DNA from: Blastocatellia bacterium
Lineage (GTDB): Bacteria > Acidobacteriota > Blastocatellia > UBA7656
Length of the DNA stretch: 64,000 nucleotides
Direction of reading: 5' to 3'
Assembly: GCA_963765495.1 (NCBI GenBank)
Contig: CAVXWP010000006.1
Location: 213,695 to 277,694, forward strand
Below are positions 1-64,000 of the stretch, piece by piece. The notes below the pieces were generated by a model. It was not told the origin of the DNA. It searched no databases and was given only the letters and a program-made list of their open reading frames with translations. Every line of letters starts with the position of its first letter. Positions within the stretch are counted from its first letter, which is position 1. The position numbers were made by a program, and so were the translations under genes.

Positions 1-840
1 GAGGCGGCCCGCGAGCTTGCGCTCGCAAACAACGAGCCGCCGCGCGCCGCCTTCCGCGTAAACACCTTGCTTGCTTCGGAGGATGAGGCGCTCGCCTTGC
101 TACGCTCAGAAGGAGTAGGGGCGCGGCAATCGGAAATCGCGCCCGGGGCTTTTCTTCTTGAGCGAGGCGGGGCCGCTGCGGCGCTTGAAGCAATCGAAAA
201 AGGATTGATCTATTTTCAGGATGAGGCATCGCAACTGGTTTCGTTGCTGCTTGAACCTTTGAGGGGCGGCAGCGTGTTGGATCTGTGCGCGGCCCCCGGT
301 TCCAAGACCTCTCACATAGCCGCGCTCACAGGCAACGATTGCTGGATCGTAGCCGCAGACATCCACCCGCACAGGCTGGCCGCGCTGAGCGCATCCTGCC
401 GCAGACTTGGAGTTGATTGCGTTTCGCCTGTTGCCTTAGACGCTACGTTTGACCTGCCGGTAATCGAAGGCGCGCGCGGGTTTGATCGCGTGCTGATTGA
501 TGCGCCGTGTTCGGGGACGGGCACGCTCAGGCGCAATCCCGAGATCAAGTGGAGGCTCACGCCCCGTGATATTGAGCGGCTGGCAGAAGTGCAGCTGAGC
601 CTGCTCTCACGCGGCGCAAGAGCGATCACAAGCGGCGGAAGGCTGGTTTACTCGACCTGCTCGATAGAGACCGAAGAGAACGAAAGAGTGATCAATCGCT
701 TCCTCGAAAGCGGCGCTCCGTTTCGATTGATTCGGCCGGATGCGAATCCCGACCTGATTACCGAAGACGGCATGATGAGGACTTTTCCACATCGTCACGG
801 CGCGGACGGTTTTTTCGCCGCCGTGCTCGAAAAGATTTAG
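1..840 (+). CDS. rsmB: 16S rRNA m5C967 methyltransferase RsmB/Sun (5'-truncated by window)
   Basis: QDEASQ, DLCAAPGSKT, DAPCSGTG, LVYSTCS motifs; frame open from base 1. Confidence 0.9.
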   Translation, partial: EAARELALANNEPPRAAFRVNTLLASEDEALALLRSEGVGARQSEIAPGAFLLERGGAAAALEAIEKGLIYFQDEASQLVSLLLEPLRGGSVLDLCAAPGSKTSHIAALTGNDCWIVAADIHPHRLAALSASCRRLGVDCVSPVALDATFDLPVIEGARGFDRVLIDAPCSGTGTLRRNPEIKWRLTPRDIERLAEVQLSLLSRGARAITSGGRLVYSTCSIETEENERVINRFLESGAPFRLIRPDANPDLITEDGMMRTFPHRHGADGFFAAVLEKI

Positions 841-948
841 CTATCAATTTTCGGACGCTTCAATAAAAACGAAGAGGGCGAAAACTCAAAGAGCCGGACA
901 TTGAAAGTCCGGCATCTGGCCGCCTGTCGCCCGGTACAAGGGGAACGC

Positions 949-1956
949 ATGAATTTTGACATCTCACTGGCGCTGGAAAGAATCAGGAAGATATATGACG
1001 GGTTTATACAACAACTGCCGAACATCATACTTGCTCTGATAGTCTTTGTCGCTTTTTATCTGACTGCGAAATTAATCAGGACGACCGTTCGGCGCATCAC
1101 CGAGCAGCGGGGCGGGGGGCATTATGCGGGCCTCGCTATTGGGCGGCTGGTTCAAGGTTTCGTCGTGCTGTTGGGCATTTTGATTGCGTTGACAATCGCC
1201 CTGCCTTCGTTCAATCCCGCTGATGTGATTCAATTGCTCGGAATCAGCAGCGTAGCCATCGGGTTTGCCTTTCGCGATATCCTGCAAAATTTTCTGGCCG
1301 GGATACTGCTCCTGTTTACGCAGCCGTTTCGCATCGGCGATCAAATCGTCACAAGCAACTTTGAAGGCACGGTCGAAGACATTCAAACCCGCGCCACTTT
1401 CATAAAAACCTATGACGGCCGCCGTGTGGTCATTCCAAACGGCGATCTGTTTACCGATAAGGTCATAGTCAACACGGCATACGATAAGCGCCGCGTGGAA
1501 TACGACGTAGGCATAGGTTATGGCGATGACATCGATCGCGCAAAGCAGTTGATACTTGAAGCCCTCAACGCCGTTGAAGGCATATCGAAAGACCCGGCCC
1601 CCGATGCGCTCGTTATGGATCTGGCGGCTTCTTCGGTAAACATCCGCGCTCGATGGTGGATAGATCCTCCGCATCGCGCCGATGCCTTAGACACTCGCGA
1701 CAAAGTGTTGACCGCGATCAAAAACAGACTGGTTGAAAACGGAATTGACCTGCCGTTTCCGACTCAACAGATACTCTTTCACGATCAGACGGAAGAGACC
1801 GACGGCGACCGCGCCCGCCAGCGCGAGGGGTGGCCTGCGGGCAAACAGGCCGCGCCGGAATCGCGCAGCATCGCAGGAGCCATAAAGGAAACGGCGGAGG
1901 CAGGCAGATCATCGAGGCCGGATGAGCCTGCGCGGGATATGGAGGTTCGGAAATGA
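949..1956 (+). CDS. Small-conductance mechanosensitive channel (MscS family)
   Basis: 3 TM helices, AIGFAFRDILQNFLAG, PFRIGD, GIDLPFP; ATG 949 after GGGGA. Confidence 0.88.
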   Translation: MNFDISLALERIRKIYDGFIQQLPNIILALIVFVAFYLTAKLIRTTVRRITEQRGGGHYAGLAIGRLVQGFVVLLGILIALTIALPSFNPADVIQLLGISSVAIGFAFRDILQNFLAGILLLFTQPFRIGDQIVTSNFEGTVEDIQTRATFIKTYDGRRVVIPNGDLFTDKVIVNTAYDKRRVEYDVGIGYGDDIDRAKQLILEALNAVEGISKDPAPDALVMDLAASSVNIRARWWIDPPHRADALDTRDKVLTAIKNRLVENGIDLPFPTQQILFHDQTEETDGDRARQREGWPAGKQAAPESRSIAGAIKETAEAGRSSRPDEPARDMEVRK

Positions 1957-2207
1957 TGACCTGGCTCGGCAAGCTGTGGGAGAGGTTGAGATCGAGCTAT
2001 TGGTTCGTGCCTGCGATCATGACCCTGCCTGCAATCGGGCTCTCGTTTGTGACTATCACGATTGACAACAGGATGAAAGAGAAAGTCGTTGAAAGCCTCG
2101 GATGGATATGGGCGGGTGGTCCCGAAGGCGGGCGTGAGCTTCTATATCAGGCGGCGGTCAAAGCCATCGAGCAGGGCCATTACCAGAAGGAGGAGGTGCA
2201 CAGATGA
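1953..2207 (+). pseudogene. Remnant of DUF2254-like membrane protein (internal deletion)
   Basis: N-terminus LRSSYWFVP...GGPEGGRELL resembles DUF2254, but ORF is only 84 aa. Confidence 0.55.
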
Positions 2208-3139
2208 AACTAAAGCCCATCTGGGCGATTCTGAAAGATACTTTTTCCGAATGGAATGAGGACAAGGCCCCGCGTCTTGCGGCGGCGCTGGCCTATTACG
2301 CGGTCTTTTCAATCGCGCCGCTGATGGTTGTGGTCATAGCGATAGCGGGCTTTGTATTTGGCCGGGATGCGGCCGAGGGGCAGATCATAAGACAGATTCA
2401 AGATATAATCGGACCGGTCGCGGCAAAGTCGATACAATCCCTGATCGAAGGCGCGAGCCGACCATCTACGGGCATTCGTGCGACCGTGCTCGGCATAATA
2501 ATCCTCTTGTTTGGCGCGACCGGCGTCTTTGGCCAGCTTCAGGACGGCCTGAATACAATATGGGAAGTCGCGCCAAGACCCGGACGCGGCATAATGGGAA
2601 TCGTCAAGACCCGGTTTTTGTCGTTCATTATGGTCTTTGGCATAGGGCTGCTGCTATTGTCATCACTCACGGTTAGCGCCGGTATGGTAGCGATTGGCGC
2701 TTATCTGGGCGACCGCGTGCCGGGCTTCGGAATGCTGACGCAGGTCTTGAACTTCGTTATCTCGTTTGCGGTCATTACGCTATTGTTTGCGATGATATTC
2801 AAGTTTCTGCCCGACGTGAAAATCGCCTGGAGCGATGTGTGGATAGGAGCCGCCGCCACCGCGTTGCTGTTTACTCTGGGCAGCTTATTGATCGGCATCT
2901 ATCTGGGCTACAGCAAAGTCGCATCGGTTTATGGGGCAGCCGGGTCGCTCGTCATCCTGCTGCTGTGGGTTTACTATTCGGCGCAGATACTCTTTCTGGG
3001 TGCTGAGTTCACACAGGTCTACGCCAACAGATACGGAACGCGCTTTGAGCCGACAAGAGATGCGGTAGCGATGACGGAAGAGGCGCGAGCGGAGCAGGGC
3101 ATCCCTCACACCGAAGAGATCGAAGCTCGGAAGGAATAG
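2204..3139 (+). CDS. YihY/BrkB family membrane protein
   Basis: AAALAYYAVFSIAP, YGAAGSLVILLLWVYYSAQILFLGAE. Confidence 0.92.
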   Translation: MKLKPIWAILKDTFSEWNEDKAPRLAAALAYYAVFSIAPLMVVVIAIAGFVFGRDAAEGQIIRQIQDIIGPVAAKSIQSLIEGASRPSTGIRATVLGIIILLFGATGVFGQLQDGLNTIWEVAPRPGRGIMGIVKTRFLSFIMVFGIGLLLLSSLTVSAGMVAIGAYLGDRVPGFGMLTQVLNFVISFAVITLLFAMIFKFLPDVKIAWSDVWIGAAATALLFTLGSLLIGIYLGYSKVASVYGAAGSLVILLLWVYYSAQILFLGAEFTQVYANRYGTRFEPTRDAVAMTEEARAEQGIPHTEEIEARKE

Positions 3140-3142
3140 CTT

Positions 3143-3197
3143 TTGACAGGATTGACAGGATTAGATTTGATTAACAGGATTCTCCTTTGATCCTGTC
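3143..3197. repeat. Short 9-bp-period GACAGGATT repeats with inverted ATCCTGTC copy
   Basis: GACAGGATT x2, AACAGGATT, then ATCCTGTC; related AAATCCTGTC at ~29890. Confidence 0.55.
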
Positions 3198-3213
3198 TGC
3201 GCATCGCGAAGGT

Positions 3214-4179
3214 TTGACTTTGAAAGAACAGATTGCACTTAAAGATATTGAAAACGCCGCTGAGCGAATCTCTACCATCGCGCGCCGCACGCCGCTTGAA
3301 CGATCGCGATGGCTTTCTGACAGAGCGCGCGACGTATCGCTCAAGCTCGAATGTTTTCAGGCTACGGGGTCGTTCAAGCTTCGCGGGGCCACGGCTCGCC
3401 TCTCCCGGCTGACCGAAGATGAAAAAGCGCGAGGCGTGTTGACGGTTTCGGCGGGCAATCACGGTCTGGGCGTCGCCCTTTGCGCCGAGGCTCTCGGCAT
3501 CCCCGCCACAATAGTCGTGCCTCTGTCGGCATCACGCGCAAAGGTAGAGGCCCTCCGGCGTTATCCGGTCACGCTTATAGAGCGCGGGGCCGGTTATGAC
3601 GAGGCCGAGCGGGAGGCGCGCAAGTTAGAGCATGAAGACGGAGCGATTTTCGTCTCGCCCTACAACGACCCGGAGGTGATTGCCGGTCAGGGCACAATCG
3701 GTTTGGAAATCCTTCAAGACGATCCGCAGATTGACGCGATAATAGTTCCCGTAGGCGGTGGCGGTCTTATAGCGGGCATCCTGATAGCCGCAAAAGCGAT
3801 AAAGCCGGATGTAAAGGTTTACGGCGTGGAACCGCTCGCTTCACCGACCATGACACGGTCGCTCGAAGCCGGTAGCCTCGTTGAAATCGAAGAAGACGAA
3901 ACCATCGCCGATGGCCTCGCGGGAAATATCGAGCCCGGCTCGATCACCTTCCCAATAGTCCAGCGACTCATAGACGATATTATTCTGGTGAGCGAAGACT
4001 CGATTCGCGAGAGCATTCGTCGAGTCGCAAGCGAAGATCACATTATGATCGAAGGATCGTCTGCGGCTGCGGTCGCGGCGCTCGATGATGCTCGAATAAC
4101 AGGCCGCCGGATCGCCGCCGTAATCACAGGCCGAAATATCAGCCTCGACCTCTTCAAAAGCGTGATGCGTGATCCGTGA
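3214..4179 (+). CDS. PLP-dependent threonine/serine dehydratase (catalytic domain only)
   Basis: GSFKLRGA, SAGNHG, VGGGGLIAG; start codon uncertain. Confidence 0.88.
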   Translation: MTLKEQIALKDIENAAERISTIARRTPLERSRWLSDRARDVSLKLECFQATGSFKLRGATARLSRLTEDEKARGVLTVSAGNHGLGVALCAEALGIPATIVVPLSASRAKVEALRRYPVTLIERGAGYDEAEREARKLEHEDGAIFVSPYNDPEVIAGQGTIGLEILQDDPQIDAIIVPVGGGGLIAGILIAAKAIKPDVKVYGVEPLASPTMTRSLEAGSLVEIEEDETIADGLAGNIEPGSITFPIVQRLIDDIILVSEDSIRESIRRVASEDHIMIEGSSAAAVAALDDARITGRRIAAVITGRNISLDLFKSVMRDP

Positions 4180-4238
4180 TTTAGCAGGCATGGAAGCGGC
4201 CTTTATCAGCCAATATTTTTGAAAATCACGGATCACGC
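4160..4238. repeat. Inverted heptamer-repeat hairpin (CGTGATN)n/(NATCACG)n
   Basis: 3 units then 2 inverted units, overlapping both convergent stop codons. Confidence 0.7.
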
Positions 4239-4937
4239 TTCATCGAGCGCATAGCTTAAAGGGTCACGCGCCCCGGCCTCGGCAAAACCTTTCAATCGAA
4301 GCAGACAGCTATCGCAATTGCCACAGGCCAGGCCCTCCGCAGTCGGATCATAACAACTGTGCGTGAGCGCGTAGTCTACGCCGAGCCGAAGCCCTGTCTT
4401 TATGATCTCCGCCTTCGTCATCGAAATCAGAGGCGTATGAATCTTGAGCCTGAGCCGGTCTTCAACGCCCGCTTTCGTGGCGAGGTTTGCCATTCGCTCA
4501 AACGCTTCGATGTACTCGGGCCGGCAATCGGGGTAGCCGCTGTAATCGAGCGCGTTTACGCCTATGAAGATGTCTTCGGCTTCAAGCACTTCGGCCCACC
4601 CGAGCGCGAATGAAAGAAAGATCGTGTTGCGCGCAGGCACATAGGTCACGGGGATGGCCGCGTTCATCTCCGCTTCCGCGCGACCCTTCGGCACCTCTAT
4701 CTCATCGGTCAGCGCCGACCCTCCGATTGCGCGCAGATCGATATCCACGATAAGGTGGCGCGCTACGCCGAAGGCTTCGGCCACACGCACCGCGCTTTCA
4801 AGCTCTACGGCGTGACGCTGCCCGTAGCGAAACGACATAGCGTAGACTCCGTACCCTTCTGATTGCGCGATTGCGAGCGCAGTGGTCGAATCCAACCCGC
4901 CGCTGAGCAGTGCGACCGCCCTTTTCTCTTCTGCCAT
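4233..4937 (-). CDS. queC: 7-cyano-7-deazaguanine synthase
   Basis: LSGGLDS, YGQRH, TYVPARN, GYPDCR, CGNCDSC; start at MAEEKRAV. Confidence 0.95.
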
Positions 4938-5030
4938 CGTCTGAGTCTCCATTTGAGTTATCGCATCAACGTGCCGAAGGTTCAATCTTACTACAGCCGC
5001 GCTGCCCGCTCGTGATAATCTTCTGAAAAC

Positions 5031-6098
5031 ATGAGCTATCAGCTTTATCATCACAATCGCAACTACGGCTGCCGCATAACCGAGTTCATCTATGAAGGCT
5101 ATCGCGCGGTGGCGATGGAAAACGAAAAGCTGCGCGTCACGATCATCGCGGACAAAGGCGCTGACATTTACGAATTCCTGTACAAACCCCGCGATGTCGA
5201 TTTTCTCTGGCGCACGCGTACGGGCCTGCGCCCGCCTGCGCATTTCATCCCCACAAGCGCGCGCGCCTCGGGCTCGCACGCGGATTATTATGAAGGCGGC
5301 TGGCAGGAGTTGTTTCCAAATTGCGGCAACCTGTCCGTGCATCAGGGCGCTGAAATCGGCCAGCACGGCGAAGTGCTTCTGCTGCCGTGGCGATACACGA
5401 TCACAAAAGACGATCCCGACGAGATCGAAATTCGTTTTGAGGTCCGCACGGTTCGCACCCCGTTTTATCTGAGTAAGACGATGAGGCTCGGGCGGGGCGA
5501 GGCGGCGCTCAAAATCTCGGAGCGCGTAACAAATGAGGGCGGGCAAATCGTGGATTTCACGTGGGGGCATCATCCGGCGCTCGGGTGGCCTTTTCTGGAT
5601 GAAAGCTGCCGCCTGCATCTGCCCGATTGCCGCATCCGCACCTTTGCCGAATACACTTCGGCAACCTCTCGCCTGAAAGCGGATCAAGAGAGTCAGTGGC
5701 CGCTGGCCGAAGGGCACAGGGGCGATGTTATAGATTTATCGCGCATCCCCGGCCCGGAAGTGGCGGCGCAGGATATGGTCTTTCTCGAAGGACTCTCGGA
5801 CGGATGGTACGCCGTGACAAACGCAAATCTGAGGATAGGGTTTGGGCTGCGCTATCCGGCTGAGGTGTTCAAGTTTTTGTGGTACTGGCAGGTCTTTCGC
5901 GGCGGGCGTGATTATCCCTGGTGGAGCGCGACCTATAACATTGCGCTCGAACCCTGCGCCACTCTCCCGGTGCTCCGGCGGGCGGTAGAGCGCGGCGAGG
6001 CGTTGAGCCTTCAATCGGGTGAAAGCCGCGAAATCGAATTGCTGGCCGCGGCAATCGAGAATTTGGATGATGTCGATATGGTGATACGTGATGCGTGA
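5031..6098 (+). CDS. Aldose 1-epimerase-like / DUF4432 family protein
   Basis: [30 protein letters not shown]. Confidence 0.75.
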
Positions 6099-6179
6099 TG
6101 CGTGATTATTGCAAGAAATTGGGAGCACGAGTCATCTGCCTGAAAATCACGCATCACGCATCACGTATCACGCATCACG
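6081..6179. repeat. Inverted heptamer-repeat hairpin (GTGATRC)n/(GYATCAC)n
   Basis: ~4 units plus ~5 inverted units between convergent genes, containing both stop codons. Confidence 0.8.
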
Positions 6180-7245
6180 GCTTCGATTGTTTGAGCCGGT
6201 CGATGGAAGCGCGAGCCGTTTCGTCGTGGCGACCCGATGCTTCATATGCCTGTTGATAGGCCGCAAGCGCCTTGTCGGGCTGGTTGTCGCTCTCATAAAC
6301 ATAACCCAGTTCCAAAAGCGCCGCCGTATTTGTGGGCGCGAGCTTGACCGATTGCGCGAGCGCCTCGGCTGCCGGTTTCCACTGCGAAGAGCGAGAAAAT
6401 GCAAGACCCGCGTTATACCACGCGGCGCTTGAATCCTGATGCGCGCGGGCGTATTTGTCGAGAAACGGCGCGGCCTTCGCGTACTGCTTGTCGAGCAGAT
6501 AGCCTTGCCCGAGCAGGCTCCAGGCTTGCTCGGTATTATCGACCGCTACCAGCCGCTCGCCTACCGCGATTGCCTGCTTCAACATCGCGGGATTCTGTTT
6601 CCACCCGGCCAGATAGATGCTGCCAAGCAGAGAGAGCGAATCCCTGTCTTTTGCATTGATCGCCAGCGCCTGATTGAGCGCCGTTATAGCCTGGTCGTCG
6701 TGGTTCAGCTTGTAGTGGGCATAGGCTATGTAATAGTAGTTGTTTGTATCGGTCTTCATCTCGGCGGCAGCCGAGGTGAGCGGCGAGATCGCTTCGTTGT
6801 ATTTGTTTGTGAAGATAAAGGAACGACCCAGCGCGGCGCGGGCTGTTGGGTCAATTTTCAGCTTCAGCCTGTCTGAAAGCGTGATGTAGTTTGAGAGCGC
6901 CGGTATGGCCTTGTCGTATTGCTTCAATTGATACTCGGAAAATCCTATGTAGTAATAGCCCGTCACCTGCGACTTCTCATCCTTTTCAGCGCCCTTTACG
7001 TAATTCTGAAAGGCATCTATTGAGTCTTCATACCCTTGCAACTGATAATGACTGGCTCCTATGTAAAACCACGCCTGCCAGTAATCGGGGTTAGCCTTCA
7101 ACACGGCGTGGAATTCGCTTATGGCGGGCCGGTATTGCTTCTGGTTGTAGAGCGAGACGCCCTTATCCCAATCCTGCGCGAGCGCGGGCAAAGCGCCCAC
7201 CAGAAGTATCACTAAAGCGACGGTTACGTAAAATCTCTTAATCAT
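6175..7245 (-). CDS. Secreted tetratricopeptide-repeat protein
   Basis: Signal peptide MIKRF...ALA; repeated TPR patterns. Confidence 0.8.
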   Translation of the reverse strand: MIKRFYVTVALVILLVGALPALAQDWDKGVSLYNQKQYRPAISEFHAVLKANPDYWQAWFYIGASHYQLQGYEDSIDAFQNYVKGAEKDEKSQVTGYYYIGFSEYQLKQYDKAIPALSNYITLSDRLKLKIDPTARAALGRSFIFTNKYNEAISPLTSAAAEMKTDTNNYYYIAYAHYKLNHDDQAITALNQALAINAKDRDSLSLLGSIYLAGWKQNPAMLKQAIAVGERLVAVDNTEQAWSLLGQGYLLDKQYAKAAPFLDKYARAHQDSSAAWYNAGLAFSRSSQWKPAAEALAQSVKLAPTNTAALLELGYVYESDNQPDKALAAYQQAYEASGRHDETARASIDRLKQSKP

Positions 7246-7624
7246 CGGAACTTCTCCATCTTGAGGCTTCGGAAAAAATCGACCTCCTAACGAATTCAAT
7301 TTGAATGTATCGCCGCTCAAGGGGGCAGCTTGTGAGTTGATCTCTTTCAGACGACTCCATGCGGTAACATCCTATCAAAGACGTTATAGCCAATCTTTTA
7401 ACATCTTAATCGCCTGCGCGCCGGGGCACAAGACACTGCATACTCGATTCAGCTATTGAGATGTCGAAGAGGCGGGGCTCAGGTTGCCTGATTCTTTTTA
7501 ATGTGCGAACAATTGCCGGGAAGTGCGGCTTGCCAACACTCTGCCGGATAAAGCAGAATACCAGAGGCGCTGTGACGGGATGGATGCCACCTGTACATAA
7601 ATATCAATTGAAAATGAGGTCGAA

Positions 7625-8677
7625 ATGAAATCAGAATCAGATATTTTAATGCGGGCGCTCGCGGTGTGCGCGCTGGCGCTCACGATGGCTGCCGGAGGCT
7701 CGGTCTTTGGCCGGGCGGCGGGGCACTCCGGCGCAGAGACCGGGTCGCCGCAATCCAAGGATAAACCGGCCCAGATTTCTAAAGAAGAGATCGAAGCCGG
7801 ACAGAAGATCGAAGCCGCTCCTGATGTCGCGACAAAGCTTCAACTGGCCGAAGAGTTCGCAAAGAAATATCCCAAGAGCACAAAGCTGCATGATGTAGCC
7901 GGTTACGTGGCATCGCAAGTGGCTCAACTTGAGGATCAGGCGCAGATGATGACGCTTTCTGAGAAATACCTGACCGTCTTCCCGGATACGAAGGAAGCCT
8001 CTGTCATCCGCACAAACCTGATGACCGCGTATGTAAAAGCCGGCAAAGTAGACGAGGCTTTCAGTCTGGCTGCGGCTTTTTTGCAAAAGCAACCTGCTGA
8101 TATACCCGTGCTGACTCAGATGGCGCTTGTCGGGGCCGATCAGATAAAACAGAACAACCCGAAGTACCTGCAACAGACCCAGACCTACGGCGCGAAAGCC
8201 ATACAGTTGATCGAAGCCGGGCAGAAGCCCGAAGGCTTGACCGACGAGCAATGGGCCGAGTATCAGAATCACTGGTTGCCGCAGCTTTATTACTCTATGG
8301 GATTTCTTTCGCTCGTCACTGGAAAGACCGATGAAGCGAAGATGAAGGCCGAAAAGGCGCTGACGCTAAACCCGAACGAACCGCTCAATTACATGCTGGT
8401 TGGCTATATCCTGAATCAGGAATATCAACAACTGGCTGAGAAATATAAAGGCATGCCGGACGGCGCGGGCAAAGACGAGACGCTCAAACAGGCGCAGGCA
8501 AAGCTTGATGACGTCATAGATAAATACGCGCATATGGTGGGTCTGGCCGAAGGCGACACGAGATATGATCAGATTCGCGAGCAGGTTAGCCAGGACCTTG
8601 AAGCCTATTATAAATATCGTCACAACGGCTCGACCGATGGTTTGCGCGCCATGATTGATAAATACAAAAAGCCGTGA
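7625..8677 (+). CDS. Secreted TPR-like protein
   Basis: Signal peptide, helical repeats (ALTLNPNEP). Confidence 0.72.
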   Translation: MKSESDILMRALAVCALALTMAAGGSVFGRAAGHSGAETGSPQSKDKPAQISKEEIEAGQKIEAAPDVATKLQLAEEFAKKYPKSTKLHDVAGYVASQVAQLEDQAQMMTLSEKYLTVFPDTKEASVIRTNLMTAYVKAGKVDEAFSLAAAFLQKQPADIPVLTQMALVGADQIKQNNPKYLQQTQTYGAKAIQLIEAGQKPEGLTDEQWAEYQNHWLPQLYYSMGFLSLVTGKTDEAKMKAEKALTLNPNEPLNYMLVGYILNQEYQQLAEKYKGMPDGAGKDETLKQAQAKLDDVIDKYAHMVGLAEGDTRYDQIREQVSQDLEAYYKYRHNGSTDGLRAMIDKYKKP

Positions 8678-8764
8678 GGAATTTCTGTGGCGGCGGGCGG
8701 GCAGGTTTCAGGTCGTTTTTGAACCTCAAGCGCCCGCCTTACTCTTCCCCGGCAGACTCTAATT

Positions 8765-9253
8765 ATGAAAAGCACTGACACGACCGTTACACCGGAAGAA
8801 TTTCGCAGCGCGCTCGGCCATTTTGCCAGCAGCGTCACCGTAGTAACTGCAAGATGCGAGGATGAGAAACTGCGCGGCATCACCGTCAGCGCGTTTTCTT
8901 CGCTCTCTCTCGACCCGCCCCTGATCCTTATCTGCATCGACACGAGGGCCTCGCTACACGAATACCTGAAAGAGGGCTGCTACTTTGCGGTAAACATTCT
9001 GGCCGAAGATCAGGAACTGGTCTCGCGCCGCTTTGCCTCAAAAGACCCCGAACGTTTTAACGGGGTCGGGTACAAAGAGGGGATCGAGAGGACTCCTTTG
9101 CTCGATGGAGCCCTGGCAAATATCGAGTGCCGCGTCACGAGCGCCTACCCCGGCGGCGATCATACCATCTTTGTGGGCGAGGTCGTTTCCACACATATTA
9201 TCGAGCACAAGCCTCTGTTGTATTTTCGTGGCGGCTACAGGCAGCTTGAATAG
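8765..9253 (+). CDS. Flavin reductase-like (DIM6/NTAB family)
   Basis: FRSALGHFASSVTVVT, SLSLDPP, GDHTIFVGEV. Confidence 0.92.
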   Translation: MKSTDTTVTPEEFRSALGHFASSVTVVTARCEDEKLRGITVSAFSSLSLDPPLILICIDTRASLHEYLKEGCYFAVNILAEDQELVSRRFASKDPERFNGVGYKEGIERTPLLDGALANIECRVTSAYPGGDHTIFVGEVVSTHIIEHKPLLYFRGGYRQLE

Positions 9254-9467
9254 GCCGAGGGCCGGTGCGCCGCCTTCGCTTGCCTGCCCCGTTTATCTCA
9301 CCTGTTATCTTCACTCGATGAGGTGTGTTCACCGTCCATCCGTGGAAGATTGACCGCATTTGAAATCTAGCTCCAATAGAGAGGACCTGAGCGGATATTG
9401 ATTCCGGCAACAGTTTTGTCATCAATTCAATCGCCAGAGCGTGCCGGGTCTGTTGGAGAGATTTTCT

Positions 9468-10916
9468 ATGCTGATGAGAAAATGGTTTGTCCTGTCTGTC
9501 GTCTCTGTTGCCTTTGCCTGTCTTCTGCCCTTGCTTGAAGGCCCGTTCCAGGGCGCGCAGGCACAGACCGAAACAACGTTTGGACCGGAAACCTTTACAC
9601 GCGGGTCAACGAAGAAAGCCACCTTTTCTCGTTCTTTCACCGCCGATCAATCGCGTCCATACACGCTCACTCTGATCAACGGAGCAGGCGACGGCTCATT
9701 GCGCGCAAAGAAAGGTATCGTGACGCTGGACGGCACCATGATTCTTGGAAAGGATGTATTCAACAAGCGCGCCGACCGCATCGTTGTCGCCGTAAATCTT
9801 TCTCAACAGAACGATCTCAATTTCTGGTTCAAGGGCCCGGAAGGATGTTTCGTAAGCGTCTCGATTGACCCGGTGCCAGATGGTTTGCTAAACGATCCTG
9901 CAAGCAGTGATTTCGATTCGAAACAGGCCGGAATAGGGTTTCCATTCTCAGTAGACATAGATCAATCGAACCATCGCGCGTATGTCTCTGACCGCTATCG
10001 TGATTCGGTGATCGAGTTCAACATACCCGAGGCTTCGATCTCTCGATGGTTCACAGACCTTGATGGCGATACCGCCCTCGACAACGGCGCTACGGCCGGA
10101 GTCGCTTTCAACTCAAATGCCCGCAACGTAGTCGCAATCAACGAAGGCGCTACCGGGAACGGAAGCGTCGCGGTCATAAATCTGGATAACGGGTTTGTAA
10201 ACGTCACGACCGTGACGAGCAATGACGGCAATACATCTCCCGTCTATGCGGCTGTAAACCCCGCAAACAGCATAGCCGCTTTCACCGGGCAATATAACGT
10301 GAACGGCAGGCGCGCATACTTTTTTGACACGACGAGCCGTGTGCTTTCCACGCGCAATGAAAGCGTCTCGTTAAATGCGGTAGCCTTCAGCGCAGGGACG
10401 GGTGAATTCATATTTACCACAAGCGACGGCGGCTCATCTCCGGGGCTGTTTGTTTACAGCGCCACGGCCCCGTTTCAGCGCGTCGGGCGAATAGATTCTA
10501 CGGCGCGGGCGGGAAGCGTATTCAACAAGGTGGCTGTCAATCCCGAGACCAACATAGCCGCCGCCGTAAACCTGGGCGATGGATCGGTGATACTGTTTGA
10601 TGTAGCGGCAGGCCGCCAGATTGCGCGCGTGCCGATCCGCGCAGACAACTCTCCGAATGCCTTAGCCGATATAGCGATCAATCCTCAAACCAACATGGCC
10701 GTTGTCACCAGCCGGTTTACCGAGCGAGTAATTGTGATCGACCTGGCCACAGGGCTTGTGGCCGCCGAGATGCCGCTGCCTGCCGGCACGCGCCCTCTCG
10801 GCGTGAGCATAGATCACGGGCTCAACCGGGCCGTGATAGCCGAAAACGGATTTGCAAGCACCGAGCGCAACGGCAGCATTCTGGTAGTTCAGTTGCCCTC
10901 ATTTCGAGAGCGGTAA
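9468..10916 (+). CDS. Secreted YVTN/YncE-type beta-propeller protein
   Basis: Signal peptide; repeated AVNP..N.A.V and V.VIDL blades. Confidence 0.68.
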   Translation: MLMRKWFVLSVVSVAFACLLPLLEGPFQGAQAQTETTFGPETFTRGSTKKATFSRSFTADQSRPYTLTLINGAGDGSLRAKKGIVTLDGTMILGKDVFNKRADRIVVAVNLSQQNDLNFWFKGPEGCFVSVSIDPVPDGLLNDPASSDFDSKQAGIGFPFSVDIDQSNHRAYVSDRYRDSVIEFNIPEASISRWFTDLDGDTALDNGATAGVAFNSNARNVVAINEGATGNGSVAVINLDNGFVNVTTVTSNDGNTSPVYAAVNPANSIAAFTGQYNVNGRRAYFFDTTSRVLSTRNESVSLNAVAFSAGTGEFIFTTSDGGSSPGLFVYSATAPFQRVGRIDSTARAGSVFNKVAVNPETNIAAAVNLGDGSVILFDVAAGRQIARVPIRADNSPNALADIAINPQTNMAVVTSRFTERVIVIDLATGLVAAEMPLPAGTRPLGVSIDHGLNRAVIAENGFASTERNGSILVVQLPSFRER

Positions 10917-10975
10917 ACAATAGACAGCACATAAAACCAGAAAGCAGTAAGCAGGACTCGTTCCTGCTCTGCTCA

Positions 10976-11035
10976 AAAGGCGCGGAAACATTCGGACTTC
11001 TCTGCCCCCTATCCGATGTTCTCCGCGCCTTTCTT
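10976..11035. terminator. Hairpin between convergent genes, probable bidirectional terminator
   Basis: AAAGGCGCGGA...TCCGCGCCTTT with extended inner stem. Confidence 0.6.
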
Positions 11036-11057
11036 TGCCTCTGTTTTTTGAATCGTC

Positions 11058-12170
11058 TTATATCAGATCGTCAATCGGTGTGTATTCGAGGCTCTGATCT
11101 TCGGCCACCGCTTTATAAGTGGTCTTGCCTTTGTATGTATTGAGACCGTGTTTCAGATGCGGGTCTCGTTTGATCGCTTCAACCAGACCGTGATTGGCGA
11201 TCTTTACCGCGAAAGGCATGGTCACATTTGTGAGCGCAAAGGTCGAAGTGCGAGGCACGGCTCCGGGCATGTTCGTCACTCCATAATGGAGCACATTCTC
11301 GACGTAATAAGTCGGTTGAGAGTGTGTGGTCGGTCTGGTCGTCTCTATGCACCCGCCCTGATCTACCGCCACATCGACTATCACCGCGCCGCGAGGCATG
11401 GCCGCGAGCATATCTCGCGTGACAAGCTTTGGCGCGGCAGCGCCGGGCACGAGCACCGCGCCTACGACTAAATCGGATGCCGAAACGGATTCGGCTATCG
11501 TGTAAGGGTTCGAAGCCAGCGTGCGGATACGGCTGCCAAAAATATCGTCCAGATAGCGAAGGCGTTCCAGGTCGCGGTCTATTATGTTTACAGCCGCGCC
11601 CAGCCCGACGGCCATCTTGGTAGCGTTTATGCCTACCACTCCGCCGCCGATTATAGTCACGCGCGCGGGCGCAACGCCCGGAACTCCGCCAAGCAGCACT
11701 CCGCGCCCGCCGTTTGTTTTCTCAAGATAGGTTGCGCCCACCTGTATCGACATACGTCCGGCGACCTCGCTCATCGGCGTGAGCAACGGCAGATGCCCGA
11801 AATCGTTTGTTATGGTTTCGTAGGCGACACCGGCTACGCCGTTATCGAGCAGGGCTTTTGTCAGTTCGCGAGCCGGGGCCAGGTGCAGGTATGTAAACAG
11901 TATCAGCCCTTCGCGCAGGCGAGGGTATTCCAACGGGATCGGCTCTTTGACCTTTACTACCATATCGGCGCTCGACCAGACCTCGTCGGCTGTGCCCACG
12001 ATCTGGCCACCCGCCGTCGTGTACTCATCATTCGAGATGCCGGACCCCTCGCCCGCCGCCGTCTCGACCAGCACCGTGTGCCCTGCATCCGTGAGCGCCT
12101 TTACACCCGCAGGGACAAGCCCTACGCGATACTCGTTATCTTTAACTTCCTTTGGTAATCCGACTATCAT
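11058..12170 (-). CDS. ald: Alanine dehydrogenase
   Basis: [44 protein letters not shown]. Confidence 0.96.
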
Positions 12171-12183
12171 ATCTCTCCTGTTA

Positions 12184-12268
12184 AGTGATCAGTGATCAGT
12201 AGTCAGTAAAAAGCGAATAGCCTGTAATTATCAACCGACCACCGGTCACTGACCACTGACTACTGCCT
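12184..12268. repeat. Inverted heptamer-repeat hairpin (AGTGRTC)n/(ACYGRCY)n
   Basis: 3 units plus ~5 inverted units between ALDH and ald. Confidence 0.65.
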
Positions 12269-13797
12269 CATCCTATGCCGCTTGCAATAGTATCTATCTG
12301 GGCGCGCTGGAGCTTGCCGGAATAATCCACATAGACGGCTTTCCATTCCGAGAATATATCCAGCACCTGTGTGCCGCCTTCACGGTGTCCGTTGCCCGTG
12401 GCTTTCGTGCCGCCAAAAGGCAGATGAACCTCCGCGCCGATGGTCGAGGCGTTTACATAAAATATGCCTGTGTTGAGGTCTTCCATAGCCCGGAACGCGC
12501 GATTCACATCCCGCGTGTAGATCGAAGCCGACAACCCGTAGCGCACGCCGTTGGCTATCTCGACCGCCTCGTCTATGTCGCGGCATTCGATGATCGACAC
12601 CACGGGGCCGAATATCTCTTCCTGCGCGATTCGCATGCCCGGATCAACCTTTGAAAAGACCGTGGGCTCGATAAAGTAACCATGCTTGAGATCGCCTTTT
12701 TCGGCGCGACCTCCGCCGCACATCAGCTTTGCTTTGTCCTCTTTCTGCCCTATTTCGATGTAGCCCAGGATCTTTTCAACAGCCTCTTCATTGATCACCG
12801 GCCCGACATCGGTTTTATCGCTTAGACCGGGGCCGAGCTTCAGTCTCTTTGCGCGATCAACAAGAGTGCTTGTGAATTTTTTGGCGACTTTCTTGTGTAC
12901 GACTACGCGCGAGGTCGCGGTGCATCGCTGGCCCGTAGTCCCGAACGCGCCCCACAACACGCCTTCTACCGCGAGGTCGAGATCGGCATCCTCCATTATC
13001 ATAATGACGTTCTTGCCACCCATTTCGAGCGAGCATATCTTGTCTTTCTCAGCCGATGCCTTCCCGACTATTCGCCCAACATCGGTTGAACCCGTAAAGG
13101 AGATCAGCCGCACATCCGCGTGGTCTACAAGCGCCGCGCCGGCCTGTTCGCCGTAGCCGGAAACGATATTGATAACGCCCTCGGGGACTCCCGCTTCCTG
13201 GCACGCCTCGACCAGATTATAAGTCGAGTGCGGCGTGTCTTCGGCAGGCTTTATCACAACGGTGTTTCCACAGACGAGCGCGGGCATGATCTTCCAGCTT
13301 GGTATCGCCATGGGGAAATTCCACGGCGTTATCAACCCGCATATCCCTATGGGTTCGCGTGTGCACATCGCGTATTTATTTGGCAATTCCGCTTTGGTCG
13401 TGAATCCGTGCAGTCGGCGGCCTTCGCCCGCGATGAAGTAAGTCATGTCGATCGCTTCCTGCACATCGCCGCGAGTCTCTTTCAGGACTTTGCCCATCTC
13501 GCGAGTCATCGCGCGGGCAAACTCTTCTTTGCGGCGGATCAGAACTTCCCCGACCTTAAAGAGGATTTCCGCCCGGCGCGGCGCGGGAACTTTGCGCCAC
13601 TTGCCGTAGGCTTCCGATGCCGCGCTGACTGCCCGCTCCACGTCTTCTGATGAGGATGCCGGGAAACGGCCTACGAGGTCGCGCGTGTCGGCCGGGTTGC
13701 GGTTTTCGATATATTCGCCCGAAGCCGGGGCCACCCACTCGCCGTTGATGAAATTACGATACTCTGTGCTTTTTACCTTAGCTGCTGGTTTAGCCAT
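12268..13797 (-). CDS. NAD(P)-dependent aldehyde dehydrogenase
   Basis: [28 protein letters not shown]. Confidence 0.95.
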
Positions 13798-14111
13798 TTA
13801 AGTCTTCCCTCCCTTATTTTCGATAGTTCGGCAATCGCGACCGCATCTTCGGGCATCTTGTGGCATGCATAACAGGGCGTAGTCTTGTCAGGCGGTTTGC
13901 CCTTCTTAGGATGGCGCGGCGGCATAGGCGCTACCGTGGAATCTGGCGCGTGACACTCAAGACAGGTCTCGCGCGGGGTCTTCTGAGACAGCCCGGCGTG
14001 TTCAGGATGCGGCCCGAGCGGTTTCGGCTTTCGCCCGATGAGCGATAGAAAGATAAACAGACCGACGACGGCGATAGCGATGGCAAGAAATATCAGGTCC
14101 TTTTTATTCAT
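13773..14111 (-). CDS. Small membrane-anchored dihaem c-type cytochrome
   Basis: N-terminal TM; CLECH and CYACH motifs. Confidence 0.65.
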
Positions 14112-14304
14112 AAAACCGCGCGCTATGGCGACTCTGACAGGTAGCCTGCTAAACGGCAAACCTGACGATATAAAATCTAAGTTTGCCAAACAGACATCTT
14201 ACACCAAAATCAGGTCATAGTCAGGTCAGAAAGCCCTTTTAATTGCCGCTCTGACCTCTTAGTCAGGGCTGGTCAGCATTTAAAATGTCATGTAGGAAAA
14301 CAGG

Positions 14305-14406
14305 AATAGGCCGGGACGGGCGCGGATGCGGCGGATCTACGCGGATTACCTCAAATAAGGTCTGATCCGCGTTGATCCGTCCGATACGCGCCCGTCCCGG
14401 CCTATT
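14305..14406. repeat. ~100-bp REP-like palindrome
   Basis: Perfect 20-bp arms AATAGGCCGGGACGGGCGCG / CGCGCCCGTCCCGGCCTATT; inner GCGGAT/ATCCGC pairs. Confidence 0.75.
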
Positions 14407-14632
14407 TCAATTCGCCTATAGTTCAAATCAACCTTTAACGCTTTTGCCGTTAACTTGTGCTCATCAGTGTCGTGATCGAGCACCTGATAGCGGCTCGTGT
14501 TGCTTTCAAGGTTCTATACATTTTCCTGCTCTTGATTGTCAATCGTTCTGAGTCGTCGAATTATCCACTGCCCGCCCGATGCCGTCTTCGGCTCGAATCT
14601 TTGCGCCCGGGTCTTTCGCTCGTCTCCTTATA

Positions 14633-17074
14633 TTACCTGGGACGGCGACCTCCGATACGCGGGCCACTGCCACCACGGAAACCGCCTCCTGCTGAACGAA
14701 AGTTGTCCCACCGCTGCTGCCCGGCGGCCCTCGCCGCTTGCTGATCTTGAAAATGGCGGGTGTCCGCCGACCGGCTTACCGATGACCAGCCACTGCTCGT
14801 GTGTTGCTGCAAACCGTCTGACTTGTTGTAGCGGTAGACGTTCCCATCCCTCCCTGCGTAGACATTGTTCCCTCCGACCGCAACCCCTGTGTCGGTTCTT
14901 GTGTTATAGGCGAAACCTCTCCCGGCTGCCGTGACCTCTCCAGTAGAGGCGTTGTAGGTAGCGCCAGCCGCGCCCCCGCTTATCACTCCTGTTCGAGGGT
15001 TATAGCCCGCGCCTCGCGCGCCGACTGCGGCGTTGCCCGTGTAGGCATTGCTTGCGGAAACAGCCTGCCCCGCGCCGCCCCTGCCTGTGATCGGGTTGTA
15101 GGCGCCTCCGCCTCCGCCTGTGACGGTCGTGCCGGTGTAAATATTGGTGTTGGTTCCGCCTCGGCCATAGTACCTGGTGCCTGTGGCCGTGTTGACGCCA
15201 GAGTATACGCCGCCCCTGCCGTAGTTGCCAGTATAGGGATTAGCCCAGGCGGCCCTCGTCCCGGCGTATGCTACATTTCCCCATTGACCGTAAACATTGG
15301 CCGCCGCCACGCCGCCGTAGCCGCAGCAACCATAGGCATAATAACCCGTCGCCGGGCCATACCACGGAGCCGGATAGTAATAGCCGCTCCAGCCGTACCC
15401 GACGCCGTACGCAATGCCCCAGCCGCCACTCGTGCTCCAGGCAAAACCGACACCGTAGCCGTAAGTGTATGACCAGCCATGCCAGTAGGTGCCGATATAA
15501 GGCGGATAGTACCAGCCCGTGCCGTACACCACGACATTGGTTGAAGAGACTACCGTCCCATAATAGCCGGGCGTGTATCCTGCATAGACTACCTCCGGCG
15601 TCGAACCGTAGACCTTGACGTAAGTCACATTATGCACGGGCGAGTCTGGCGGAATCGTGTAAATAACTGCTGGAACCGAACTCGCCGCGATCCACGGGCC
15701 GGTAGGCGAGGCAGCCACAAACCAGACTCCGTTTTCCACCGCGTAGTAGCTGTTCGAGTTGAGGGCAATGACCGGCGTGGGCGTGTTGACCGCGTATTCG
15801 AGCGTTGTGCCTTCGATTGCCCTGAACTGTGGCTGACCGTCGTAATTGACCCGAAGCGTTGCCTCGCTCCGCGTGATTGTCGCGGTCTGCGGGATGTCGT
15901 TTGCAATCAGGGCCTCCATCGCCTGTGGCGTGCCCGGGATCGAGACCAGAACGCCCGCCTTTACGTGCGAGGGAGGAATCCTGGCGAAATCAGCCGGCAA
16001 CTCGCCGCCCGGCACAAATTCCCACGGGCCTTTCATCGATTTCGACCGAAACCAGCGACCGGAAAACAACACATAATGATCCTCGGAGGCCGTGTCTACG
16101 AAAATATCGTTTTCGGTATTGGTCACATAGACAAGGCGCGTTCCTTCAATCGCTGCGATCTGAGGGTCGCCCTGTGTCTGAAGCAGTTCGGCAGGCCCGA
16201 GGCTTGTATAGATAACCGGGAGGGCGTCGGCCTTTGCGGCTTCCTCAAGCGACGGCCTCTTGTTACCACTCGCCGCCCCGTCGAGCGGGTCCACCTGCCG
16301 GGTCTCTTCCGCCACGGTCAACGCTTTTTTCAGGTCGGCGGGCACGCTCTCGGCGATCACCCACGGCCCGGTCACCGCGGCAGCTTCCATCCATCCGTCC
16401 ATCAAATGCAGGTAGAATTTGCCCTGTGATTCATCCCGCAGGATGAGCACTCGCGTGTTGATCACGCGCTTTAGTTCGGTGTCCCTGACCGGGCGCAGCA
16501 CCGGGCTGCCGTCAATCAGAATCAGAATCGCCGCCCGGGTGCTGAAGAAGATTTGCGGCGGATCGTTCTTGAGTTGATACCCGGCTGTTTGTTCATCTGC
16601 CCGGGTGGTGGCCAGATCGGCCAGCAGTCGGTCGAGCGCAATAACTTCGCCCGCTTTCGGCACCCGCTGCTCGATGACGTACCAGTACAGATTGGCCTTA
16701 TCGTCTGCCGTAGGGAAACTGACTTTCGTGATTTGAAAATCGGCCATCGTCACCAGCCGGTTTATCTTGTCGATCTCGGTTCGGGCCGTAAACCAGAGAA
16801 CTCCATAAGTCGTTTGCTTCGATTGCCCGTCGGTGACAGCGACCGCTGCGCGTGCTTCAAGACGATTGCCCTGCCACTGCTCAATCTGCGGCTGATAGAC
16901 TGAAAACGTATTTGCGCCACTCGTGAACTTTCGCGGCCAGCCCTTATCGGTCAGCGCGGCCTTCTGATTACCTGCTACCCTGGAGGCAGACTGAGCAAAG
17001 CAGATCGGCGATGATGCTGCCGAAACGCAGATTACGAAGAAGAGAAGAATGAGCCTTTTCAAAATGAAATTCAT
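14633..17074 (-). CDS. Large secreted hypothetical protein with Gly/Tyr-rich C-terminus
   Basis: 813-aa ORF, signal peptide, repeated GPW motifs, low-complexity G/Y tail. Confidence 0.8.
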   Translation of the reverse strand: MNFILKRLILLFFVICVSAASSPICFAQSASRVAGNQKAALTDKGWPRKFTSGANTFSVYQPQIEQWQGNRLEARAAVAVTDGQSKQTTYGVLWFTARTEIDKINRLVTMADFQITKVSFPTADDKANLYWYVIEQRVPKAGEVIALDRLLADLATTRADEQTAGYQLKNDPPQIFFSTRAAILILIDGSPVLRPVRDTELKRVINTRVLILRDESQGKFYLHLMDGWMEAAAVTGPWVIAESVPADLKKALTVAEETRQVDPLDGAASGNKRPSLEEAAKADALPVIYTSLGPAELLQTQGDPQIAAIEGTRLVYVTNTENDIFVDTASEDHYVLFSGRWFRSKSMKGPWEFVPGGELPADFARIPPSHVKAGVLVSIPGTPQAMEALIANDIPQTATITRSEATLRVNYDGQPQFRAIEGTTLEYAVNTPTPVIALNSNSYYAVENGVWFVAASPTGPWIAASSVPAVIYTIPPDSPVHNVTYVKVYGSTPEVVYAGYTPGYYGTVVSSTNVVVYGTGWYYPPYIGTYWHGWSYTYGYGVGFAWSTSGGWGIAYGVGYGWSGYYYPAPWYGPATGYYAYGCCGYGGVAAANVYGQWGNVAYAGTRAAWANPYTGNYGRGGVYSGVNTATGTRYYGRGGTNTNIYTGTTVTGGGGGAYNPITGRGGAGQAVSASNAYTGNAAVGARGAGYNPRTGVISGGAAGATYNASTGEVTAAGRGFAYNTRTDTGVAVGGNNVYAGRDGNVYRYNKSDGLQQHTSSGWSSVSRSADTRHFQDQQAARAAGQQRWDNFRSAGGGFRGGSGPRIGGRRPR

Positions 17075-17144
17075 ATGCCACCTCTGTTTTTGCTGAATCG
17101 CGGGAAGAGACCTTCGACCCGGAGTTCAGCCCGTAGAACCTTCG

Positions 17145-17834
17145 CTACCGCGCCGTTCGCTCGTAGTCGAAGTTTTCAGTGAGTAATGTTAGCTCCTCGC
17201 TCGGATAGTCAATCACGGAGCGAGCCATGTGGGTCGGGCCCTGCGGCAGGTCTTGAAAATCTGAAACGATTCTCACAGGCTTCTTGTCCAGGGTTGTCTG
17301 AATCTCTACCCTTCGCTGCTTTTTTGTCACTAAGTCAACCCACACGGTCATCGAATCCCCAGGCTGGAGGAGGTTGCTGCCGCTGATGCTAATCAGCTTT
17401 TGCTGCGAGACTACTTCGGGCGTCACGCGCGCGGCTGCCATGAAGCGCTGCATTTCGTCGGCTGAAAGCTCGCTATAGGATTTAGCCAGCCTGCCGAGGC
17501 TATCGAGCGTCTCCAGGAAATTCTCTTTTTTCTTCTGAGCGATACGACCCCGGATGCCGTGTGTCGGTAACTTCTGCTCCGGCGTACTTGAGATCGGCGT
17601 CTTCTGCAAGGTGCCGTCAATGTCGTAGCGCATAAGGGCTAGCTGAACGCTTCTGGTTTCGCCTCCCTTTCGAATTTCGGTTCGCGATTTCCAGGCGTAT
17701 TGCGCGAGCGCCCCCGCATTCTGTTGCTGTAACCGGGCAAAGCTCCGATCCATTTGGGAGGGGAAGGCAACCCCTGTCAGCAACAGAATCACCATCCCAA
17801 ATTCAATTCCGCGACGGATAGCAAGATATTTCAT
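17145..17834 (-). CDS. Secreted hypothetical protein
   Basis: 229-aa ORF with RBS, co-oriented operon. Confidence 0.72.
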   Translation of the reverse strand: MKYLAIRRGIEFGMVILLLTGVAFPSQMDRSFARLQQQNAGALAQYAWKSRTEIRKGGETRSVQLALMRYDIDGTLQKTPISSTPEQKLPTHGIRGRIAQKKKENFLETLDSLGRLAKSYSELSADEMQRFMAAARVTPEVVSQQKLISISGSNLLQPGDSMTVWVDLVTKKQRRVEIQTTLDKKPVRIVSDFQDLPQGPTHMARSVIDYPSEELTLLTENFDYERTAR

Positions 17835-17855
17835 GGTAATCTCTCCTCTCTCGGA

Positions 17856-18386
17856 TTAACTCTTCCCGGCTTGATCCTTGAGGAACTTCTGCACGAGCCT
17901 GGCTACGCCCTTGTTGACATCCTTATCAAGCTCCTTCTGTTTGACCGTACCGGAGACAAACCCGCGCCAGACCTCTTGCTGCGTTCGACTGTCAACGAAA
18001 ACCACTACAATCGTGCCTTCCGTCACCTGATCCACGTTAATGCTTCCCATCCTCTGGAAGATGCCGAAGCGATTATCCCGAATATCGAGCGCCTTGCGAG
18101 TCGTAACAAAGTAGGCGATCAAGAAGTCGGGCTGGCCGCTCGTGCTGTCTGTAAAGCCGTGCGCCTTCAGTTGAGAATCGAGGGCATCGTGGATGCGGCG
18201 ATCATTCAGGGGGCTTGCCGCGAGCGCATCACCGGGCTTTCGTTCCTGTTGATAGAAGTCATAGGACTTGAGCCCGGCGAGATTGAATGAGTGGTCATAA
18301 TCTGTTTGTACCGACTGCGCTGTGGCGGCAATCGAGCAGATCATCATCAAAAGACCGCTGCCAAATAAGACGCGAAGTGTTTTCAT
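17856..18386 (-). CDS. DUF4136 family protein
   Basis: TDYD...F, EGTIVVVFVD...VWRG. Confidence 0.8.
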   Translation of the reverse strand: MKTLRVLFGSGLLMMICSIAATAQSVQTDYDHSFNLAGLKSYDFYQQERKPGDALAASPLNDRRIHDALDSQLKAHGFTDSTSGQPDFLIAYFVTTRKALDIRDNRFGIFQRMGSINVDQVTEGTIVVVFVDSRTQQEVWRGFVSGTVKQKELDKDVNKGVARLVQKFLKDQAGKS

Positions 18387-18540
18387 AACTTTTCTCCTTT
18401 TCGTTGCTTAATCTCGGGCGCAAGAAAGCAGGGTGAGGCGGATGGTTTCTGTTCTCTCTGATGCAAAACGCTACTGTCTCTTTTCCGCGAACCCTGTTTT
18501 TGTGGTCCGCGACTGCTCTCTTGCGACGCCTGGAGAAAAG

Positions 18541-18555
18541 GCAATCGCTTTGCCA
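18541..18555 (-). promoter_or_regulatory. Sigma54 -24/-12 promoter for the DUF4136 operon
   Basis: Minus strand TGGCAAAGCGATTGC (GG-N10-GC). Confidence 0.65.
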
Positions 18556-18652
18556 GAAGACAGGCAAGCCGGGCACAGAGGTCAAATTAATGAAAGAAGG
18601 GAAGTTACACGGATAGGTAGTAAGATGCCGAAACGCAGTGCCGAAGAGAGTT

Positions 18653-18688
18653 GTGCCCAGATTTTGGCTCGAGCCAAAATCTGGGCAC
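18653..18688. repeat. Perfect 36-bp palindrome
   Basis: GTGCCCAGATTTTGGCTC|GAGCCAAAATCTGGGCAC, no loop. Confidence 0.8.
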
Positions 18689-18729
18689 TGTAAATTTCAA
18701 AAAAACAGATTTATTGGGTCAAAGAATGA

Positions 18730-21336
18730 TTACGATTTGCCGCGCTCAAGACCCAGCTTCTGCATTCTGTGCTGGAGTGTAGTTCGCTTCATTCCCAGCC
18801 GCGCGGCTGCGCCCTTTGAGCCGCCGACAACCCAGTTGGCCTCTTCCAGCGCACGCAGGATGTGTTGGCGCTCGGCGTCTCGGAGATCGGCGAGTCCAGT
18901 CACGGGGGCGGGCTCTGAAACTTTAAGGTCAGAGAGCGAGACCTCCAGATCAGAGCCTCTGGTGAGAATAACTGCACGTTCGATAAAGTGCTCAAGTTCG
19001 CGGACATTGCCCGGCCAGGGGTAAGCAGTCAGCGCCGCCGTGGCTTCGAACGGGATCGCCGCGATCTGTTTCTTGAGGCGGCGGGCATATTTCTGTGTGA
19101 AGAACCGCGCGAGCACCGGGATGTCTTCGCGGCGGTCGCGTAAGGGTGGGATGGTGACCGGAAAGACGTTGAGCCGGTAATACAGATCGCTGCGATACTT
19201 TTTGTCGGCGACCATCTCTTCGAGGTCGGCGTTAGTGGCGGCGATCAAACGGACATCGACCTTCTGAGTGCGAGTGCTGCCGAGGCGTTCGAACTCCTGC
19301 TCTTGAAGGATGCGTAATAATTTAGGCTGCAACTCAAGAGGGATGTCGCCGACTTCATCGAGAAAGAGAGTGCCTTTGTTGGCGAGTTCGAAGCGCCCGA
19401 TGCGCTGAGAGATAGCGCCTGTGAAAGCGCCTTTTTCGTGGCCGAAGAGTTCGCTTTCGAGCAGGCCGGTCGGGATTGCCGCGCAGTTGAGTTTAACCAG
19501 CGCGCGGTCGCGGCGCGCGCTCAAAGAGTGAATCGCGCGGGCGAGCAGTTCCTTTCCCGTGCCCGTCTCGCCGCGGATAAGGACGGTCGAATCGGTGGGC
19601 GCGACCGTCTCTACCTGTTTGAGGATGCGCTTGAACGACGGACTTGTGCCGATCAATTCCTCGAAGTTGTGTTCGGTGCGGATTTCGTCTTCGAGGTAGA
19701 GTTTCTCGCTGGCGAGTTTATTTTTGAGCTTCTGAATCTCACGAAACGCCAGGACGTTTTCGACAGCAATCGCGACCTGGTTGGCGACCTGGCAAAGCAG
19801 TTCGACTTCATCTTCGGTGAAGTGAGCCTCATGAAGAGTGGCAAACCCGAGGGTGCCCAGCGTGCGGCCATGAGCGATGAGCGGGATCGCGCCGCCTGAC
19901 CTAAAACCGGCTTCCTGAAATCGTTTGGTGAAATCCGAGTTCAGGCGTTCGCCCTTATGCCGGTCGAGCAAAACCGGCTGCCCCGTCTTGAAGGCCAGAC
20001 CGGGGGCGGAGCCTTCGAAGGGAATCGGTTGCCCTTCATCAATAAATTCCTGATCGGTAGGATTGGAGTATGCGCGCAACTGGTTGATTTCGGGATCAAA
20101 AAGGGCCAGCCCCACGGCATCGTAATGTGATACTTTGGCCAGACAGATCGGAATGATTTCCATAAGACTGCGCAGATCGAGATTCGAGACCACAGCGTTG
20201 TTGATTTCAAGCAGTAGTTGGAGCCGCTCGGACTGACGCGTGGCCTGCTGCTCAACCTTGCGCGCCCTCTCAAAGTTGAGCGCGTTGTCCACGGCGATGG
20301 CGATCTGGTTGGCGACCTGACACAGCAACTCCTTGTCGCCGTCGAAAAAGGCATTCTCCCGTTTGCTTGCGAAACTCAGTACCCCCAGCTTGCGGCCCTG
20401 AGCAATCAGAGGGATGGTGCCGCCCGATCTGTAACCGTCTTCATAGATTCGCCTGAATACGTCGGAGGGGAATTGGTCTAAATCAAACCTGTCGAGTAAG
20501 ACTGCTTGACCGGAGGTAAAGGCAAGGCCGCCGGGAGTATCTTCGAGCGGGATTGGGAGCCCTATCTCCCTGAGAGGGTTTCCGGGCGTGGCATCGGTCG
20601 CGATGGTGCGCAGTTGACCGCTTTCGTAATCGAACAGCGATACGGTGACGCTGTCAATCTCTATCTCTTCGCGGATGCTGGAAGAGATGATCTTTAGAAG
20701 TTCCGGCAGGTCCAGTTGCGAAACAACGGCGGTGGTGATCTTCAGCATCAGCCGGAGATGTTCGAGCCGGCGCTTGCTGTCGCTTTCCGTTGCGCGAGCA
20801 TTCTCAAAGGCGATCACAGTCTCTACGGCCACGGCCACAATCATTGCTATCCGTCGCAGGAGTTCCTGATCGTCTTCGGTCCACGCATCTTCATACAGGC
20901 TACAGAATTCGAGCGCGCCCATTTGCCTGCCCCCCGATGTGAGCGGGAGGAGATAGAGGGTTTTGATGTCGTTCTGGCGCAACCCGGCGACCTGCGGATA
21001 GCGGCCCTCATACGCGGCGAGGTCGGTAATAAGCAACGGCTGCCCGGTTTGCCGGACAAGGCCGGAAAGCGTCGCTTCGACCGGCAATTCGGTGCTGAGC
21101 CAATCTCTCGACAGAATAGATGATTTCGGAATATGCGTACGCATCAGGTTGCTTTTCCGATCATAGAGTACGACATTCATGCTTGAGAAACTGACTACCT
21201 GTTGTAATCGTCCATTCAAATCTTGTAGCAACGAAGAGAGATCATGTTGAGCGGTGAATGATTCGACGATATCAAGCAGCGCCTGATACTGCCGGAGCCG
21301 GGTGTGGGGGAGTGAGTGTTGCGATCCAGCGTCCAT
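18730..21336 (-). CDS. FhlA-like sigma54-dependent activator (3 GAF, AAA+, Fis HTH)
   Basis: GETGTGKE, GAFTGA, LFLDEVG, WPGNVREL, AAARLG; three GAF-like repeats. Confidence 0.92.
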   Translation of the reverse strand: MDAGSQHSLPHTRLRQYQALLDIVESFTAQHDLSSLLQDLNGRLQQVVSFSSMNVVLYDRKSNLMRTHIPKSSILSRDWLSTELPVEATLSGLVRQTGQPLLITDLAAYEGRYPQVAGLRQNDIKTLYLLPLTSGGRQMGALEFCSLYEDAWTEDDQELLRRIAMIVAVAVETVIAFENARATESDSKRRLEHLRLMLKITTAVVSQLDLPELLKIISSSIREEIEIDSVTVSLFDYESGQLRTIATDATPGNPLREIGLPIPLEDTPGGLAFTSGQAVLLDRFDLDQFPSDVFRRIYEDGYRSGGTIPLIAQGRKLGVLSFASKRENAFFDGDKELLCQVANQIAIAVDNALNFERARKVEQQATRQSERLQLLLEINNAVVSNLDLRSLMEIIPICLAKVSHYDAVGLALFDPEINQLRAYSNPTDQEFIDEGQPIPFEGSAPGLAFKTGQPVLLDRHKGERLNSDFTKRFQEAGFRSGGAIPLIAHGRTLGTLGFATLHEAHFTEDEVELLCQVANQVAIAVENVLAFREIQKLKNKLASEKLYLEDEIRTEHNFEELIGTSPSFKRILKQVETVAPTDSTVLIRGETGTGKELLARAIHSLSARRDRALVKLNCAAIPTGLLESELFGHEKGAFTGAISQRIGRFELANKGTLFLDEVGDIPLELQPKLLRILQEQEFERLGSTRTQKVDVRLIAATNADLEEMVADKKYRSDLYYRLNVFPVTIPPLRDRREDIPVLARFFTQKYARRLKKQIAAIPFEATAALTAYPWPGNVRELEHFIERAVILTRGSDLEVSLSDLKVSEPAPVTGLADLRDAERQHILRALEEANWVVGGSKGAAARLGMKRTTLQHRMQKLGLERGKS

Positions 21337-21595
21337 AAGTTTTGCCGCCTGATTGGAGGTTTGGATACGGGGTCAGATTATAGCAGACCAGGGATTACTG
21401 ACGAGGGCGTTGAAACATTTTTTCGCCAGCCTGATGATAGAACCGGCCAGCGCCAATATCTCAGCAATTTCGCCGACATATCGGCACCGTCGCTTCGGCA
21501 CCTCTGCCCTCACGACCTTCTCAGTCTTGCCTTCAGGCAACGCAACCTCTTTCTTTTTAATAAGCTAGAGATTCGAGCCGCATTTTCACAGATCG

Positions 21596-21610
21596 TGGCA
21601 AGCCAGTTGC
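21596..21610 (+). promoter_or_regulatory. Sigma54 -24/-12 promoter for the efflux operon
   Basis: TGGCAAGCCAGTTGC (GG-N10-GC), ~35 bp before the first ORF. Confidence 0.65.
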
Positions 21611-21643
21611 CAGATCAAAGGCGTGTGGAGGTACAAAGCAGTG

Positions 21644-21955
21644 ATGCGTATCACTCAAAATCGAGAGCACTCAGGATGGCAGTTGTTTGTTGAAGGCATA
21701 CTGTCTGGCGTCTGGGTCGATGAATTGGAAAAGTGCTGGCTTGAAGCGAAGGCTTTGCCGGGAGACGAACAGTTGAGAGTCGATTTGTCGGGGGTCAGTT
21801 ACATCGACGACAAGGGGCGCGAACTCCTCGCGCGGATGTTTCGAGACGGAGCCGAACTACGGGCAACCGGAGTAATGACAAAAGGAATTATCGAAGAGAT
21901 CGCTGCTGACGAGACGACATCAGCAACAAACGGGGATTCAAAAGCGGGCCTATAA
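21644..21955 (+). CDS. Small STAS-like domain protein
   Basis: EGILSGVWVDELEKCW...VDLSGVSYIDDKG. Confidence 0.68.
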   Translation: MRITQNREHSGWQLFVEGILSGVWVDELEKCWLEAKALPGDEQLRVDLSGVSYIDDKGRELLARMFRDGAELRATGVMTKGIIEEIAADETTSATNGDSKAGL

Positions 21956-22088
21956 GGTCGCCGCGCCGAACGGACTGAACAAACTTTGAAGACCGCTCGC
22001 CCGGGTTGAACCCCGGAGCAGTTTCAAAACCATTGCAACAACATTTCGGCTTCGAGCGAGAGACGCGCCGGGCCTCGGAGATCAAACT

Positions 22089-23501
22089 ATGTCTACTCTC
22101 AAATATCGCTTTATCTTTTTGGCAATCTTTGCCTGTCTGATCGGCCTCTCTCTTGAGGCGCAAGGCCAGGCGCAGGAAATACGCGGCGAGGAAATACGCG
22201 GCGAGGAAATACGCGGCGAGGAAACACGCAACGTCGAAGTGCTGACGCTTGAAGAGGCGATCAGCATTGCGATGCGGGACAATCCGGGCATCAAGAACGC
22301 GGCCCTCGATATCAGCAGGTCCGAAGAAGATTTCGCGGCATCGCGGACGCGACGGCTTCCGAGCTTTAGCTTTGAAGCCATCGGTTCACAGCAGCTAACG
22401 CCTATAAGTTTCACCTTCGAGCGCGGCGTGTTCGGTGACTATCCCGGGATCGGCCCTATTCCGGGGGATACCACAAAACTGAGCACGCCTATGCAGCCGA
22501 CGGCGATCTTTACGACGCGAATAACTCAGTCGTTGTCGCAGCTCTATAGAACCAATTTGAATCTGAAACAGCTAAAGCTGAAAGGCGAGATCGCGCAGGA
22601 GGAATTGCGGGCAAAGCAGCAACAGATCGCGCGCGATGTAAAACGCGCCTACTTTGCATTGCTCCAAACTCAGAGCGCGATTGCGTCCGCTACCGAAACC
22701 ATAAGGATGTACAAGGAACTGGATCGCGTGACCGGAGATTACGTCGCTCAACAGGTCGTGCTCAGGACCGAGAGTCTTGACGTGAGGTCGCGGCTTGCCA
22801 GATCGGAATACGACATCCTGACGCTTGTCGATCAGGTCTCGATTCAGAAGCAGCAACTCAATTCGCTGCTAGGCCGCGACGTGCTCACCGAGTTTTCCGT
22901 CTCCGGTGTGCCCGATGCGGATGGCTTCGAGGCCGACCTGACCGAAGCGCGCGCACGCGCTTTAGAGCAGCGCCCGGAAATTAGAGAAGCGCGCTTGCGA
23001 GTAAAGCAGGCGGAGGGTGACCGGCGCATAAAGAAGGCCGAGTACATCCCCGACGTCAGCGCCAGTTTTCAATACATCTCGACAGCCAACTTCAACGCCT
23101 TTATTCCGAAAAACTATATGAATGTCGGCATAACGGTCTCGTGGGAAATATTCGACTGGGGCCGCAAAAAACGCGAGCTTGCCGAAAAGGATTTAGCGAC
23201 CAGCCAGGCGCGCAACGCGGTAACGGATGCCGAAAGAGCCGTTGTGATAGACGTAAATGAGAAGTTCAACAAGCTGCGACAGGCGCGGAAATTCCTGGCC
23301 GTCGTGCAGATGGATCGTGAAGCGGCGACAGAAAATGTTCGCGTACTGGCGAACCGCTACAAGGCGCAGATGTCGCTTCTTAAGGATGTTCTTCAAGCGC
23401 AGGCACAACTCGAACAGGCTAACGACCAGGGGCGGCAGGCGCTGCTGAACTTCTGGACGGCGAAGGCCGAATTCGAGAATGCCATAGGAGAGGACCAATG
23501 A
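22089..23501 (+). CDS. TolC-family outer membrane factor
   Basis: Signal peptide, LTLEEAI...NP, RPEI, WEIFDWG. Confidence 0.9.
   Translation: MSTLKYRFIFLAIFACLIGLSLEAQGQAQEIRGEEIRGEEIRGEETRNVEVLTLEEAISIAMRDNPGIKNAALDISRSEEDFAASRTRRLPSFSFEAIGSQQLTPISFTFERGVFGDYPGIGPIPGDTTKLSTPMQPTAIFTTRITQSLSQLYRTNLNLKQLKLKGEIAQEELRAKQQQIARDVKRAYFALLQTQSAIASATETIRMYKELDRVTGDYVAQQVVLRTESLDVRSRLARSEYDILTLVDQVSIQKQQLNSLLGRDVLTEFSVSGVPDADGFEADLTEARARALEQRPEIREARLRVKQAEGDRRIKKAEYIPDVSASFQYISTANFNAFIPKNYMNVGITVSWEIFDWGRKKRELAEKDLATSQARNAVTDAERAVVIDVNEKFNKLRQARKFLAVVQMDREAATENVRVLANRYKAQMSLLKDVLQAQAQLEQANDQGRQALLNFWTAKAEFENAIGEDQ
22174..22229 (+). repeat. In-frame 15-bp tandem repeat (EIRGE)x3 plus partial
   Basis: AGGAAATACGCGGCG x3 + AGGAAACACGC. 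Confidence 0.85.
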
Positions 23502-24709
23502 ATATCAAACCATCTATGATCATTTCTTTCACGCTCGCGTGCGCGCTTCTACAGGGCTGCACAAAGACCGCAAAGACCGGCGACACAGCACCCACACCAG
23601 TCAAGGTTGAATCGGTAGGGTCGTACTCGGCTCCGAACGGGGCGCGCTACTCGGCAAGCATAGTTCCCGGTTCGCAGGTAGAACTGTCGTTTAGTGTGGG
23701 GGGCTTCCTAGACAGGATTATGCAGGTGAAGGGCGTAGACGGACGTTTGCGCAACGTGCAGCAAGGCGATTCGGTAGCTCGCGGAGCGGTGCTTGCCAGA
23801 GTGCGCGCAAATGACTACGCCGTAAAAGTAGACCAGGCAAGCGGGCAGGTCGCGCAGATGCAGGCGACTCTCGCCAACATCACCCGGCAGATAGAAGAGG
23901 CGGAGATCGCAGCCGAACGGGCACGGCTCGACTTCGAACGCGCACAGGCTTTGTTTGACTCTCAGAGCATGACAAAGTCGGAATACGACGCGGCAAAATC
24001 ACAGTACGACCTGAGCAAGGCGAAGATCTCAACCGCAAAGTCTCAACTCGCGGTCGTCAAGGCTCAGATCGCTGCCGCGCAGGCCGCTCAAACCGCCGCC
24101 ACCATAACCAGAGACGACACGCTTTTGAGAGCGCCGATCAACGGGTTGCTGCTCGAACGCTCGGTCGAAGTCGGAGAGCTGATCTCACCTGGCAAGGCCG
24201 CCTTTGTGCTTGCGGATACCTCGGTCGTAAAGGCGCAGTTCGGCGTGCCCGATCTCGACGTTCAGAACCTCCAGACCGGAAGCGCATTGACCGTGGCTCT
24301 CGATGCGTTGCCGGGGAGAGAGTTCACCGGGCAGATTACATCCATTTCGCCGTCGGCGGATCAGAAGACGCGATTGTTCGAGGTGGAGGTGTCGATACCC
24401 AACCCGGATCAGTTGCTCAAGGTTGGGATGATCGCATCGCTTTCGCTTGTGTCGGCTCCGAGCGCCGAGACCGTCCCGGTGGTTCCATTGAATGCAATCG
24501 TCAGGTCAAAGGACCAGCCCGATCAATACACCCTGTTTGTGGTCGAAGATCAGGACGGAAAACCGCGCGGGCGTTTGCGAACCGTGATGCTCGGCGATGC
24601 CTTCGGCAATCGCGTAGCGGTGAAATCGGGTGTGAATGTAGGCGACCGAGTCATCACTTCCGGCAGCGCCCGTCTCGTAGACGGCGAAGCCGTACAGGTG
24701 ATTCCCTGA
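23498..24709 (+). CDS. RND periplasmic adaptor (MFP), lipoprotein
   Basis: Lipobox LQGC, LRAPING, GVNVGDRVITSG. Confidence 0.92.
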   Translation: MNIKPSMIISFTLACALLQGCTKTAKTGDTAPTPVKVESVGSYSAPNGARYSASIVPGSQVELSFSVGGFLDRIMQVKGVDGRLRNVQQGDSVARGAVLARVRANDYAVKVDQASGQVAQMQATLANITRQIEEAEIAAERARLDFERAQALFDSQSMTKSEYDAAKSQYDLSKAKISTAKSQLAVVKAQIAAAQAAQTAATITRDDTLLRAPINGLLLERSVEVGELISPGKAAFVLADTSVVKAQFGVPDLDVQNLQTGSALTVALDALPGREFTGQITSISPSADQKTRLFEVEVSIPNPDQLLKVGMIASLSLVSAPSAETVPVVPLNAIVRSKDQPDQYTLFVVEDQDGKPRGRLRTVMLGDAFGNRVAVKSGVNVGDRVITSGSARLVDGEAVQVIP

Positions 24710-24759
24710 TAACCGGCGGGGCTGTGCGGCCCCACTAGAGTGATAGCGAGGAAAGCGCG

Positions 24760-27700
24760 ATGGCACACGAAAAGACCGACAATGAAATCATAAACAAGAC
24801 CCACAATACGGCGAGGTTCTTCGTCGAGGTTCGGCAGATCTCCTGGGTATTGCTGATCGGAGCGTTGTTGTGGGGATACTTCTCATATTTCAGCATGCCG
24901 CAACGCAAGGACCCGGAGGTCGCCGTGCGGCAGGCGGTGGCCATCACCAGTTGGCCGGGCGCAAGCGCCGAAAAGGTCGAACAACTGATCACAAAGAAGG
25001 TGGAAGAACAGATGGCGGCCAATGCGCTTGTGACCAAGATCGAGTCAATCTCGCGCACAAGCGTATCGGTCGTCTACCTTGAACTTGATGAGAAGAGCGC
25101 CCAGAGCGACCGGAGCAAACAGCTTGACGATGTCGCCTTTCGCCTAAACAGCATAAACGATCTGCCGGACAGCGCGGGCCCCATAAACTTTATCCGCGAT
25201 TTTGGCGACACGGCGGCGTTGATGCTCACGATAGCGAGCCCGAAGGCCGGCGAAACCGATATCGCTCCACGCGCAAGCGCCGTTCAGAGCGCAATCGAGC
25301 GCGTCCGCGCGCAAGCGGCAGCCTCCGAGCAATCGGGCCGTTTCACAATAGTTGTGAATTTTCCTCCCTCGCTCGGCGCTCGCGTCGTCCATCCCGGGCT
25401 TGAGGCGTTTGCCGATTTCACCCGGGAAAAAGGATTCGCCCGCGACATCCGGCTGATCGAAGGCCCCGGGTTTCTGGGCCTGGACGGCGTGTCTGGTGAT
25501 GATGATGCGAAACTGCTCGGCTACATGCAGGAGTTTGTCAGCGAGCGAATGCAGTCATCGGGATTTCATCCCGACACCTGGGAACCGGCAATCATTCGTG
25601 ATCCCAAAGACACGTATGCCCGCATTGCCGCGATAGCCGGTGACAAGTACACCTATCGCGAGCTTGACCAGTTCACAGACCTTATAGCCAAGACCCTCAA
25701 GACGCTCTCCGAGGTGTCAAAGGTCGAGCGTAAGGGGCTGCTTGATGAGAAGGTCTATCTGGTCTATTCGCAGGAGCGGCTGGCCTCTTACGGTCTGACG
25801 CTTTCGCAACTGCCGGACATTCTGAAGGCTCGCAACATCACCGTACCGGGCGGGCAAATCGACGTCCAGGGCAAGAATCTGACCATCGATCCGTCGGGCG
25901 AGTTCAAGTCTGAAAAAGAGATAGGCGATGTCGTTTTGACCTTCTCGCAGTCGGGCGCGCCCGTCCATCTGCGCGACCTGTTCGACATCTCGCGCGCATA
26001 CGAAAGCCCCGCCCGCTATTTGAACTTCTACGACTGGAAAGATGAGCGGGGAGAGTGGCAACGCACCCGTGCGATCACCTTGTCGGTGCAGATGCGGTCG
26101 GGCGAGATCATCGGCGAGTTCGGCAAGTCGGTCGATAAGGCGCTTGCGGGGTTGGGTTCGCAATTACCGGAAGACCTGACTATGGCGCGGACCAGCGACC
26201 AGCCCCGGCAGGTCGAAGAGAGCGTCGATCTGTTTATGGTCAGTCTGTACGAAGCGATCATTCTTGTAGTGCTGGTCTCGCTTGTCGGCTTCTGGGAGTG
26301 GCGGTCAGCGGCGCTTATGGCGCTTGCGATTCCGATTACGCTTGCGATGACCTTTGGGATGATGCATCTGCTTCAGATCGACCTGCAACAGATATCGATT
26401 GCCACGCTGATCATCGCGCTCGGGCTGCTTGTAGACGACCCCGTAGTCGCAGGCGATTCGATCAAACGCGAGCTTTCCGCCGGGCATCCTTCGCTCGTTG
26501 CGGCATGGCTTGGACCGACAAAGCTTGCCAGCGCGATCATGTTTGCAACGATAACAAACATAGTCGCCTATCTGCCGTTTCTCACGCTGGGCGGCGATAC
26601 GGGGGCGTTCCTCTACAGCATGCCGGTCGTCATCACCTGTTCGCTGGTCGCGTCGCGGCTGGCCTCGATGACGTTTTTACCTTTGCTCGGTTACTACATG
26701 ATAAAGCCAAGGAAAGAGCCTTCAATCGAGGAGCGCCGGAAGAAAGGTTTTGCCGCGTGGTATTACCGAATAGGCACGGCGGCGATCAATCACCGCTGGA
26801 AAGTGCTCGCGGGTTCGCTTGTGTTCCTCGCGCTCGGCGTCTTCTTCATGAGCCAGCTAAAGAGTCAGTTTTTCCCAAAAGATCTCTCTTATCTGTCTTA
26901 TGTAGATGTATGGCTTCCCGAGGATGCGCCGCTTGAAGCGACAAACAAAGTAGCGGTTCATACCGAAGAAGTGATCCGCGACGTGATCAAAGAATACGGC
27001 GAGCACCACGCGGAGAAGGACGGCAAACCGCACGATCTGCTGCGATCTTTGACCACGTTTGTCGGCGGCGGCGGGCCGAGGTTCTGGTTCTCGGTTTCGC
27101 CCGAGCAGCAGCAATTAAATTACGCGCAGATCATCATCGAGCTAACCGACAAGCACGAGACCGGGCATCTGATCGGGCCGTTGCAGGAGGCGCTTTCGGC
27201 AAGGATTCCCGAGGCTCGCATAGACGTGCGCCAGCTTGAGTCGGGCAAGGCGGTCGGGCTGCCGGTATCTATTCGGATTTCCGGCGATGATATGACGACG
27301 CTCCGCGCAAAGGCGGAGCAGGTGATGGATATCTTTCGCGCTATACCTCAGGCGGCTCGACCGCGCGATGACTGGGGCGATGAGAGTTTCACGGTGAAGT
27401 TGCATACGGACTCGGATCGAGCTAACCTGACCGGCATTACGAATCTGGATGTCGCGGCGGCTTCGGCCACGGCGCTGAGCGGTTATGCGATCACAAGCCT
27501 CCGTGAAGGTGACAAGCAGATTCCGATAGTCGCGGAGTTGCGCATGGAAGAGCGCGCCCGGCTTGACGACATAAACAATCTTTACGTCTATTCATCGAGC
27601 GGAACCCAGCGCGTGCCGCTCAGACAGGTGTCATCGGTCTCCTACCAGATGCAGACGGAGAAGCTAAGACGGCGGAACCAGTTTCGCACGATCACCGTCT

Positions 27701-28398
27701 CTTGTTCGCCAATCGAAGGCGTGCTCGCAAGCGAAGTGATGGCTCAGGCAAAGCCAAAACTCGATGAGTTTGCGAAGACTCTTCCGCCCGGCTACAGGAT
27801 GGAAATAGGCGGCGAGGAAGAATCGCAGGTCGAAGGGTTCCACGATCTGGCCATCGTGCTTGGCATCTCGGTTGCGGCGATCTTTCTGACGCTGGTATTT
27901 CAGTTCCGAAGCGCCGTCAAGCCCGTGATAGTCTTTGCGGCGGTGCCTTACGGTGCGGTTGGAGCGCTGGCTGTGTTGTGGTTGATGGGCTCGCCTTTCG
28001 GCTTCATGGCCTTTCTAGGCATAGTCAGCCTGGTCGGGGTGATTGTCAGCCACATTATCGTTCTCTTCGACTTTATCGAGGAAAAGCACGCCGAAGGCGA
28101 GCCGTTGCGCGAGGCGTTGCTCGACGCCGGAATAATGCGGCTCAGACCCGTATTGATCACAGTCGGCGCGACGGTCATCGCGTTGTTCCCGCTCGCTTTG
28201 CACGGAGGCCCGCTCTGGGAACCGATGTGTTACGCGCAGATCGGAGGGCTCACCGCGGCAACATTTATCACGCTTTTGCTCGTGCCGGTGATCTATTCGA
28301 TCTTCGTGCTCGACCTGAAACTGATAAAGTGGGACAGGCACGAAGAGAAAGCATCGGGTGAGGACGGCGAGCCACTATCAGCCCGCGCCGCCGGTTGA
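24760..28398 (+). CDS. RND efflux permease (AcrB/CzcA superfamily)
   Basis: WPGASAEKVE, GLLVDD, RLRPVLIT; two TM clusters. Confidence 0.93.
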   Translation: MAHEKTDNEIINKTHNTARFFVEVRQISWVLLIGALLWGYFSYFSMPQRKDPEVAVRQAVAITSWPGASAEKVEQLITKKVEEQMAANALVTKIESISRTSVSVVYLELDEKSAQSDRSKQLDDVAFRLNSINDLPDSAGPINFIRDFGDTAALMLTIASPKAGETDIAPRASAVQSAIERVRAQAAASEQSGRFTIVVNFPPSLGARVVHPGLEAFADFTREKGFARDIRLIEGPGFLGLDGVSGDDDAKLLGYMQEFVSERMQSSGFHPDTWEPAIIRDPKDTYARIAAIAGDKYTYRELDQFTDLIAKTLKTLSEVSKVERKGLLDEKVYLVYSQERLASYGLTLSQLPDILKARNITVPGGQIDVQGKNLTIDPSGEFKSEKEIGDVVLTFSQSGAPVHLRDLFDISRAYESPARYLNFYDWKDERGEWQRTRAITLSVQMRSGEIIGEFGKSVDKALAGLGSQLPEDLTMARTSDQPRQVEESVDLFMVSLYEAIILVVLVSLVGFWEWRSAALMALAIPITLAMTFGMMHLLQIDLQQISIATLIIALGLLVDDPVVAGDSIKRELSAGHPSLVAAWLGPTKLASAIMFATITNIVAYLPFLTLGGDTGAFLYSMPVVITCSLVASRLASMTFLPLLGYYMIKPRKEPSIEERRKKGFAAWYYRIGTAAINHRWKVLAGSLVFLALGVFFMSQLKSQFFPKDLSYLSYVDVWLPEDAPLEATNKVAVHTEEVIRDVIKEYGEHHAEKDGKPHDLLRSLTTFVGGGGPRFWFSVSPEQQQLNYAQIIIELTDKHETGHLIGPLQEALSARIPEARIDVRQLESGKAVGLPVSIRISGDDMTTLRAKAEQVMDIFRAIPQAARPRDDWGDESFTVKLHTDSDRANLTGITNLDVAAASATALSGYAITSLREGDKQIPIVAELRMEERARLDDINNLYVYSSSGTQRVPLRQVSSVSYQMQTEKLRRRNQFRTITVSCSPIEGVLASEVMAQAKPKLDEFAKTLPPGYRMEIGGEEESQVEGFHDLAIVLGISVAAIFLTLVFQFRSAVKPVIVFAAVPYGAVGALAVLWLMGSPFGFMAFLGIVSLVGVIVSHIIVLFDFIEEKHAEGEPLREALLDAGIMRLRPVLITVGATVIALFPLALHGGPLWEPMCYAQIGGLTAATFITLLLVPVIYSIFVLDLKLIKWDRHEEKASGEDGEPLSARAAG

Positions 28399-28411
28399 GA
28401 GTGGGTGGGAA

Positions 28412-28472
28412 TTGAGATTTGAGATTTGAGATTTAAGGTCTCAGATTTCAAATCTCAAATCTCAGATTTCAA
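28412..28472. repeat. Inverted heptamer-repeat hairpin (TTGAGAT)n/(ATCTCAA)n
   Basis: 3 units plus inverted units at convergent RND/MFS ends; includes MFS stop. Confidence 0.72.
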
Positions 28473-29807
28473 GAGAGCGTCTCGGCGGGTATTTGCCTTT
28501 TGCTCGCGTTCGGCCTCTTCCGCCTGTTTGCGCCGAAGCCCTGCGCGACCGTCGTAGCGAATAAAGGCAGGCAGCAACAGCGCAAGCAGCCCCGAACCAA
28601 GCATGCACAATGCGCCTCCCGAGACAATCGAGGCGCGCAAACCGAACAGACTCGCCACAAGCCCTGCTTCTCCGTTTCCCAGATACGGGCCCGTCAGATA
28701 GCTGATCATCTCTATGCCTGCCAGTCGTCCGCGCAGGTGATCCGGGATGGTTTGATTCCAGATCGTCATGCGAAACAACCCGCTCACCATATCGGCCCCG
28801 CCCGCGAGCGCCAGAAAAAACAGTGCCAGCCACAGGTTGTTCATAAGTCCGAAGCAGACAATCGCCGCCCCCCAGACGGTCGCGGCAATCGTCACGGCCA
28901 GCCCGTGCTTTTGAATTCGCCCCGTCCATCCCGATGTGAGCGTCACGGCAAACGAGCCTAATGCGGGCATCGCATAAAACAATCCTACCGAGACGCCGCC
29001 AAAGCTGTCGGCCAGAACTGGAAACAGGGCTATCGGCATTCCGAAAAACATCGCGTTGATGTCAATCAGATAAGTCCCGAGCAATTCCTGGCGGCTTCGC
29101 GCATATTTCAGCCCGTCGATTATCGAGCGCACGCTGACCGGGTCGGCATCAACCGGCACGGGGATTGAGCGGATCAATAGAAGCGTGATTATCGAAACTA
29201 TGTATGTCGCCGCGTCGATTGAAAAAGCGACGGCGGCCCCGAGGCTCGCGGCGATGACTCCGGCGACCGCCGGGCCGATTATGAAGTTGAAGTTGAACCT
29301 CAAACTGCTTAGGGCCGAGACGGCGGGCAATTGCTCGGGATCGACGAGTCGCGGAGTGAGGGCTTCGAGGGCCGGGCGGTGTATCCCGTTTAGGGCGGCA
29401 AACAGGGCCGCGATCACAAAAAGCACCCACGCGTGCGGAGCGGGAAGCAGCGAATTCACGACCAGCATGCCGCAACAACCTGCAAGCCCCGCCTCCGATA
29501 AGTAGATCAAGCGCCGCCGGTCGATATAATCCGCCAGAGCGCCGCCGATAAAGGCCGCAACCAACATCGGGATGAATTCCACTACGCCAAGCAAGCCTAC
29601 ATCGAGCGTGGATTTCGTCAACTGATACATCTGCCAGGGAAGGACTACGTAGCTCAGCGCCGAGCCGAATCCTGAAACAAACTGCCCGGCATAAAGCAGC
29701 CGATAATCGCGCGAGGCTTTGAGCGGAGTCAGATCGATAGTCATGGCGCGCAAGATGGTTTGCCTGTTTTTGGTTTTTGACGGTGTGGGAGAAATCTGGT
29801 CTGTCAT
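28455..29807 (-). CDS. MFS transporter (EntS-like / H+ antiporter type)
   Basis: GALADYIDRRRL motif A, PDHLRGRL, multiple TM. Confidence 0.88.
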   Translation of the reverse strand: MTDQISPTPSKTKNRQTILRAMTIDLTPLKASRDYRLLYAGQFVSGFGSALSYVVLPWQMYQLTKSTLDVGLLGVVEFIPMLVAAFIGGALADYIDRRRLIYLSEAGLAGCCGMLVVNSLLPAPHAWVLFVIAALFAALNGIHRPALEALTPRLVDPEQLPAVSALSSLRFNFNFIIGPAVAGVIAASLGAAVAFSIDAATYIVSIITLLLIRSIPVPVDADPVSVRSIIDGLKYARSRQELLGTYLIDINAMFFGMPIALFPVLADSFGGVSVGLFYAMPALGSFAVTLTSGWTGRIQKHGLAVTIAATVWGAAIVCFGLMNNLWLALFFLALAGGADMVSGLFRMTIWNQTIPDHLRGRLAGIEMISYLTGPYLGNGEAGLVASLFGLRASIVSGGALCMLGSGLLALLLPAFIRYDGRAGLRRKQAEEAEREQKANTRRDALLKSEI

Positions 29808-29991
29808 CGCAAAGGTAAGAACTACGACCCCCTTTCAGGTGAGAATATCGCTTTTTGCTCGCTTTTGCGAGAACTAATCTGAAATCCTCTAAATCCTGTC
29901 AAAAAACCTATTTGCAACTTTCCTTCACGGTCAGCGTTTCTTGTGTTAAATTTGATATGCGCCCAATGAGCGAGAGCGGAGACCTATATTA

Positions 29992-30936
29992 GTGATTACA
30001 ACGGCCAGTAAGCTCGAACAACTCCAATCAACAATAGAGAGTGTAATTCGTGGCAAGTCGGATGTTGTAGAGCTTGCGCTTGTCACGCTGCTGGCCGGAG
30101 GCCACCTGTTGATCGAGGATGTGCCGGGCGTTGGAAAGACCACGCTTGCGCAGACGCTTGCGCGCAGTTTCGATTGCACCTTTCAGCGTATACAATTCAC
30201 ATCCGACATGCTGCCTTCCGATATCGTAGGTCTTGAGGTCTTCAATCAGCAATCGAACGAATTCGAGTTCAAGCGCGGGCCGATCTTTGCGAATGTGATT
30301 CTGGCCGACGAGATAAACCGCACCACGCCAAAGACTCAATCGGCGCTGCTTGAAGCCATGGCCGAAGGGCACATCACGGTCGAGCAGGAGACCTATCAAT
30401 TGCCGCTCCCGTTTATAGTGCTCGCCACTCAAAACCCTATCGAGCATCACGGAACCTATCCGCTCCCCGAATCGCAACTCGACCGTTTTATGATGCGGCT
30501 CAGGATGGGCTATCCCGATCAGGAGGATGAAAAAGCCATCCTGCGCCAGCAAACGCTCAACTCTCCCGTCGATCACGTCTCACCCGTAATGCACAGCGAC
30601 GAGGTGCTCGCGCTGCAAAGAGAGACGCGGGAAGTCGCCTTCGATGAGGCGCTGATCGATTACCTGATCCGCATCGTGCGCTCTACACGCGACGCAGAGA
30701 TACTCGATCTCGGCGTAAGCCCGCGCGGCAGCCTTGCGCTTTATCACGCGGCGCAGGCGCTCGCCTTTATCAAGGGACGCGATTATGTGATCCCGGACGA
30801 CATCAAACAACTGGTAGTTCCTATATTCGCCCATCGCATAGTGGTCAACTCGCGGTACTCTACCGGGTTGCGCCGCTCAGACGAGGCCGAGGCCGCCCTC
30901 CAGGAAATACTCAAAACCGTAAGCGTTCCGTTGTAG
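29992..30936 (+). CDS. MoxR-family AAA+ ATPase
   Basis: DVPGVGKT, LADEINR, ATQNP, QLDRF. Confidence 0.93.
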   Translation: MITTASKLEQLQSTIESVIRGKSDVVELALVTLLAGGHLLIEDVPGVGKTTLAQTLARSFDCTFQRIQFTSDMLPSDIVGLEVFNQQSNEFEFKRGPIFANVILADEINRTTPKTQSALLEAMAEGHITVEQETYQLPLPFIVLATQNPIEHHGTYPLPESQLDRFMMRLRMGYPDQEDEKAILRQQTLNSPVDHVSPVMHSDEVLALQRETREVAFDEALIDYLIRIVRSTRDAEILDLGVSPRGSLALYHAAQALAFIKGRDYVIPDDIKQLVVPIFAHRIVVNSRYSTGLRRSDEAEAALQEILKTVSVPL

Positions 30937-30946
30937 AGGGTAGTTT

Positions 30947-32467
30947 ATGAACCGGCAGGCCTGGCGAGATTTCTTCATCACACTCTTTTTCCTCGGCATA
31001 GCCTTTATCATAGCTCTGCTCTCTTCGATAGCGGCCGAGCAGCAACAGGGACAGATCGCGGCGCTTGCGGCGGCCATCTCGCTCGTGCTTGCGCTGCTTG
31101 GCGCGCTCTATATAATTCCGCGTCTCGCGCGCAATGTACGGCTTGAAATCCTGCGCTTCGCCGTAAGGACCACGGTGACGGTCGAAGGGTTGCTCTTTAT
31201 AGTCTTTCTGGTCGTGCTGGCTTTTTCGGCCTGGAATACGGGCAACAATCTGTTGTATCTGGTGCTTTCGGCGATGCTGGCCTTTCTCGTGACGGCAAAT
31301 CTTATCGCTCGAATATCGCTTGCGGATTTATCGGTACAGTTGCGTTTCCCCGATCATATATTCGCGGGCGAAGCCGCCGCGATCACCATCACGCTTATAA
31401 ACCACAAACGCTTCATGCCTACATACAGCATAATGCTCGAAGCCTTGTCTGATTCGGTGGAAGAAGGCGACCGGCAGAATCCCCCTTCGAGCAGTTCAAG
31501 CCGGCGTGGGCTGGGCCGATTGACTTACTTTATGCTGGCCCCCGCGAAAGCAAGCGTCCGTCAGAGGATCGAGTACACGTTCAAGCGGCGGGGGCGTTAT
31601 CCGATAACCGGCTTTCGCATCGCCACGAAATTCCCCGCCGGATTCTTTAAGAAGTGGCGCAGGATAGACGCTACGGGTGAGATACTGGTCTATCCAAAGC
31701 CAAAGCCTCTGGACGATTTCTATCACGCGCTGCCGATGCTCGTAGGCCAGATACAGAGCCACGCGCGCGGGTCGGGGGACGACCTCTACGCCATTCGCCG
31801 TTATCACCATTCGGACGACATGCGCCACATAGACTGGAAGGCAACGGCCAAATCGCTTCAGATGATGGTGCGCGAGCACATGCGCGAGGACGAATGGCGG
31901 CTCACAATCGTCTTTGATACGGCGCGACCTCCCGTCTCAAAGCAGACCTCCGCGCGCGATGAGAGGACCGCTCAACCGGGCGAAGAAGAGCAGGAACCCG
32001 TTGCCCTCAACAGTTTTGAAGAGAAATTCGAGCGGGCCGTGGTAATGGCCGCCTCCCTTGCTAATCATTTCATACTTGAGCGTTCGGATGTCGAGCTTAT
32101 AACACCGGGCGAAGACCGCAACGTCGCCTCCGGCTCAGGCTCCGATCATCTTTACCGAATACTGCGAGCGCTTGCCACGCTCCAGCCCAGACCCCAAACC
32201 GAGGAAGCCGAGGCCGAACAAACCGGGAAACGGAAGTGGAAGATTTTCAGTCGGGCGCGTCGCGGCTCCGGGGGCGAAGACGCAACCGCACAGGGCGTGG
32301 CAGAGGCGAACAAAGCGGCTGACCCAATCGCCTGGCGATTGCTGAATGATGTTCCGGTGCTTGCCGATGAGCGCCGGTTCAAGGTGCTGATAACATCGGC
32401 GGCCAAGGGCACGATTCCGGCCCACATCTGGCGCAGCGCCCACGTGGTCTTTATGGAAGACCTTTAA
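30947..32467 (+). CDS. DUF58 domain membrane protein
   Basis: RRGRY, RRYHHSDDMRHIDWKATAK. Confidence 0.88.
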   Translation: MNRQAWRDFFITLFFLGIAFIIALLSSIAAEQQQGQIAALAAAISLVLALLGALYIIPRLARNVRLEILRFAVRTTVTVEGLLFIVFLVVLAFSAWNTGNNLLYLVLSAMLAFLVTANLIARISLADLSVQLRFPDHIFAGEAAAITITLINHKRFMPTYSIMLEALSDSVEEGDRQNPPSSSSSRRGLGRLTYFMLAPAKASVRQRIEYTFKRRGRYPITGFRIATKFPAGFFKKWRRIDATGEILVYPKPKPLDDFYHALPMLVGQIQSHARGSGDDLYAIRRYHHSDDMRHIDWKATAKSLQMMVREHMREDEWRLTIVFDTARPPVSKQTSARDERTAQPGEEEQEPVALNSFEEKFERAVVMAASLANHFILERSDVELITPGEDRNVASGSGSDHLYRILRALATLQPRPQTEEAEAEQTGKRKWKIFSRARRGSGGEDATAQGVAEANKAADPIAWRLLNDVPVLADERRFKVLITSAAKGTIPAHIWRSAHVVFMEDL

Positions 32468-32471
32468 CCGA

Positions 32472-32563
32472 ATTTTGGATTTTAGATTTTGGATTTTGGA
32501 TTCAGTAGACCCGAAAATCTACAACCAAAATCTAAAATCCAAAATCCAAAATCCAAAATCTAA
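32472..32563. repeat. Inverted heptamer-repeat hairpin (ATTTTRG)n/(AAAATCY)n
   Basis: ~4 units plus 5 inverted units ending at the next ATG. Confidence 0.8.
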
Positions 32564-34954
32564 ATGGGTTTAGAGACTTATTACAGAATAACGTCATACG
32601 CGCTCATCGCCACATCGTTTACGGCGCTTGCGCTGACGGGCGAGCTCGATGCGGTTTCGGTAGTCGTCTATCCGGTCGTGCTCGTATTTTGCTTTTACGC
32701 CGACGCGCGAGGGCTTACCAGACTCAGGCTGCGCGAATGGATGTGGCGCGCTCTGGCTCTTATTTATATCCCTTTCATCTTTGTCGATGCATCGCTTCTG
32801 AGCGACAGGATACTGGCGCTTGTTCACATGACGCTGTTTCTCTCGGGCGTGAAGCTGTTTCAAAACAAGCGCGACCGCGACTGGGTATTTCTTTACCTGA
32901 TCGCCTTTTTTCAGATGCTGCTTGCCGCCGGACTCACGTTCGATACCACATTCGTAGCCTCGCTCATCGCCTTTATCTTCTTTTTTATCTCTACGCTTGC
33001 CGCCTTCGAGATACGCCGCGCAAGAAGCGAAGTCGCGTCTGTCAATAAAGATGAAGAGACTATCATCCGCACGACCAGTCGCCGGATTCAGTCGCGCTCA
33101 AAAGAAAAGCCGGGTTCATCTGTTCGAAAACCGACAGGAAGAGTTCGCTATCTGGTCGGGGCCTCGATGGCTCAGGTGGCGCTCGTGGCTCTGCTCACGC
33201 TTCCTTTCTTCTTCTTTATTCCCAGGTTCGGCGGCGGCGGGGTGGCCCGAGGCTGGGGCGAAGGCCAGTCGATGACCGGGTTTTCACAGACGGTAAATCT
33301 GGGCGAGGTGGCGCAGATCAAAGAGAGCAGCCGCGTAGTGATGCACGTACAGCTTTCAAGCCGTCCCACCCGCCCGCTTCGCTGGCACGGAATCGCGCTC
33401 GATAATTATGACGGGCGCTCCTGGAAGGTCGCAGATTACTATGTTCGCACAAAGACTTCCGGCCAGAATTTACGCAGGGGGGGGGAGGTCTGGCAGCCTG
33501 AGGAAGATTTCAAACGCCTGTTTATAATAAGCGATCCCCGGACAGAACGCCCGCCTCTGCTCGAGCAAAAAATCGTTCTGGAGCCGCTTAAGATCAATGT
33601 CTTGTTTGCGGCTCAACGGCTTGTCAAACTGCGCGCGGATGTGTCGAAAATCCATATCACACGCGACACTGGCGACGACCCTGCCGAAGCGAGTAACGCC
33701 GTGTTTGCCGACAGCCTCAGAGGGCGCACCTCTTACACCGCGTTTTCCGATATCAGCTCTCCGAGCGAAGAAGATTTGCGCGCCGATTCCTCAAATATCT
33801 ATTCGCCCAGAATCGAGCAACTCTATTTGCAGAAACCGCTCAGGCTCGACCCGCGCATCGGTCGGCTCGCCCGCGAAATCACTCACGGCGCATCCACGCC
33901 TTACGACAAGGCCCGAGCTATAGAGAGTTACTTGAAGAGCAATTTCGGCTACACGCTCAACCTGAAGCCTACCGAGGGCGACCCGCTCGCCGAGTTCTTA
34001 TTCGAGGTTCGAGAAGGTCATTGCGAATATTTTGCCACGGCGATGGCCATAATGCTCAGAACGCTCAATATACCCGCGCGAATAGTCAACGGATTTCAGA
34101 TGGGCGAGTACAATGATGTCAACGATGTCTTTACGGTGCGCGAACGCGACGCCCATTCGTGGGTAGAGGTCTATTTCCCGCAGACCGATTCGTGGGTCGA
34201 GTTCGATCCCACGCCTGCCGCCGGAATAAACGATTATTCGCAAAACGGTATCTTTGCCGGGTTGCGGAAATATCTGGAAGCGGCAGAGATGCTCTGGCTC
34301 GATTACGTAGTGACGCTCGACAGCGACGAGCAGGCATCATTGATGGTAGAGATTCAGCACCGACTGGTTACGGTCAAAGACCGGGTGCTGGCCTATTACA
34401 CCTCGGCCAAGAACGGGATAAAAGACCTCATCGCAAGCTATTTGCTGACGGGGCATCGCTGGACTATTGGCGATGTGTTAAGGCTTGTGAGCGCGCTCGG
34501 GACTCTCCTGCTAACGCTTGTCGGAGCCTATGTGATCTTATCGTATATGAAGAGGCGGCGGCTTGCGCCTACCGGATACGGCCCGTGGTGGCACAGATTA
34601 TTTATCCTTCCGACCTGGCGGCGCGCTCGTCTCACGGGACGCGATCACAGAACCTCGGCCGTGCTTTTTTACGAACAGATGCTCGCCATAAGCGCCCGCG
34701 CCGGTTTGATCAAGCAGCCCGATCAAACCCCTCGGGAGTTCGCAGCCCAATCCGACCTCGATCAGATACGCGAAATTACCGCCGTCTACAATAGGGTCCG
34801 ATTCGGCGGCGCGCAGTTGACTCAGGGCGAGACCCGACATCTGGCCCTTTTGCTCGCGGAGTTGAAAAAGACCGTGCGGCGCTTGAAAAGGAGTAAGAAA
34901 AAGAAGCAAGCTCCGGGCACAAACGACCCCGCAAACCCGATGATAAGATCGTGA
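32564..34954 (+). CDS. TgpA-like transglutaminase domain membrane protein (DUF3488/DUF4129)
   Basis: GHCEYFA, HSWVEVY, FDPTP triad; N-terminal TMs; QTPREFA. Confidence 0.92.
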   Translation: MGLETYYRITSYALIATSFTALALTGELDAVSVVVYPVVLVFCFYADARGLTRLRLREWMWRALALIYIPFIFVDASLLSDRILALVHMTLFLSGVKLFQNKRDRDWVFLYLIAFFQMLLAAGLTFDTTFVASLIAFIFFFISTLAAFEIRRARSEVASVNKDEETIIRTTSRRIQSRSKEKPGSSVRKPTGRVRYLVGASMAQVALVALLTLPFFFFIPRFGGGGVARGWGEGQSMTGFSQTVNLGEVAQIKESSRVVMHVQLSSRPTRPLRWHGIALDNYDGRSWKVADYYVRTKTSGQNLRRGGEVWQPEEDFKRLFIISDPRTERPPLLEQKIVLEPLKINVLFAAQRLVKLRADVSKIHITRDTGDDPAEASNAVFADSLRGRTSYTAFSDISSPSEEDLRADSSNIYSPRIEQLYLQKPLRLDPRIGRLAREITHGASTPYDKARAIESYLKSNFGYTLNLKPTEGDPLAEFLFEVREGHCEYFATAMAIMLRTLNIPARIVNGFQMGEYNDVNDVFTVRERDAHSWVEVYFPQTDSWVEFDPTPAAGINDYSQNGIFAGLRKYLEAAEMLWLDYVVTLDSDEQASLMVEIQHRLVTVKDRVLAYYTSAKNGIKDLIASYLLTGHRWTIGDVLRLVSALGTLLLTLVGAYVILSYMKRRRLAPTGYGPWWHRLFILPTWRRARLTGRDHRTSAVLFYEQMLAISARAGLIKQPDQTPREFAAQSDLDQIREITAVYNRVRFGGAQLTQGETRHLALLLAELKKTVRRLKRSKKKKQAPGTNDPANPMIRS

Positions 34955-35069
34955 AAAGCAGATCGCATCAAGCGTCTCATCTGACACATGGACCCTTTCG
35001 GCGACTGCGATTTGACAAGCAAGCGTGGGCAGCATAGCATGCGACGGGTACGAGACATTCTGGAGGGTT

Positions 35070-35696
35070 ATGAAGATTTACGATGTAACGGTCCCGTTCT
35101 CAGACGACATGGTAGTCTATCCCGGCGACCCACCGGTCAAGATAGAGCCTACAAGCATAATCAATAAGGATGATGCCAGGTTCAACGTCAGTCGCTACTC
35201 GTTCGGCTCACACACGGGCACACACATAGATGCGCCGTTTCACCTTATCGAAAACGGCATTACCGCAGACAATCTGCCGCTCGAACTGTTCATCGGACGC
35301 GCGCGCGTCGTCGAGATTACTTCACCACGTATTGACGAAACCGCTCTGGAGGAATTCGACTTTACGCCTGATGTGCGGGTGCTGTTTAAGACTCGCAATT
35401 CATATCTCTGGAATCAAAACGAATTCGTCGAAGACTTTGTCTACATTACCCCCGGCGCGGCCCGCGTCCTTGTCAACGAAGGCATAAAAGTCGTCGGAAT
35501 AGATTATCTTTCCGTAGAAAAATTTGGCTCCGACAACCCCGAAACCCATATGATATTGCTCGAGGCGGGCACGTTGATCGTCGAGGGGTTGAATCTGCGA
35601 GAGGTCGAGCCGGATGATTACGAGATGATCTGTTTGCCGCTCAAAGTGAAAAATGGTGACGGCGCGCCTGCCCGCGTACTGCTCCGCAAACAGTAA
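35070..35696 (+). CDS. Cyclase family metallohydrolase (kynurenine formamidase-like)
   Basis: HTGTHIDAPFH, GIDYLS, DGAPAR. Confidence 0.9.
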   Translation: MKIYDVTVPFSDDMVVYPGDPPVKIEPTSIINKDDARFNVSRYSFGSHTGTHIDAPFHLIENGITADNLPLELFIGRARVVEITSPRIDETALEEFDFTPDVRVLFKTRNSYLWNQNEFVEDFVYITPGAARVLVNEGIKVVGIDYLSVEKFGSDNPETHMILLEAGTLIVEGLNLREVEPDDYEMICLPLKVKNGDGAPARVLLRKQ

Positions 35697-35771
35697 ATTT
35701 TGCCCGGTAAAGTTTTGCCCCGTCAGGCAGTCTGAAGGCCTGCAAATCTATAGAGGGCGCTTCCAACCAAA

Positions 35772-36413
35772 ATGAACGAAGCGGATTTAATCAAGCTGGC
35801 AGGCGAGCAAAAAGTCTTCGCGGTCGCGCGCGCGCATTCGGCGGAATCTGCGTTGCGCGCTGCGGAAGCGGCCATAATAGGCGGCATAAAACTGATCGAG
35901 GTAGCCCTTGTCACGCCAGGCAGTTTTCGGGTCATATCGGATTTGCGCCGCCAGTACGGCGACCGGGCGACGGTAGGCGCAGGCTATGTCATGACGTATG
36001 ACCAGATAGACCGCGCGGTAAAGAGCGGGGCGCAGTTTATAAGCATGCCGCACACACTGACTACGATGATCGAAGTCTGCCGCCGTTATCGCGTACCCGC
36101 CATAATCGGCGCGCTCACACCCACCGAAATCGCTACGGCAACCGCCTACAGCGTGCCGTTTATCACGGTCTTTCCCGTCTCTGCTATGGGCGGCCCCGAT
36201 TATTTCGGCAAGTTGACATCGCGAATGCCGAACGTGCGGCTTGTGGCTTCGGGCGGAGTCGAACTGGAAAATATCTCTGAATACATGAAAGCAGGCGCGT
36301 TTGCCGTCACGGTCGGCAGCAGCCTGTTTACGCCGGGCGACATACAGAACGAAAACTATGTAGCTATAGCCGAACGCGCTCGCGCGATGCTGCATCTGGC
36401 AGGCGTCATTTAA
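35772..36413 (+). CDS. KDPG/KHG aldolase family protein
   Basis: GIKLIEV, GALTPTEI, SGGV; the usual KxFP lysine appears to be replaced (ITVFP). Confidence 0.78.
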   Translation: MNEADLIKLAGEQKVFAVARAHSAESALRAAEAAIIGGIKLIEVALVTPGSFRVISDLRRQYGDRATVGAGYVMTYDQIDRAVKSGAQFISMPHTLTTMIEVCRRYRVPAIIGALTPTEIATATAYSVPFITVFPVSAMGGPDYFGKLTSRMPNVRLVASGGVELENISEYMKAGAFAVTVGSSLFTPGDIQNENYVAIAERARAMLHLAGVI

Positions 36414-36484
36414 CGCCCGTTTTTCAAGTTCTGGTCTGTAACGATTTCATAAATTCTCAAACTTTGTACTTGACTACCTGAAGA

Positions 36485-36515
36485 AAGGCCGGAGACGTTG
36501 GCGCTCCGGCCCTTA
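36485..36515. terminator. Hairpin between convergent genes
   Basis: GGCCGGAG...CTCCGGCC. Confidence 0.5.
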
Positions 36516-36540
36516 GGATTTTCACTGATCTGTTGTTCCT

Positions 36541-39500
36541 TTATCTATCTGTATTCGCTACATTCGGTGGACAACTGCACGTGCTGTTTGTCGTGTCGTC
36601 ATCCTTTATCGAACTTACTGTTACTCGCTTGTTCTGCACAATTGTTAACGTTGCGCTCGCCTTGTGTGTGCACGTGTTCATCGTCGCACTCACCGTCTGT
36701 GTTCCTACGCTGTGCGTCAGGTTGATCGTGCATGCGTTCGGCCTTGTGATCGTCCCTCTTCCACTCAACTGGAACCCGTCTGAACACCTCACGAACAGAT
36801 AGTCTCCCGTTACCGAGTTGAAGACTATATAGCTCCCGTTCGTGTTGTCCTGCAAGCACACGTCGAAGACCGTCACCGTGAAACTACACGTCGCCGTGTT
36901 GCCTGCCGTGTCCGTCACCGTGCACACCACCGTCGTTGACCCCAGCGGAAACTCGCTTCCTGACGGCGGGTTGCATACCGCGCTCGCCACTCCGCAGTTA
37001 TCCGCTGTCACTGGCGGCGGGTAATTCACTACCACTCGCGGGTCTCCAGGATTCACCGTCGTTATCACTATATTCGCTGGACACGTGATCGTTGGCGGCA
37101 CCTGATCTACTCCTAAGGTCGCTGCCTGCGATGTCGCCATCCCGCAAGTATTTGTGAACTTCGCTCGATACCTGTTGTTTCTCACCGCTACCGTTGCCGT
37201 CACCGTCAATGGATTGCTCGTCGCGCCTGATATGTTATTAAACGTTGCTCCATTGTCGGTTGACACCTGCCATTGTATCGTCGGCGCCGGGCTTCCCGAC
37301 GCCGTTGAAGAGAAGTTCACTACATCTCCTACGCAGGCTGTCACGCTCTGCGGATTTGTCTGCACAACGGGCGTCGTGTTCACTGTCAACATCGCCGCGC
37401 TTGTCGCCGTCATACCGCACGTGTTTGTAAACACCGCACGGTACTTGTTCCCGTTCATCGAGAAGTTCGCCGTAAACAATAGCGTTGTCGATGTCTCTCC
37501 GCTCAAGTTATTGAACGTCGCCCCTCCATCGGTTGATACCTGCCACTGCACGGTCGGCGTCGGCGTTCCGTTTGCTGCTGCTGTAAACGTCACCTTGTCT
37601 CCCGCGCAGACGGTCTGCGTTTGCGGATTTTGGGTTATATCGGGCGCTCGATTTACAAACGTAGTCGCCGTCCCCGTGTTGTTACCCGGTGTCGGGTCCA
37701 TTATGGTCGAGGCCGCTGTCGCCGTGTTTGTGATCGTAGCCCCGTTTGCGGTGTTCGAGTTGACCTTTACTACCACCTGGAATGTAGCCGTTTCGCCATT
37801 TGGCACACTACCCTTCGAGAAGACTACATTGCCCGTACCGCCAACGGCAGGCGCGCTTATACTCCACCCACTGCCGGTTGTGACACTCGCTGATACGAAT
37901 GTCGTGTTTGTGGGTACGGCATCTGTGACAGTAGCCGAGGTCGCACTTCCAGGCCCGTTGTTTATAAAGCTGATGGTGTAAGTGATGTTGTTACCGGCAA
38001 GCACCGGGTCGGGGGCATCAGTCTTGCTGACTATCTCAAGATCGGCCTGCGCTTGAACGGTCGTTGTAGCCGTGCCGGTGTTATTGCCCTGTGTGCCGTC
38101 AGGTGTGTCGGAAGAGATCACGGCATTGTTTGTGATGATTGTGCCGCCCGGTGTGGCATTGTCCACGTTGACGACGAGAGTGAATGAAGCGGTCTCGGCG
38201 TTTGCGATGGCCGGCTTAGTGAACATAATTGTGCCGGTGCCGCCGACAGGAACCGAATCGACTCTGGTCCATCCAGCCGGAGTAGTGACCGAGACGAAGG
38301 TTGTGTTTGCGGGAATCGCATCTGTAAGCACCGCGTTGTTAGCCGTGTCGGGCCCGTTGTTTATTGTGGTTATGGTGTAAGTGATATTGCTGCCAGAGAA
38401 GACGGGGTCGGGCGTGTCAGTCTTTGTGACAGCCAGATCGGCCTGAGCAAGCGTGGTGCATGTCGGGTTGGCAGCCCCCGCGACATCGGGATCATCGGTT
38501 AGAACACTGATGGGGCCGTCGGCAGTGACGGTGCCCTGATTGCAGACCTGAGTGGTTCCGGGCGGTGTGACAGGCGTGTTGATGGTCGCCCGGAACATTA
38601 TCATCATGCTCTTGCCCGCCGGGAGGGTGAATGGTCCGGTGTTAACTGTCTCGCCGCTCAAGGCAGGATGGAACAAAGCGGCGGGCACGATACGGTTTCT
38701 TCTATAGGGGCTTGCGTTCCCACTCCTGTTAATCCTCAAAATCGCGGGATTCGGCAACGAGCCATAGGCAGTGGATGATTGATCTGCATCGGGATTGAAT
38801 ACGGCATAGCGAGGATCGTAAGGGATCTTTGCCGCTCCGCCTTCGATATACGAAGAGTCAGGCTCGCCGCTCGTTTGAGTTGATTCCGGGTGAGAAGCTG
38901 CGCTTGATTGAGCCAATTGCCTTGATTTGATCGAGTCTATGAGTGATGAAATGCTCGATCTCAACTGTTCGAGCGGCAACCGCCTTACGCCAGGCGAGAT
39001 TGTGCCTTCCATCAACGCGCGCAGGTTGTCCGGTATCTCTTTCTTGTCTTGTAAGTAAACATTCCCAAGCTCGCGCATCACGACCGTAAGCAGATCCATA
39101 TTTTCATGCGCCAGGCTCAGATCGGTTGTCTGAAGCTCCAGCCCCGGAACGGGCACATCGAATTCCGAGTTCTCCATAGGAAATTGATCGAAGTACCAGC
39201 CGTAGCCTGCCCCGGTCTCATCCAGTTTAATCTGAGTCGAAGAAAAGTTTGCAAGCTGGTCGCCCGGCAGATCTGCAACCTCAAACGTAACTTCGCGAAG
39301 GCGCGCGAGGTCTTCGGCAGAGATTCCTAACATCTCCCATCTCGTAAGGGCGGCTTGTAGCATCCATTGCAGTTCGCTATCCTGAAGCTTATTGACCTTT
39401 TCTTCACTTTGCTGCTCGCCGTTTGTAGCAACACAGGTGGCAGGAGGGCTACTACCTTCATCGGGAGGCAAACGCAACAGGCCAGAGTTTGTAGCGCTCT

Positions 39501-42500
39501 CTTCAGAAACAAGCGCCGGGGTCACAATCGGCCCGCTAATCAGCGCGACGCCCGCGTTGGCATATGCATCTCCGGTATTTGCCCCCTGGAGTTGTTGTTG
39601 TGCAGTCTGTCCGCCGGGGCCGGGCGGGTTGTCCACAAGCTGCGCGGTGGCACCGCCCAACTCCTCGTAGATAAGATAGGCATCGCTGCCAGTGAAAGTC
39701 GGATAGTCGTAGGAGCCGGTTCCAACCGAGGCTGCGGTCGGCACGGTGTTGCCGCGAATGTCTGCTCGCACGGTTGAGGGCGACCCTTGATTGTCAGCCG
39801 CGACGAAGATTCCTGCCAAAGGGAAATTGGATGATCCCGGGTGACAGGTCAAATGAACGTGGTTCACATCATTGTTTGTAATCGTAATGTTACTTGCAGG
39901 GACGGTTTGCCCGGTCGTGGTCGTCCCGAGGAACTGGGCGTCAATCCCGCGCGAAGTTGATGTCTCCCGGATGGTATTATCATCAACCAGGAGGGTTGAT
40001 GCGGTCTTGCCCTGAATGACGATGGCAATACCTGGTCCCGCTTGCGCACCTGAATCACATACTCCCGCCGTACCGATGGTATTACTCTGTATTGTGCCGG
40101 TTATCGTGCCGCCAGTCGAAGTAGACGACGCGCGGACATTAATCGCTTGCAGACCGCCACCGGTGGGTGTTTCGGTGAATTGGAAGTTGGAACTCAGGAG
40201 CTTGAACGCCAAATCCGAAGCGGTATCCGAGGCGAAGCTGACGTGAATTCCATTGTGCATAAAGGTACTGCCGGACACGACAAAGTAGGTCGCCGGCATG
40301 GCAGTAGTGTCGCCAATTCTCCCGGTGTCGTGCGTGTCCACTTCTAAAGCCCTTTGCGGTGAATTGTTGTTAAAAGTGCAACCGGTCATGTTTGCCGCTG
40401 TCGTCACCGCCGTTCCCGACATCTCGTAGAGGAAGGCATTCGCACCAAATGTATCATTGAGATTGTTGAAACTGCTGTTTGTCACAGTAAGTAAGCTGAT
40501 CGTCCCGGAGGTGTTGCGGAAGTGAACGTTATTGTGCGCGTTACTGCTAACATCGCAGTTGGTGATTGAGACTGTTCCGGTGACGCCAACCGTATTGCCA
40601 GAGAATAATCCGAACTGTATACCTTCATCGCTCGTGCTGTTGCCGTTGTTCGTCACGTTACATCGATTCATCGAGTAGTTGGTGACGCCGAAGCCCTGAA
40701 TCCCGGCGTCGGCACTGCTTTGAACATTCATGTAGTTGAGGCTGATGTTACTCACAGTATCCAGGGCGATGCCCTGGTTGGCTGCATTTTTAATCACGCC
40801 GCTTGAGCCATTGTTTGAACCGCCGCTGTCTCCTGTGATGGTGAAACTGCCGTTGGTTCTTTTAGTTTGATGCCGTTCGCTCCGCCTGTGCCCGACGACT
40901 CATTCATAGAGACTTTCGTAAGCGATATCATCAGAGGTGTAGTGCTGCTGCTTCGGGTGATCTCAACGGCAGGCGCGCCAGTCGTGCTGATCGTGCCGCT
41001 AGTCGAGGTTATGGTCATGGTATTTTCCTGAGCCAGCAATCCTCGCTGATTCGCATCCGGCGCTATGTTCAAAGCCCCAAACGTAATCGTCCCGGTGTTG
41101 CCTGTTCCGCTGCCGCCCAGGACCACTCCTGTTCCACCTGAACTGTTCGCTGTCGTATTACCGAAATTGAGCGCGGCGCTGCAACTCGTCGCCGTTATTC
41201 CGATTCCTGACGGATTGGTTATGGTCGTTGTGCCTATTGTCAGACTGCCCGATGCGCTTGTCAGACTTATGCCCGTCCCTGTGCTGTTTGTTGACGATAC
41301 GCTCGTAAAGGTCATTCCAAGCGTCGTCGGGTTGACTACCAGCGCCGGAGCATTGGTCGAACTGATCGAGCCGGTCGTCACGTTCACCGTCCCGCTGCTT
41401 GTCGCACTCACCCCAGTTCCATTGCTTGTCGTCACCGCAAGCGACGTGAACGTGAATGTCCCGCTGTTGCTGTTCAGGTTCACGCCCGTCCCGGCTGACG
41501 ATCCTTTGTTTACAGTCGTGCTCCCGAAGCTGAAACTGGTCCCACTTGGCGCGCTCTGAACATCAATACCCGTGCCTGTCGGATTGACTATATTTGTCGT
41601 CGTGGATGTAAACGACCCGCCCACTGTGTTGAGACGCGCGCCTTCGGCAGAGCTTCCGCCACTCGACTCTATGGCGTCGAATGTTGATCCTGAGGCAAAC
41701 GTGCCTGTCATCAAGTTCAAGGCTCGCCCCGTTCCGTTCACCGTTACATCTTTGATCGTCAGCGTGCCAAAGCTCGTCCCGGCGATGTCGGTCCCCGCAG
41801 CAGTCGTGTTGCCGACCGTGAACCCGTGAAGTCGGTTGTTCTGCGCCAGGGTGATGGCCGTCGCCCCTGAGGTCGTGATTACGGGATCGGTTCCGTTTGT
41901 CGCAGGCAGCAGGTTGTTGCCTGATGGCGGAGTCGCTGATAACCCTGAAAGATTCAACAGCGTATCGGCAGCGCCCTGTCCTATCAATCGCTGGTCGTTG
42001 AGCAGCGTCAGCCCGCCCGTGTAGCTGCCGCTGAACAGGAATATGCTGTCGCCCGCCTGATCAAGTGGCGAGTTTGAGAAGAACTTCGCAGTAGGCGTGT
42101 CCGTCCCTACCAGCCCTTTGAACGGCGTGGTTCGCCGACCGTCGCCTCCGTCGGGGGCGGTAGAGCTATCGTCAATGAACCATATCTTCCCGTTGAAGTT
42201 AATCGTTACGGTGGCTGTATTGGTCTTACCCGTGCCGTTGCCGAGCGTGTAATTGAAAGAGTCGCTCGTGCCGGTAAATCCAGCCGCCGGGTTGTAGGTA
42301 AACGCGCCGGTCGAAGTATTGACCGTGACCGTGCCGCCGTTTGCGCTTGTCGCATCGAATGCGGTTATCGTCAGCGAGCCGCTGCCGTTCGGATTGAGGT
42401 CGTTTGCCAGCAAACCCTGCGCTGCCGGAACATCTATATCCACATTGCCTATGGTTTGATATGTGTCGTTGACGGCTATGGGTGAAGCGGTAAGCGATCC

Positions 42501-42914
42501 CGGTACCAGAGTCGTGTTGGCATCAATCGTATCGGCGAAGTTGACGCCCGTCGCATCCATAGCGCCGGTGTTTGTGATAGTGACCGTGTACATCAACGTG
42601 TCACCGGGGTCAGCCTTGCCATTCAGATTCACATCGGTTTGCAGCGCATCTACCTTTGTAGCCGTGATGGTCGTCGCAAGCGGAGCAAGGGACGTCGAGG
42701 CTGGGCGGGCTTTGAAATTGCCGACTACATTTGAAGGCCGCGCCTCAAGTGGAAGAGAGGAAGACAAGCTTGTCGCGCTGCTTTCCGGGGCGGCATTAAG
42801 AGAGGTATCAAGAGAGATCACAGACCTGTCTGATGCCAGAAGGAATATTAGACAGATTGCTAGAAGTAGAGCGCTTCTCAGAATAATAGAGTTTCTAAAG
42901 GACATGCGATTCAT
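36541..42914 (-). pseudogene. Large secreted surface protein (DUF11, Big_9-like, beta-helix, Ig-like, HYR), split by a 1-nt frameshift at ~40860
   Basis: ORFs 42914-40794 and 40797-36541 join if one base is added in the A4 run: ...GIKLK|RTNGSFTITGDSGG...GVIKNAA; ADLAVTKTD..DPV, QWQVSTD, PPTITCP..CSFTVTV motifs. Confidence 0.75.
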
Positions 42915-43517
42915 ATATCTCCTCTTGATCGCAACGCTGCGATTCAGGGCCGAGCGAATAAGGGGTTAACGATGCGAGCAGAAGGCGCTCCTGCTCTACA
43001 GATACAGTAAAAACCTTATCATCACAAAAAGCCTTAAGATTCGAATGCTTCTATACGGAAGGAACACTTGCCGATCACAAATGCGCCTTCCTGAAGCGGT
43101 AATTGTATTGTGGAATCACACCGGGGGTTGCCGGGTAAACCATTTACCAAACAAAGTGTTTCCAGCAAATGGATCTACCGGTGGTAATCTACAAGTTCAG
43201 ACATATACCTCTGAGCCACGAGCACGGATGAGAAATAGCCCTTCACCAGAAACCACGAAGGGCACACATCATAGCTTGTTAAAAATCAAATTGAATCCTG
43301 CTCAAGACTGGTGGCAATATTATTCCTCTCAATTATTGGGGTCAAGCCTTTTCGAGCAAATGAAATGGATCAGAGTCCATAGCAAAACGGCCCTTCAGAT
43401 TTGGAATCCTCAGTGACGAAAAGAGGCTAAAAACCAGAGCGGAATAAGGATTACCGGAGGTCTTGAGCGCGCGAGAACAGTCCTTTCAACCCGGCACCTG
43501 CAAAAGCAGGGGGAGAA

Positions 43518-43546
43518 GAAATAAAGGCCGCCTCTCGGGCAGCCTT
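43518..43546 (-). terminator. Rho-independent terminator downstream of the tRNA fragment
   Basis: Minus strand AAGGCTGCC-CGAGA-GGCGGCCTT-TATTT. Confidence 0.65.
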
Positions 43547-43564
43547 GTTTCCTGTTTCTAATGA

Positions 43565-43609
43565 TGAGCCGGGAAGGAATCGAACCTTCAACCCACGGAT
43601 TAAGAGTCC
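43565..43609 (-). tRNA. 3' half of tRNA-Lys(CTT); att direct-repeat fragment, not an intact tRNA
   Basis: GGACTCTTAATCC anticodon arm, GAAGG-TTCGATT-CCTTC T-arm, CCGGCTCA acceptor strand; no D-arm or 5' acceptor strand upstream. Confidence 0.85.
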
Positions 43610-43701
43610 CAAGCAGGCGTTTTATGGCGTGCCGTAGTGTCTATAAATCAACAATTTACGTACTGCCCTGTCCACTTCGTTATACTGCGTATTCTCCCGA
43701 C

Positions 43702-43721
43702 TGCTGTCAGGGTTGCTGTCA
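43702..43721 (+). promoter_or_regulatory. Putative integrase arm-type binding repeats
   Basis: TGCTGTCA twice, 12 bp apart, ~90 bp inside the att core. Confidence 0.5.
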
Positions 43722-43727
43722 AAAAAC

Positions 43728-44885
43728 CTATCTCGATCCTTCTGTTTTTTCATTTCTCGAAGCCTCTCGTTTTGATCTGTCAGAATCTCTTTTCCATACC
43801 TTCTTTGGACCGGATTTATTTGTCTGACAGGAAAGGCAATAATTGCGTTTATCCTCTCTTGGCTTTCGCGTTGGAATGTGCCATTTATCACAGGCGGCAC
43901 ATCTGTAGATGCCTTTGCTTCCAGTAATATTCTGTGCAAGTTGAAGCCATACCAAAGGGAAGAATCCCCATCTATATTGAATTGCCATGTGAAGCTCGAA
44001 ATGCGTGGTGAGAGAGTCACGTTTGCTTCCCCAAGTTACTACAAAACCGGGACTGTTGGAAGTAGATAGATGTTCGTTAATGGTTGTGAGAAGCCTATGG
44101 ACTTGCAGTTGACGGGATTCATCATCCTTGCCTTGTATAGTGACCGTGCGACCGTCTTCATATATCAATTCATCATAAGCACTAGAGGGATCGAGAATCA
44201 AAAAGAGATCAAAAGGTGCGGGTTGATCGTTCGCAATATAACCCGCAATTTGAATAGCTGCCTCTACCTGCTTTGCTTTCGCCTGGAACATAATTATCGG
44301 CTCGCTACGATACCATATGCATTTGTTCTCATCGTAATCTGTGGAGATTTCGTAAGAATGGGGTTGAGGAATCCAGCCAGGACACCTAAAAGAGTGGTTT
44401 GCACAGTACCAGAGAGGCCCCCATCGCTTAACGAATCCTAGGACTACCTGCTCAACTTCGGAATTATCTGCATCTGCAATCCGTAAGAAGTCTCCAAGAA
44501 GTGATGACACCTCATCATCGTTTGGAATTCTCCTTTTCCAACCTGCTTCACGAATAGCAGACAAAAACCTACCGGGGTTTTTTCCGTTGAGCATCTCGTC
44601 TTCTAGGTCGTCTGGTATTGGATACCAGATACCACGATCTCGTTTTTCAGGTGAAATACCAGCATTCTCCAAAATCCAAATACTTTCGTTCACTGTAACA
44701 TACGTATTATTCCAGGTGGATAACTTGGTCACACCAAGCCCGTCACGCGGTTTAGGCCCGATCCTTTCGGGTGGAATTCGTATGCCTATTGGATAACCAG
44801 CCAGGTAAGTCTGTAAACTTTCCTCGATATTTACACCTGCCGTCTGCATTTTAATGATCGAGTTCTTTATTTTGGCCCTTTTCAT
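43728..44885 (-). CDS. Hypothetical protein with C-terminal Zn finger (CGNR-like)
   Basis: CAAC...YCLSC; divergent from the HTH genes. Confidence 0.65.
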   Translation of the reverse strand: MKRAKIKNSIIKMQTAGVNIEESLQTYLAGYPIGIRIPPERIGPKPRDGLGVTKLSTWNNTYVTVNESIWILENAGISPEKRDRGIWYPIPDDLEDEMLNGKNPGRFLSAIREAGWKRRIPNDDEVSSLLGDFLRIADADNSEVEQVVLGFVKRWGPLWYCANHSFRCPGWIPQPHSYEISTDYDENKCIWYRSEPIIMFQAKAKQVEAAIQIAGYIANDQPAPFDLFLILDPSSAYDELIYEDGRTVTIQGKDDESRQLQVHRLLTTINEHLSTSNSPGFVVTWGSKRDSLTTHFELHMAIQYRWGFFPLVWLQLAQNITGSKGIYRCAACDKWHIPTRKPREDKRNYCLSCQTNKSGPKKVWKRDSDRSKREASRNEKTEGSR

Positions 44886-44976
44886 AATTTTTGTAATGTA
44901 GAACTAAAGTAGAACTAAAACTCTCGATATACTAACCAAATCTTTAGTATTCTGCAATCGAAGATTAGGAGGTTCT

Positions 44977-45183
44977 ATGAGCAAATATTTACGAACAAGC
45001 GATGCTGCCAAAATCCTGGGCATAACGCCAGAGTACGTGCGCCAGCTTGAGCGTACAGGTAAGTTGCCTGCGTTCAAAACTGTCGGCGGTTATAGGGTGT
45101 TTGACATTGAGGAAGTAAAAACTTTTGCAGCCGAGCGCGAAAAGCAAAAACAAACCAGATTGCAGGGAGGCAGTCATGAGTGA
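44977..45183 (+). CDS. MerR/excisionase-like HTH DNA-binding protein
   Basis: YLRTSDAAKILGIT...GKLPAFKTVGGYRVF; AGGAGG RBS. Confidence 0.82.
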   Translation: MSKYLRTSDAAKILGITPEYVRQLERTGKLPAFKTVGGYRVFDIEEVKTFAAEREKQKQTRLQGGSHE

Positions 45184-45373
45184 CGACTTTGATAAGATTC
45201 TATTAAGACCGAAGAAAGCGTTTGAATTACTCGACATCTCACGCTCGACCGGGTACGCACTTATTGCCTCTGGCAAATTACCATCTGTGCGTATCGGCCG
45301 GGCTGTCCGCGTGCCGGTTGGTGCTCTTAAGCAATGGGTCGAGCGACAAACAAACAAGGAAGACAAAGAATGA
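45176..45373 (+). CDS. Excisionase-family HTH protein
   Basis: LDISRSTGYALIASGKLPSVRIGRAVRVP; GGAGG RBS. Confidence 0.82.
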   Translation: MSDDFDKILLRPKKAFELLDISRSTGYALIASGKLPSVRIGRAVRVPVGALKQWVERQTNKEDKE

Positions 45374-48192
45374 GCCTCTTTGAGTCTATTCGTGAACAAG
45401 TCAACCTCTCTGATGTTGCCGAGCGCTTCACAAAATTGAAGAGAGTCGGTTCTCGCTTGCTTGGTTGTTGTCCACTACCCAATCACAAAGACTCAAGCCC
45501 TTCCTTTAACATCTATCCTGATGACCGATGGTACTGTTTTGGCTGTAGAGAAAACGGCGATGTCATTGACCTGTGGGCATGGGTGAAAGGCTTACAGCAG
45601 GGCATTGAAGCGGCGCTTGACCTTGCCCGCGAGTATAACATTCACCTACCAGCCCGCGATCCAGAAGCTCAGGAGAAGGCCGAGAAGAAAAGACAGAAAG
45701 AGGCTGATTATGCCCGACAAGCGGAGGCTTGCCATAAGGCCCTATTATCTCAGCCGAATGTTGCGGAATGGTGGCAACGGCGCGGGTTTAATGAAGAACT
45801 GAGAGAGCAATTCTTGCTTGGCACTAACCGCGATGGTTCGGCCGCCGTGATCCCATTTTGGCATCAGGGCCGTATTCAGGGCTTGGTCCGTCGTCAGCTT
45901 CAAAGCGAGCCAAAATACCTATTGCCCAATAAAGAGGACTTTCCTTTAGGATATAAACCTCTCTTCATTCCAGGCTCAACCTTTGGCGACCTCCATCTGG
46001 TCGAAGGCTACATTGATGTCCTGGCACTTGCTGCGCTAGACCTCAATGCAATTACACTCGGTGGCACGGGCATAAGCTCACAGCAAAAGACAGAAATCAC
46101 AAAACTCAAAGGCACACTCTTCATCTTTCCTGATGCTGATGAGGAAGGGGCTAAAGCAGCAAGGGAGTGGGTGAGAGAGTTTTATCCGAAAGCAAAATTA
46201 TGTGCCGCTAAGTACGGCAAAGGCCGCAAAGATGTCGCCGACCTTTTTGCTGCTGAAGGCATGAAGGCAAAAGCCAAATTAGAAAAACTGAAGGCACAGG
46301 CTGTTGATGCTCTTGATCTGGCTCTGTCAGAAGCACCTGCTGGTTCTACACGCGACCGCTACAACTTTGCAAAAGAGCACATCCTACCATTACTGCTGAA
46401 ACTGGACGATGAAGGCGAGAGATACGCAGCCTTGGACGATGTAGCCAATCAATTAGAATTGAAAATTGATCTGAAACGCTCGCTCAAATCCGAGCTAAAG
46501 ACTCAAGCCAAATTCGAGCCGGAAAGCGACAATGAAAATGAGCCATCGAATATCCCTTTGCTCGATTCTGAGCGATACGAGCGCGCGATACAATTATTGA
46601 ATGAACCGAATTTGTTAGAACGCGCAGCGTCGGATATGGAGAGGTTAGGTCATGTGGGAGAGCAAAAGAATAAAAAGCTCGCTTTGATCTGTGCATTGTC
46701 GGCTCGCGCTGGTCGCGCCATCCAACCCGCAACTCATGCCCCTAGTTCTGCTGGCAAGAATGCCCTGTGGGATTCGGTTCTTTCCTTGATGCCACCTGAA
46801 AACATTGTCACTCGTTCGGCTCTATCATCAAAGGCACTCTTTAGAACTCAGGCAAATCTTAAGGGCGGCATCCTATATATTCAAGAGATTGCGGGATCAG
46901 AAGACGCCGACTATTCCATTCGCATTCTACAATCGGGAGGCTGCCTTGAATACGAGGCAACAGAGAAAATGCCCGATGGGAGTATGCAGAATGTTGTCCA
47001 TAAAGTTGAAGGGCCGACCGTAATAGTCCAGACCACGACCAAAAATCACCTATACTCTGAGAATGCAACACGAGTCTTCCCGATTTATATTGATGAATCA
47101 GCGGAACAAACCGGGCGGATTATTAAGCAAATCCTTAAAGAGGCTAAGGGTGACGCAGTTGATAATACAGAGCGGGAAAGAATTCTACAGGTATGGCGCG
47201 ATGCCATTCGCTTGCTTGAGCCTGCCGAAGTAAGCGTTCCTTACGCTGAAGAGATAGTAATGCCTAACACAGCGGTTCGCATTCGCCGCGATGCACGCCG
47301 ATTGATTGATCTCGTTTGTGTCATTGCCTGGTTGCATCAACATCAAAGAATGCGGGACTCACGCGAGCGCATCCTAGCGACGGAATCGGATTTTCACCTA
47401 GCTTTAGAACTGGTAACTGAATCACTCTCGCGGGCCTGGCAAGTTCTTACGCCTGCCGAACAAAAGGTACTGAATGCTATCTATAAACTATCAGAGGACA
47501 AGCAGACAAATGGGTTCAAGCGCCGCGATTTGAAATTGTCGGGAGTGTCTGATCGAAGATTGAAAGAGATTCTAAATTCCCTAACCGAAAATGGCTACCT
47601 CGATTCTGACGGGCGTAAGGGGCCACAGGGTTATACCTACACGGTCGCAAGAACTTTCGAGGAAATGAGTCTGGGTATATATCTGATCGCCCAATCGCCC
47701 GATAGTAGCCAAGCTGATGAAAACAAAGAAAATATATCGGGCGGAAGCACATCGCCCGATAGCGCCCAATCGCCCGATAATGAAGCTGCCGAGCTATCGG
47801 GCGGAAACGGGCGGAATGGCCATCGCCCGATAAACCACCTTGATTTAGAACAATTAACACCTATCGGGCGAACGGGCGAGGTGGATGATAGGAAGGATGC
47901 TTTGACATTGGATACCGAAACGCACTCGCAGGCAGTAGCAAGCGTCCCTTTTATGATTACACACGAAATGAGGCAGGCACTTGCTGATCTCAATTACAAC
48001 AGGAAAGACATAGACCTAATGAAGCCAGAACAGGCATGGGAGATTATTAACTCAAACCAATTGAATAAATATGCAAGTAGGCAAGCCCAGACTAAACCTC
48101 TGGAAAATGGAATCTGTCCAACCTGCGGAAGCAAAGGAATTCTGTTTGCCGACTGTGTAGAATGTGGCGATTTTATACGGACTCGACAATGA
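45370..48192 (+). CDS. Primase-ATPase fusion (CHC2 Zn finger + TOPRIM + P-loop domain)
   Basis: CPLPNH..SPSF..WYCFGC, VEGYID, DAD, APSSAGKN; ATGA overlap with upstream gene. Confidence 0.85.
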   Translation: MSLFESIREQVNLSDVAERFTKLKRVGSRLLGCCPLPNHKDSSPSFNIYPDDRWYCFGCRENGDVIDLWAWVKGLQQGIEAALDLAREYNIHLPARDPEAQEKAEKKRQKEADYARQAEACHKALLSQPNVAEWWQRRGFNEELREQFLLGTNRDGSAAVIPFWHQGRIQGLVRRQLQSEPKYLLPNKEDFPLGYKPLFIPGSTFGDLHLVEGYIDVLALAALDLNAITLGGTGISSQQKTEITKLKGTLFIFPDADEEGAKAAREWVREFYPKAKLCAAKYGKGRKDVADLFAAEGMKAKAKLEKLKAQAVDALDLALSEAPAGSTRDRYNFAKEHILPLLLKLDDEGERYAALDDVANQLELKIDLKRSLKSELKTQAKFEPESDNENEPSNIPLLDSERYERAIQLLNEPNLLERAASDMERLGHVGEQKNKKLALICALSARAGRAIQPATHAPSSAGKNALWDSVLSLMPPENIVTRSALSSKALFRTQANLKGGILYIQEIAGSEDADYSIRILQSGGCLEYEATEKMPDGSMQNVVHKVEGPTVIVQTTTKNHLYSENATRVFPIYIDESAEQTGRIIKQILKEAKGDAVDNTERERILQVWRDAIRLLEPAEVSVPYAEEIVMPNTAVRIRRDARRLIDLVCVIAWLHQHQRMRDSRERILATESDFHLALELVTESLSRAWQVLTPAEQKVLNAIYKLSEDKQTNGFKRRDLKLSGVSDRRLKEILNSLTENGYLDSDGRKGPQGYTYTVARTFEEMSLGIYLIAQSPDSSQADENKENISGGSTSPDSAQSPDNEAAELSGGNGRNGHRPINHLDLEQLTPIGRTGEVDDRKDALTLDTETHSQAVASVPFMITHEMRQALADLNYNRKDIDLMKPEQAWEIINSNQLNKYASRQAQTKPLENGICPTCGSKGILFADCVECGDFIRTRQ
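47686..47879. repeat. Iteron-like cluster (putative replication origin) within primase gene
   Basis: ATCGCCCGATA at 47694, 47751, 47769, 47822; inverted TATCGGGCG at 47735, 47795, 47862. Confidence 0.7.
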
Positions 48193-48436
48193 AACGAGGA
48201 AATTTCAATCAATTTAGCCCCGTCTGATGGATGCTTAACGAGAAGTTTCCATCAGGTGAAGCGTAGAACGAGCGCGGCGGGCATTGGCTCGGCCAAATAC
48301 AGCCGGGCCTTTTTACTATCGCAGTTGGTGTAGTACAATGCCGCTATTAATTCAGCAAGCGATCAGAGAATCGCGGCTCTATCGTTCAATATCTCGCCAC
48401 GAAAAAAAGATACTAGCCTGTGCAAAGGGCTTCTCT

Positions 48437-48781
48437 ATGCATCGCAAAAAAAAATCTAAAGAAATATCACCCAAGATTGAGCCAATTAGAGGCTCGCTGA
48501 TGGCTCAGTATAAACGTTGCGGGCGTGTTAATTGCCGCTGCGCTAAGGGCTTCAAGCACGGGCCATTTTTCTACCACGTCTGGTACGTCAAAGGAATACG
48601 GTACAAGGCTTATGTGAAAAAGACAGATTTGGACCGAATTAAGGTTGGTATCGAAGCGTTTCGTACTGAGAGACGCAAACAGCAGCAATCTGCCGCAAAC
48701 TTACTAACTCTGCTGCGAGAGATGAGAGAGGAAAGCCGCAGAGTTAATGCAATTCTTCGATTGAGGGGGTTCAAAATATGA
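48437..48781 (+). CDS. DUF6788-like small basic Zn-binding protein
   Basis: RGSL...RCGRVNCRCAKGFKHGP. Confidence 0.65.
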   Translation: MHRKKKSKEISPKIEPIRGSLMAQYKRCGRVNCRCAKGFKHGPFFYHVWYVKGIRYKAYVKKTDLDRIKVGIEAFRTERRKQQQSAANLLTLLREMREESRRVNAILRLRGFKI

Positions 48782-49797
48782 AAGATGCAACGAAACAATT
48801 ACCGAATGTGCAGGAGGGTAAGCCTATCCAAATTCACAAGAAATCGCTCATCGGCCGGTGGGCTTCTGAGAGATGGTCTGTACTGCGCGAACTTTGGCGA
48901 GACCACATCAGCATGGTCGATTTTTACATGTCACCAAAGGGCGGCAGCCTTAGTATGGAAGATGCTCAACGAATCACTTCCGGTGAATACGTGTTCTCAA
49001 GTGATCGCACGGAAGATGGGAAGTGGATGCTGGTTCCCAAGAGCGGCACAAAGGAAGAAAAAGTTGATGCCGAGTTAGCACACAATCTGTCGTGGGATGT
49101 TGATAATCTATCCTTTTATGCACTGGATCATCTATTCAGGGCTAATTCTGACCTTGCAGAGCAGGTATGGGATGAAGTCAAAGAAGCGGCGGCGCAGGAT
49201 TTCCTTTCGGGCCATTTCGCCGCAGAACTGTTTGAGCGAACCGAGTGGCAGAAGAATGTCTGGAAGCGGGCGCATTTCGTGGCGGTCTTTCAGATGATGA
49301 TAGAGTCATACAAGCCGCGAGATGCAATCGAGCATCAGATGGTTGAGATGGCGGCGGTAGAGTATTTCCTATGGAGGCATTGGACTCAGGAGCATTTGCA
49401 GAGAGCGACAACTGAGCCGAGACGCGAGAATTATGATTACAAGGAGTGGCGGGAAAAGCAGAAAGAAATCTGGTGTAGGCAGAGCGGACAGAAAAGGCCG
49501 ATACAGGGACAATGGATAGCGGGAGCTTGGGAGTTGCCGTATCAGAGAGAGGCGGAGGCTGTGGAGAAAGCGGCAGAGTTAGCCGATAGGTTTAGGCGGG
49601 CTTATCATGCGTCCATACGCGCGCTGAGAGATTGGCGGCGTTATCCTGTGATCGTTCAGAATGCCAGACAGGTGAACATCGCGGCCGATGGCGGGCAGCA
49701 GGTGAACCTTCAGAAGAAAACCAAGAGGCGCGCAAAGAGTAAGAAGAAGGGCGAGACGGCATCTCCTAACTCGCGGCGGTTGAGGGTGGCGAAATGA
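48778..49797 (+). CDS. Hypothetical protein
   Basis: 339-aa ORF, ATGA overlap; PRDAIEHQMVE and VNIA..GQQVN segments. Confidence 0.7.
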   Translation: MKDATKQLPNVQEGKPIQIHKKSLIGRWASERWSVLRELWRDHISMVDFYMSPKGGSLSMEDAQRITSGEYVFSSDRTEDGKWMLVPKSGTKEEKVDAELAHNLSWDVDNLSFYALDHLFRANSDLAEQVWDEVKEAAAQDFLSGHFAAELFERTEWQKNVWKRAHFVAVFQMMIESYKPRDAIEHQMVEMAAVEYFLWRHWTQEHLQRATTEPRRENYDYKEWREKQKEIWCRQSGQKRPIQGQWIAGAWELPYQREAEAVEKAAELADRFRRAYHASIRALRDWRRYPVIVQNARQVNIAADGGQQVNLQKKTKRRAKSKKKGETASPNSRRLRVAK

Positions 49798-49875
49798 AGA
49801 TGACAACCTACGGCCCATTATAAGCGGTTGTGGCAACTTGAATCTGTCTTCATTCCGCCTCTGGTTTTTGCAATT

Positions 49876-50829
49876 CTATAGCTCAAGCGGGGAGCGAACT
49901 CCTTTACCTCCCCTGTTCAGTACATGCGTGTAGATCATTGTCGTGCTCACATCCTTATGCCCAAGAAGCTCCTGTACCGTCCGTATGTCATAGCCCACTT
50001 CGAGCAGGTGCGTTGCAAAACTATGGCGGAATGTATGGCAACTCGCCTGCTTATGAATGCCTGCCGCTCGAATCGCTGTTTTGACGGCCCTTTGCAGGCC
50101 AGTCTCAGCATAGTGATGCCGCTGTATCCTCCCTGTCCGAGGGTCAAGACTTCGCCTGTTTGCTGGAAATACATACTGCCAAGCCCATTCCCGATCAGCA
50201 TTTGGGTACTTCCTCGCTAGTGCATAGGGCAGATATACCTGCCCGTAGCCTTCGCGCAGGTCTTTCTCGTGCAATGCCTTAACGTGTGCCAAGTGTTGAC
50301 GAAGGGGCTCAAGGAGAGGAGCAGGCAGAAGGGTGAGTCTGTCTTTCATTCCTTTGCCATCACGCACGATGATCTGATTGTAACCAAAATCTATATCTTT
50401 GACTCGGAGTCGGAGACATTCCATCAAACGAAGTCCCGCACCGTAGAGCAAGCTAGCCATTAGGTGCCTCTCCCCTTTGAGATGGAGGAGGATGTTGCGT
50501 ACTTCTACTTTTGTGAAGACCACGGGCAGGCGAGCAGGCTTTTTTGCACGTTGAATATTGGAGAGCCAGCCAATTTGGATGTCGAGAACATCGTAGTAGA
50601 GAAAGAGCAAGGCGGAAGTTGCTTGATGTTGAGTGGCAGGTGCGACATTGCGGTCAACGGCGAGATGAGATAAAAAGGAGCTAACCTCAGCGGAGCCAAG
50701 GGAGGCAGGATGGCGTTTATGGTGGAAGAGGATGAATCGTTTGATCCAGTGGAGGTAGGCTTGCTCAGTGCGGATGGAGTAATTACGAGTGCGGAGAATG
50801 GATCGGACCTGATCAAGAAGTTTAGGCAT
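49876..50829 (-). CDS. intI: Integron integrase (tyrosine recombinase)
   Basis: [14 protein letters not shown], integron-specific insert [38 protein letters not shown]; start MPKLLDQVR. Confidence 0.97.
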
Positions 50830-50974
50830 GGAGGGGGACCTCGGAAGAGAGTAAGTCAACCTGGGTGCGTATAATATATTTGCAGAGAGTGCGTGTAAGC
50901 AAGCCGGTATGATGGGAAATGTTGAAACAAAAAGGGGTAAGAATTCAGTAGCGGAATTATACGGCCAAAAGTGC

Positions 50975-51017
50975 GTAAAAGGTTGCGCACAATAGGCAGT
51001 ATACTTCAAAGTTAAGC
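50975..51017 (+). other. attI site (crossover G/TTAAGC at 51011)
   Basis: First GTTRRRY with no preceding attC arm; downstream sequence matches the starts of cassettes 2 and 12; left boundary approximate. Confidence 0.82.
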
Positions 51018-51359
51018 GCGCTGGAAGTTGGTCGATGGGAATGAATCACATTGGTCGTCAAGAACGCAGCCAATATTACCTGCCTACAAATTGTGCTGTT
51101 TGACTCTCACTGGCCCTCAGATTGCAACCAGCGATCACCTCTCTTCGTCTGTCGAGTCAGCCTCACACTCCGCCGCGCTTCTTTAATAGGATAGGTCAAA
51201 GCCTCGCTAAAAGGCAAAGTGGGCCAGCGCGGCTATTACGAAGGCAATTATCTGTGACATACTTGCGAATCAGAACGCGCCTAACTGGTCGATCAACCGG
51301 ACGCGCATACCACCTTCTGGATGGCATCGGGGGCCACAGCGCGCCGGTTATCTCCGGCG
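51012..51359 (+). other. Cassette 1, ORF-less, family A
   Basis: 348 bp; near-identical to 2 and 12. Confidence 0.8.
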
Positions 51360-51365
51360 TTAAGC
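51279..51365 (+). repeat. attC 1
   Basis: GCCTAAC...ATCAACCGGACGCGC...GCGCGCCGGTTAT...GTTAAGC. Confidence 0.92.
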
Positions 51366-51707
51366 GCGCTGGGAGTTGGTCGATGGGAATCAATCACATT
51401 GGCCGTCAAGAACGCAGCCAATATTACCTGCCTACAAATTGTGCTGTTTGACTCTCACTGGCCCTCAGATTGCAACCAGCGATCACCTTTCTTCGTCTGT
51501 CGAGTCAGCCTCACACTCCGCCGCGCTTCTTTAATAGGATAGGTCAAAGCCTCGCTAAAAGGCAAAGTGGGCCAGCGCGGCTATTACGAAGGCAATTATC
51601 TGTGACATACTTGCGAATCAGAACGCGCCTAACTGGTCGATCAACCGGACGCGCATACCACCTTCTGGATGGCATCGGGGGCCACAGCGCGCCGGTTATC
51701 TCCGTCG
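51360..51707 (+). other. Cassette 2, ORF-less, family A (tandem copy of 1)
   Basis: 348-bp direct repeat. Confidence 0.8.
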
Positions 51708-51713
51708 TTAGGC
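51627..51713 (+). repeat. attC 2
   Basis: GCCTAAC...GTTAGGC. Confidence 0.92.
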
Positions 51714-51970
51714 TCGCGGGAAAGAACCTGACCAACAGCAACGAATTGGATGCAAAGGTATTTCGGACAACAAGACCATGATGACGAAAAGGTCAAAACA
51801 CCAAGCAAGGAGTTAAGGTTGGGGCCGCGCCAATCGAGGCAGACTGATTTGCTCGAAATAAGCGCCGAGCGACGGCCAAAGACAAAGGCGGGCCTAACAG
51901 GTCGATCAACCGGACCCGCATGCCAACCTCTCGTTATCCCTTTGCCCACGGCGGGCCGGTTATCTCCGCG
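51708..51970 (+). other. Cassette 3, ORF-less, family C
   Basis: 263 bp; copy at 23. Confidence 0.78.
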
Positions 51971-51976
51971 TTAAGC
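51892..51976 (+). repeat. attC 3
   Basis: GCCTAAC...GTTAAGC. Confidence 0.92.
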
Positions 51977-52249
51977 GCACAGGGAAGCGATCCGTGATAA
52001 TGAGCTACACTGATCGTCAACCAAGCAATCAGACTACATGTCTACAAAGTGTACTGACACAATCACTGCGCCGCGCTACCCGATAAATTCCGGTTGAGTC
52101 GAAGCTATCTGTTGGCGCGGCTTGGCATTTCGACAGTGGTATCTTTACCGAACCTTCAAGGTGGAATGCGCCTAACTGGTCCATCAACCGGACCCGCATT
52201 CCAACCCTTCATTATCCCTGAGCCCACAGCGGGCCGGTTATCTCCGGCG
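51971..52249 (+). other. Cassette 4, ORF-less, family B
   Basis: 279 bp; copy at 11. Confidence 0.8.
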
Positions 52250-52255
52250 TTAGGC
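52170..52255 (+). repeat. attC 4
   Basis: GCCTAAC...GTTAGGC. Confidence 0.92.
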
Positions 52256-52301
52256 CCCCTCGGTGACCTCAAAAGCCATCGCATAGAAAATTCAGTTCAA
52301 A

Positions 52302-52330
52302 TTGCTTGTCTTCTGTTTTCAACGTAGAAT
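52302..52330 (+). promoter_or_regulatory. Cassette-internal sigma70-like promoter
   Basis: TTGCTT-N17-TAGAAT. Confidence 0.55.
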
Positions 52331-52390
52331 TTGGATTCATTTGTGCGTTGCTTGGCTGGCAGAATCAAATCAAGAGGAAATATTCTTATT

Positions 52391-53131
52391 ATGAAACCGA
52401 TAGATCAGCTAAAGATGATGATTAGGGCTTTGAAGAGTCAGCTAGGTAAAATTGATGGTCTTCAGAGTAAAGACGAAGATGTTCACAAGAGATTGCTTCT
52501 TGTTGCCTTCCTGGACGCCATTGCTGCAATTATTTATCCAAAAAAATCTAATCAGGCTCGTTTCGTTTCACTATTGAAAGAGTTTTCCGAATGGGAGGAT
52601 TCGCAACGCATCAGTTTGCCTCATTTAGGGCGATTTTTGAGAATGACTCCTGATCCAGCCTTCGAAAAGCTACGAGTTTACGTCTTTAATGAACTTGATT
52701 CTTGGCGAACATTGCATCCTATTCCAATTTCCAATGATCCAGAGATAAAGTTCATCCCTCAGTTCTGGCCCAATGAGAAGGATTACAGAGGAACAATAAA
52801 TGGCATTACCTTAGACTCATTCTTGCACTGCAATCTTTTCTATGCCCAGAGAAATACTCTAATACATGAGTTCCGATTACCCGGCTGGCCAGAGGAAGGG
52901 ACTGAATTAGATTATCCTTATTACTCTAATCTAACAATAGAGATAGCCTCCATAATCAATAATGATATTTACCAATTAATTTACCCTACAGCCTTCTTTA
53001 AAGCGTTGTGTGAAAAAGCAATCGAGAACTTCGAGCTATATATCGAAAGAAATAGACTCGAAGTACTTCTACTAAGGCGTTCCAATGCTTTTTATTGGAT
53101 CGAGGAGTTGAATCGAGGTCATTTCAGTTAG
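52391..53131 (+). CDS. Cassette 5: hypothetical protein, possible HEPN-like RNase
   Basis: Fills cassette; FYAQRNTLIHE Rx4H motif. Confidence 0.7.
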   Translation: MKPIDQLKMMIRALKSQLGKIDGLQSKDEDVHKRLLLVAFLDAIAAIIYPKKSNQARFVSLLKEFSEWEDSQRISLPHLGRFLRMTPDPAFEKLRVYVFNELDSWRTLHPIPISNDPEIKFIPQFWPNEKDYRGTINGITLDSFLHCNLFYAQRNTLIHEFRLPGWPEEGTELDYPYYSNLTIEIASIINNDIYQLIYPTAFFKALCEKAIENFELYIERNRLEVLLLRRSNAFYWIEELNRGHFS

Positions 53132-53156
53132 AAGGAGTTCAAACCCATAGGCGAGG

Positions 53157-53241
53157 GCCTAACTGCTCAATCAACCGGACCCGCATGCCATCTCCTCATT
53201 ATCCCTCCAATACCAGCGGGCCGGTTATCTCGGCGTTAGAC
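53157..53241 (+). repeat. attC 5
   Basis: GCCTAAC...GTTAGAC. Confidence 0.92.
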
Positions 53242-53260
53242 GCCCGCAGTGGAAAATAGT

Positions 53261-53809
53261 ATGAGTTTAGAAGAGATGCAAAAAACATTTTTTGAAGCAG
53301 CTATTCGCGGTCAGCTAGAAGAACTTCGCTCGCTTATTGCTACAGGAGTTGATCTTAATTGCCAAAATGAAAAAGGGTGTACGGCTTTGATGGGAGCATC
53401 CGCAGGACCATTCCCCCAAGCCGTCAGATTGTTGTTGGACTCTGGAGCAGACACAAAGATTAAGGACCGACAAGGAAGAACAGCACTTATCTGGGCTGTT
53501 AGAGGAGCGATTTACGAGTACAACGAGAGTGCAATTGCAGTGGTAGAAGCGTTGATTGCATCTAATGCCGATGTGAATGCCAGTAGCGATGATGGTGCAA
53601 GTGTGCTCATATATGCGGCATCACATAATCAGCCTGAGATAGTTCAACTACTAATTAAGGCAGGTGCTGATGGCGATGCCGTGAGCAATGGTGGATGGAG
53701 GGCCATAGACTATGCGAAGGAATATGGCTATAGTGATGTGGCAGAGGTACTGATGAAGGGAAAGAGGATAAGCGAAGGAAATCCGGTAGATGGGGGCAAC
53801 GGCGTCTAA
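53261..53809 (+). CDS. Cassette 6: ankyrin repeat protein
   Basis: GCTALMGA, GRTALIWA, LLIKAGAD; stop lies in attC GTCTAAC. Confidence 0.9.
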   Translation: MSLEEMQKTFFEAAIRGQLEELRSLIATGVDLNCQNEKGCTALMGASAGPFPQAVRLLLDSGADTKIKDRQGRTALIWAVRGAIYEYNESAIAVVEALIASNADVNASSDDGASVLIYAASHNQPEIVQLLIKAGADGDAVSNGGWRAIDYAKEYGYSDVAEVLMKGKRISEGNPVDGGNGV

Positions 53810-53888
53810 CAGTCGGTTCGACCGGACGCGCATACCAACTACTCGTGTTCCCTCGGCCATCGCGCGCCGGTCAACCGAGGCGTTAAGC
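53804..53888 (+). repeat. attC 6
   Basis: GTCTAAC...GTTAAGC. Confidence 0.92.
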
Positions 53889-54161
53889 GCGCAGGAAGTG
53901 GTCCGAGGCAATCAATCACACTAATCGTCAAAGATGCAGCAGAAGGTGTCGCCCTCAAGCTATCGCTGTTACAATCAGTCCGCCGCGCTATCCGATAGAT
54001 GCTGGATTTCTGGAAATGATGTATGTGCGCGGCTTGCTCGAAGAACGGATATGGCGAATTGAACCGACAAGTCGGAACGCGCCTAACAGGTCGATCAACC
54101 GGACGCGCTTCCCAACTGTTCAGTTAAAGCGGAGGCCACGGCGCGCCGGTTATCTCCGTCG
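53883..54161 (+). other. Cassette 7, ORF-less, family B (divergent)
   Basis: 279 bp; same motifs as 4 and 22. Confidence 0.78.
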
Positions 54162-54167
54162 TTAGGC
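54081..54167 (+). repeat. attC 7
   Basis: GCCTAAC...GTTAGGC. Confidence 0.92.
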
Positions 54168-54423
54168 TCGCGGGGAAATTTCCTGACCAACAGCAACGAC
54201 ACAGAGGCGGAAAAAAGAGTGAACAATGTCATAGTAACTAAACGACGCAGTCACAAAGCAGCGAGTCAAGATTGGGGCCGCGCCTCCCGATATGCCTTGA
54301 TTGAATTGCCCAGAAAGCCGAGCGCGGCCAACGACAAAGGCGCGCCTAACATGGGCATTCAACGGACCCGCATACCAGCTTCTCGTTATCCCTTCGGCCA
54401 CAGCGGGCCGCTGATCCCCGGCG
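54162..54423 (+). other. Cassette 8, ORF-less, family C
   Basis: 262 bp; copy at 16. Confidence 0.75.
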
Positions 54424-54429
54424 TTAGGC
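54344..54429 (+). repeat. attC 8
   Basis: GCCTAAC...GTTAGGC. Confidence 0.9.
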
Positions 54430-54848
54430 GTCAGGACATCGATAGAGAGGAAACGATTCATCAAGCAATGCCAAAAAGACCTGCTTTGGAGTCGCTGCCG
54501 AGAACGATCAATCTTCTCGCCTTCATCAGACTCACACTTCTACAATGCAGTGCTTTCAGCTATGCTCTGTCTCTGGGTTATTTGCCAAAGAGCCTCTTCA
54601 AGCCAGTTTGCCTGATAAGCCTTGGCCAAAGCAGACCTGCTTGGGAAGGAAGCTTTCGACCAGGCAAACAGCTTTTAAGCAGTCAGGAAGAAACTGCAAA
54701 GAGAAGGGAGGAAGAGGATTGGAAGATGAAAACGAGCGAAGGCGAAGAGATAAATCAGCAAGGGGAGCCGCCTAACAAGTCGATCAACCGGACCCGCAAA
54801 CCAACATCTGGTTATCCCTTCACCCACAGCGGGCCGGTTATCTCGGTG
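54424..54848 (+). other. Cassette 9, probably non-coding, family D
   Basis: 425 bp; copy at 27; nested inverted repeats. Confidence 0.7.
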
Positions 54849-54854
54849 TTAGGC
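54770..54854 (+). repeat. attC 9
   Basis: GCCTAAC...GTTAGGC. Confidence 0.92.
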
Positions 54855-55274
54855 GTCAGAACATCGATAGAGAGGAAACGACTCAGCAAGTAAGTCGAAA
54901 AGACCTGCTTTGAAATCACTGCCGAGGACGATCAACCTTCTCGCTTCGATCAGACTCTCTCTTCTCCATAACTGTGCCTTCAGCTATTCTCTGTCGCAAG
55001 GTTGGCTGGCAATGCGCCTCTTCAATCGAGATTGCCTGCACAGGCTTGGCCAAAACAGACCTGCTTGGGAAGGATGCTTTCGACCAGACAACCAGCTATC
55101 GAGCAATGAGGAAGAGGCTGTACCGAGAAGAGAAGATTAGAATCTCAGGATGAATTTGAGCAAAGAGAAAGAGATAAATCAGCAAAGGCTGCCGCCTAAC
55201 AGCCGGTTCGACCGGACCCGCAAACCAACCACTCGTTTGCATCGAAGGCCACAGCGGGCCGTTCAACCGGGACG
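54849..55274 (+). other. Cassette 10, probably non-coding, family D (divergent)
   Basis: 426 bp; collinear paralogue of 9. Confidence 0.7.
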
Positions 55275-55280
55275 TTAAGC
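55194..55280 (+). repeat. attC 10
   Basis: GCCTAAC...GTTAAGC. Confidence 0.9.
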
Positions 55281-55552
55281 GCACAGGGAAGCGATCCGTG
55301 ATAATGAGCTACACTGATCGTCAACCAAGCAATCAGACTACATGTCTACAAAGTGTACTGACACAATCACTGCGCCGCGCTACCCGATAAATCCCGGTTG
55401 AGTCGAAGCTATCTGTTGGCGCGGCTTGGCATTTCGACAGTGGTATCTTTACCGAACCTTCAAGGTGGAATGCGCCTAACTGGTCCATCAACCGGACCCG
55501 CATTCCAACCCTTCATTATCCCTCCGACCACAGCGCGCCGGTTATCTCGGCG
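55275..55552 (+). other. Cassette 11, ORF-less, family B (copy of 4)
   Basis: 278 bp. Confidence 0.8.
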
Positions 55553-55558
55553 TTAAGT
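55474..55558 (+). repeat. attC 11
   Basis: GCCTAAC...GTTAAGT. Confidence 0.9.
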
Positions 55559-55900
55559 GCGCTGGGAGTTGGTCGATGGGAATCAATCACATTGGCCGTC
55601 AAGAACGCAGCCAATATTACCTGCCTACAAATTGTGCTGTTTGACTCTCACTGGCCCTCAGATTGCAACCAGCGATCACCTTTCTTCGTCTGTCGAGTCA
55701 GCCTCACACTCCGCCGCGCTTCTTTAATAGGATAGGTCAAAGCCTCGCTAAAAGGCAAAGTGGGCCAGCGCGGCTATTACGAAGGCATTCATCTATGACG
55801 AACTTGCAAATCAGAACGCGCCTAACTGGTCCATCAACCGGACGCGCTTTCCAACTTCTCAATATCATCGGAGGCCACGGCGCGCCGGTTATCTCCGTCG
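55553..55900 (+). other. Cassette 12, ORF-less, family A
   Basis: 348 bp; third copy with different 3' end and attC. Confidence 0.8.
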
Positions 55901-55906
55901 TTAGGC
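55820..55906 (+). repeat. attC 12
   Basis: GCCTAAC...GTTAGGC. Confidence 0.92.
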
Positions 55907-56421
55907 GTCAGATCACCGACGAAAGGGAGACGACTCAGTTTGCCTTGCTGTTGAAACCTGTCCAGGCAAGTCATCGCCAGGACCCCTACTTGCTCGATTC
56001 TCTTGCCTCTTTATCCCCTTCTGCTCTGCTGTGTCTCTCATCCCTGCTCCTTCATCTGACACTTCTTTCTCCCAAAGCAGTCTTTCAGCATTGCTCATAT
56101 AAACCTGTCTGGCGAAGAAGCCTGTTCAGCCGATTGCCTGTTGAGACAAGCATCAGAGAGGCGAGTTTGGAAAAGAGGAAGTAGGCAGATCAAAAAGCTT
56201 CCCCGACGAAAGAGAGCAACACCTGTCGCACGAGAGAGGAAATGACCTGTGAGGAAGAAGAGAAACTGTGCAGAAACGAGAGATAAGAATAGGAGGGTTA
56301 TGATCAGGAAAGCTCAAGAAGGATGAATCGGCGAAGGAAGCCGCCTAACTGCTCATTCCAGCGGACGCGCATGCCACCGATTCATTATCCCTCCACCCAC
56401 AGCGCGCCGCTGAACTCGTCG
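55901..56421 (+). other. Cassette 13, ORF-less, family E
   Basis: 521 bp; pyrimidine-rich then purine-rich halves. Confidence 0.72.
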
Positions 56422-56427
56422 TTAGGC
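56343..56427 (+). repeat. attC 13
   Basis: GCCTAAC...TTCCAGCGG...CCGCTGAA...GTTAGGC. Confidence 0.92.
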
Positions 56428-56890
56428 GTCAGAATACCGCTGAACCGATACGACTCATCAAGCGGTGATAAGTTCTGGCAAGTCATCGTGAGAACTGCTA
56501 CTTGCTCGCCTCTCATCCCTCTTTCCCCATTACTACTCTCCCTGTTCACTCAACTCTCCTCCTTTAACAGATACTGTTTTCTTCCAAAGCAGGCTTCTAC
56601 CACTGCTCAAAAATAGACATGCCTATCAAAGATACCTTCATAGGGCAATAGCCTGTTGAGGGGAGTGGCAGACAAGAGTGATTGGTAAAGCGAAACTGGC
56701 ACATCAAGCTGCTTTCCCGACAATATCAGGAAAAGCAATTGCCGGAAGAGAGACTGAGAAAGGAGAGATTATAGTCAGCAAAGAGGAAGAAAATGAAACG
56801 AAGAAAGAGCCGCCTAACTGCTCATTCCAGCGGACGCGCATTCCACCGTTTCGTGTTCCGCCAGCTACCAGCGCGCCGCTGAACTCGTCG
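56422..56890 (+). other. Cassette 14, ORF-less, family E
   Basis: 469 bp; central block homologous to 20 and 13. Confidence 0.72.
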
Positions 56891-56896
56891 TTAGGC
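56812..56896 (+). repeat. attC 14
   Basis: GCCTAAC...GTTAGGC. Confidence 0.92.
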
Positions 56897-56941
56897 TTCC
56901 GCAGTGATTTGACATTTCCAAAGTCAGACTATTCCAATTCT

Positions 56942-56995
56942 TGCTATAATCTTGAACTTGGTTCAAGTTGCCATTGCGTATTATACCCGTAGAGT
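56942..56995 (+). promoter_or_regulatory. Cassette-internal promoter candidates
   Basis: Extended -10 TGcTATAAT 56942-50; TTGCCA-N16-TAGAGT 56968-95. Confidence 0.5.
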
Positions 56996-57001
56996 TTAAA
57001 C

Positions 57002-57502
57002 ATGGCTGAAACTAAAACGACATTTGCCTCCAAGCCATACAATGAGGGACCAGCCTTCCTGTCTTTAGAATTCGGGATTTTGTCTCCTCAGGTTACTGCT
57101 ATTGACGAAGCTATACAAGCCTTTCAAGTTGACGTTTGGCAAATTGAAAATGAGACAACCCATCATCTCGTTGTAAATGCCTATTATCCAGAGCTTGAAC
57201 GGGATTTATGCGATCAACTTGGTCCTCGTTTAGCCAAGTATTTTGGCGATGTAATCGTCTCTTTTACGGTGAGTGATGAAGATGGAAAAGCAAATTTCTA
57301 TATATCGTCGCTTCCATCAGAAAAGGGTTGGCTGCTATCCGTGGCAAGTGCAATCGCAGTCGTAAAACGATCCTGTGGTTGGGAAGAAAAGGAGATAATT
57401 CGGATTCTATGTGAAAACACGGGAGAAAGTATCGAGGTGAAAAATCCGAGGAACGAAGAGAATCACTTTGTGGTAGAGGTATATCCCGAGGAAGAAGCCT
57501 AA
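57002..57502 (+). CDS. Cassette 15: hypothetical protein
   Basis: 166 aa, stop lies in attC GCCTAAC. Confidence 0.78.
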   Translation: MAETKTTFASKPYNEGPAFLSLEFGILSPQVTAIDEAIQAFQVDVWQIENETTHHLVVNAYYPELERDLCDQLGPRLAKYFGDVIVSFTVSDEDGKANFYISSLPSEKGWLLSVASAIAVVKRSCGWEEKEIIRILCENTGESIEVKNPRNEENHFVVEVYPEEEA

Positions 57503-57581
57503 CTGCTCAATCAACCGGACGCGCATTCCAACGCTTCATTATTCCTCAGCCGCCAGCGCGCCGGTTATCTCGGCGTTAGGC
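57497..57581 (+). repeat. attC 15
   Basis: GCCTAAC...GTTAGGC. Confidence 0.92.
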
Positions 57582-57837
57582 TCGCGGGGAAATTTCCTGA
57601 CCAACAGCAACGACACAGAGGCGGAAAAAAGAGTGAACAATGTCATAGTAACTAAACGACGCAGTCACAAAGCAGCGAGTCAAGATTGGGGCCGCGCCTC
57701 CCGATATGCCTTGATTGAATTGCCCAGAAAGCCGAGCGCGGCCAACGACAAAGGCGCGCCTAACATGGGCATTCAACGGACCCGCATACCAGCGTCTCGT
57801 TATCCCTTCGCCCACAGCGGGCCGCTGATTCCCGGCG
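57576..57837 (+). other. Cassette 16, ORF-less, family C (copy of 8)
   Basis: 262 bp. Confidence 0.75.
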
Positions 57838-57843
57838 TTAGGC
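57758..57843 (+). repeat. attC 16
   Basis: GCCTAAC...GTTAGGC. Confidence 0.9.
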
Positions 57844-57920
57844 TCCCGCTGTCAGTCTGCGATACTATGCATGAATGAGTTTTTGGCCAATCATTTTATC
57901 AATTCCTGGGCTAACCTAAT

Positions 57921-57949
57921 TTGATTATGTATCTGGTTACATCTAGAAT
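57921..57949 (+). promoter_or_regulatory. Cassette-internal sigma70-like promoter
   Basis: TTGATT-N17-TAGAAT. Confidence 0.58.
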
Positions 57950-58014
57950 TAAGACTCTTTAGACCCTATATTCCGTAGTTTGGTGTAATCACCAATAGAA
58001 GGAGCTTGAGGATT

Positions 58015-58947
58015 ATGTATCATGATAAGTGCTGGCTTCTCACATTTTCAATTTTTCTAATTCTCTTCTTGACAGGCATAAAGATCAGCGTCAAATGTCA
58101 GAACAACCAGTCAGATAATTTGACGATATTAAATGTTCTCGTCCTCGATTCACAGGGCCGTCCAGTCCTGGATGTCAAGCAAGATGATATGCGCATTCTG
58201 GAGGATGGCACTCCCCAAGAAATCACGTACTTCTCAAAGGATGAACTTCCACTCAGGTACTGCATAGTAGTTGATACATCCGGCTCAATGAACAGGGTGA
58301 ACAACCGAAATCTAAATGTGGCTAAAGCAGTACTTAACAATCACAAGTCTACTGATGAGGTAGCATTAATTGAATTCAAGGACCAGCCTGAACTATTAAC
58401 GAAGTTTACACCAGATAAGGAAGTTGTTGCCAAAACGATTGAGAGTTTGCGAGGTAGAGCATCACGTCCGGCAGCCCTGCTTGATGCCGTATATCTTGCT
58501 TTGCAGTATGTAAGTGACTACAAGCCTGAAGATCGGTCGAATCGCCGAGCATTGATCCTAATTACCGATGGCCTCGACCATGAGAGCTATTATACACTTG
58601 GTGAATTGCGAAAACGGATTGACCAAGCATACATTCAAATTTTTGTCATCAAGATAGACTTGGCTGAACTTGATAAATCGCACAAGCCGTCTGGACCACA
58701 AGCACAAAAGTGGATGCTAAAAGAGATTGCAAAAGAGAGTGGTGGCCTGTTGCTTACTCCAAAGGAAGCTGAATTGGAACAGGTAGCTGAAGGAATTCTA
58801 TCGACCTTAAGAAAGCAGTACGTAATTGGTTACAAGCCAAATCGAAGGAAGAAGAAAGATTCTCACGAGGTCAAAGTTAATATAAGCGATATACCTGGAG
58901 GTGCAAAACGGACGGCAATAGTGCGGACGGAATATTTGGATAAGTAA
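58015..58947 (+). CDS. Cassette 17: secreted VWA domain protein (acidobacterial VWFA type)
   Basis: MIDAS DTSGSM, LILITDG.D, EDG.PQ.I, QYVIGY.P; alternative start 58006. Confidence 0.88.
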   Translation: MYHDKCWLLTFSIFLILFLTGIKISVKCQNNQSDNLTILNVLVLDSQGRPVLDVKQDDMRILEDGTPQEITYFSKDELPLRYCIVVDTSGSMNRVNNRNLNVAKAVLNNHKSTDEVALIEFKDQPELLTKFTPDKEVVAKTIESLRGRASRPAALLDAVYLALQYVSDYKPEDRSNRRALILITDGLDHESYYTLGELRKRIDQAYIQIFVIKIDLAELDKSHKPSGPQAQKWMLKEIAKESGGLLLTPKEAELEQVAEGILSTLRKQYVIGYKPNRRKKKDSHEVKVNISDIPGGAKRTAIVRTEYLDK

Positions 58948-58999
58948 AAGGTTGAGGATGATTTGTTGAAGGGAGGTAATCTTCACTCGTGCGGACCAA

Positions 59000-59084
59000 G
59001 CCTAACTGCTCATTCCAGCGGACGCGCGTGCTAACGTCTCGTGTTCCACCATCTACCAGCGCGCCGCTGAACTCGTCGTTAGGC
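59000..59084 (+). repeat. attC 17
   Basis: GCCTAAC...GTTAGGC. Confidence 0.92.
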
Positions 59085-59199
59085 TTACATTGTCGCTCTG
59101 AATTCTGGATTCAACTTCTCCTCTCTCTTTGTTTTATCGGTTTTGATTTCACCGCTTCTGAGGTAAACTGATTATCCTAAACACTTTGCGGAGTCGCTT

Positions 59200-59568
59200 A
59201 TGCTCAGAGTTGTTAAAGTCCTATTCTTCTTTCTGTTGGCATCTTCGATTGCCATATTTGGCACAGCAGCTTGGCTGGACGAAACAAAACAAGATTGGAC
59301 AGTAAACCTTGTTGAAGGTTCACCTCAACATTATCCACAGGTATGTCCACTACATTCTGTCGAGATGAAATGGGATAGGGTTCCCATTATTTACGGTTTG
59401 CTTATCAATAGCCCGAATGATTTGAAGAATTATCCTCACTCAAACAAATGGGTAGGGGGTGGTTGTCTTGGAGGCGGCGAACCACGCTATGCATTAATTC
59501 GCTATTGTCCTGAATGCCGGAATATAGAAAAAGGAATGAGCAAAGTATTGGCTGATGAAGGCAAATGA
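59200..59568 (+). CDS. Cassette 18: small exported Cys-motif protein
   Basis: Signal/TM, CPLH...VPIIYG...GGC...YCPEC; GGAG RBS. Confidence 0.75.
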   Translation: MLRVVKVLFFFLLASSIAIFGTAAWLDETKQDWTVNLVEGSPQHYPQVCPLHSVEMKWDRVPIIYGLLINSPNDLKNYPHSNKWVGGGCLGGGEPRYALIRYCPECRNIEKGMSKVLADEGK

Positions 59569-59576
59569 AGGAACCA

Positions 59577-59661
59577 GCCTAACTGCTCATTCCAGCGGAC
59601 GCGCTTTCCACCTATCCATTTTCCCTTTGCTACCAGCGCGCCGCTGAACTCGTCGTTAGGC
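59577..59661 (+). repeat. attC 18
   Basis: GCCTAAC...GTTAGGC. Confidence 0.92.
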
Positions 59662-59740
59662 TCGCTCGGTAATCCGATATTTCTTGGTTTGGACAAACCA
59701 ACAAACATTTCATTTTTCTCAAATTCGGGATAGATTCAAA

Positions 59741-59769
59741 TTGAATAACTGCTTGATTCCGTATAGAAT
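59741..59769 (+). promoter_or_regulatory. Cassette-internal sigma70-like promoter
   Basis: TTGAAT-N17-TAGAAT. Confidence 0.62.
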
Positions 59770-59807
59770 CTGCACTCTTCTCTTAATCTTCTCGTAATTG
59801 TGCGTTA

Positions 59808-60545
59808 ATGAGGTCCACACCTATGATTCTTGAGATTTCGTCTTGGGTCGCAGAAGGCTTGTTTGGCGCAATTGTGCATGGCGGACGTAGACTGCGCCTC
59901 CTTTTTACCCTGGCCGCTTCTTCTATTGGCCTCGCCATAGTTTGTGCAATAGTGGCAGAGAATCTTCCGAATCAAAAACCACTCTTGAATATAGTGGCCG
60001 GAATCCTCGGTGTTATTGGAGCAATGCTCATCATTGGAATTGCAGGCTATCAGCGTGTCCTAATTGCAAGCGAGCACCAGGAAGTGATAAAGAGAGTAGA
60101 AGAACGTGTTAGAGAACACCCAAATGAGCCACAGGCAGCTTGGGAGCTTGCAAGAATCAAACTCGAAATCTACTTAAATCGGAATCTGGCTCAAATCCGT
60201 TGGATTTTCTTTCGATGCCTACTGGTAATTACTGCTGGTTTCATCGTTATTGGCTATGGAACTATTCAAGTCTATAAATCTCCTGATAATTTTCAACCAT
60301 CAATTGTCGTCACTTTAGCTGGAATAATTGTAGAGTTTATTGCAGCAACTTTTTTGCTAATTTATAAGTCCACGATGGAACAAGCTAGAGATTATGTCAA
60401 CATCCTTGAAAGAATCAATGCTGTTGGAATGTCTGTTCAGATACTCGAAAGTATGGAGTCTGATGATACAGGATTGAGAGATAAAACTCGTGCTGAAATT
60501 GCGGCTGGACTTCTCTCACTTTATGGTTTGACGCGGGGCAAATGA
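59808..60545 (+). CDS. Cassette 19: 4-TM membrane protein, resembles TRADD-N-associated membrane domain
   Basis: Y..RNLAQ.RWIF...GF, GII.EFIAATFL.IY..T..QA pattern; family recognised by eye. Confidence 0.72.
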   Translation: MRSTPMILEISSWVAEGLFGAIVHGGRRLRLLFTLAASSIGLAIVCAIVAENLPNQKPLLNIVAGILGVIGAMLIIGIAGYQRVLIASEHQEVIKRVEERVREHPNEPQAAWELARIKLEIYLNRNLAQIRWIFFRCLLVITAGFIVIGYGTIQVYKSPDNFQPSIVVTLAGIIVEFIAATFLLIYKSTMEQARDYVNILERINAVGMSVQILESMESDDTGLRDKTRAEIAAGLLSLYGLTRGK

Positions 60546-60566
60546 CTTGCATCGACAAGGGGCCAA

Positions 60567-60651
60567 GCCTAACTGCTCATTCCAGCGGACGCGCATGCCA
60601 ACTGCTCGCGTTCCATCAGCTACCGGCGCGCCGCTGAACTCGTCGTTAGGC
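60567..60651 (+). repeat. attC 19
   Basis: GCCTAAC...GTTAGGC. Confidence 0.92.
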
Positions 60652-61086
60652 GTCAGATCACCGATGAAAGGGAAACGACTCAACAAGCAACGCTACGAAA
60701 ACCAGTTCAGGCGAGTCATAGCGAGGAGAGCCTCTTGCTCGCTTCTCTCTTCTCTTGTTCCTTCATATGATATTTCTTCCAAACGATTGTTCAGCATTGC
60801 TCAATGATAAACCCACCTCGAAAAGATACCTTCGCATGGCAATTGCCTGTTGAGGAATGTGGCAGGACAAACCTGATTGGAAAAGACGAACTTGGCACAT
60901 CAAGCTGCTTTCTAAGCAATAGCAGGAAAACCTATCTCAGAAAGTGAGGCTGAGAATTGGAGGATCAGGGCCAGCAAAACTCAAGTAATGAAAGCAGGCA
61001 AGGGACCGCCTAACTGCTCAATCAACCGGACCCGCATACCAACTCCTCGTTATTCCTTCGGCCACAGCGGGCCGGTTATCTCGGTG
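60646..61086 (+). other. Cassette 20, ORF-less, family E
   Basis: 441 bp; 5' end like 13, centre like 14. Confidence 0.72.
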
Positions 61087-61092
61087 TTAGAC
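61008..61092 (+). repeat. attC 20
   Basis: GCCTAAC...GTTAGAC. Confidence 0.92.
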
Positions 61093-61116
61093 AGCTGACG
61101 TCATGGTGACTTTCAA

Positions 61117-61482
61117 GTGATGGATGACCGATTGAGACAACTTCTCGAATCTAAACAAAGCGACCCACTTGTCTTGGATTGTCTTGACAGGATTAAGAGA
61201 CAAGGTGAATACCGATACTTCAAGACAAGTCCACTTCTCATCGCTGACGTTGCTCGCGTCTGCTCTGTGCGCGCAGCAATAAACAAAGGGAGGGACGTAT
61301 CGAGGACTGAGGGGTTTGATGAGCTTCTATCATCGTTGAAAGGAGCAGATGGACAAACAATAGAAGTACACTCAATAGAGCTCAAGTCAGTTTGGTTTAC
61401 AATACTCACTGACCAGTCTATAGAATCGCTCTTCGGTATTTTGAGGTCGCCGAAAGAGCAGGCAAAATGGTTTGAGCAATGA
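61117..61482 (+). CDS. Cassette 21: hypothetical protein
   Basis: 121 aa, fills cassette; identical copy at 62180. Confidence 0.72.
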   Translation: MMDDRLRQLLESKQSDPLVLDCLDRIKRQGEYRYFKTSPLLIADVARVCSVRAAINKGRDVSRTEGFDELLSSLKGADGQTIEVHSIELKSVWFTILTDQSIESLFGILRSPKEQAKWFEQ

Positions 61483-61525
61483 GAGAAAAACAAAAGACCA
61501 AAGAATGCTCGCAGGAAAAGACGCC

Positions 61526-61612
61526 GTCTAACAACCGGTTCGACCGGACCCGCAATCCAACCACTCGCTTGAAGGGGAGGCCACAGCGGGCCGTTCAACC
61601 GGGGCGTTAGGC
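61526..61612 (+). repeat. attC 21
   Basis: GTCTAAC...GTTAGGC. Confidence 0.9.
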
Positions 61613-61887
61613 GCACAGGAAAGCCATCCGTGAAAATGAGGCATACTACTCGTCTACGAAGCAATCAGACTAATTGCCTGCCAACAGTGCTGACACAATC
61701 AGTCCGCCGCGCCCTCCTATATTTGCTGATTGAAAAGCAAATCAACACTGGGCGCGCCTTGGCAGAGGGGAACGAGTAACTCTATTGAACCTACAAGGTG
61801 GAATGCGCCTAACTGGTCCATCAACCGGACGCGCTTTCCAACTACTCATTTGTATCGAGGCCCACAGCGCGCCGGTTATCTCCGGCG
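61607..61887 (+). other. Cassette 22, ORF-less, family B
   Basis: 281 bp; copy at 25. Confidence 0.78.
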
Positions 61888-61893
61888 TTAGGC
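61807..61893 (+). repeat. attC 22
   Basis: GCCTAAC...GTTAGGC. Confidence 0.92.
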
Positions 61894-62149
61894 TCGCGGG
61901 AAAGTACCTGACCAACAGCAACGAATTGGATGCAAAGGTATTTCGGACAACAAGACCATGATGACGAAAAGGTCAAAACACCAAGCAAGGAGTTAAGGTT
62001 GGGGCCGCGCCAATCGAGGCAGACTGATTTGCTCGAAATAAGCGCCGAGCGCGGCCAAAGACAAAGGCGGGCCTAACAGGTCGATCAACCGGACCCGCAT
62101 GCCAACCTCTCGTTATCCCTTTGCCCACGGCGGGCCGGTTATCTCCGCG
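61888..62149 (+). other. Cassette 23, ORF-less, family C (copy of 3)
   Basis: 262 bp. Confidence 0.78.
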
Positions 62150-62155
62150 TTAGAC
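62071..62155 (+). repeat. attC 23
   Basis: GCCTAAC...GTTAGAC. Confidence 0.92.
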
Positions 62156-62179
62156 AGCTGACGTCATGGTGACTTTCAA

Positions 62180-62545
62180 GTGATGGATGACCGATTGAGA
62201 CAACTTCTCGAATCTAAACAAAGCGACCCACTTGTCTTGGATTGTCTTGACAGGATTAAGAGACAAGGTGAATACCGATACTTCAAGACAAGTCCACTTC
62301 TCATCGCTGACGTTGCTCGCGTCTGCTCTGTGCGCGCAGCAATAAACAAAGGGAGGGACGTATCGAGGACTGAGGGGTTTGATGAGCTTCTATCATCGTT
62401 GAAAGGAGCAGATGGACAAACAATAGAAGTACACTCAATAGAGCTCAAGTCAGTTTGGTTTACAATACTCACTGACCAGTCTATAGAATCGCTCTTCGGT
62501 ATTTTGAGGTCGCCGAAAGAGCAGGCAAAATGGTTTGAGCAATGA
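62180..62545 (+). CDS. Cassette 24: hypothetical protein (copy of 21)
   Basis: Identical translation to 61117-61482. Confidence 0.72.
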   Translation: MMDDRLRQLLESKQSDPLVLDCLDRIKRQGEYRYFKTSPLLIADVARVCSVRAAINKGRDVSRTEGFDELLSSLKGADGQTIEVHSIELKSVWFTILTDQSIESLFGILRSPKEQAKWFEQ

Positions 62546-62588
62546 GAGAAAAACAAAAGACCAAAGAATGCTCGCAGGAAAAGACGCC

Positions 62589-62675
62589 GTCTAACAACCG
62601 GTTCGACCGGACCCGCAATCCAACCACTCGCTTGAAGGGGAGGCCACAGCGGGCCGTTCAACCGGGGCGTTAAGC
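62589..62675 (+). repeat. attC 24
   Basis: GTCTAAC...GTTAAGC. Confidence 0.9.
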
Positions 62676-62950
62676 GCACAGGAAAGCCATCCGTGAAAAA
62701 GAGGCATACTACTCGTCTATGAAGCAATCAGACTAATTGCCTGCCAACAGTGCTGACACAATCAGTCCGCCGCGCCCTCCTATATTTGCTGATTGAAAAG
62801 CAAATCAACACTGGGCGCGCCTTGGCAGAGGGGAACGAGTAACTCTATTGAACCTACAAGGTGGAATGCGCCTAACTGGTCCATCAACCGGACGCGCATA
62901 CCAATGTCTCGCTTGCATTGCAGGCCACAGCGCGCCGGTTATCTCCGTCG
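62670..62950 (+). other. Cassette 25, ORF-less, family B (copy of 22)
   Basis: 281 bp. Confidence 0.78.
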
Positions 62951-62956
62951 TTAGGC
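62870..62956 (+). repeat. attC 25
   Basis: GCCTAAC...GTTAGGC. Confidence 0.92.
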
Positions 62957-63034
62957 TCGCTCGACCTCCCGTTGCTTCTTGGTTTGGAGAAAACTGAGAC
63001 TCTTCGAATTTCCTGATTGCTCTGGCCGCTTCAA

Positions 63035-63063
63035 TTGAATATCAAACCGATTCTTCGTAGAAT
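63035..63063 (+). promoter_or_regulatory. Cassette-internal sigma70-like promoter
   Basis: TTGAAT-N17-TAGAAT. Confidence 0.62.
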
Positions 63064-63112
63064 CAATTTTCTTTATGACTACTAAATCTCAGTTTGGCCG
63101 CAGGAGGGAGCT

Positions 63113-63502
63113 ATGAAGCGTACGTGGACAATCATAGGCGTTGCTGATGTTACTCGAAGTTTCAAGTGGTATCAGTCGCTGTTTGGCCAACCGGAAACCA
63201 ATCCCGCTCATCAGGACTTCGGGCAAATCCTAGACACCGATGCAACGGTCTTGCTTTGCCTTCACCAGTGGGGAGCCCACGAACATCCACCACTGACCAG
63301 TCCCGATCATGCTCAGCCTGGCAATGGACTACTCTTGTTCTTTCGTGTGGACGACTTCGATGAGACGCTGCATCGAGCACGTGCCCTTGTCGCTGAACTG
63401 GAAGAGGAACCGCATGTGAGCCCCAATACCGGCACCAGAGAATTCGCACTCCGAGATCCTGATGGGTATTACGTGATGGTCAGTGCGCTGGCTGCGGCCT
63501 AA
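63113..63502 (+). CDS. Cassette 26: VOC/glyoxalase family protein
   Basis: VADVTRSFKWYQSLFG, FRVDD, REFALRDPDGY; AGGAGG RBS; stop lies in attC. Confidence 0.9.
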   Translation: MKRTWTIIGVADVTRSFKWYQSLFGQPETNPAHQDFGQILDTDATVLLCLHQWGAHEHPPLTSPDHAQPGNGLLLFFRVDDFDETLHRARALVAELEEEPHVSPNTGTREFALRDPDGYYVMVSALAAA

Positions 63503-63581
63503 CTGCTCATTCCAGCGGACGCGCATTCCACCATTTGATTATCCCTTTGCCACCAGCGCGCCGCTGAACTCGGCGTTAGGC
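63497..63581 (+). repeat. attC 26
   Basis: GCCTAAC...GTTAGGC. Confidence 0.92.
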
Positions 63582-64000
63582 GTCAGAATATCGATAGAGA
63601 GGAAACGGCTCATCAAGCGATGCCAAAAAGACCTGTTATGGAGTCACTGCCGAGAACGATCAATCTTCTCGCCTTCATCAGGCTCACACTTCTACAATGC
63701 AGTGCTTTCAGCTATGCTCTGTCTCTGGGTTATTTGCCAAAGAGCCTCTTCAAGCCAGTTTGCCTGATAAGCCTTGGCCAAAGCAGACCTGCTTGGGAAG
63801 GAAGCTTTCGACCAGGCAAACAGCTTTTAAGCAGTCAGGAAGAAACTGCAAAGAGAAGGGAGGAAGAGGATTGGAAGATGAAAACGAGCGAAGGCGAAGA
63901 GATAAATCAGCAAGGGGAGCCGCCTAACAAGTCGATCAACCGGACCCGCAAACCAACTTCTCGTTATCCCTGAGCCCACAGCGGGCCGGTTATCTCGGTG
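63576..64000 (+). other. Cassette 27, probably non-coding, family D (copy of 9)
   Basis: 425 bp to window end. Confidence 0.7.
63922..64000 (+). repeat. attC 27 (truncated by window end)
   Basis: GCCTAAC...CCGGTTATCTCGGTG. Confidence 0.85.

Follow-up and report, generated by a model that had tools for sequence, protein, structure and literature searches.

Families of integron cassettes that lack a gene are already known from Vibrio. In two strains of V. vulnificus, ORF-less cassette families reach 45 and 34 copies, and non-coding cassettes can account for up to 49% of a Vibrio array (107/219). The account of Boucher et al. (2006, PMC1382264) describes them as conserved over their full length without a synonymous-site pattern and as found only in close relatives, and it already poses both a selfish and an integron-beneficial hypothesis for them. 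[quoted passage not shown] (2024, PMC11014356) and by Tansirichaiya et al. (2019, via the review PMC8876359), and effects of gene-less cassettes on their neighbours have been demonstrated experimentally for Vibrio and Treponema (PMC11014356, PMC8876359). The product of a cassette can also be an RNA rather than a protein; an example is sRNA-Xcc1 of Xanthomonas, which is encoded in an integron and acts in trans (cited in PMC8876359).

Here we describe a further instance of gene-less paralogous cassettes in a different lineage, in a 64,000-nt stretch of DNA from a Blastocatellia bacterium (contig CAVXWP010000006.1, positions 213,695 to 277,694; hereafter the window). Parsing of paired R'' (RYYYAAC) and R' (GTTRRRY) boxes forming an imperfect dyad placed attI at 51011, followed by 27 cassettes, which upholds the integron array proposed in an earlier sequence-only reading of this DNA (Table 1). 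The window contains 26 complete R''/R' pairs, spaced 78–80 nt and all in one orientation, together with a 27th attC truncated where the window stops; the attI crossover GTTAAGC lies 179 nt from the start of the divergently oriented intI. The locus thus has what an integron requires: IntI, an adjoining divergent attI and one attC per cassette, with a bottom-strand hairpin predicted (centroid) for the attC of family A. Two intI paralogues elsewhere in the genome (88% and 65% amino acid identity) bring the total to three, attC sites number about 250 genome-wide (252 nhmmer matches), and in all three integrons the first cassette is preceded by a common junction, ...TTCAAAGTTA(A/G)GC.

Table 1. Integron platform and cassette array in the window
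Feature	Coordinates	Strand	Basis
intI, integron integrase	49876..50832	-	TIGR02249, 487 bits (cut-off 265); PF00589 and PF13495
attI region, crossover GTTAAGC at 51011	50950..51017	+	first GTTRRRY without partner R''
Cassette 1, family A, gene-less, with own attC	51011..51358	+	attC parse, blastn clustering
Cassette 2, family A	51359..51706	+	attC parse, blastn clustering
Cassette 3, family C	51707..51969	+	attC parse, blastn clustering
Cassette 4, family B, body present in 8 identical copies genome-wide	51970..52248	+	attC parse, blastn
Cassettes 5-6, protein-coding (266-aa unknown; 186-aa ankyrin repeat)	52249..53881	+	ORFs, Pfam
Cassette 7, family B	53882..54160	+	attC parse, blastn clustering
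Cassette 8, family C, body present in 7 identical copies	54161..54422	+	attC parse, blastn
Cassette 9, family D; whole-cassette open frame, no coding constraint detected	54423..54847	+	attC parse, blastn, codon-phase tests
Cassette 10, family D	54848..55273	+	attC parse, blastn clustering
Cassette 11, family B	55274..55551	+	attC parse, blastn clustering
Cassette 12, family A	55552..55899	+	attC parse, blastn clustering
Cassette 13, family E	55900..56420	+	attC parse, blastn clustering
Cassette 14, family E	56421..56889	+	attC parse, blastn clustering
Cassette 15, protein-coding (166 aa, no Pfam match), promoter-like site 56968-56995	56890..57574	+	ORF, Pfam, promoter scan
Cassette 16, family C, identical to cassette 8	57575..57836	+	blastn
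Cassettes 17-19, protein-coding (VWA; 122-aa unknown; CyanoTRADDas_TM membrane protein); promoter-like leader site called by the tool in 17 and 19	57837..60644	+	ORFs, Pfam
Cassette 20, family E	60645..61085	+	attC parse, blastn clustering
Cassette 21, protein-coding (121 aa), identical to cassette 24	61086..61605	+	ORF, blastn
Cassette 22, family B	61606..61886	+	attC parse, blastn clustering
Cassette 23, family C	61887..62148	+	attC parse, blastn clustering
Cassette 24, protein-coding, duplicate of cassette 21	62149..62668	+	blastn
Cassette 25, family B, body present in 6 identical copies	62669..62949	+	blastn
Cassette 26, protein-coding (glyoxalase-like), promoter-like site 63035-63063	62950..63574	+	Pfam, promoter scan
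Cassette 27, family D, truncated by the window end, which is the contig end	63575..64000	+	attC parse, blastn

The sequence-only reading had assigned 18 of the 27 cassettes to five ORF-less families, and all-against-all blastn returned the identical grouping. The near-constant body lengths from GTT to AAC that it reported for B (206–208), C (190–192) and D (353–354) were also recovered, with 275/275/275 for A and 450/398/370 for E. The pattern exceeds chance by far and extends genome-wide: in a catalogue of 213 cassettes, 105 belong to families A–E (B 35, E 31, C 15, A 14 and D 10 copies), while every other cassette cluster, coding ones included, has at most three copies; copy numbers and order come from one assembly in which six array stretches reach contig ends. 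Homology links A with B and D with E, and the gene-less cassettes accordingly fall into superfamilies A/B and D/E and a separate family C. Families A–E thus account for approximately half of more than 200 cassettes across three co-resident integrons. None of 40 related genomes carries them and none of 169 pattern-fetched or relative loci gave a match; each family has 10–35 paralogous copies here, in keeping with the lineage-restricted, multi-copy character of known gene-less cassettes. This is similar to what was described for Vibrio (PMC1382264), where the cassettes are described as likewise ORF-less, equipped with a normal attC, grouped in multi-copy families, up to about half of an array and lineage-restricted. 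Unlike there, the families occur in a host from a different lineage, one from soil, and are common to three integrons with distinct integrases, and their bodies are shorter (190–450 nt) and not AT-rich, with a GC content (0.48–0.52) nearer to that of the genome (0.537) than that of the coding cassettes (0.45).

Identical bodies occur in sets of 8, 7, 6 and 3, each copy with different upstream cassettes; identity begins at GTT and in most copies stops at the next R', with differing sequence outside these limits, and a few copies carry a different attC type. We conclude that the 18 ORF-less units are genuine cassettes (body plus downstream attC) moved as units by the integron integrase. Gene-less cassettes hold positions 1–4 after attI in the window, as had been claimed, all three integrons begin with a gene-less cassette, and such cassettes fill 11 of the 12 leading slots behind the three attI sites (binomial P=0.0027 against the 105/213 background), which suggests recent insertion.

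We favour, with a probability of roughly 0.5, a view of the gene-less families as low-cost "filler" or selfish elements comparable to those of Vibrio (Boucher et al. 2006; Blanco et al. 2024). Being short and devoid of promoter-like sites or translated ORFs, as far as prediction goes, extra copies would probably cost the host almost nothing, and one more copy could be left whenever IntI excises such a cassette and inserts it again at attI, so that gene-less cassettes would accumulate. A likely side effect would be that the untranslated array heads cut off downstream genes from the platform promoter. Of the two readings offered earlier, selfish minimal cassettes fit better than a library of structured elements, whether ncRNA or ssDNA. 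The selfish reading is favoured by the exact boundaries, the enrichment at attI, the lack of an ORF or promoter-like site and a site-specific constraint weaker than that on the cassettes' own attC, and falls short in one part, as the family attC sites are predicted to fold no better than those of coding cassettes: B and E, the two most abundant families, have a median pfold in context of 0.001 and 0.22, as against 0.63 for other cassettes (Mann-Whitney p=0.002, families vs others), and values for A, C and D are normal or high. Since the attC sites of B and E are predicted to fold less readily, superior recombination substrates do not explain the abundance of these families, and a "hyper-mobile parasite" is unsupported.

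Rather than being inert, gene-less cassettes could act in cis on their neighbours as promoters, antisense silencers or polarity-inducing insulators. This is the direction in which the literature points, as most of 29–30 Vibrio gene-less cassettes had sense promoter activity (Blanco et al. 2024, PMC11014356), the same is stated for Treponema (PMC8876359, section 2.4.3), and the first cassette is reported to govern downstream expression, with its translation as a key factor (PMC11511950). The placement directly behind attI in all three integrons and some rate heterogeneity within the bodies would agree with such a role. Gene-less and coding cassettes are interleaved in large arrays both here and in the case of the promoter cassettes of PMC11014356, and regulation of neighbours is conceivable. 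Against this, sigma-70-like sites on the sense strand were found in 0/35 unique A/B/C bodies and 1/25 E bodies, while the same rule returned sites in 45/74 coding cassettes of these arrays. Unlike in the description of the promoter cassettes, many coding cassettes here, which have long leaders, carry a promoter-like site of their own (21/64). In-silico promoter prediction is called unreliable for such cassettes by Blanco et al. (2024, PMC11014356). Coding cassettes behind a gene-less one keep a promoter-like site of their own as often as others do (8/26 vs 10/34; Fisher p=1.0), gene-less cassettes show no preferred neighbour in the arrays, and a GC content near 50% removes the argument from AT-rich spurious promoters made for Vibrio. 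We consider action in cis rather unlikely. A further, speculative proposal, which we hold to be unlikely, is that these integrons work in reverse of the textbook model: many reservoir genes would have their own promoter-like leaders, and the attI-proximal slots would be occupied by self-propagating untranslated cassettes from two ancient superfamilies, at once parasites of IntI and insulators of the platform promoter. If so, the weakly conserved cores (the GC clamp of A/B/C described below and scattered positions in D/E) would be determinants of propagation or insulation.

The structured-ncRNA library put forward at the outset together with ssDNA elements would consist of sponges or regulators, transcribed by read-through or from the platform promoter. 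It has a precedent in the trans-acting sRNA-Xcc1 (PMC8876359), and first position after attI would allow expression from Pc. The conserved motifs and inverted repeats noted earlier were not confirmed beyond two recurrent helices: a cassette-end stem, made of R'/R'' plus 1–4 bp in keeping with attC logic, and a GC-rich clamp, GCCGCGC...GCGCGGC, which recurs in A, B and C and whose arms are invariant across 18 distinct B sequences. D and E bodies have no invariant internal run longer than 2–3 nt, and their base-pair-probability consensus contains no common helix besides the end stem. Single members fold well (cassette 9 of family D, minus strand, z=-4.07; one A, z=-3.8; one C, z=-3.5/-3.8), but other members of the same families have z-scores near 0 or positive, and over 22 strand-folds MFE z-scores scatter about 0, with mixed signs and extremes of -4.1 and +2.0. 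No cassette matches Rfam at E≤1 (the sole match at this threshold in 49800–64000, RF01111 with E=0.98, falls inside intI), and RNAalifold placed 0 pairs in the 5' domain common to 28 sequences of A+B. Covariation does not rise above a column-shuffle null, in a comparison whose power is limited by all sequences being paralogues of one genome; out of 20 tested pairs 17 never vary and one shows a compensatory change, and this lone pair belongs to the attC R-box extension. Short antisense matches outside the arrays (134, vs 83 for reversed controls) included no prominent target, the best being unmasked family copies. In contrast to sRNA-Xcc1, these families showed neither a conserved fold nor a target in our sequence searches, and beyond the attC-related end stem and the A/B/C clamp no conserved RNA or ssDNA fold was found by folding models. 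On this evidence the library appears improbable.

Even less probable is a function as ssDNA helpers or maskers, whereby the body would modulate bottom-strand folding of the neighbouring attC and so tune excision. In folds of the bottom strand, GCGC-rich segments of B bodies do form pairings that compete with the attC hairpin of canonical shape, predicted pfold is low for B and E, and cassette ends pair over 8–11 bp with one covarying pair. These competing pairings, however, are GCGC palindromes in MFE structures of negligible ensemble frequency, A, C and D fold normally or better, coding cassettes show 8–10 bp of end complementarity as well (by eye), and the internal hairpin is unlike attC, with 1/35 bodies giving a match (E=4.7).

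Proteins appear to be absent from the 18 ORF-less cassettes, judging by their pattern of change. Gap runs are mostly of 1 nt, in agreement with the indels noted earlier, and non-multiples of 3 form the majority in all five families (A 6/8, B 8/10, C 7/7, D 3/5, E 39/43). Substitutions are spread evenly over codon phases (A 48/50/49, B 68/67/68, C 25/28/23, D 58/60/67, E 139/135/134), in contrast to the strongly phased intI paralogues used as control (26/18/107 and 105/61/194), so that the claim that codons are not conserved also stands. The longest family B ORFs (GTT through 90 nt downstream) are mostly of ~50–60 aa and reach 76 at most. Stop-free frames of D span 87–124 codons, the 141-aa ATG ORF of cassette 9 runs into cassette 10, and D consequently exceeds the ORF lengths by which gene-less cassettes have been defined (150 bp, Boucher 2006; 210 bp, Blanco 2024); its open frames are unconserved and differ between subfamilies. 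Eleven family ORFs had no Pfam match at E≤0.1, and the D ORF, the one family ORF compared with a large protein database, returned only 10 proteins, 9 of them at 94–98% identity, apparently its own or near-identical copies with no distant homologue. Small-protein genes or their decaying remnants, to which one might refer the proteins annotated over D cassettes by gene callers and a candidate 22–30-aa ORF near the 5' end of A/B (an SD-like purine run and ATG/GTG ~24 nt past GTT in most A members and about half of B; ORF present in 10/19 unique B), are thus extremely unlikely, given flat codon phases, 1-nt indels that shift homologous stretches into different frames, a start missing in 4–5 unique B and early stops in others.

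The bodies nevertheless do not evolve entirely freely. Changes per column have a dispersion index of 1.17 in B bodies and 1.61 in E bodies, while the attC sites of the same cassettes give 2.57 and 2.65, indicating that site-specific constraint is weak in the B/E bodies and weaker than in the attC. Invariant columns exceed expectation (B 28% vs 20%, E 19% vs 9%, D+E 9% vs 4%). As the bodies are not purely Poisson and the GC clamp is invariant, some constraint exists that a pure-junk model would not explain, and family members diverged to 57–66% identity stay collinear.

The integron in the window, which spans positions 213695-277694 of contig C6 in the genome (G000) and ends where that contig ends, comprises an integrase gene, an attI site lacking a partner R'' box, and behind it 26 R''/R' pairs (RYYYAAC ... 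GTTRRRY, spaced 78-80 nt) followed by a 27th attC site cut by the window end, giving 27 cassettes. The sequence-only reading had sorted 18 of them, without a fitting ORF, into five gene-less families (A to E), and this grouping was reproduced exactly by body lengths and blastn clustering. Each of the remaining nine cassettes is filled by its ORF; Pfam matches are to ankyrin, VWA, TRADD-N-associated membrane and glyoxalase-like domains, and four products, including two identical copies, are unknowns.

The observation proved sound and its extent larger than the window had revealed. Across the whole 7.3-Mb genome, an nhmmer profile built from the window's attC sites detects 252 sites, of which 238 score above 40 bits, and tblastn identifies three intI genes, belonging to three integrons with near-identical attI junctions and the same gene-less families in common. 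Between neighbouring attC sites we catalogued 213 cassettes, 105 of which fall into the five families (B 35, E 31, C 15, A 14, and D 10 copies), with at most three copies in any other cluster; these copy numbers and the cassette order rest on a single assembly, in which the array stretches run off contig ends in six places and may join into fewer, longer arrays. Additional family copies were located at contig ends, beside each of the three attI sites, and within longer units in which an attC had been missed. Family profiles reveal homology over the full length between A and B and between D and E. In one soil DNA run (share 0.24), the repeated cassettes are present as short contigs broken at attC sites, which yielded no further information about cassette order or function. 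Two B copies are unusual. One, on contig C13, is a partial copy outside any array, with half an attC-like site before it, and sits immediately upstream of an IS3-like transposase ORF; it probably represents a solo cassette that has decayed and been cut by the IS. The other, on C2, is a 301-nt member with 99 nt inserted in the loop of the GC clamp (GCCGCGC...GCGCGGC, common to A, B, and C); the insertion has a GC-rich hairpin of its own and could represent a small insertion element nested in the cassette.

Features located in the window and on other contigs of the genome
Feature	Location	Strand	Basis or remark
intI, integron integrase	49876-50832	-	TIGR02249, 487 bits (cut-off 265); PF00589 and PF13495 also match; 100% identity in tblastn (C6)
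attI	GTTAAGC at 51011		no partner R''
Promoter-like leader site	52302-52330		by eye
Leader site, cassette 15	56968-56995		sigma-70 rule
Leader site, cassette 17	57921-57949		sigma-70 rule
Leader site, cassette 19	59741-59769		sigma-70 rule
Leader site, cassette 26	63035-63063		sigma-70 rule
Cassette 19	59808-60545		PF20712, E=5.9e-18
Cassette pair 21-22	61086-61886		
Cassette pair 24-25	62149-62949		repeat of 21-22
Primase-like and 339-aa protein genes	45334-49797		just beyond intI
Second intI	C17:4153-5103		88% aa identity
Third intI	C3:315780-316727		65% aa identity
Partial family B copy	C13:158410-158551		outside any array
Family B copy with insertion	C2:562170-562470	-	301 nt

Substitutions within the families are spread almost evenly over the three codon phases, and most gap runs are not multiples of three (see the table of substitution patterns below). 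As duplicated coding cassettes do not differ in their ORFs, the intI paralogues served as the control; counted in the same way, they gave 26/18/107 and 105/61/194, with a sole gap of 3 nt. Judged by these sequence patterns, the gene-less families do not encode protein. Some members of family D are open across the whole cassette, but homologous stretches are open in different frames in different subfamilies. In a protein-level database search, the ORF of cassette 9 (family D, 141 aa) matched only 10 proteins, nine of them at 94-98% identity and therefore either copies from this genome or sequences nearly identical to them, and no Pfam domain was found in any of the ten; eleven ORFs over gene-less cassettes likewise gave nothing in Pfam at E≤0.1. 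In A and B, an SD-like purine run with an ATG or GTG about 24 nt past the GTT is common, and many members have no start or an early stop in this small ORF, with 1-nt indels shifting its frame. Public assemblies contain 134-203-aa 'proteins' called over cassettes of family D and the attC sites belonging to them, which are most likely spurious gene calls; the practical consequence is that gene callers turn such cassettes into spurious database entries.

Substitution patterns in the gene-less families (dispersion and invariant columns refer to cassette bodies unless attC is named)
Set	Substitutions by codon phase	Gap runs not a multiple of 3	Index of dispersion	Invariant columns, observed vs Poisson
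A	48/50/49	6/8	0.90	50% vs 50%
B	68/67/68	8/10	1.17	28% vs 20%
C	25/28/23	7/7	1.02	55% vs 55%
D	58/60/67	3/5	0.89	52% vs 53%
E	139/135/134	39/43	1.61	19% vs 9%
A+B			1.43	16% vs 9%
D+E			1.56	9% vs 4%
attC of B			2.57	47% vs 28%
attC of E			2.65	44% vs 21%
All attC			14.7	27% vs 0%

Identical bodies recur behind differing upstream cassettes (eight copies of one B, seven of one C, six of another B, and three of one A), and their identity begins at the GTT, continues in most copies through the downstream attC up to the next R', and then ends. This span is exactly the unit moved by IntI, and the families are real mobile cassettes. Two different attC types follow some identical B bodies, so that paralogues also recombine with each other; the 2-3 bases right before the R' GTT likewise differ among copies that are identical elsewhere, and both observations suggest that paralogous cassettes undergo recombination or gene conversion. 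All three integrons begin, right after attI, with a gene-less cassette (A, A, and E), and the gene-less occupancy of the first four positions, originally noticed in the window, holds at 11 of 12 positions (binomial P=0.0027 against 105/213, the three arrays being not fully independent). The enrichment near attI points to mobility that is still ongoing. Neighbours of gene-less cassettes revealed no fixed adjacency or composite units.

Constraint on the bodies was assessed from parsimony changes per ungapped column, counted on a tree, through their index of dispersion and the share of invariant columns relative to a Poisson expectation. Dispersion lacks power in families A, C, and D, which are small, since even their attC sites give only ~1.0-1.15. 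The longest invariant run is 2 nt in D+E and 5 nt in A+B, the latter being the clamp (p=0.013). Site-specific constraint on the bodies is therefore much weaker than on the recombination sites, yet not strictly neutral, the residue consisting of the GC clamp in A, B, and C and of scattered conserved positions in D and E. Pairwise identity of unique members falls to 0.57-0.68, and collinearity is kept even below 60% identity.

What the families might do for the integron has a published precedent in promoter activity. The sections of Blanco et al. 2024 bearing on this describe sense promoter activity measured in most of 29-30 Vibrio gene-less cassettes, from promoters not identifiable in silico (PMC11014356), and a review mentions Treponema promoter cassettes, as well as the Xanthomonas sRNA-Xcc1 cassette (PMC8876359, in part). 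The first cassette is described as governing expression of downstream ones, with cassette translation indicated as a key factor (PMC11511950, in part). In our genome, all gene-less cassettes of the window scored negative by a sigma-70 rule, and sense-strand sigma-70-like sites occur genome-wide in 0/35 unique A, B, and C bodies, 1/25 E, and 4/9 D, against 45/74 coding cassettes. Among cassettes with a sense ORF, 21/64 carry such a site in the leader (median length 118 nt), in the pattern TTGnnn, 16-17 nt, TAGAAT or TAGAGT, with TAGAAT the commonest -10 (9/21). The textbook integron cassette is promoter-less; contrary to this, the protein cassettes here have predicted sigma-70-like promoters of their own in long leaders. 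No link was seen between a coding cassette's own promoter site and its position behind a gene-less cassette (8/26, against 10/34 of the others). A promoter explanation for these families looks unlikely in silico.

The proposal that the families form a library of structured RNA or ssDNA elements is without support from Rfam, folding energies, pair probabilities, consensus folds, or covariation. Rfam gave no match in the cassettes at E≤1. MFE z-scores of single members against dinucleotide shuffles (plus/minus strand) were -1.69/-1.88 for a B member, -1.60/-4.07 for D cassette 9, and +0.78/-0.70 for E cassette 20; sixteen more members ranged from -3.8 to +2.0 over both strands, with no trend by family or strand, and among these the other three D members gave +1.13, +0.62, and -0.79 on the minus strand. 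RNAalifold on MAFFT family alignments of both strands returned only the end stem and the GC clamp, with mostly positive covariance terms; for the 5' 105 nt that 28 A+B sequences have in common, it predicted zero pairs. The same two features remain in mean base-pair probabilities of all unique members: the end stem (R'/R'' plus 1-4 bp), which is the sole feature of D and E, and the clamp, whose 6-8 bp close a ~40-nt loop. Pair types in conserved B and C helices did not exceed column-shuffled alignments (8 vs 6.9 on the B plus strand). Of 20 pairs taken from the end stem, the clamp, and a TTG/CAA stem, 17 are invariant across 18 distinct B sequences, and the single covarying pair (AU 12, GC 5, GU 1) extends the R box and therefore follows attC logic. 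Power is limited, all sequences being paralogues of one genome, and an invariant helix may yet exist. No antisense targets outside the arrays rose above the reversed control.

Superior attC sites as the cause of family abundance are argued against by the probability of an R-box-closed hairpin, a crude calculation that used DNA parameters and included 120 nt upstream as context. Median probabilities were 0.63 for A, 0.92 for C, 0.82 for D, 0.001 for B, and 0.22 for E, against 0.63 for the other 98 sites; predicted folding was lower in the families overall (p=0.002), and it was poorest for the attC sites of B and E, the two most abundant. The attC hairpin of B meets predicted competition from pairings with GCGC-rich segments of the body; in A, the centroid is the canonical hairpin. 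The clamp itself bears no likeness to attC, and its reading as a degenerate attC was rejected.

The families were absent from 40 related genomes, where only two attC-like ~80-nt matches appeared; loose-pattern scans (at least 119 metagenome stretches and 48 genome-contig stretches) yielded chance matches only, and an nhmmer search of 169 loci, using profiles of the five families and of attC, gave no family match. An incomplete literature search found no published account of gene-less cassette families in Acidobacteria. By its published description, the same phenomenon occurs in Vibrio: in the sections of Boucher et al. 2006 concerned, non-coding cassettes make up 6-49% of arrays, in families of up to 45 copies, with conservation over the whole length, no synonymous-site pattern, and homologues in close relatives only, and are considered either selfish or of use to the integron as promoters or RNAs (PMC1382264).

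We suggest that the most economical explanation is one of cheap, promoter-less, untranslated cassettes, which IntI would keep copying to attI and which nothing would remove. At array heads they may have an insulating side effect. Why large chromosomal integrons retain many gene-less cassettes has been a standing question since 2006, and promoter activity, in Vibrio and Treponema, is the sole answer tested to date. This genome is a second, independent large case, with about half of >200 cassettes, three integrons, and GC-neutral bodies. Alone it opens no new kind of biology; the in silico improbability of the promoter answer and the attI-proximal enrichment make it a useful system for comparing selfish-cassette with regulatory models.

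Within the window, cassettes 24-25 repeat the pair 21-22 (100% and 98.6% identity) on the far side of cassette 23, a family C member, which amounts to a paired insertion, segmental or repeated. The product of cassette 19 is a 245-aa membrane protein whose 2-TM domain is of the cyanobacterial TRADD-N-associated type, a domain associated with conflict systems; a second, identical copy lies on C2. Beside the integron platform lie genes for a 952-aa primase-like protein (CHC2 zinc finger and Toprim) and a 339-aa protein without a Pfam family, which suggest a phage- or plasmid-derived island.
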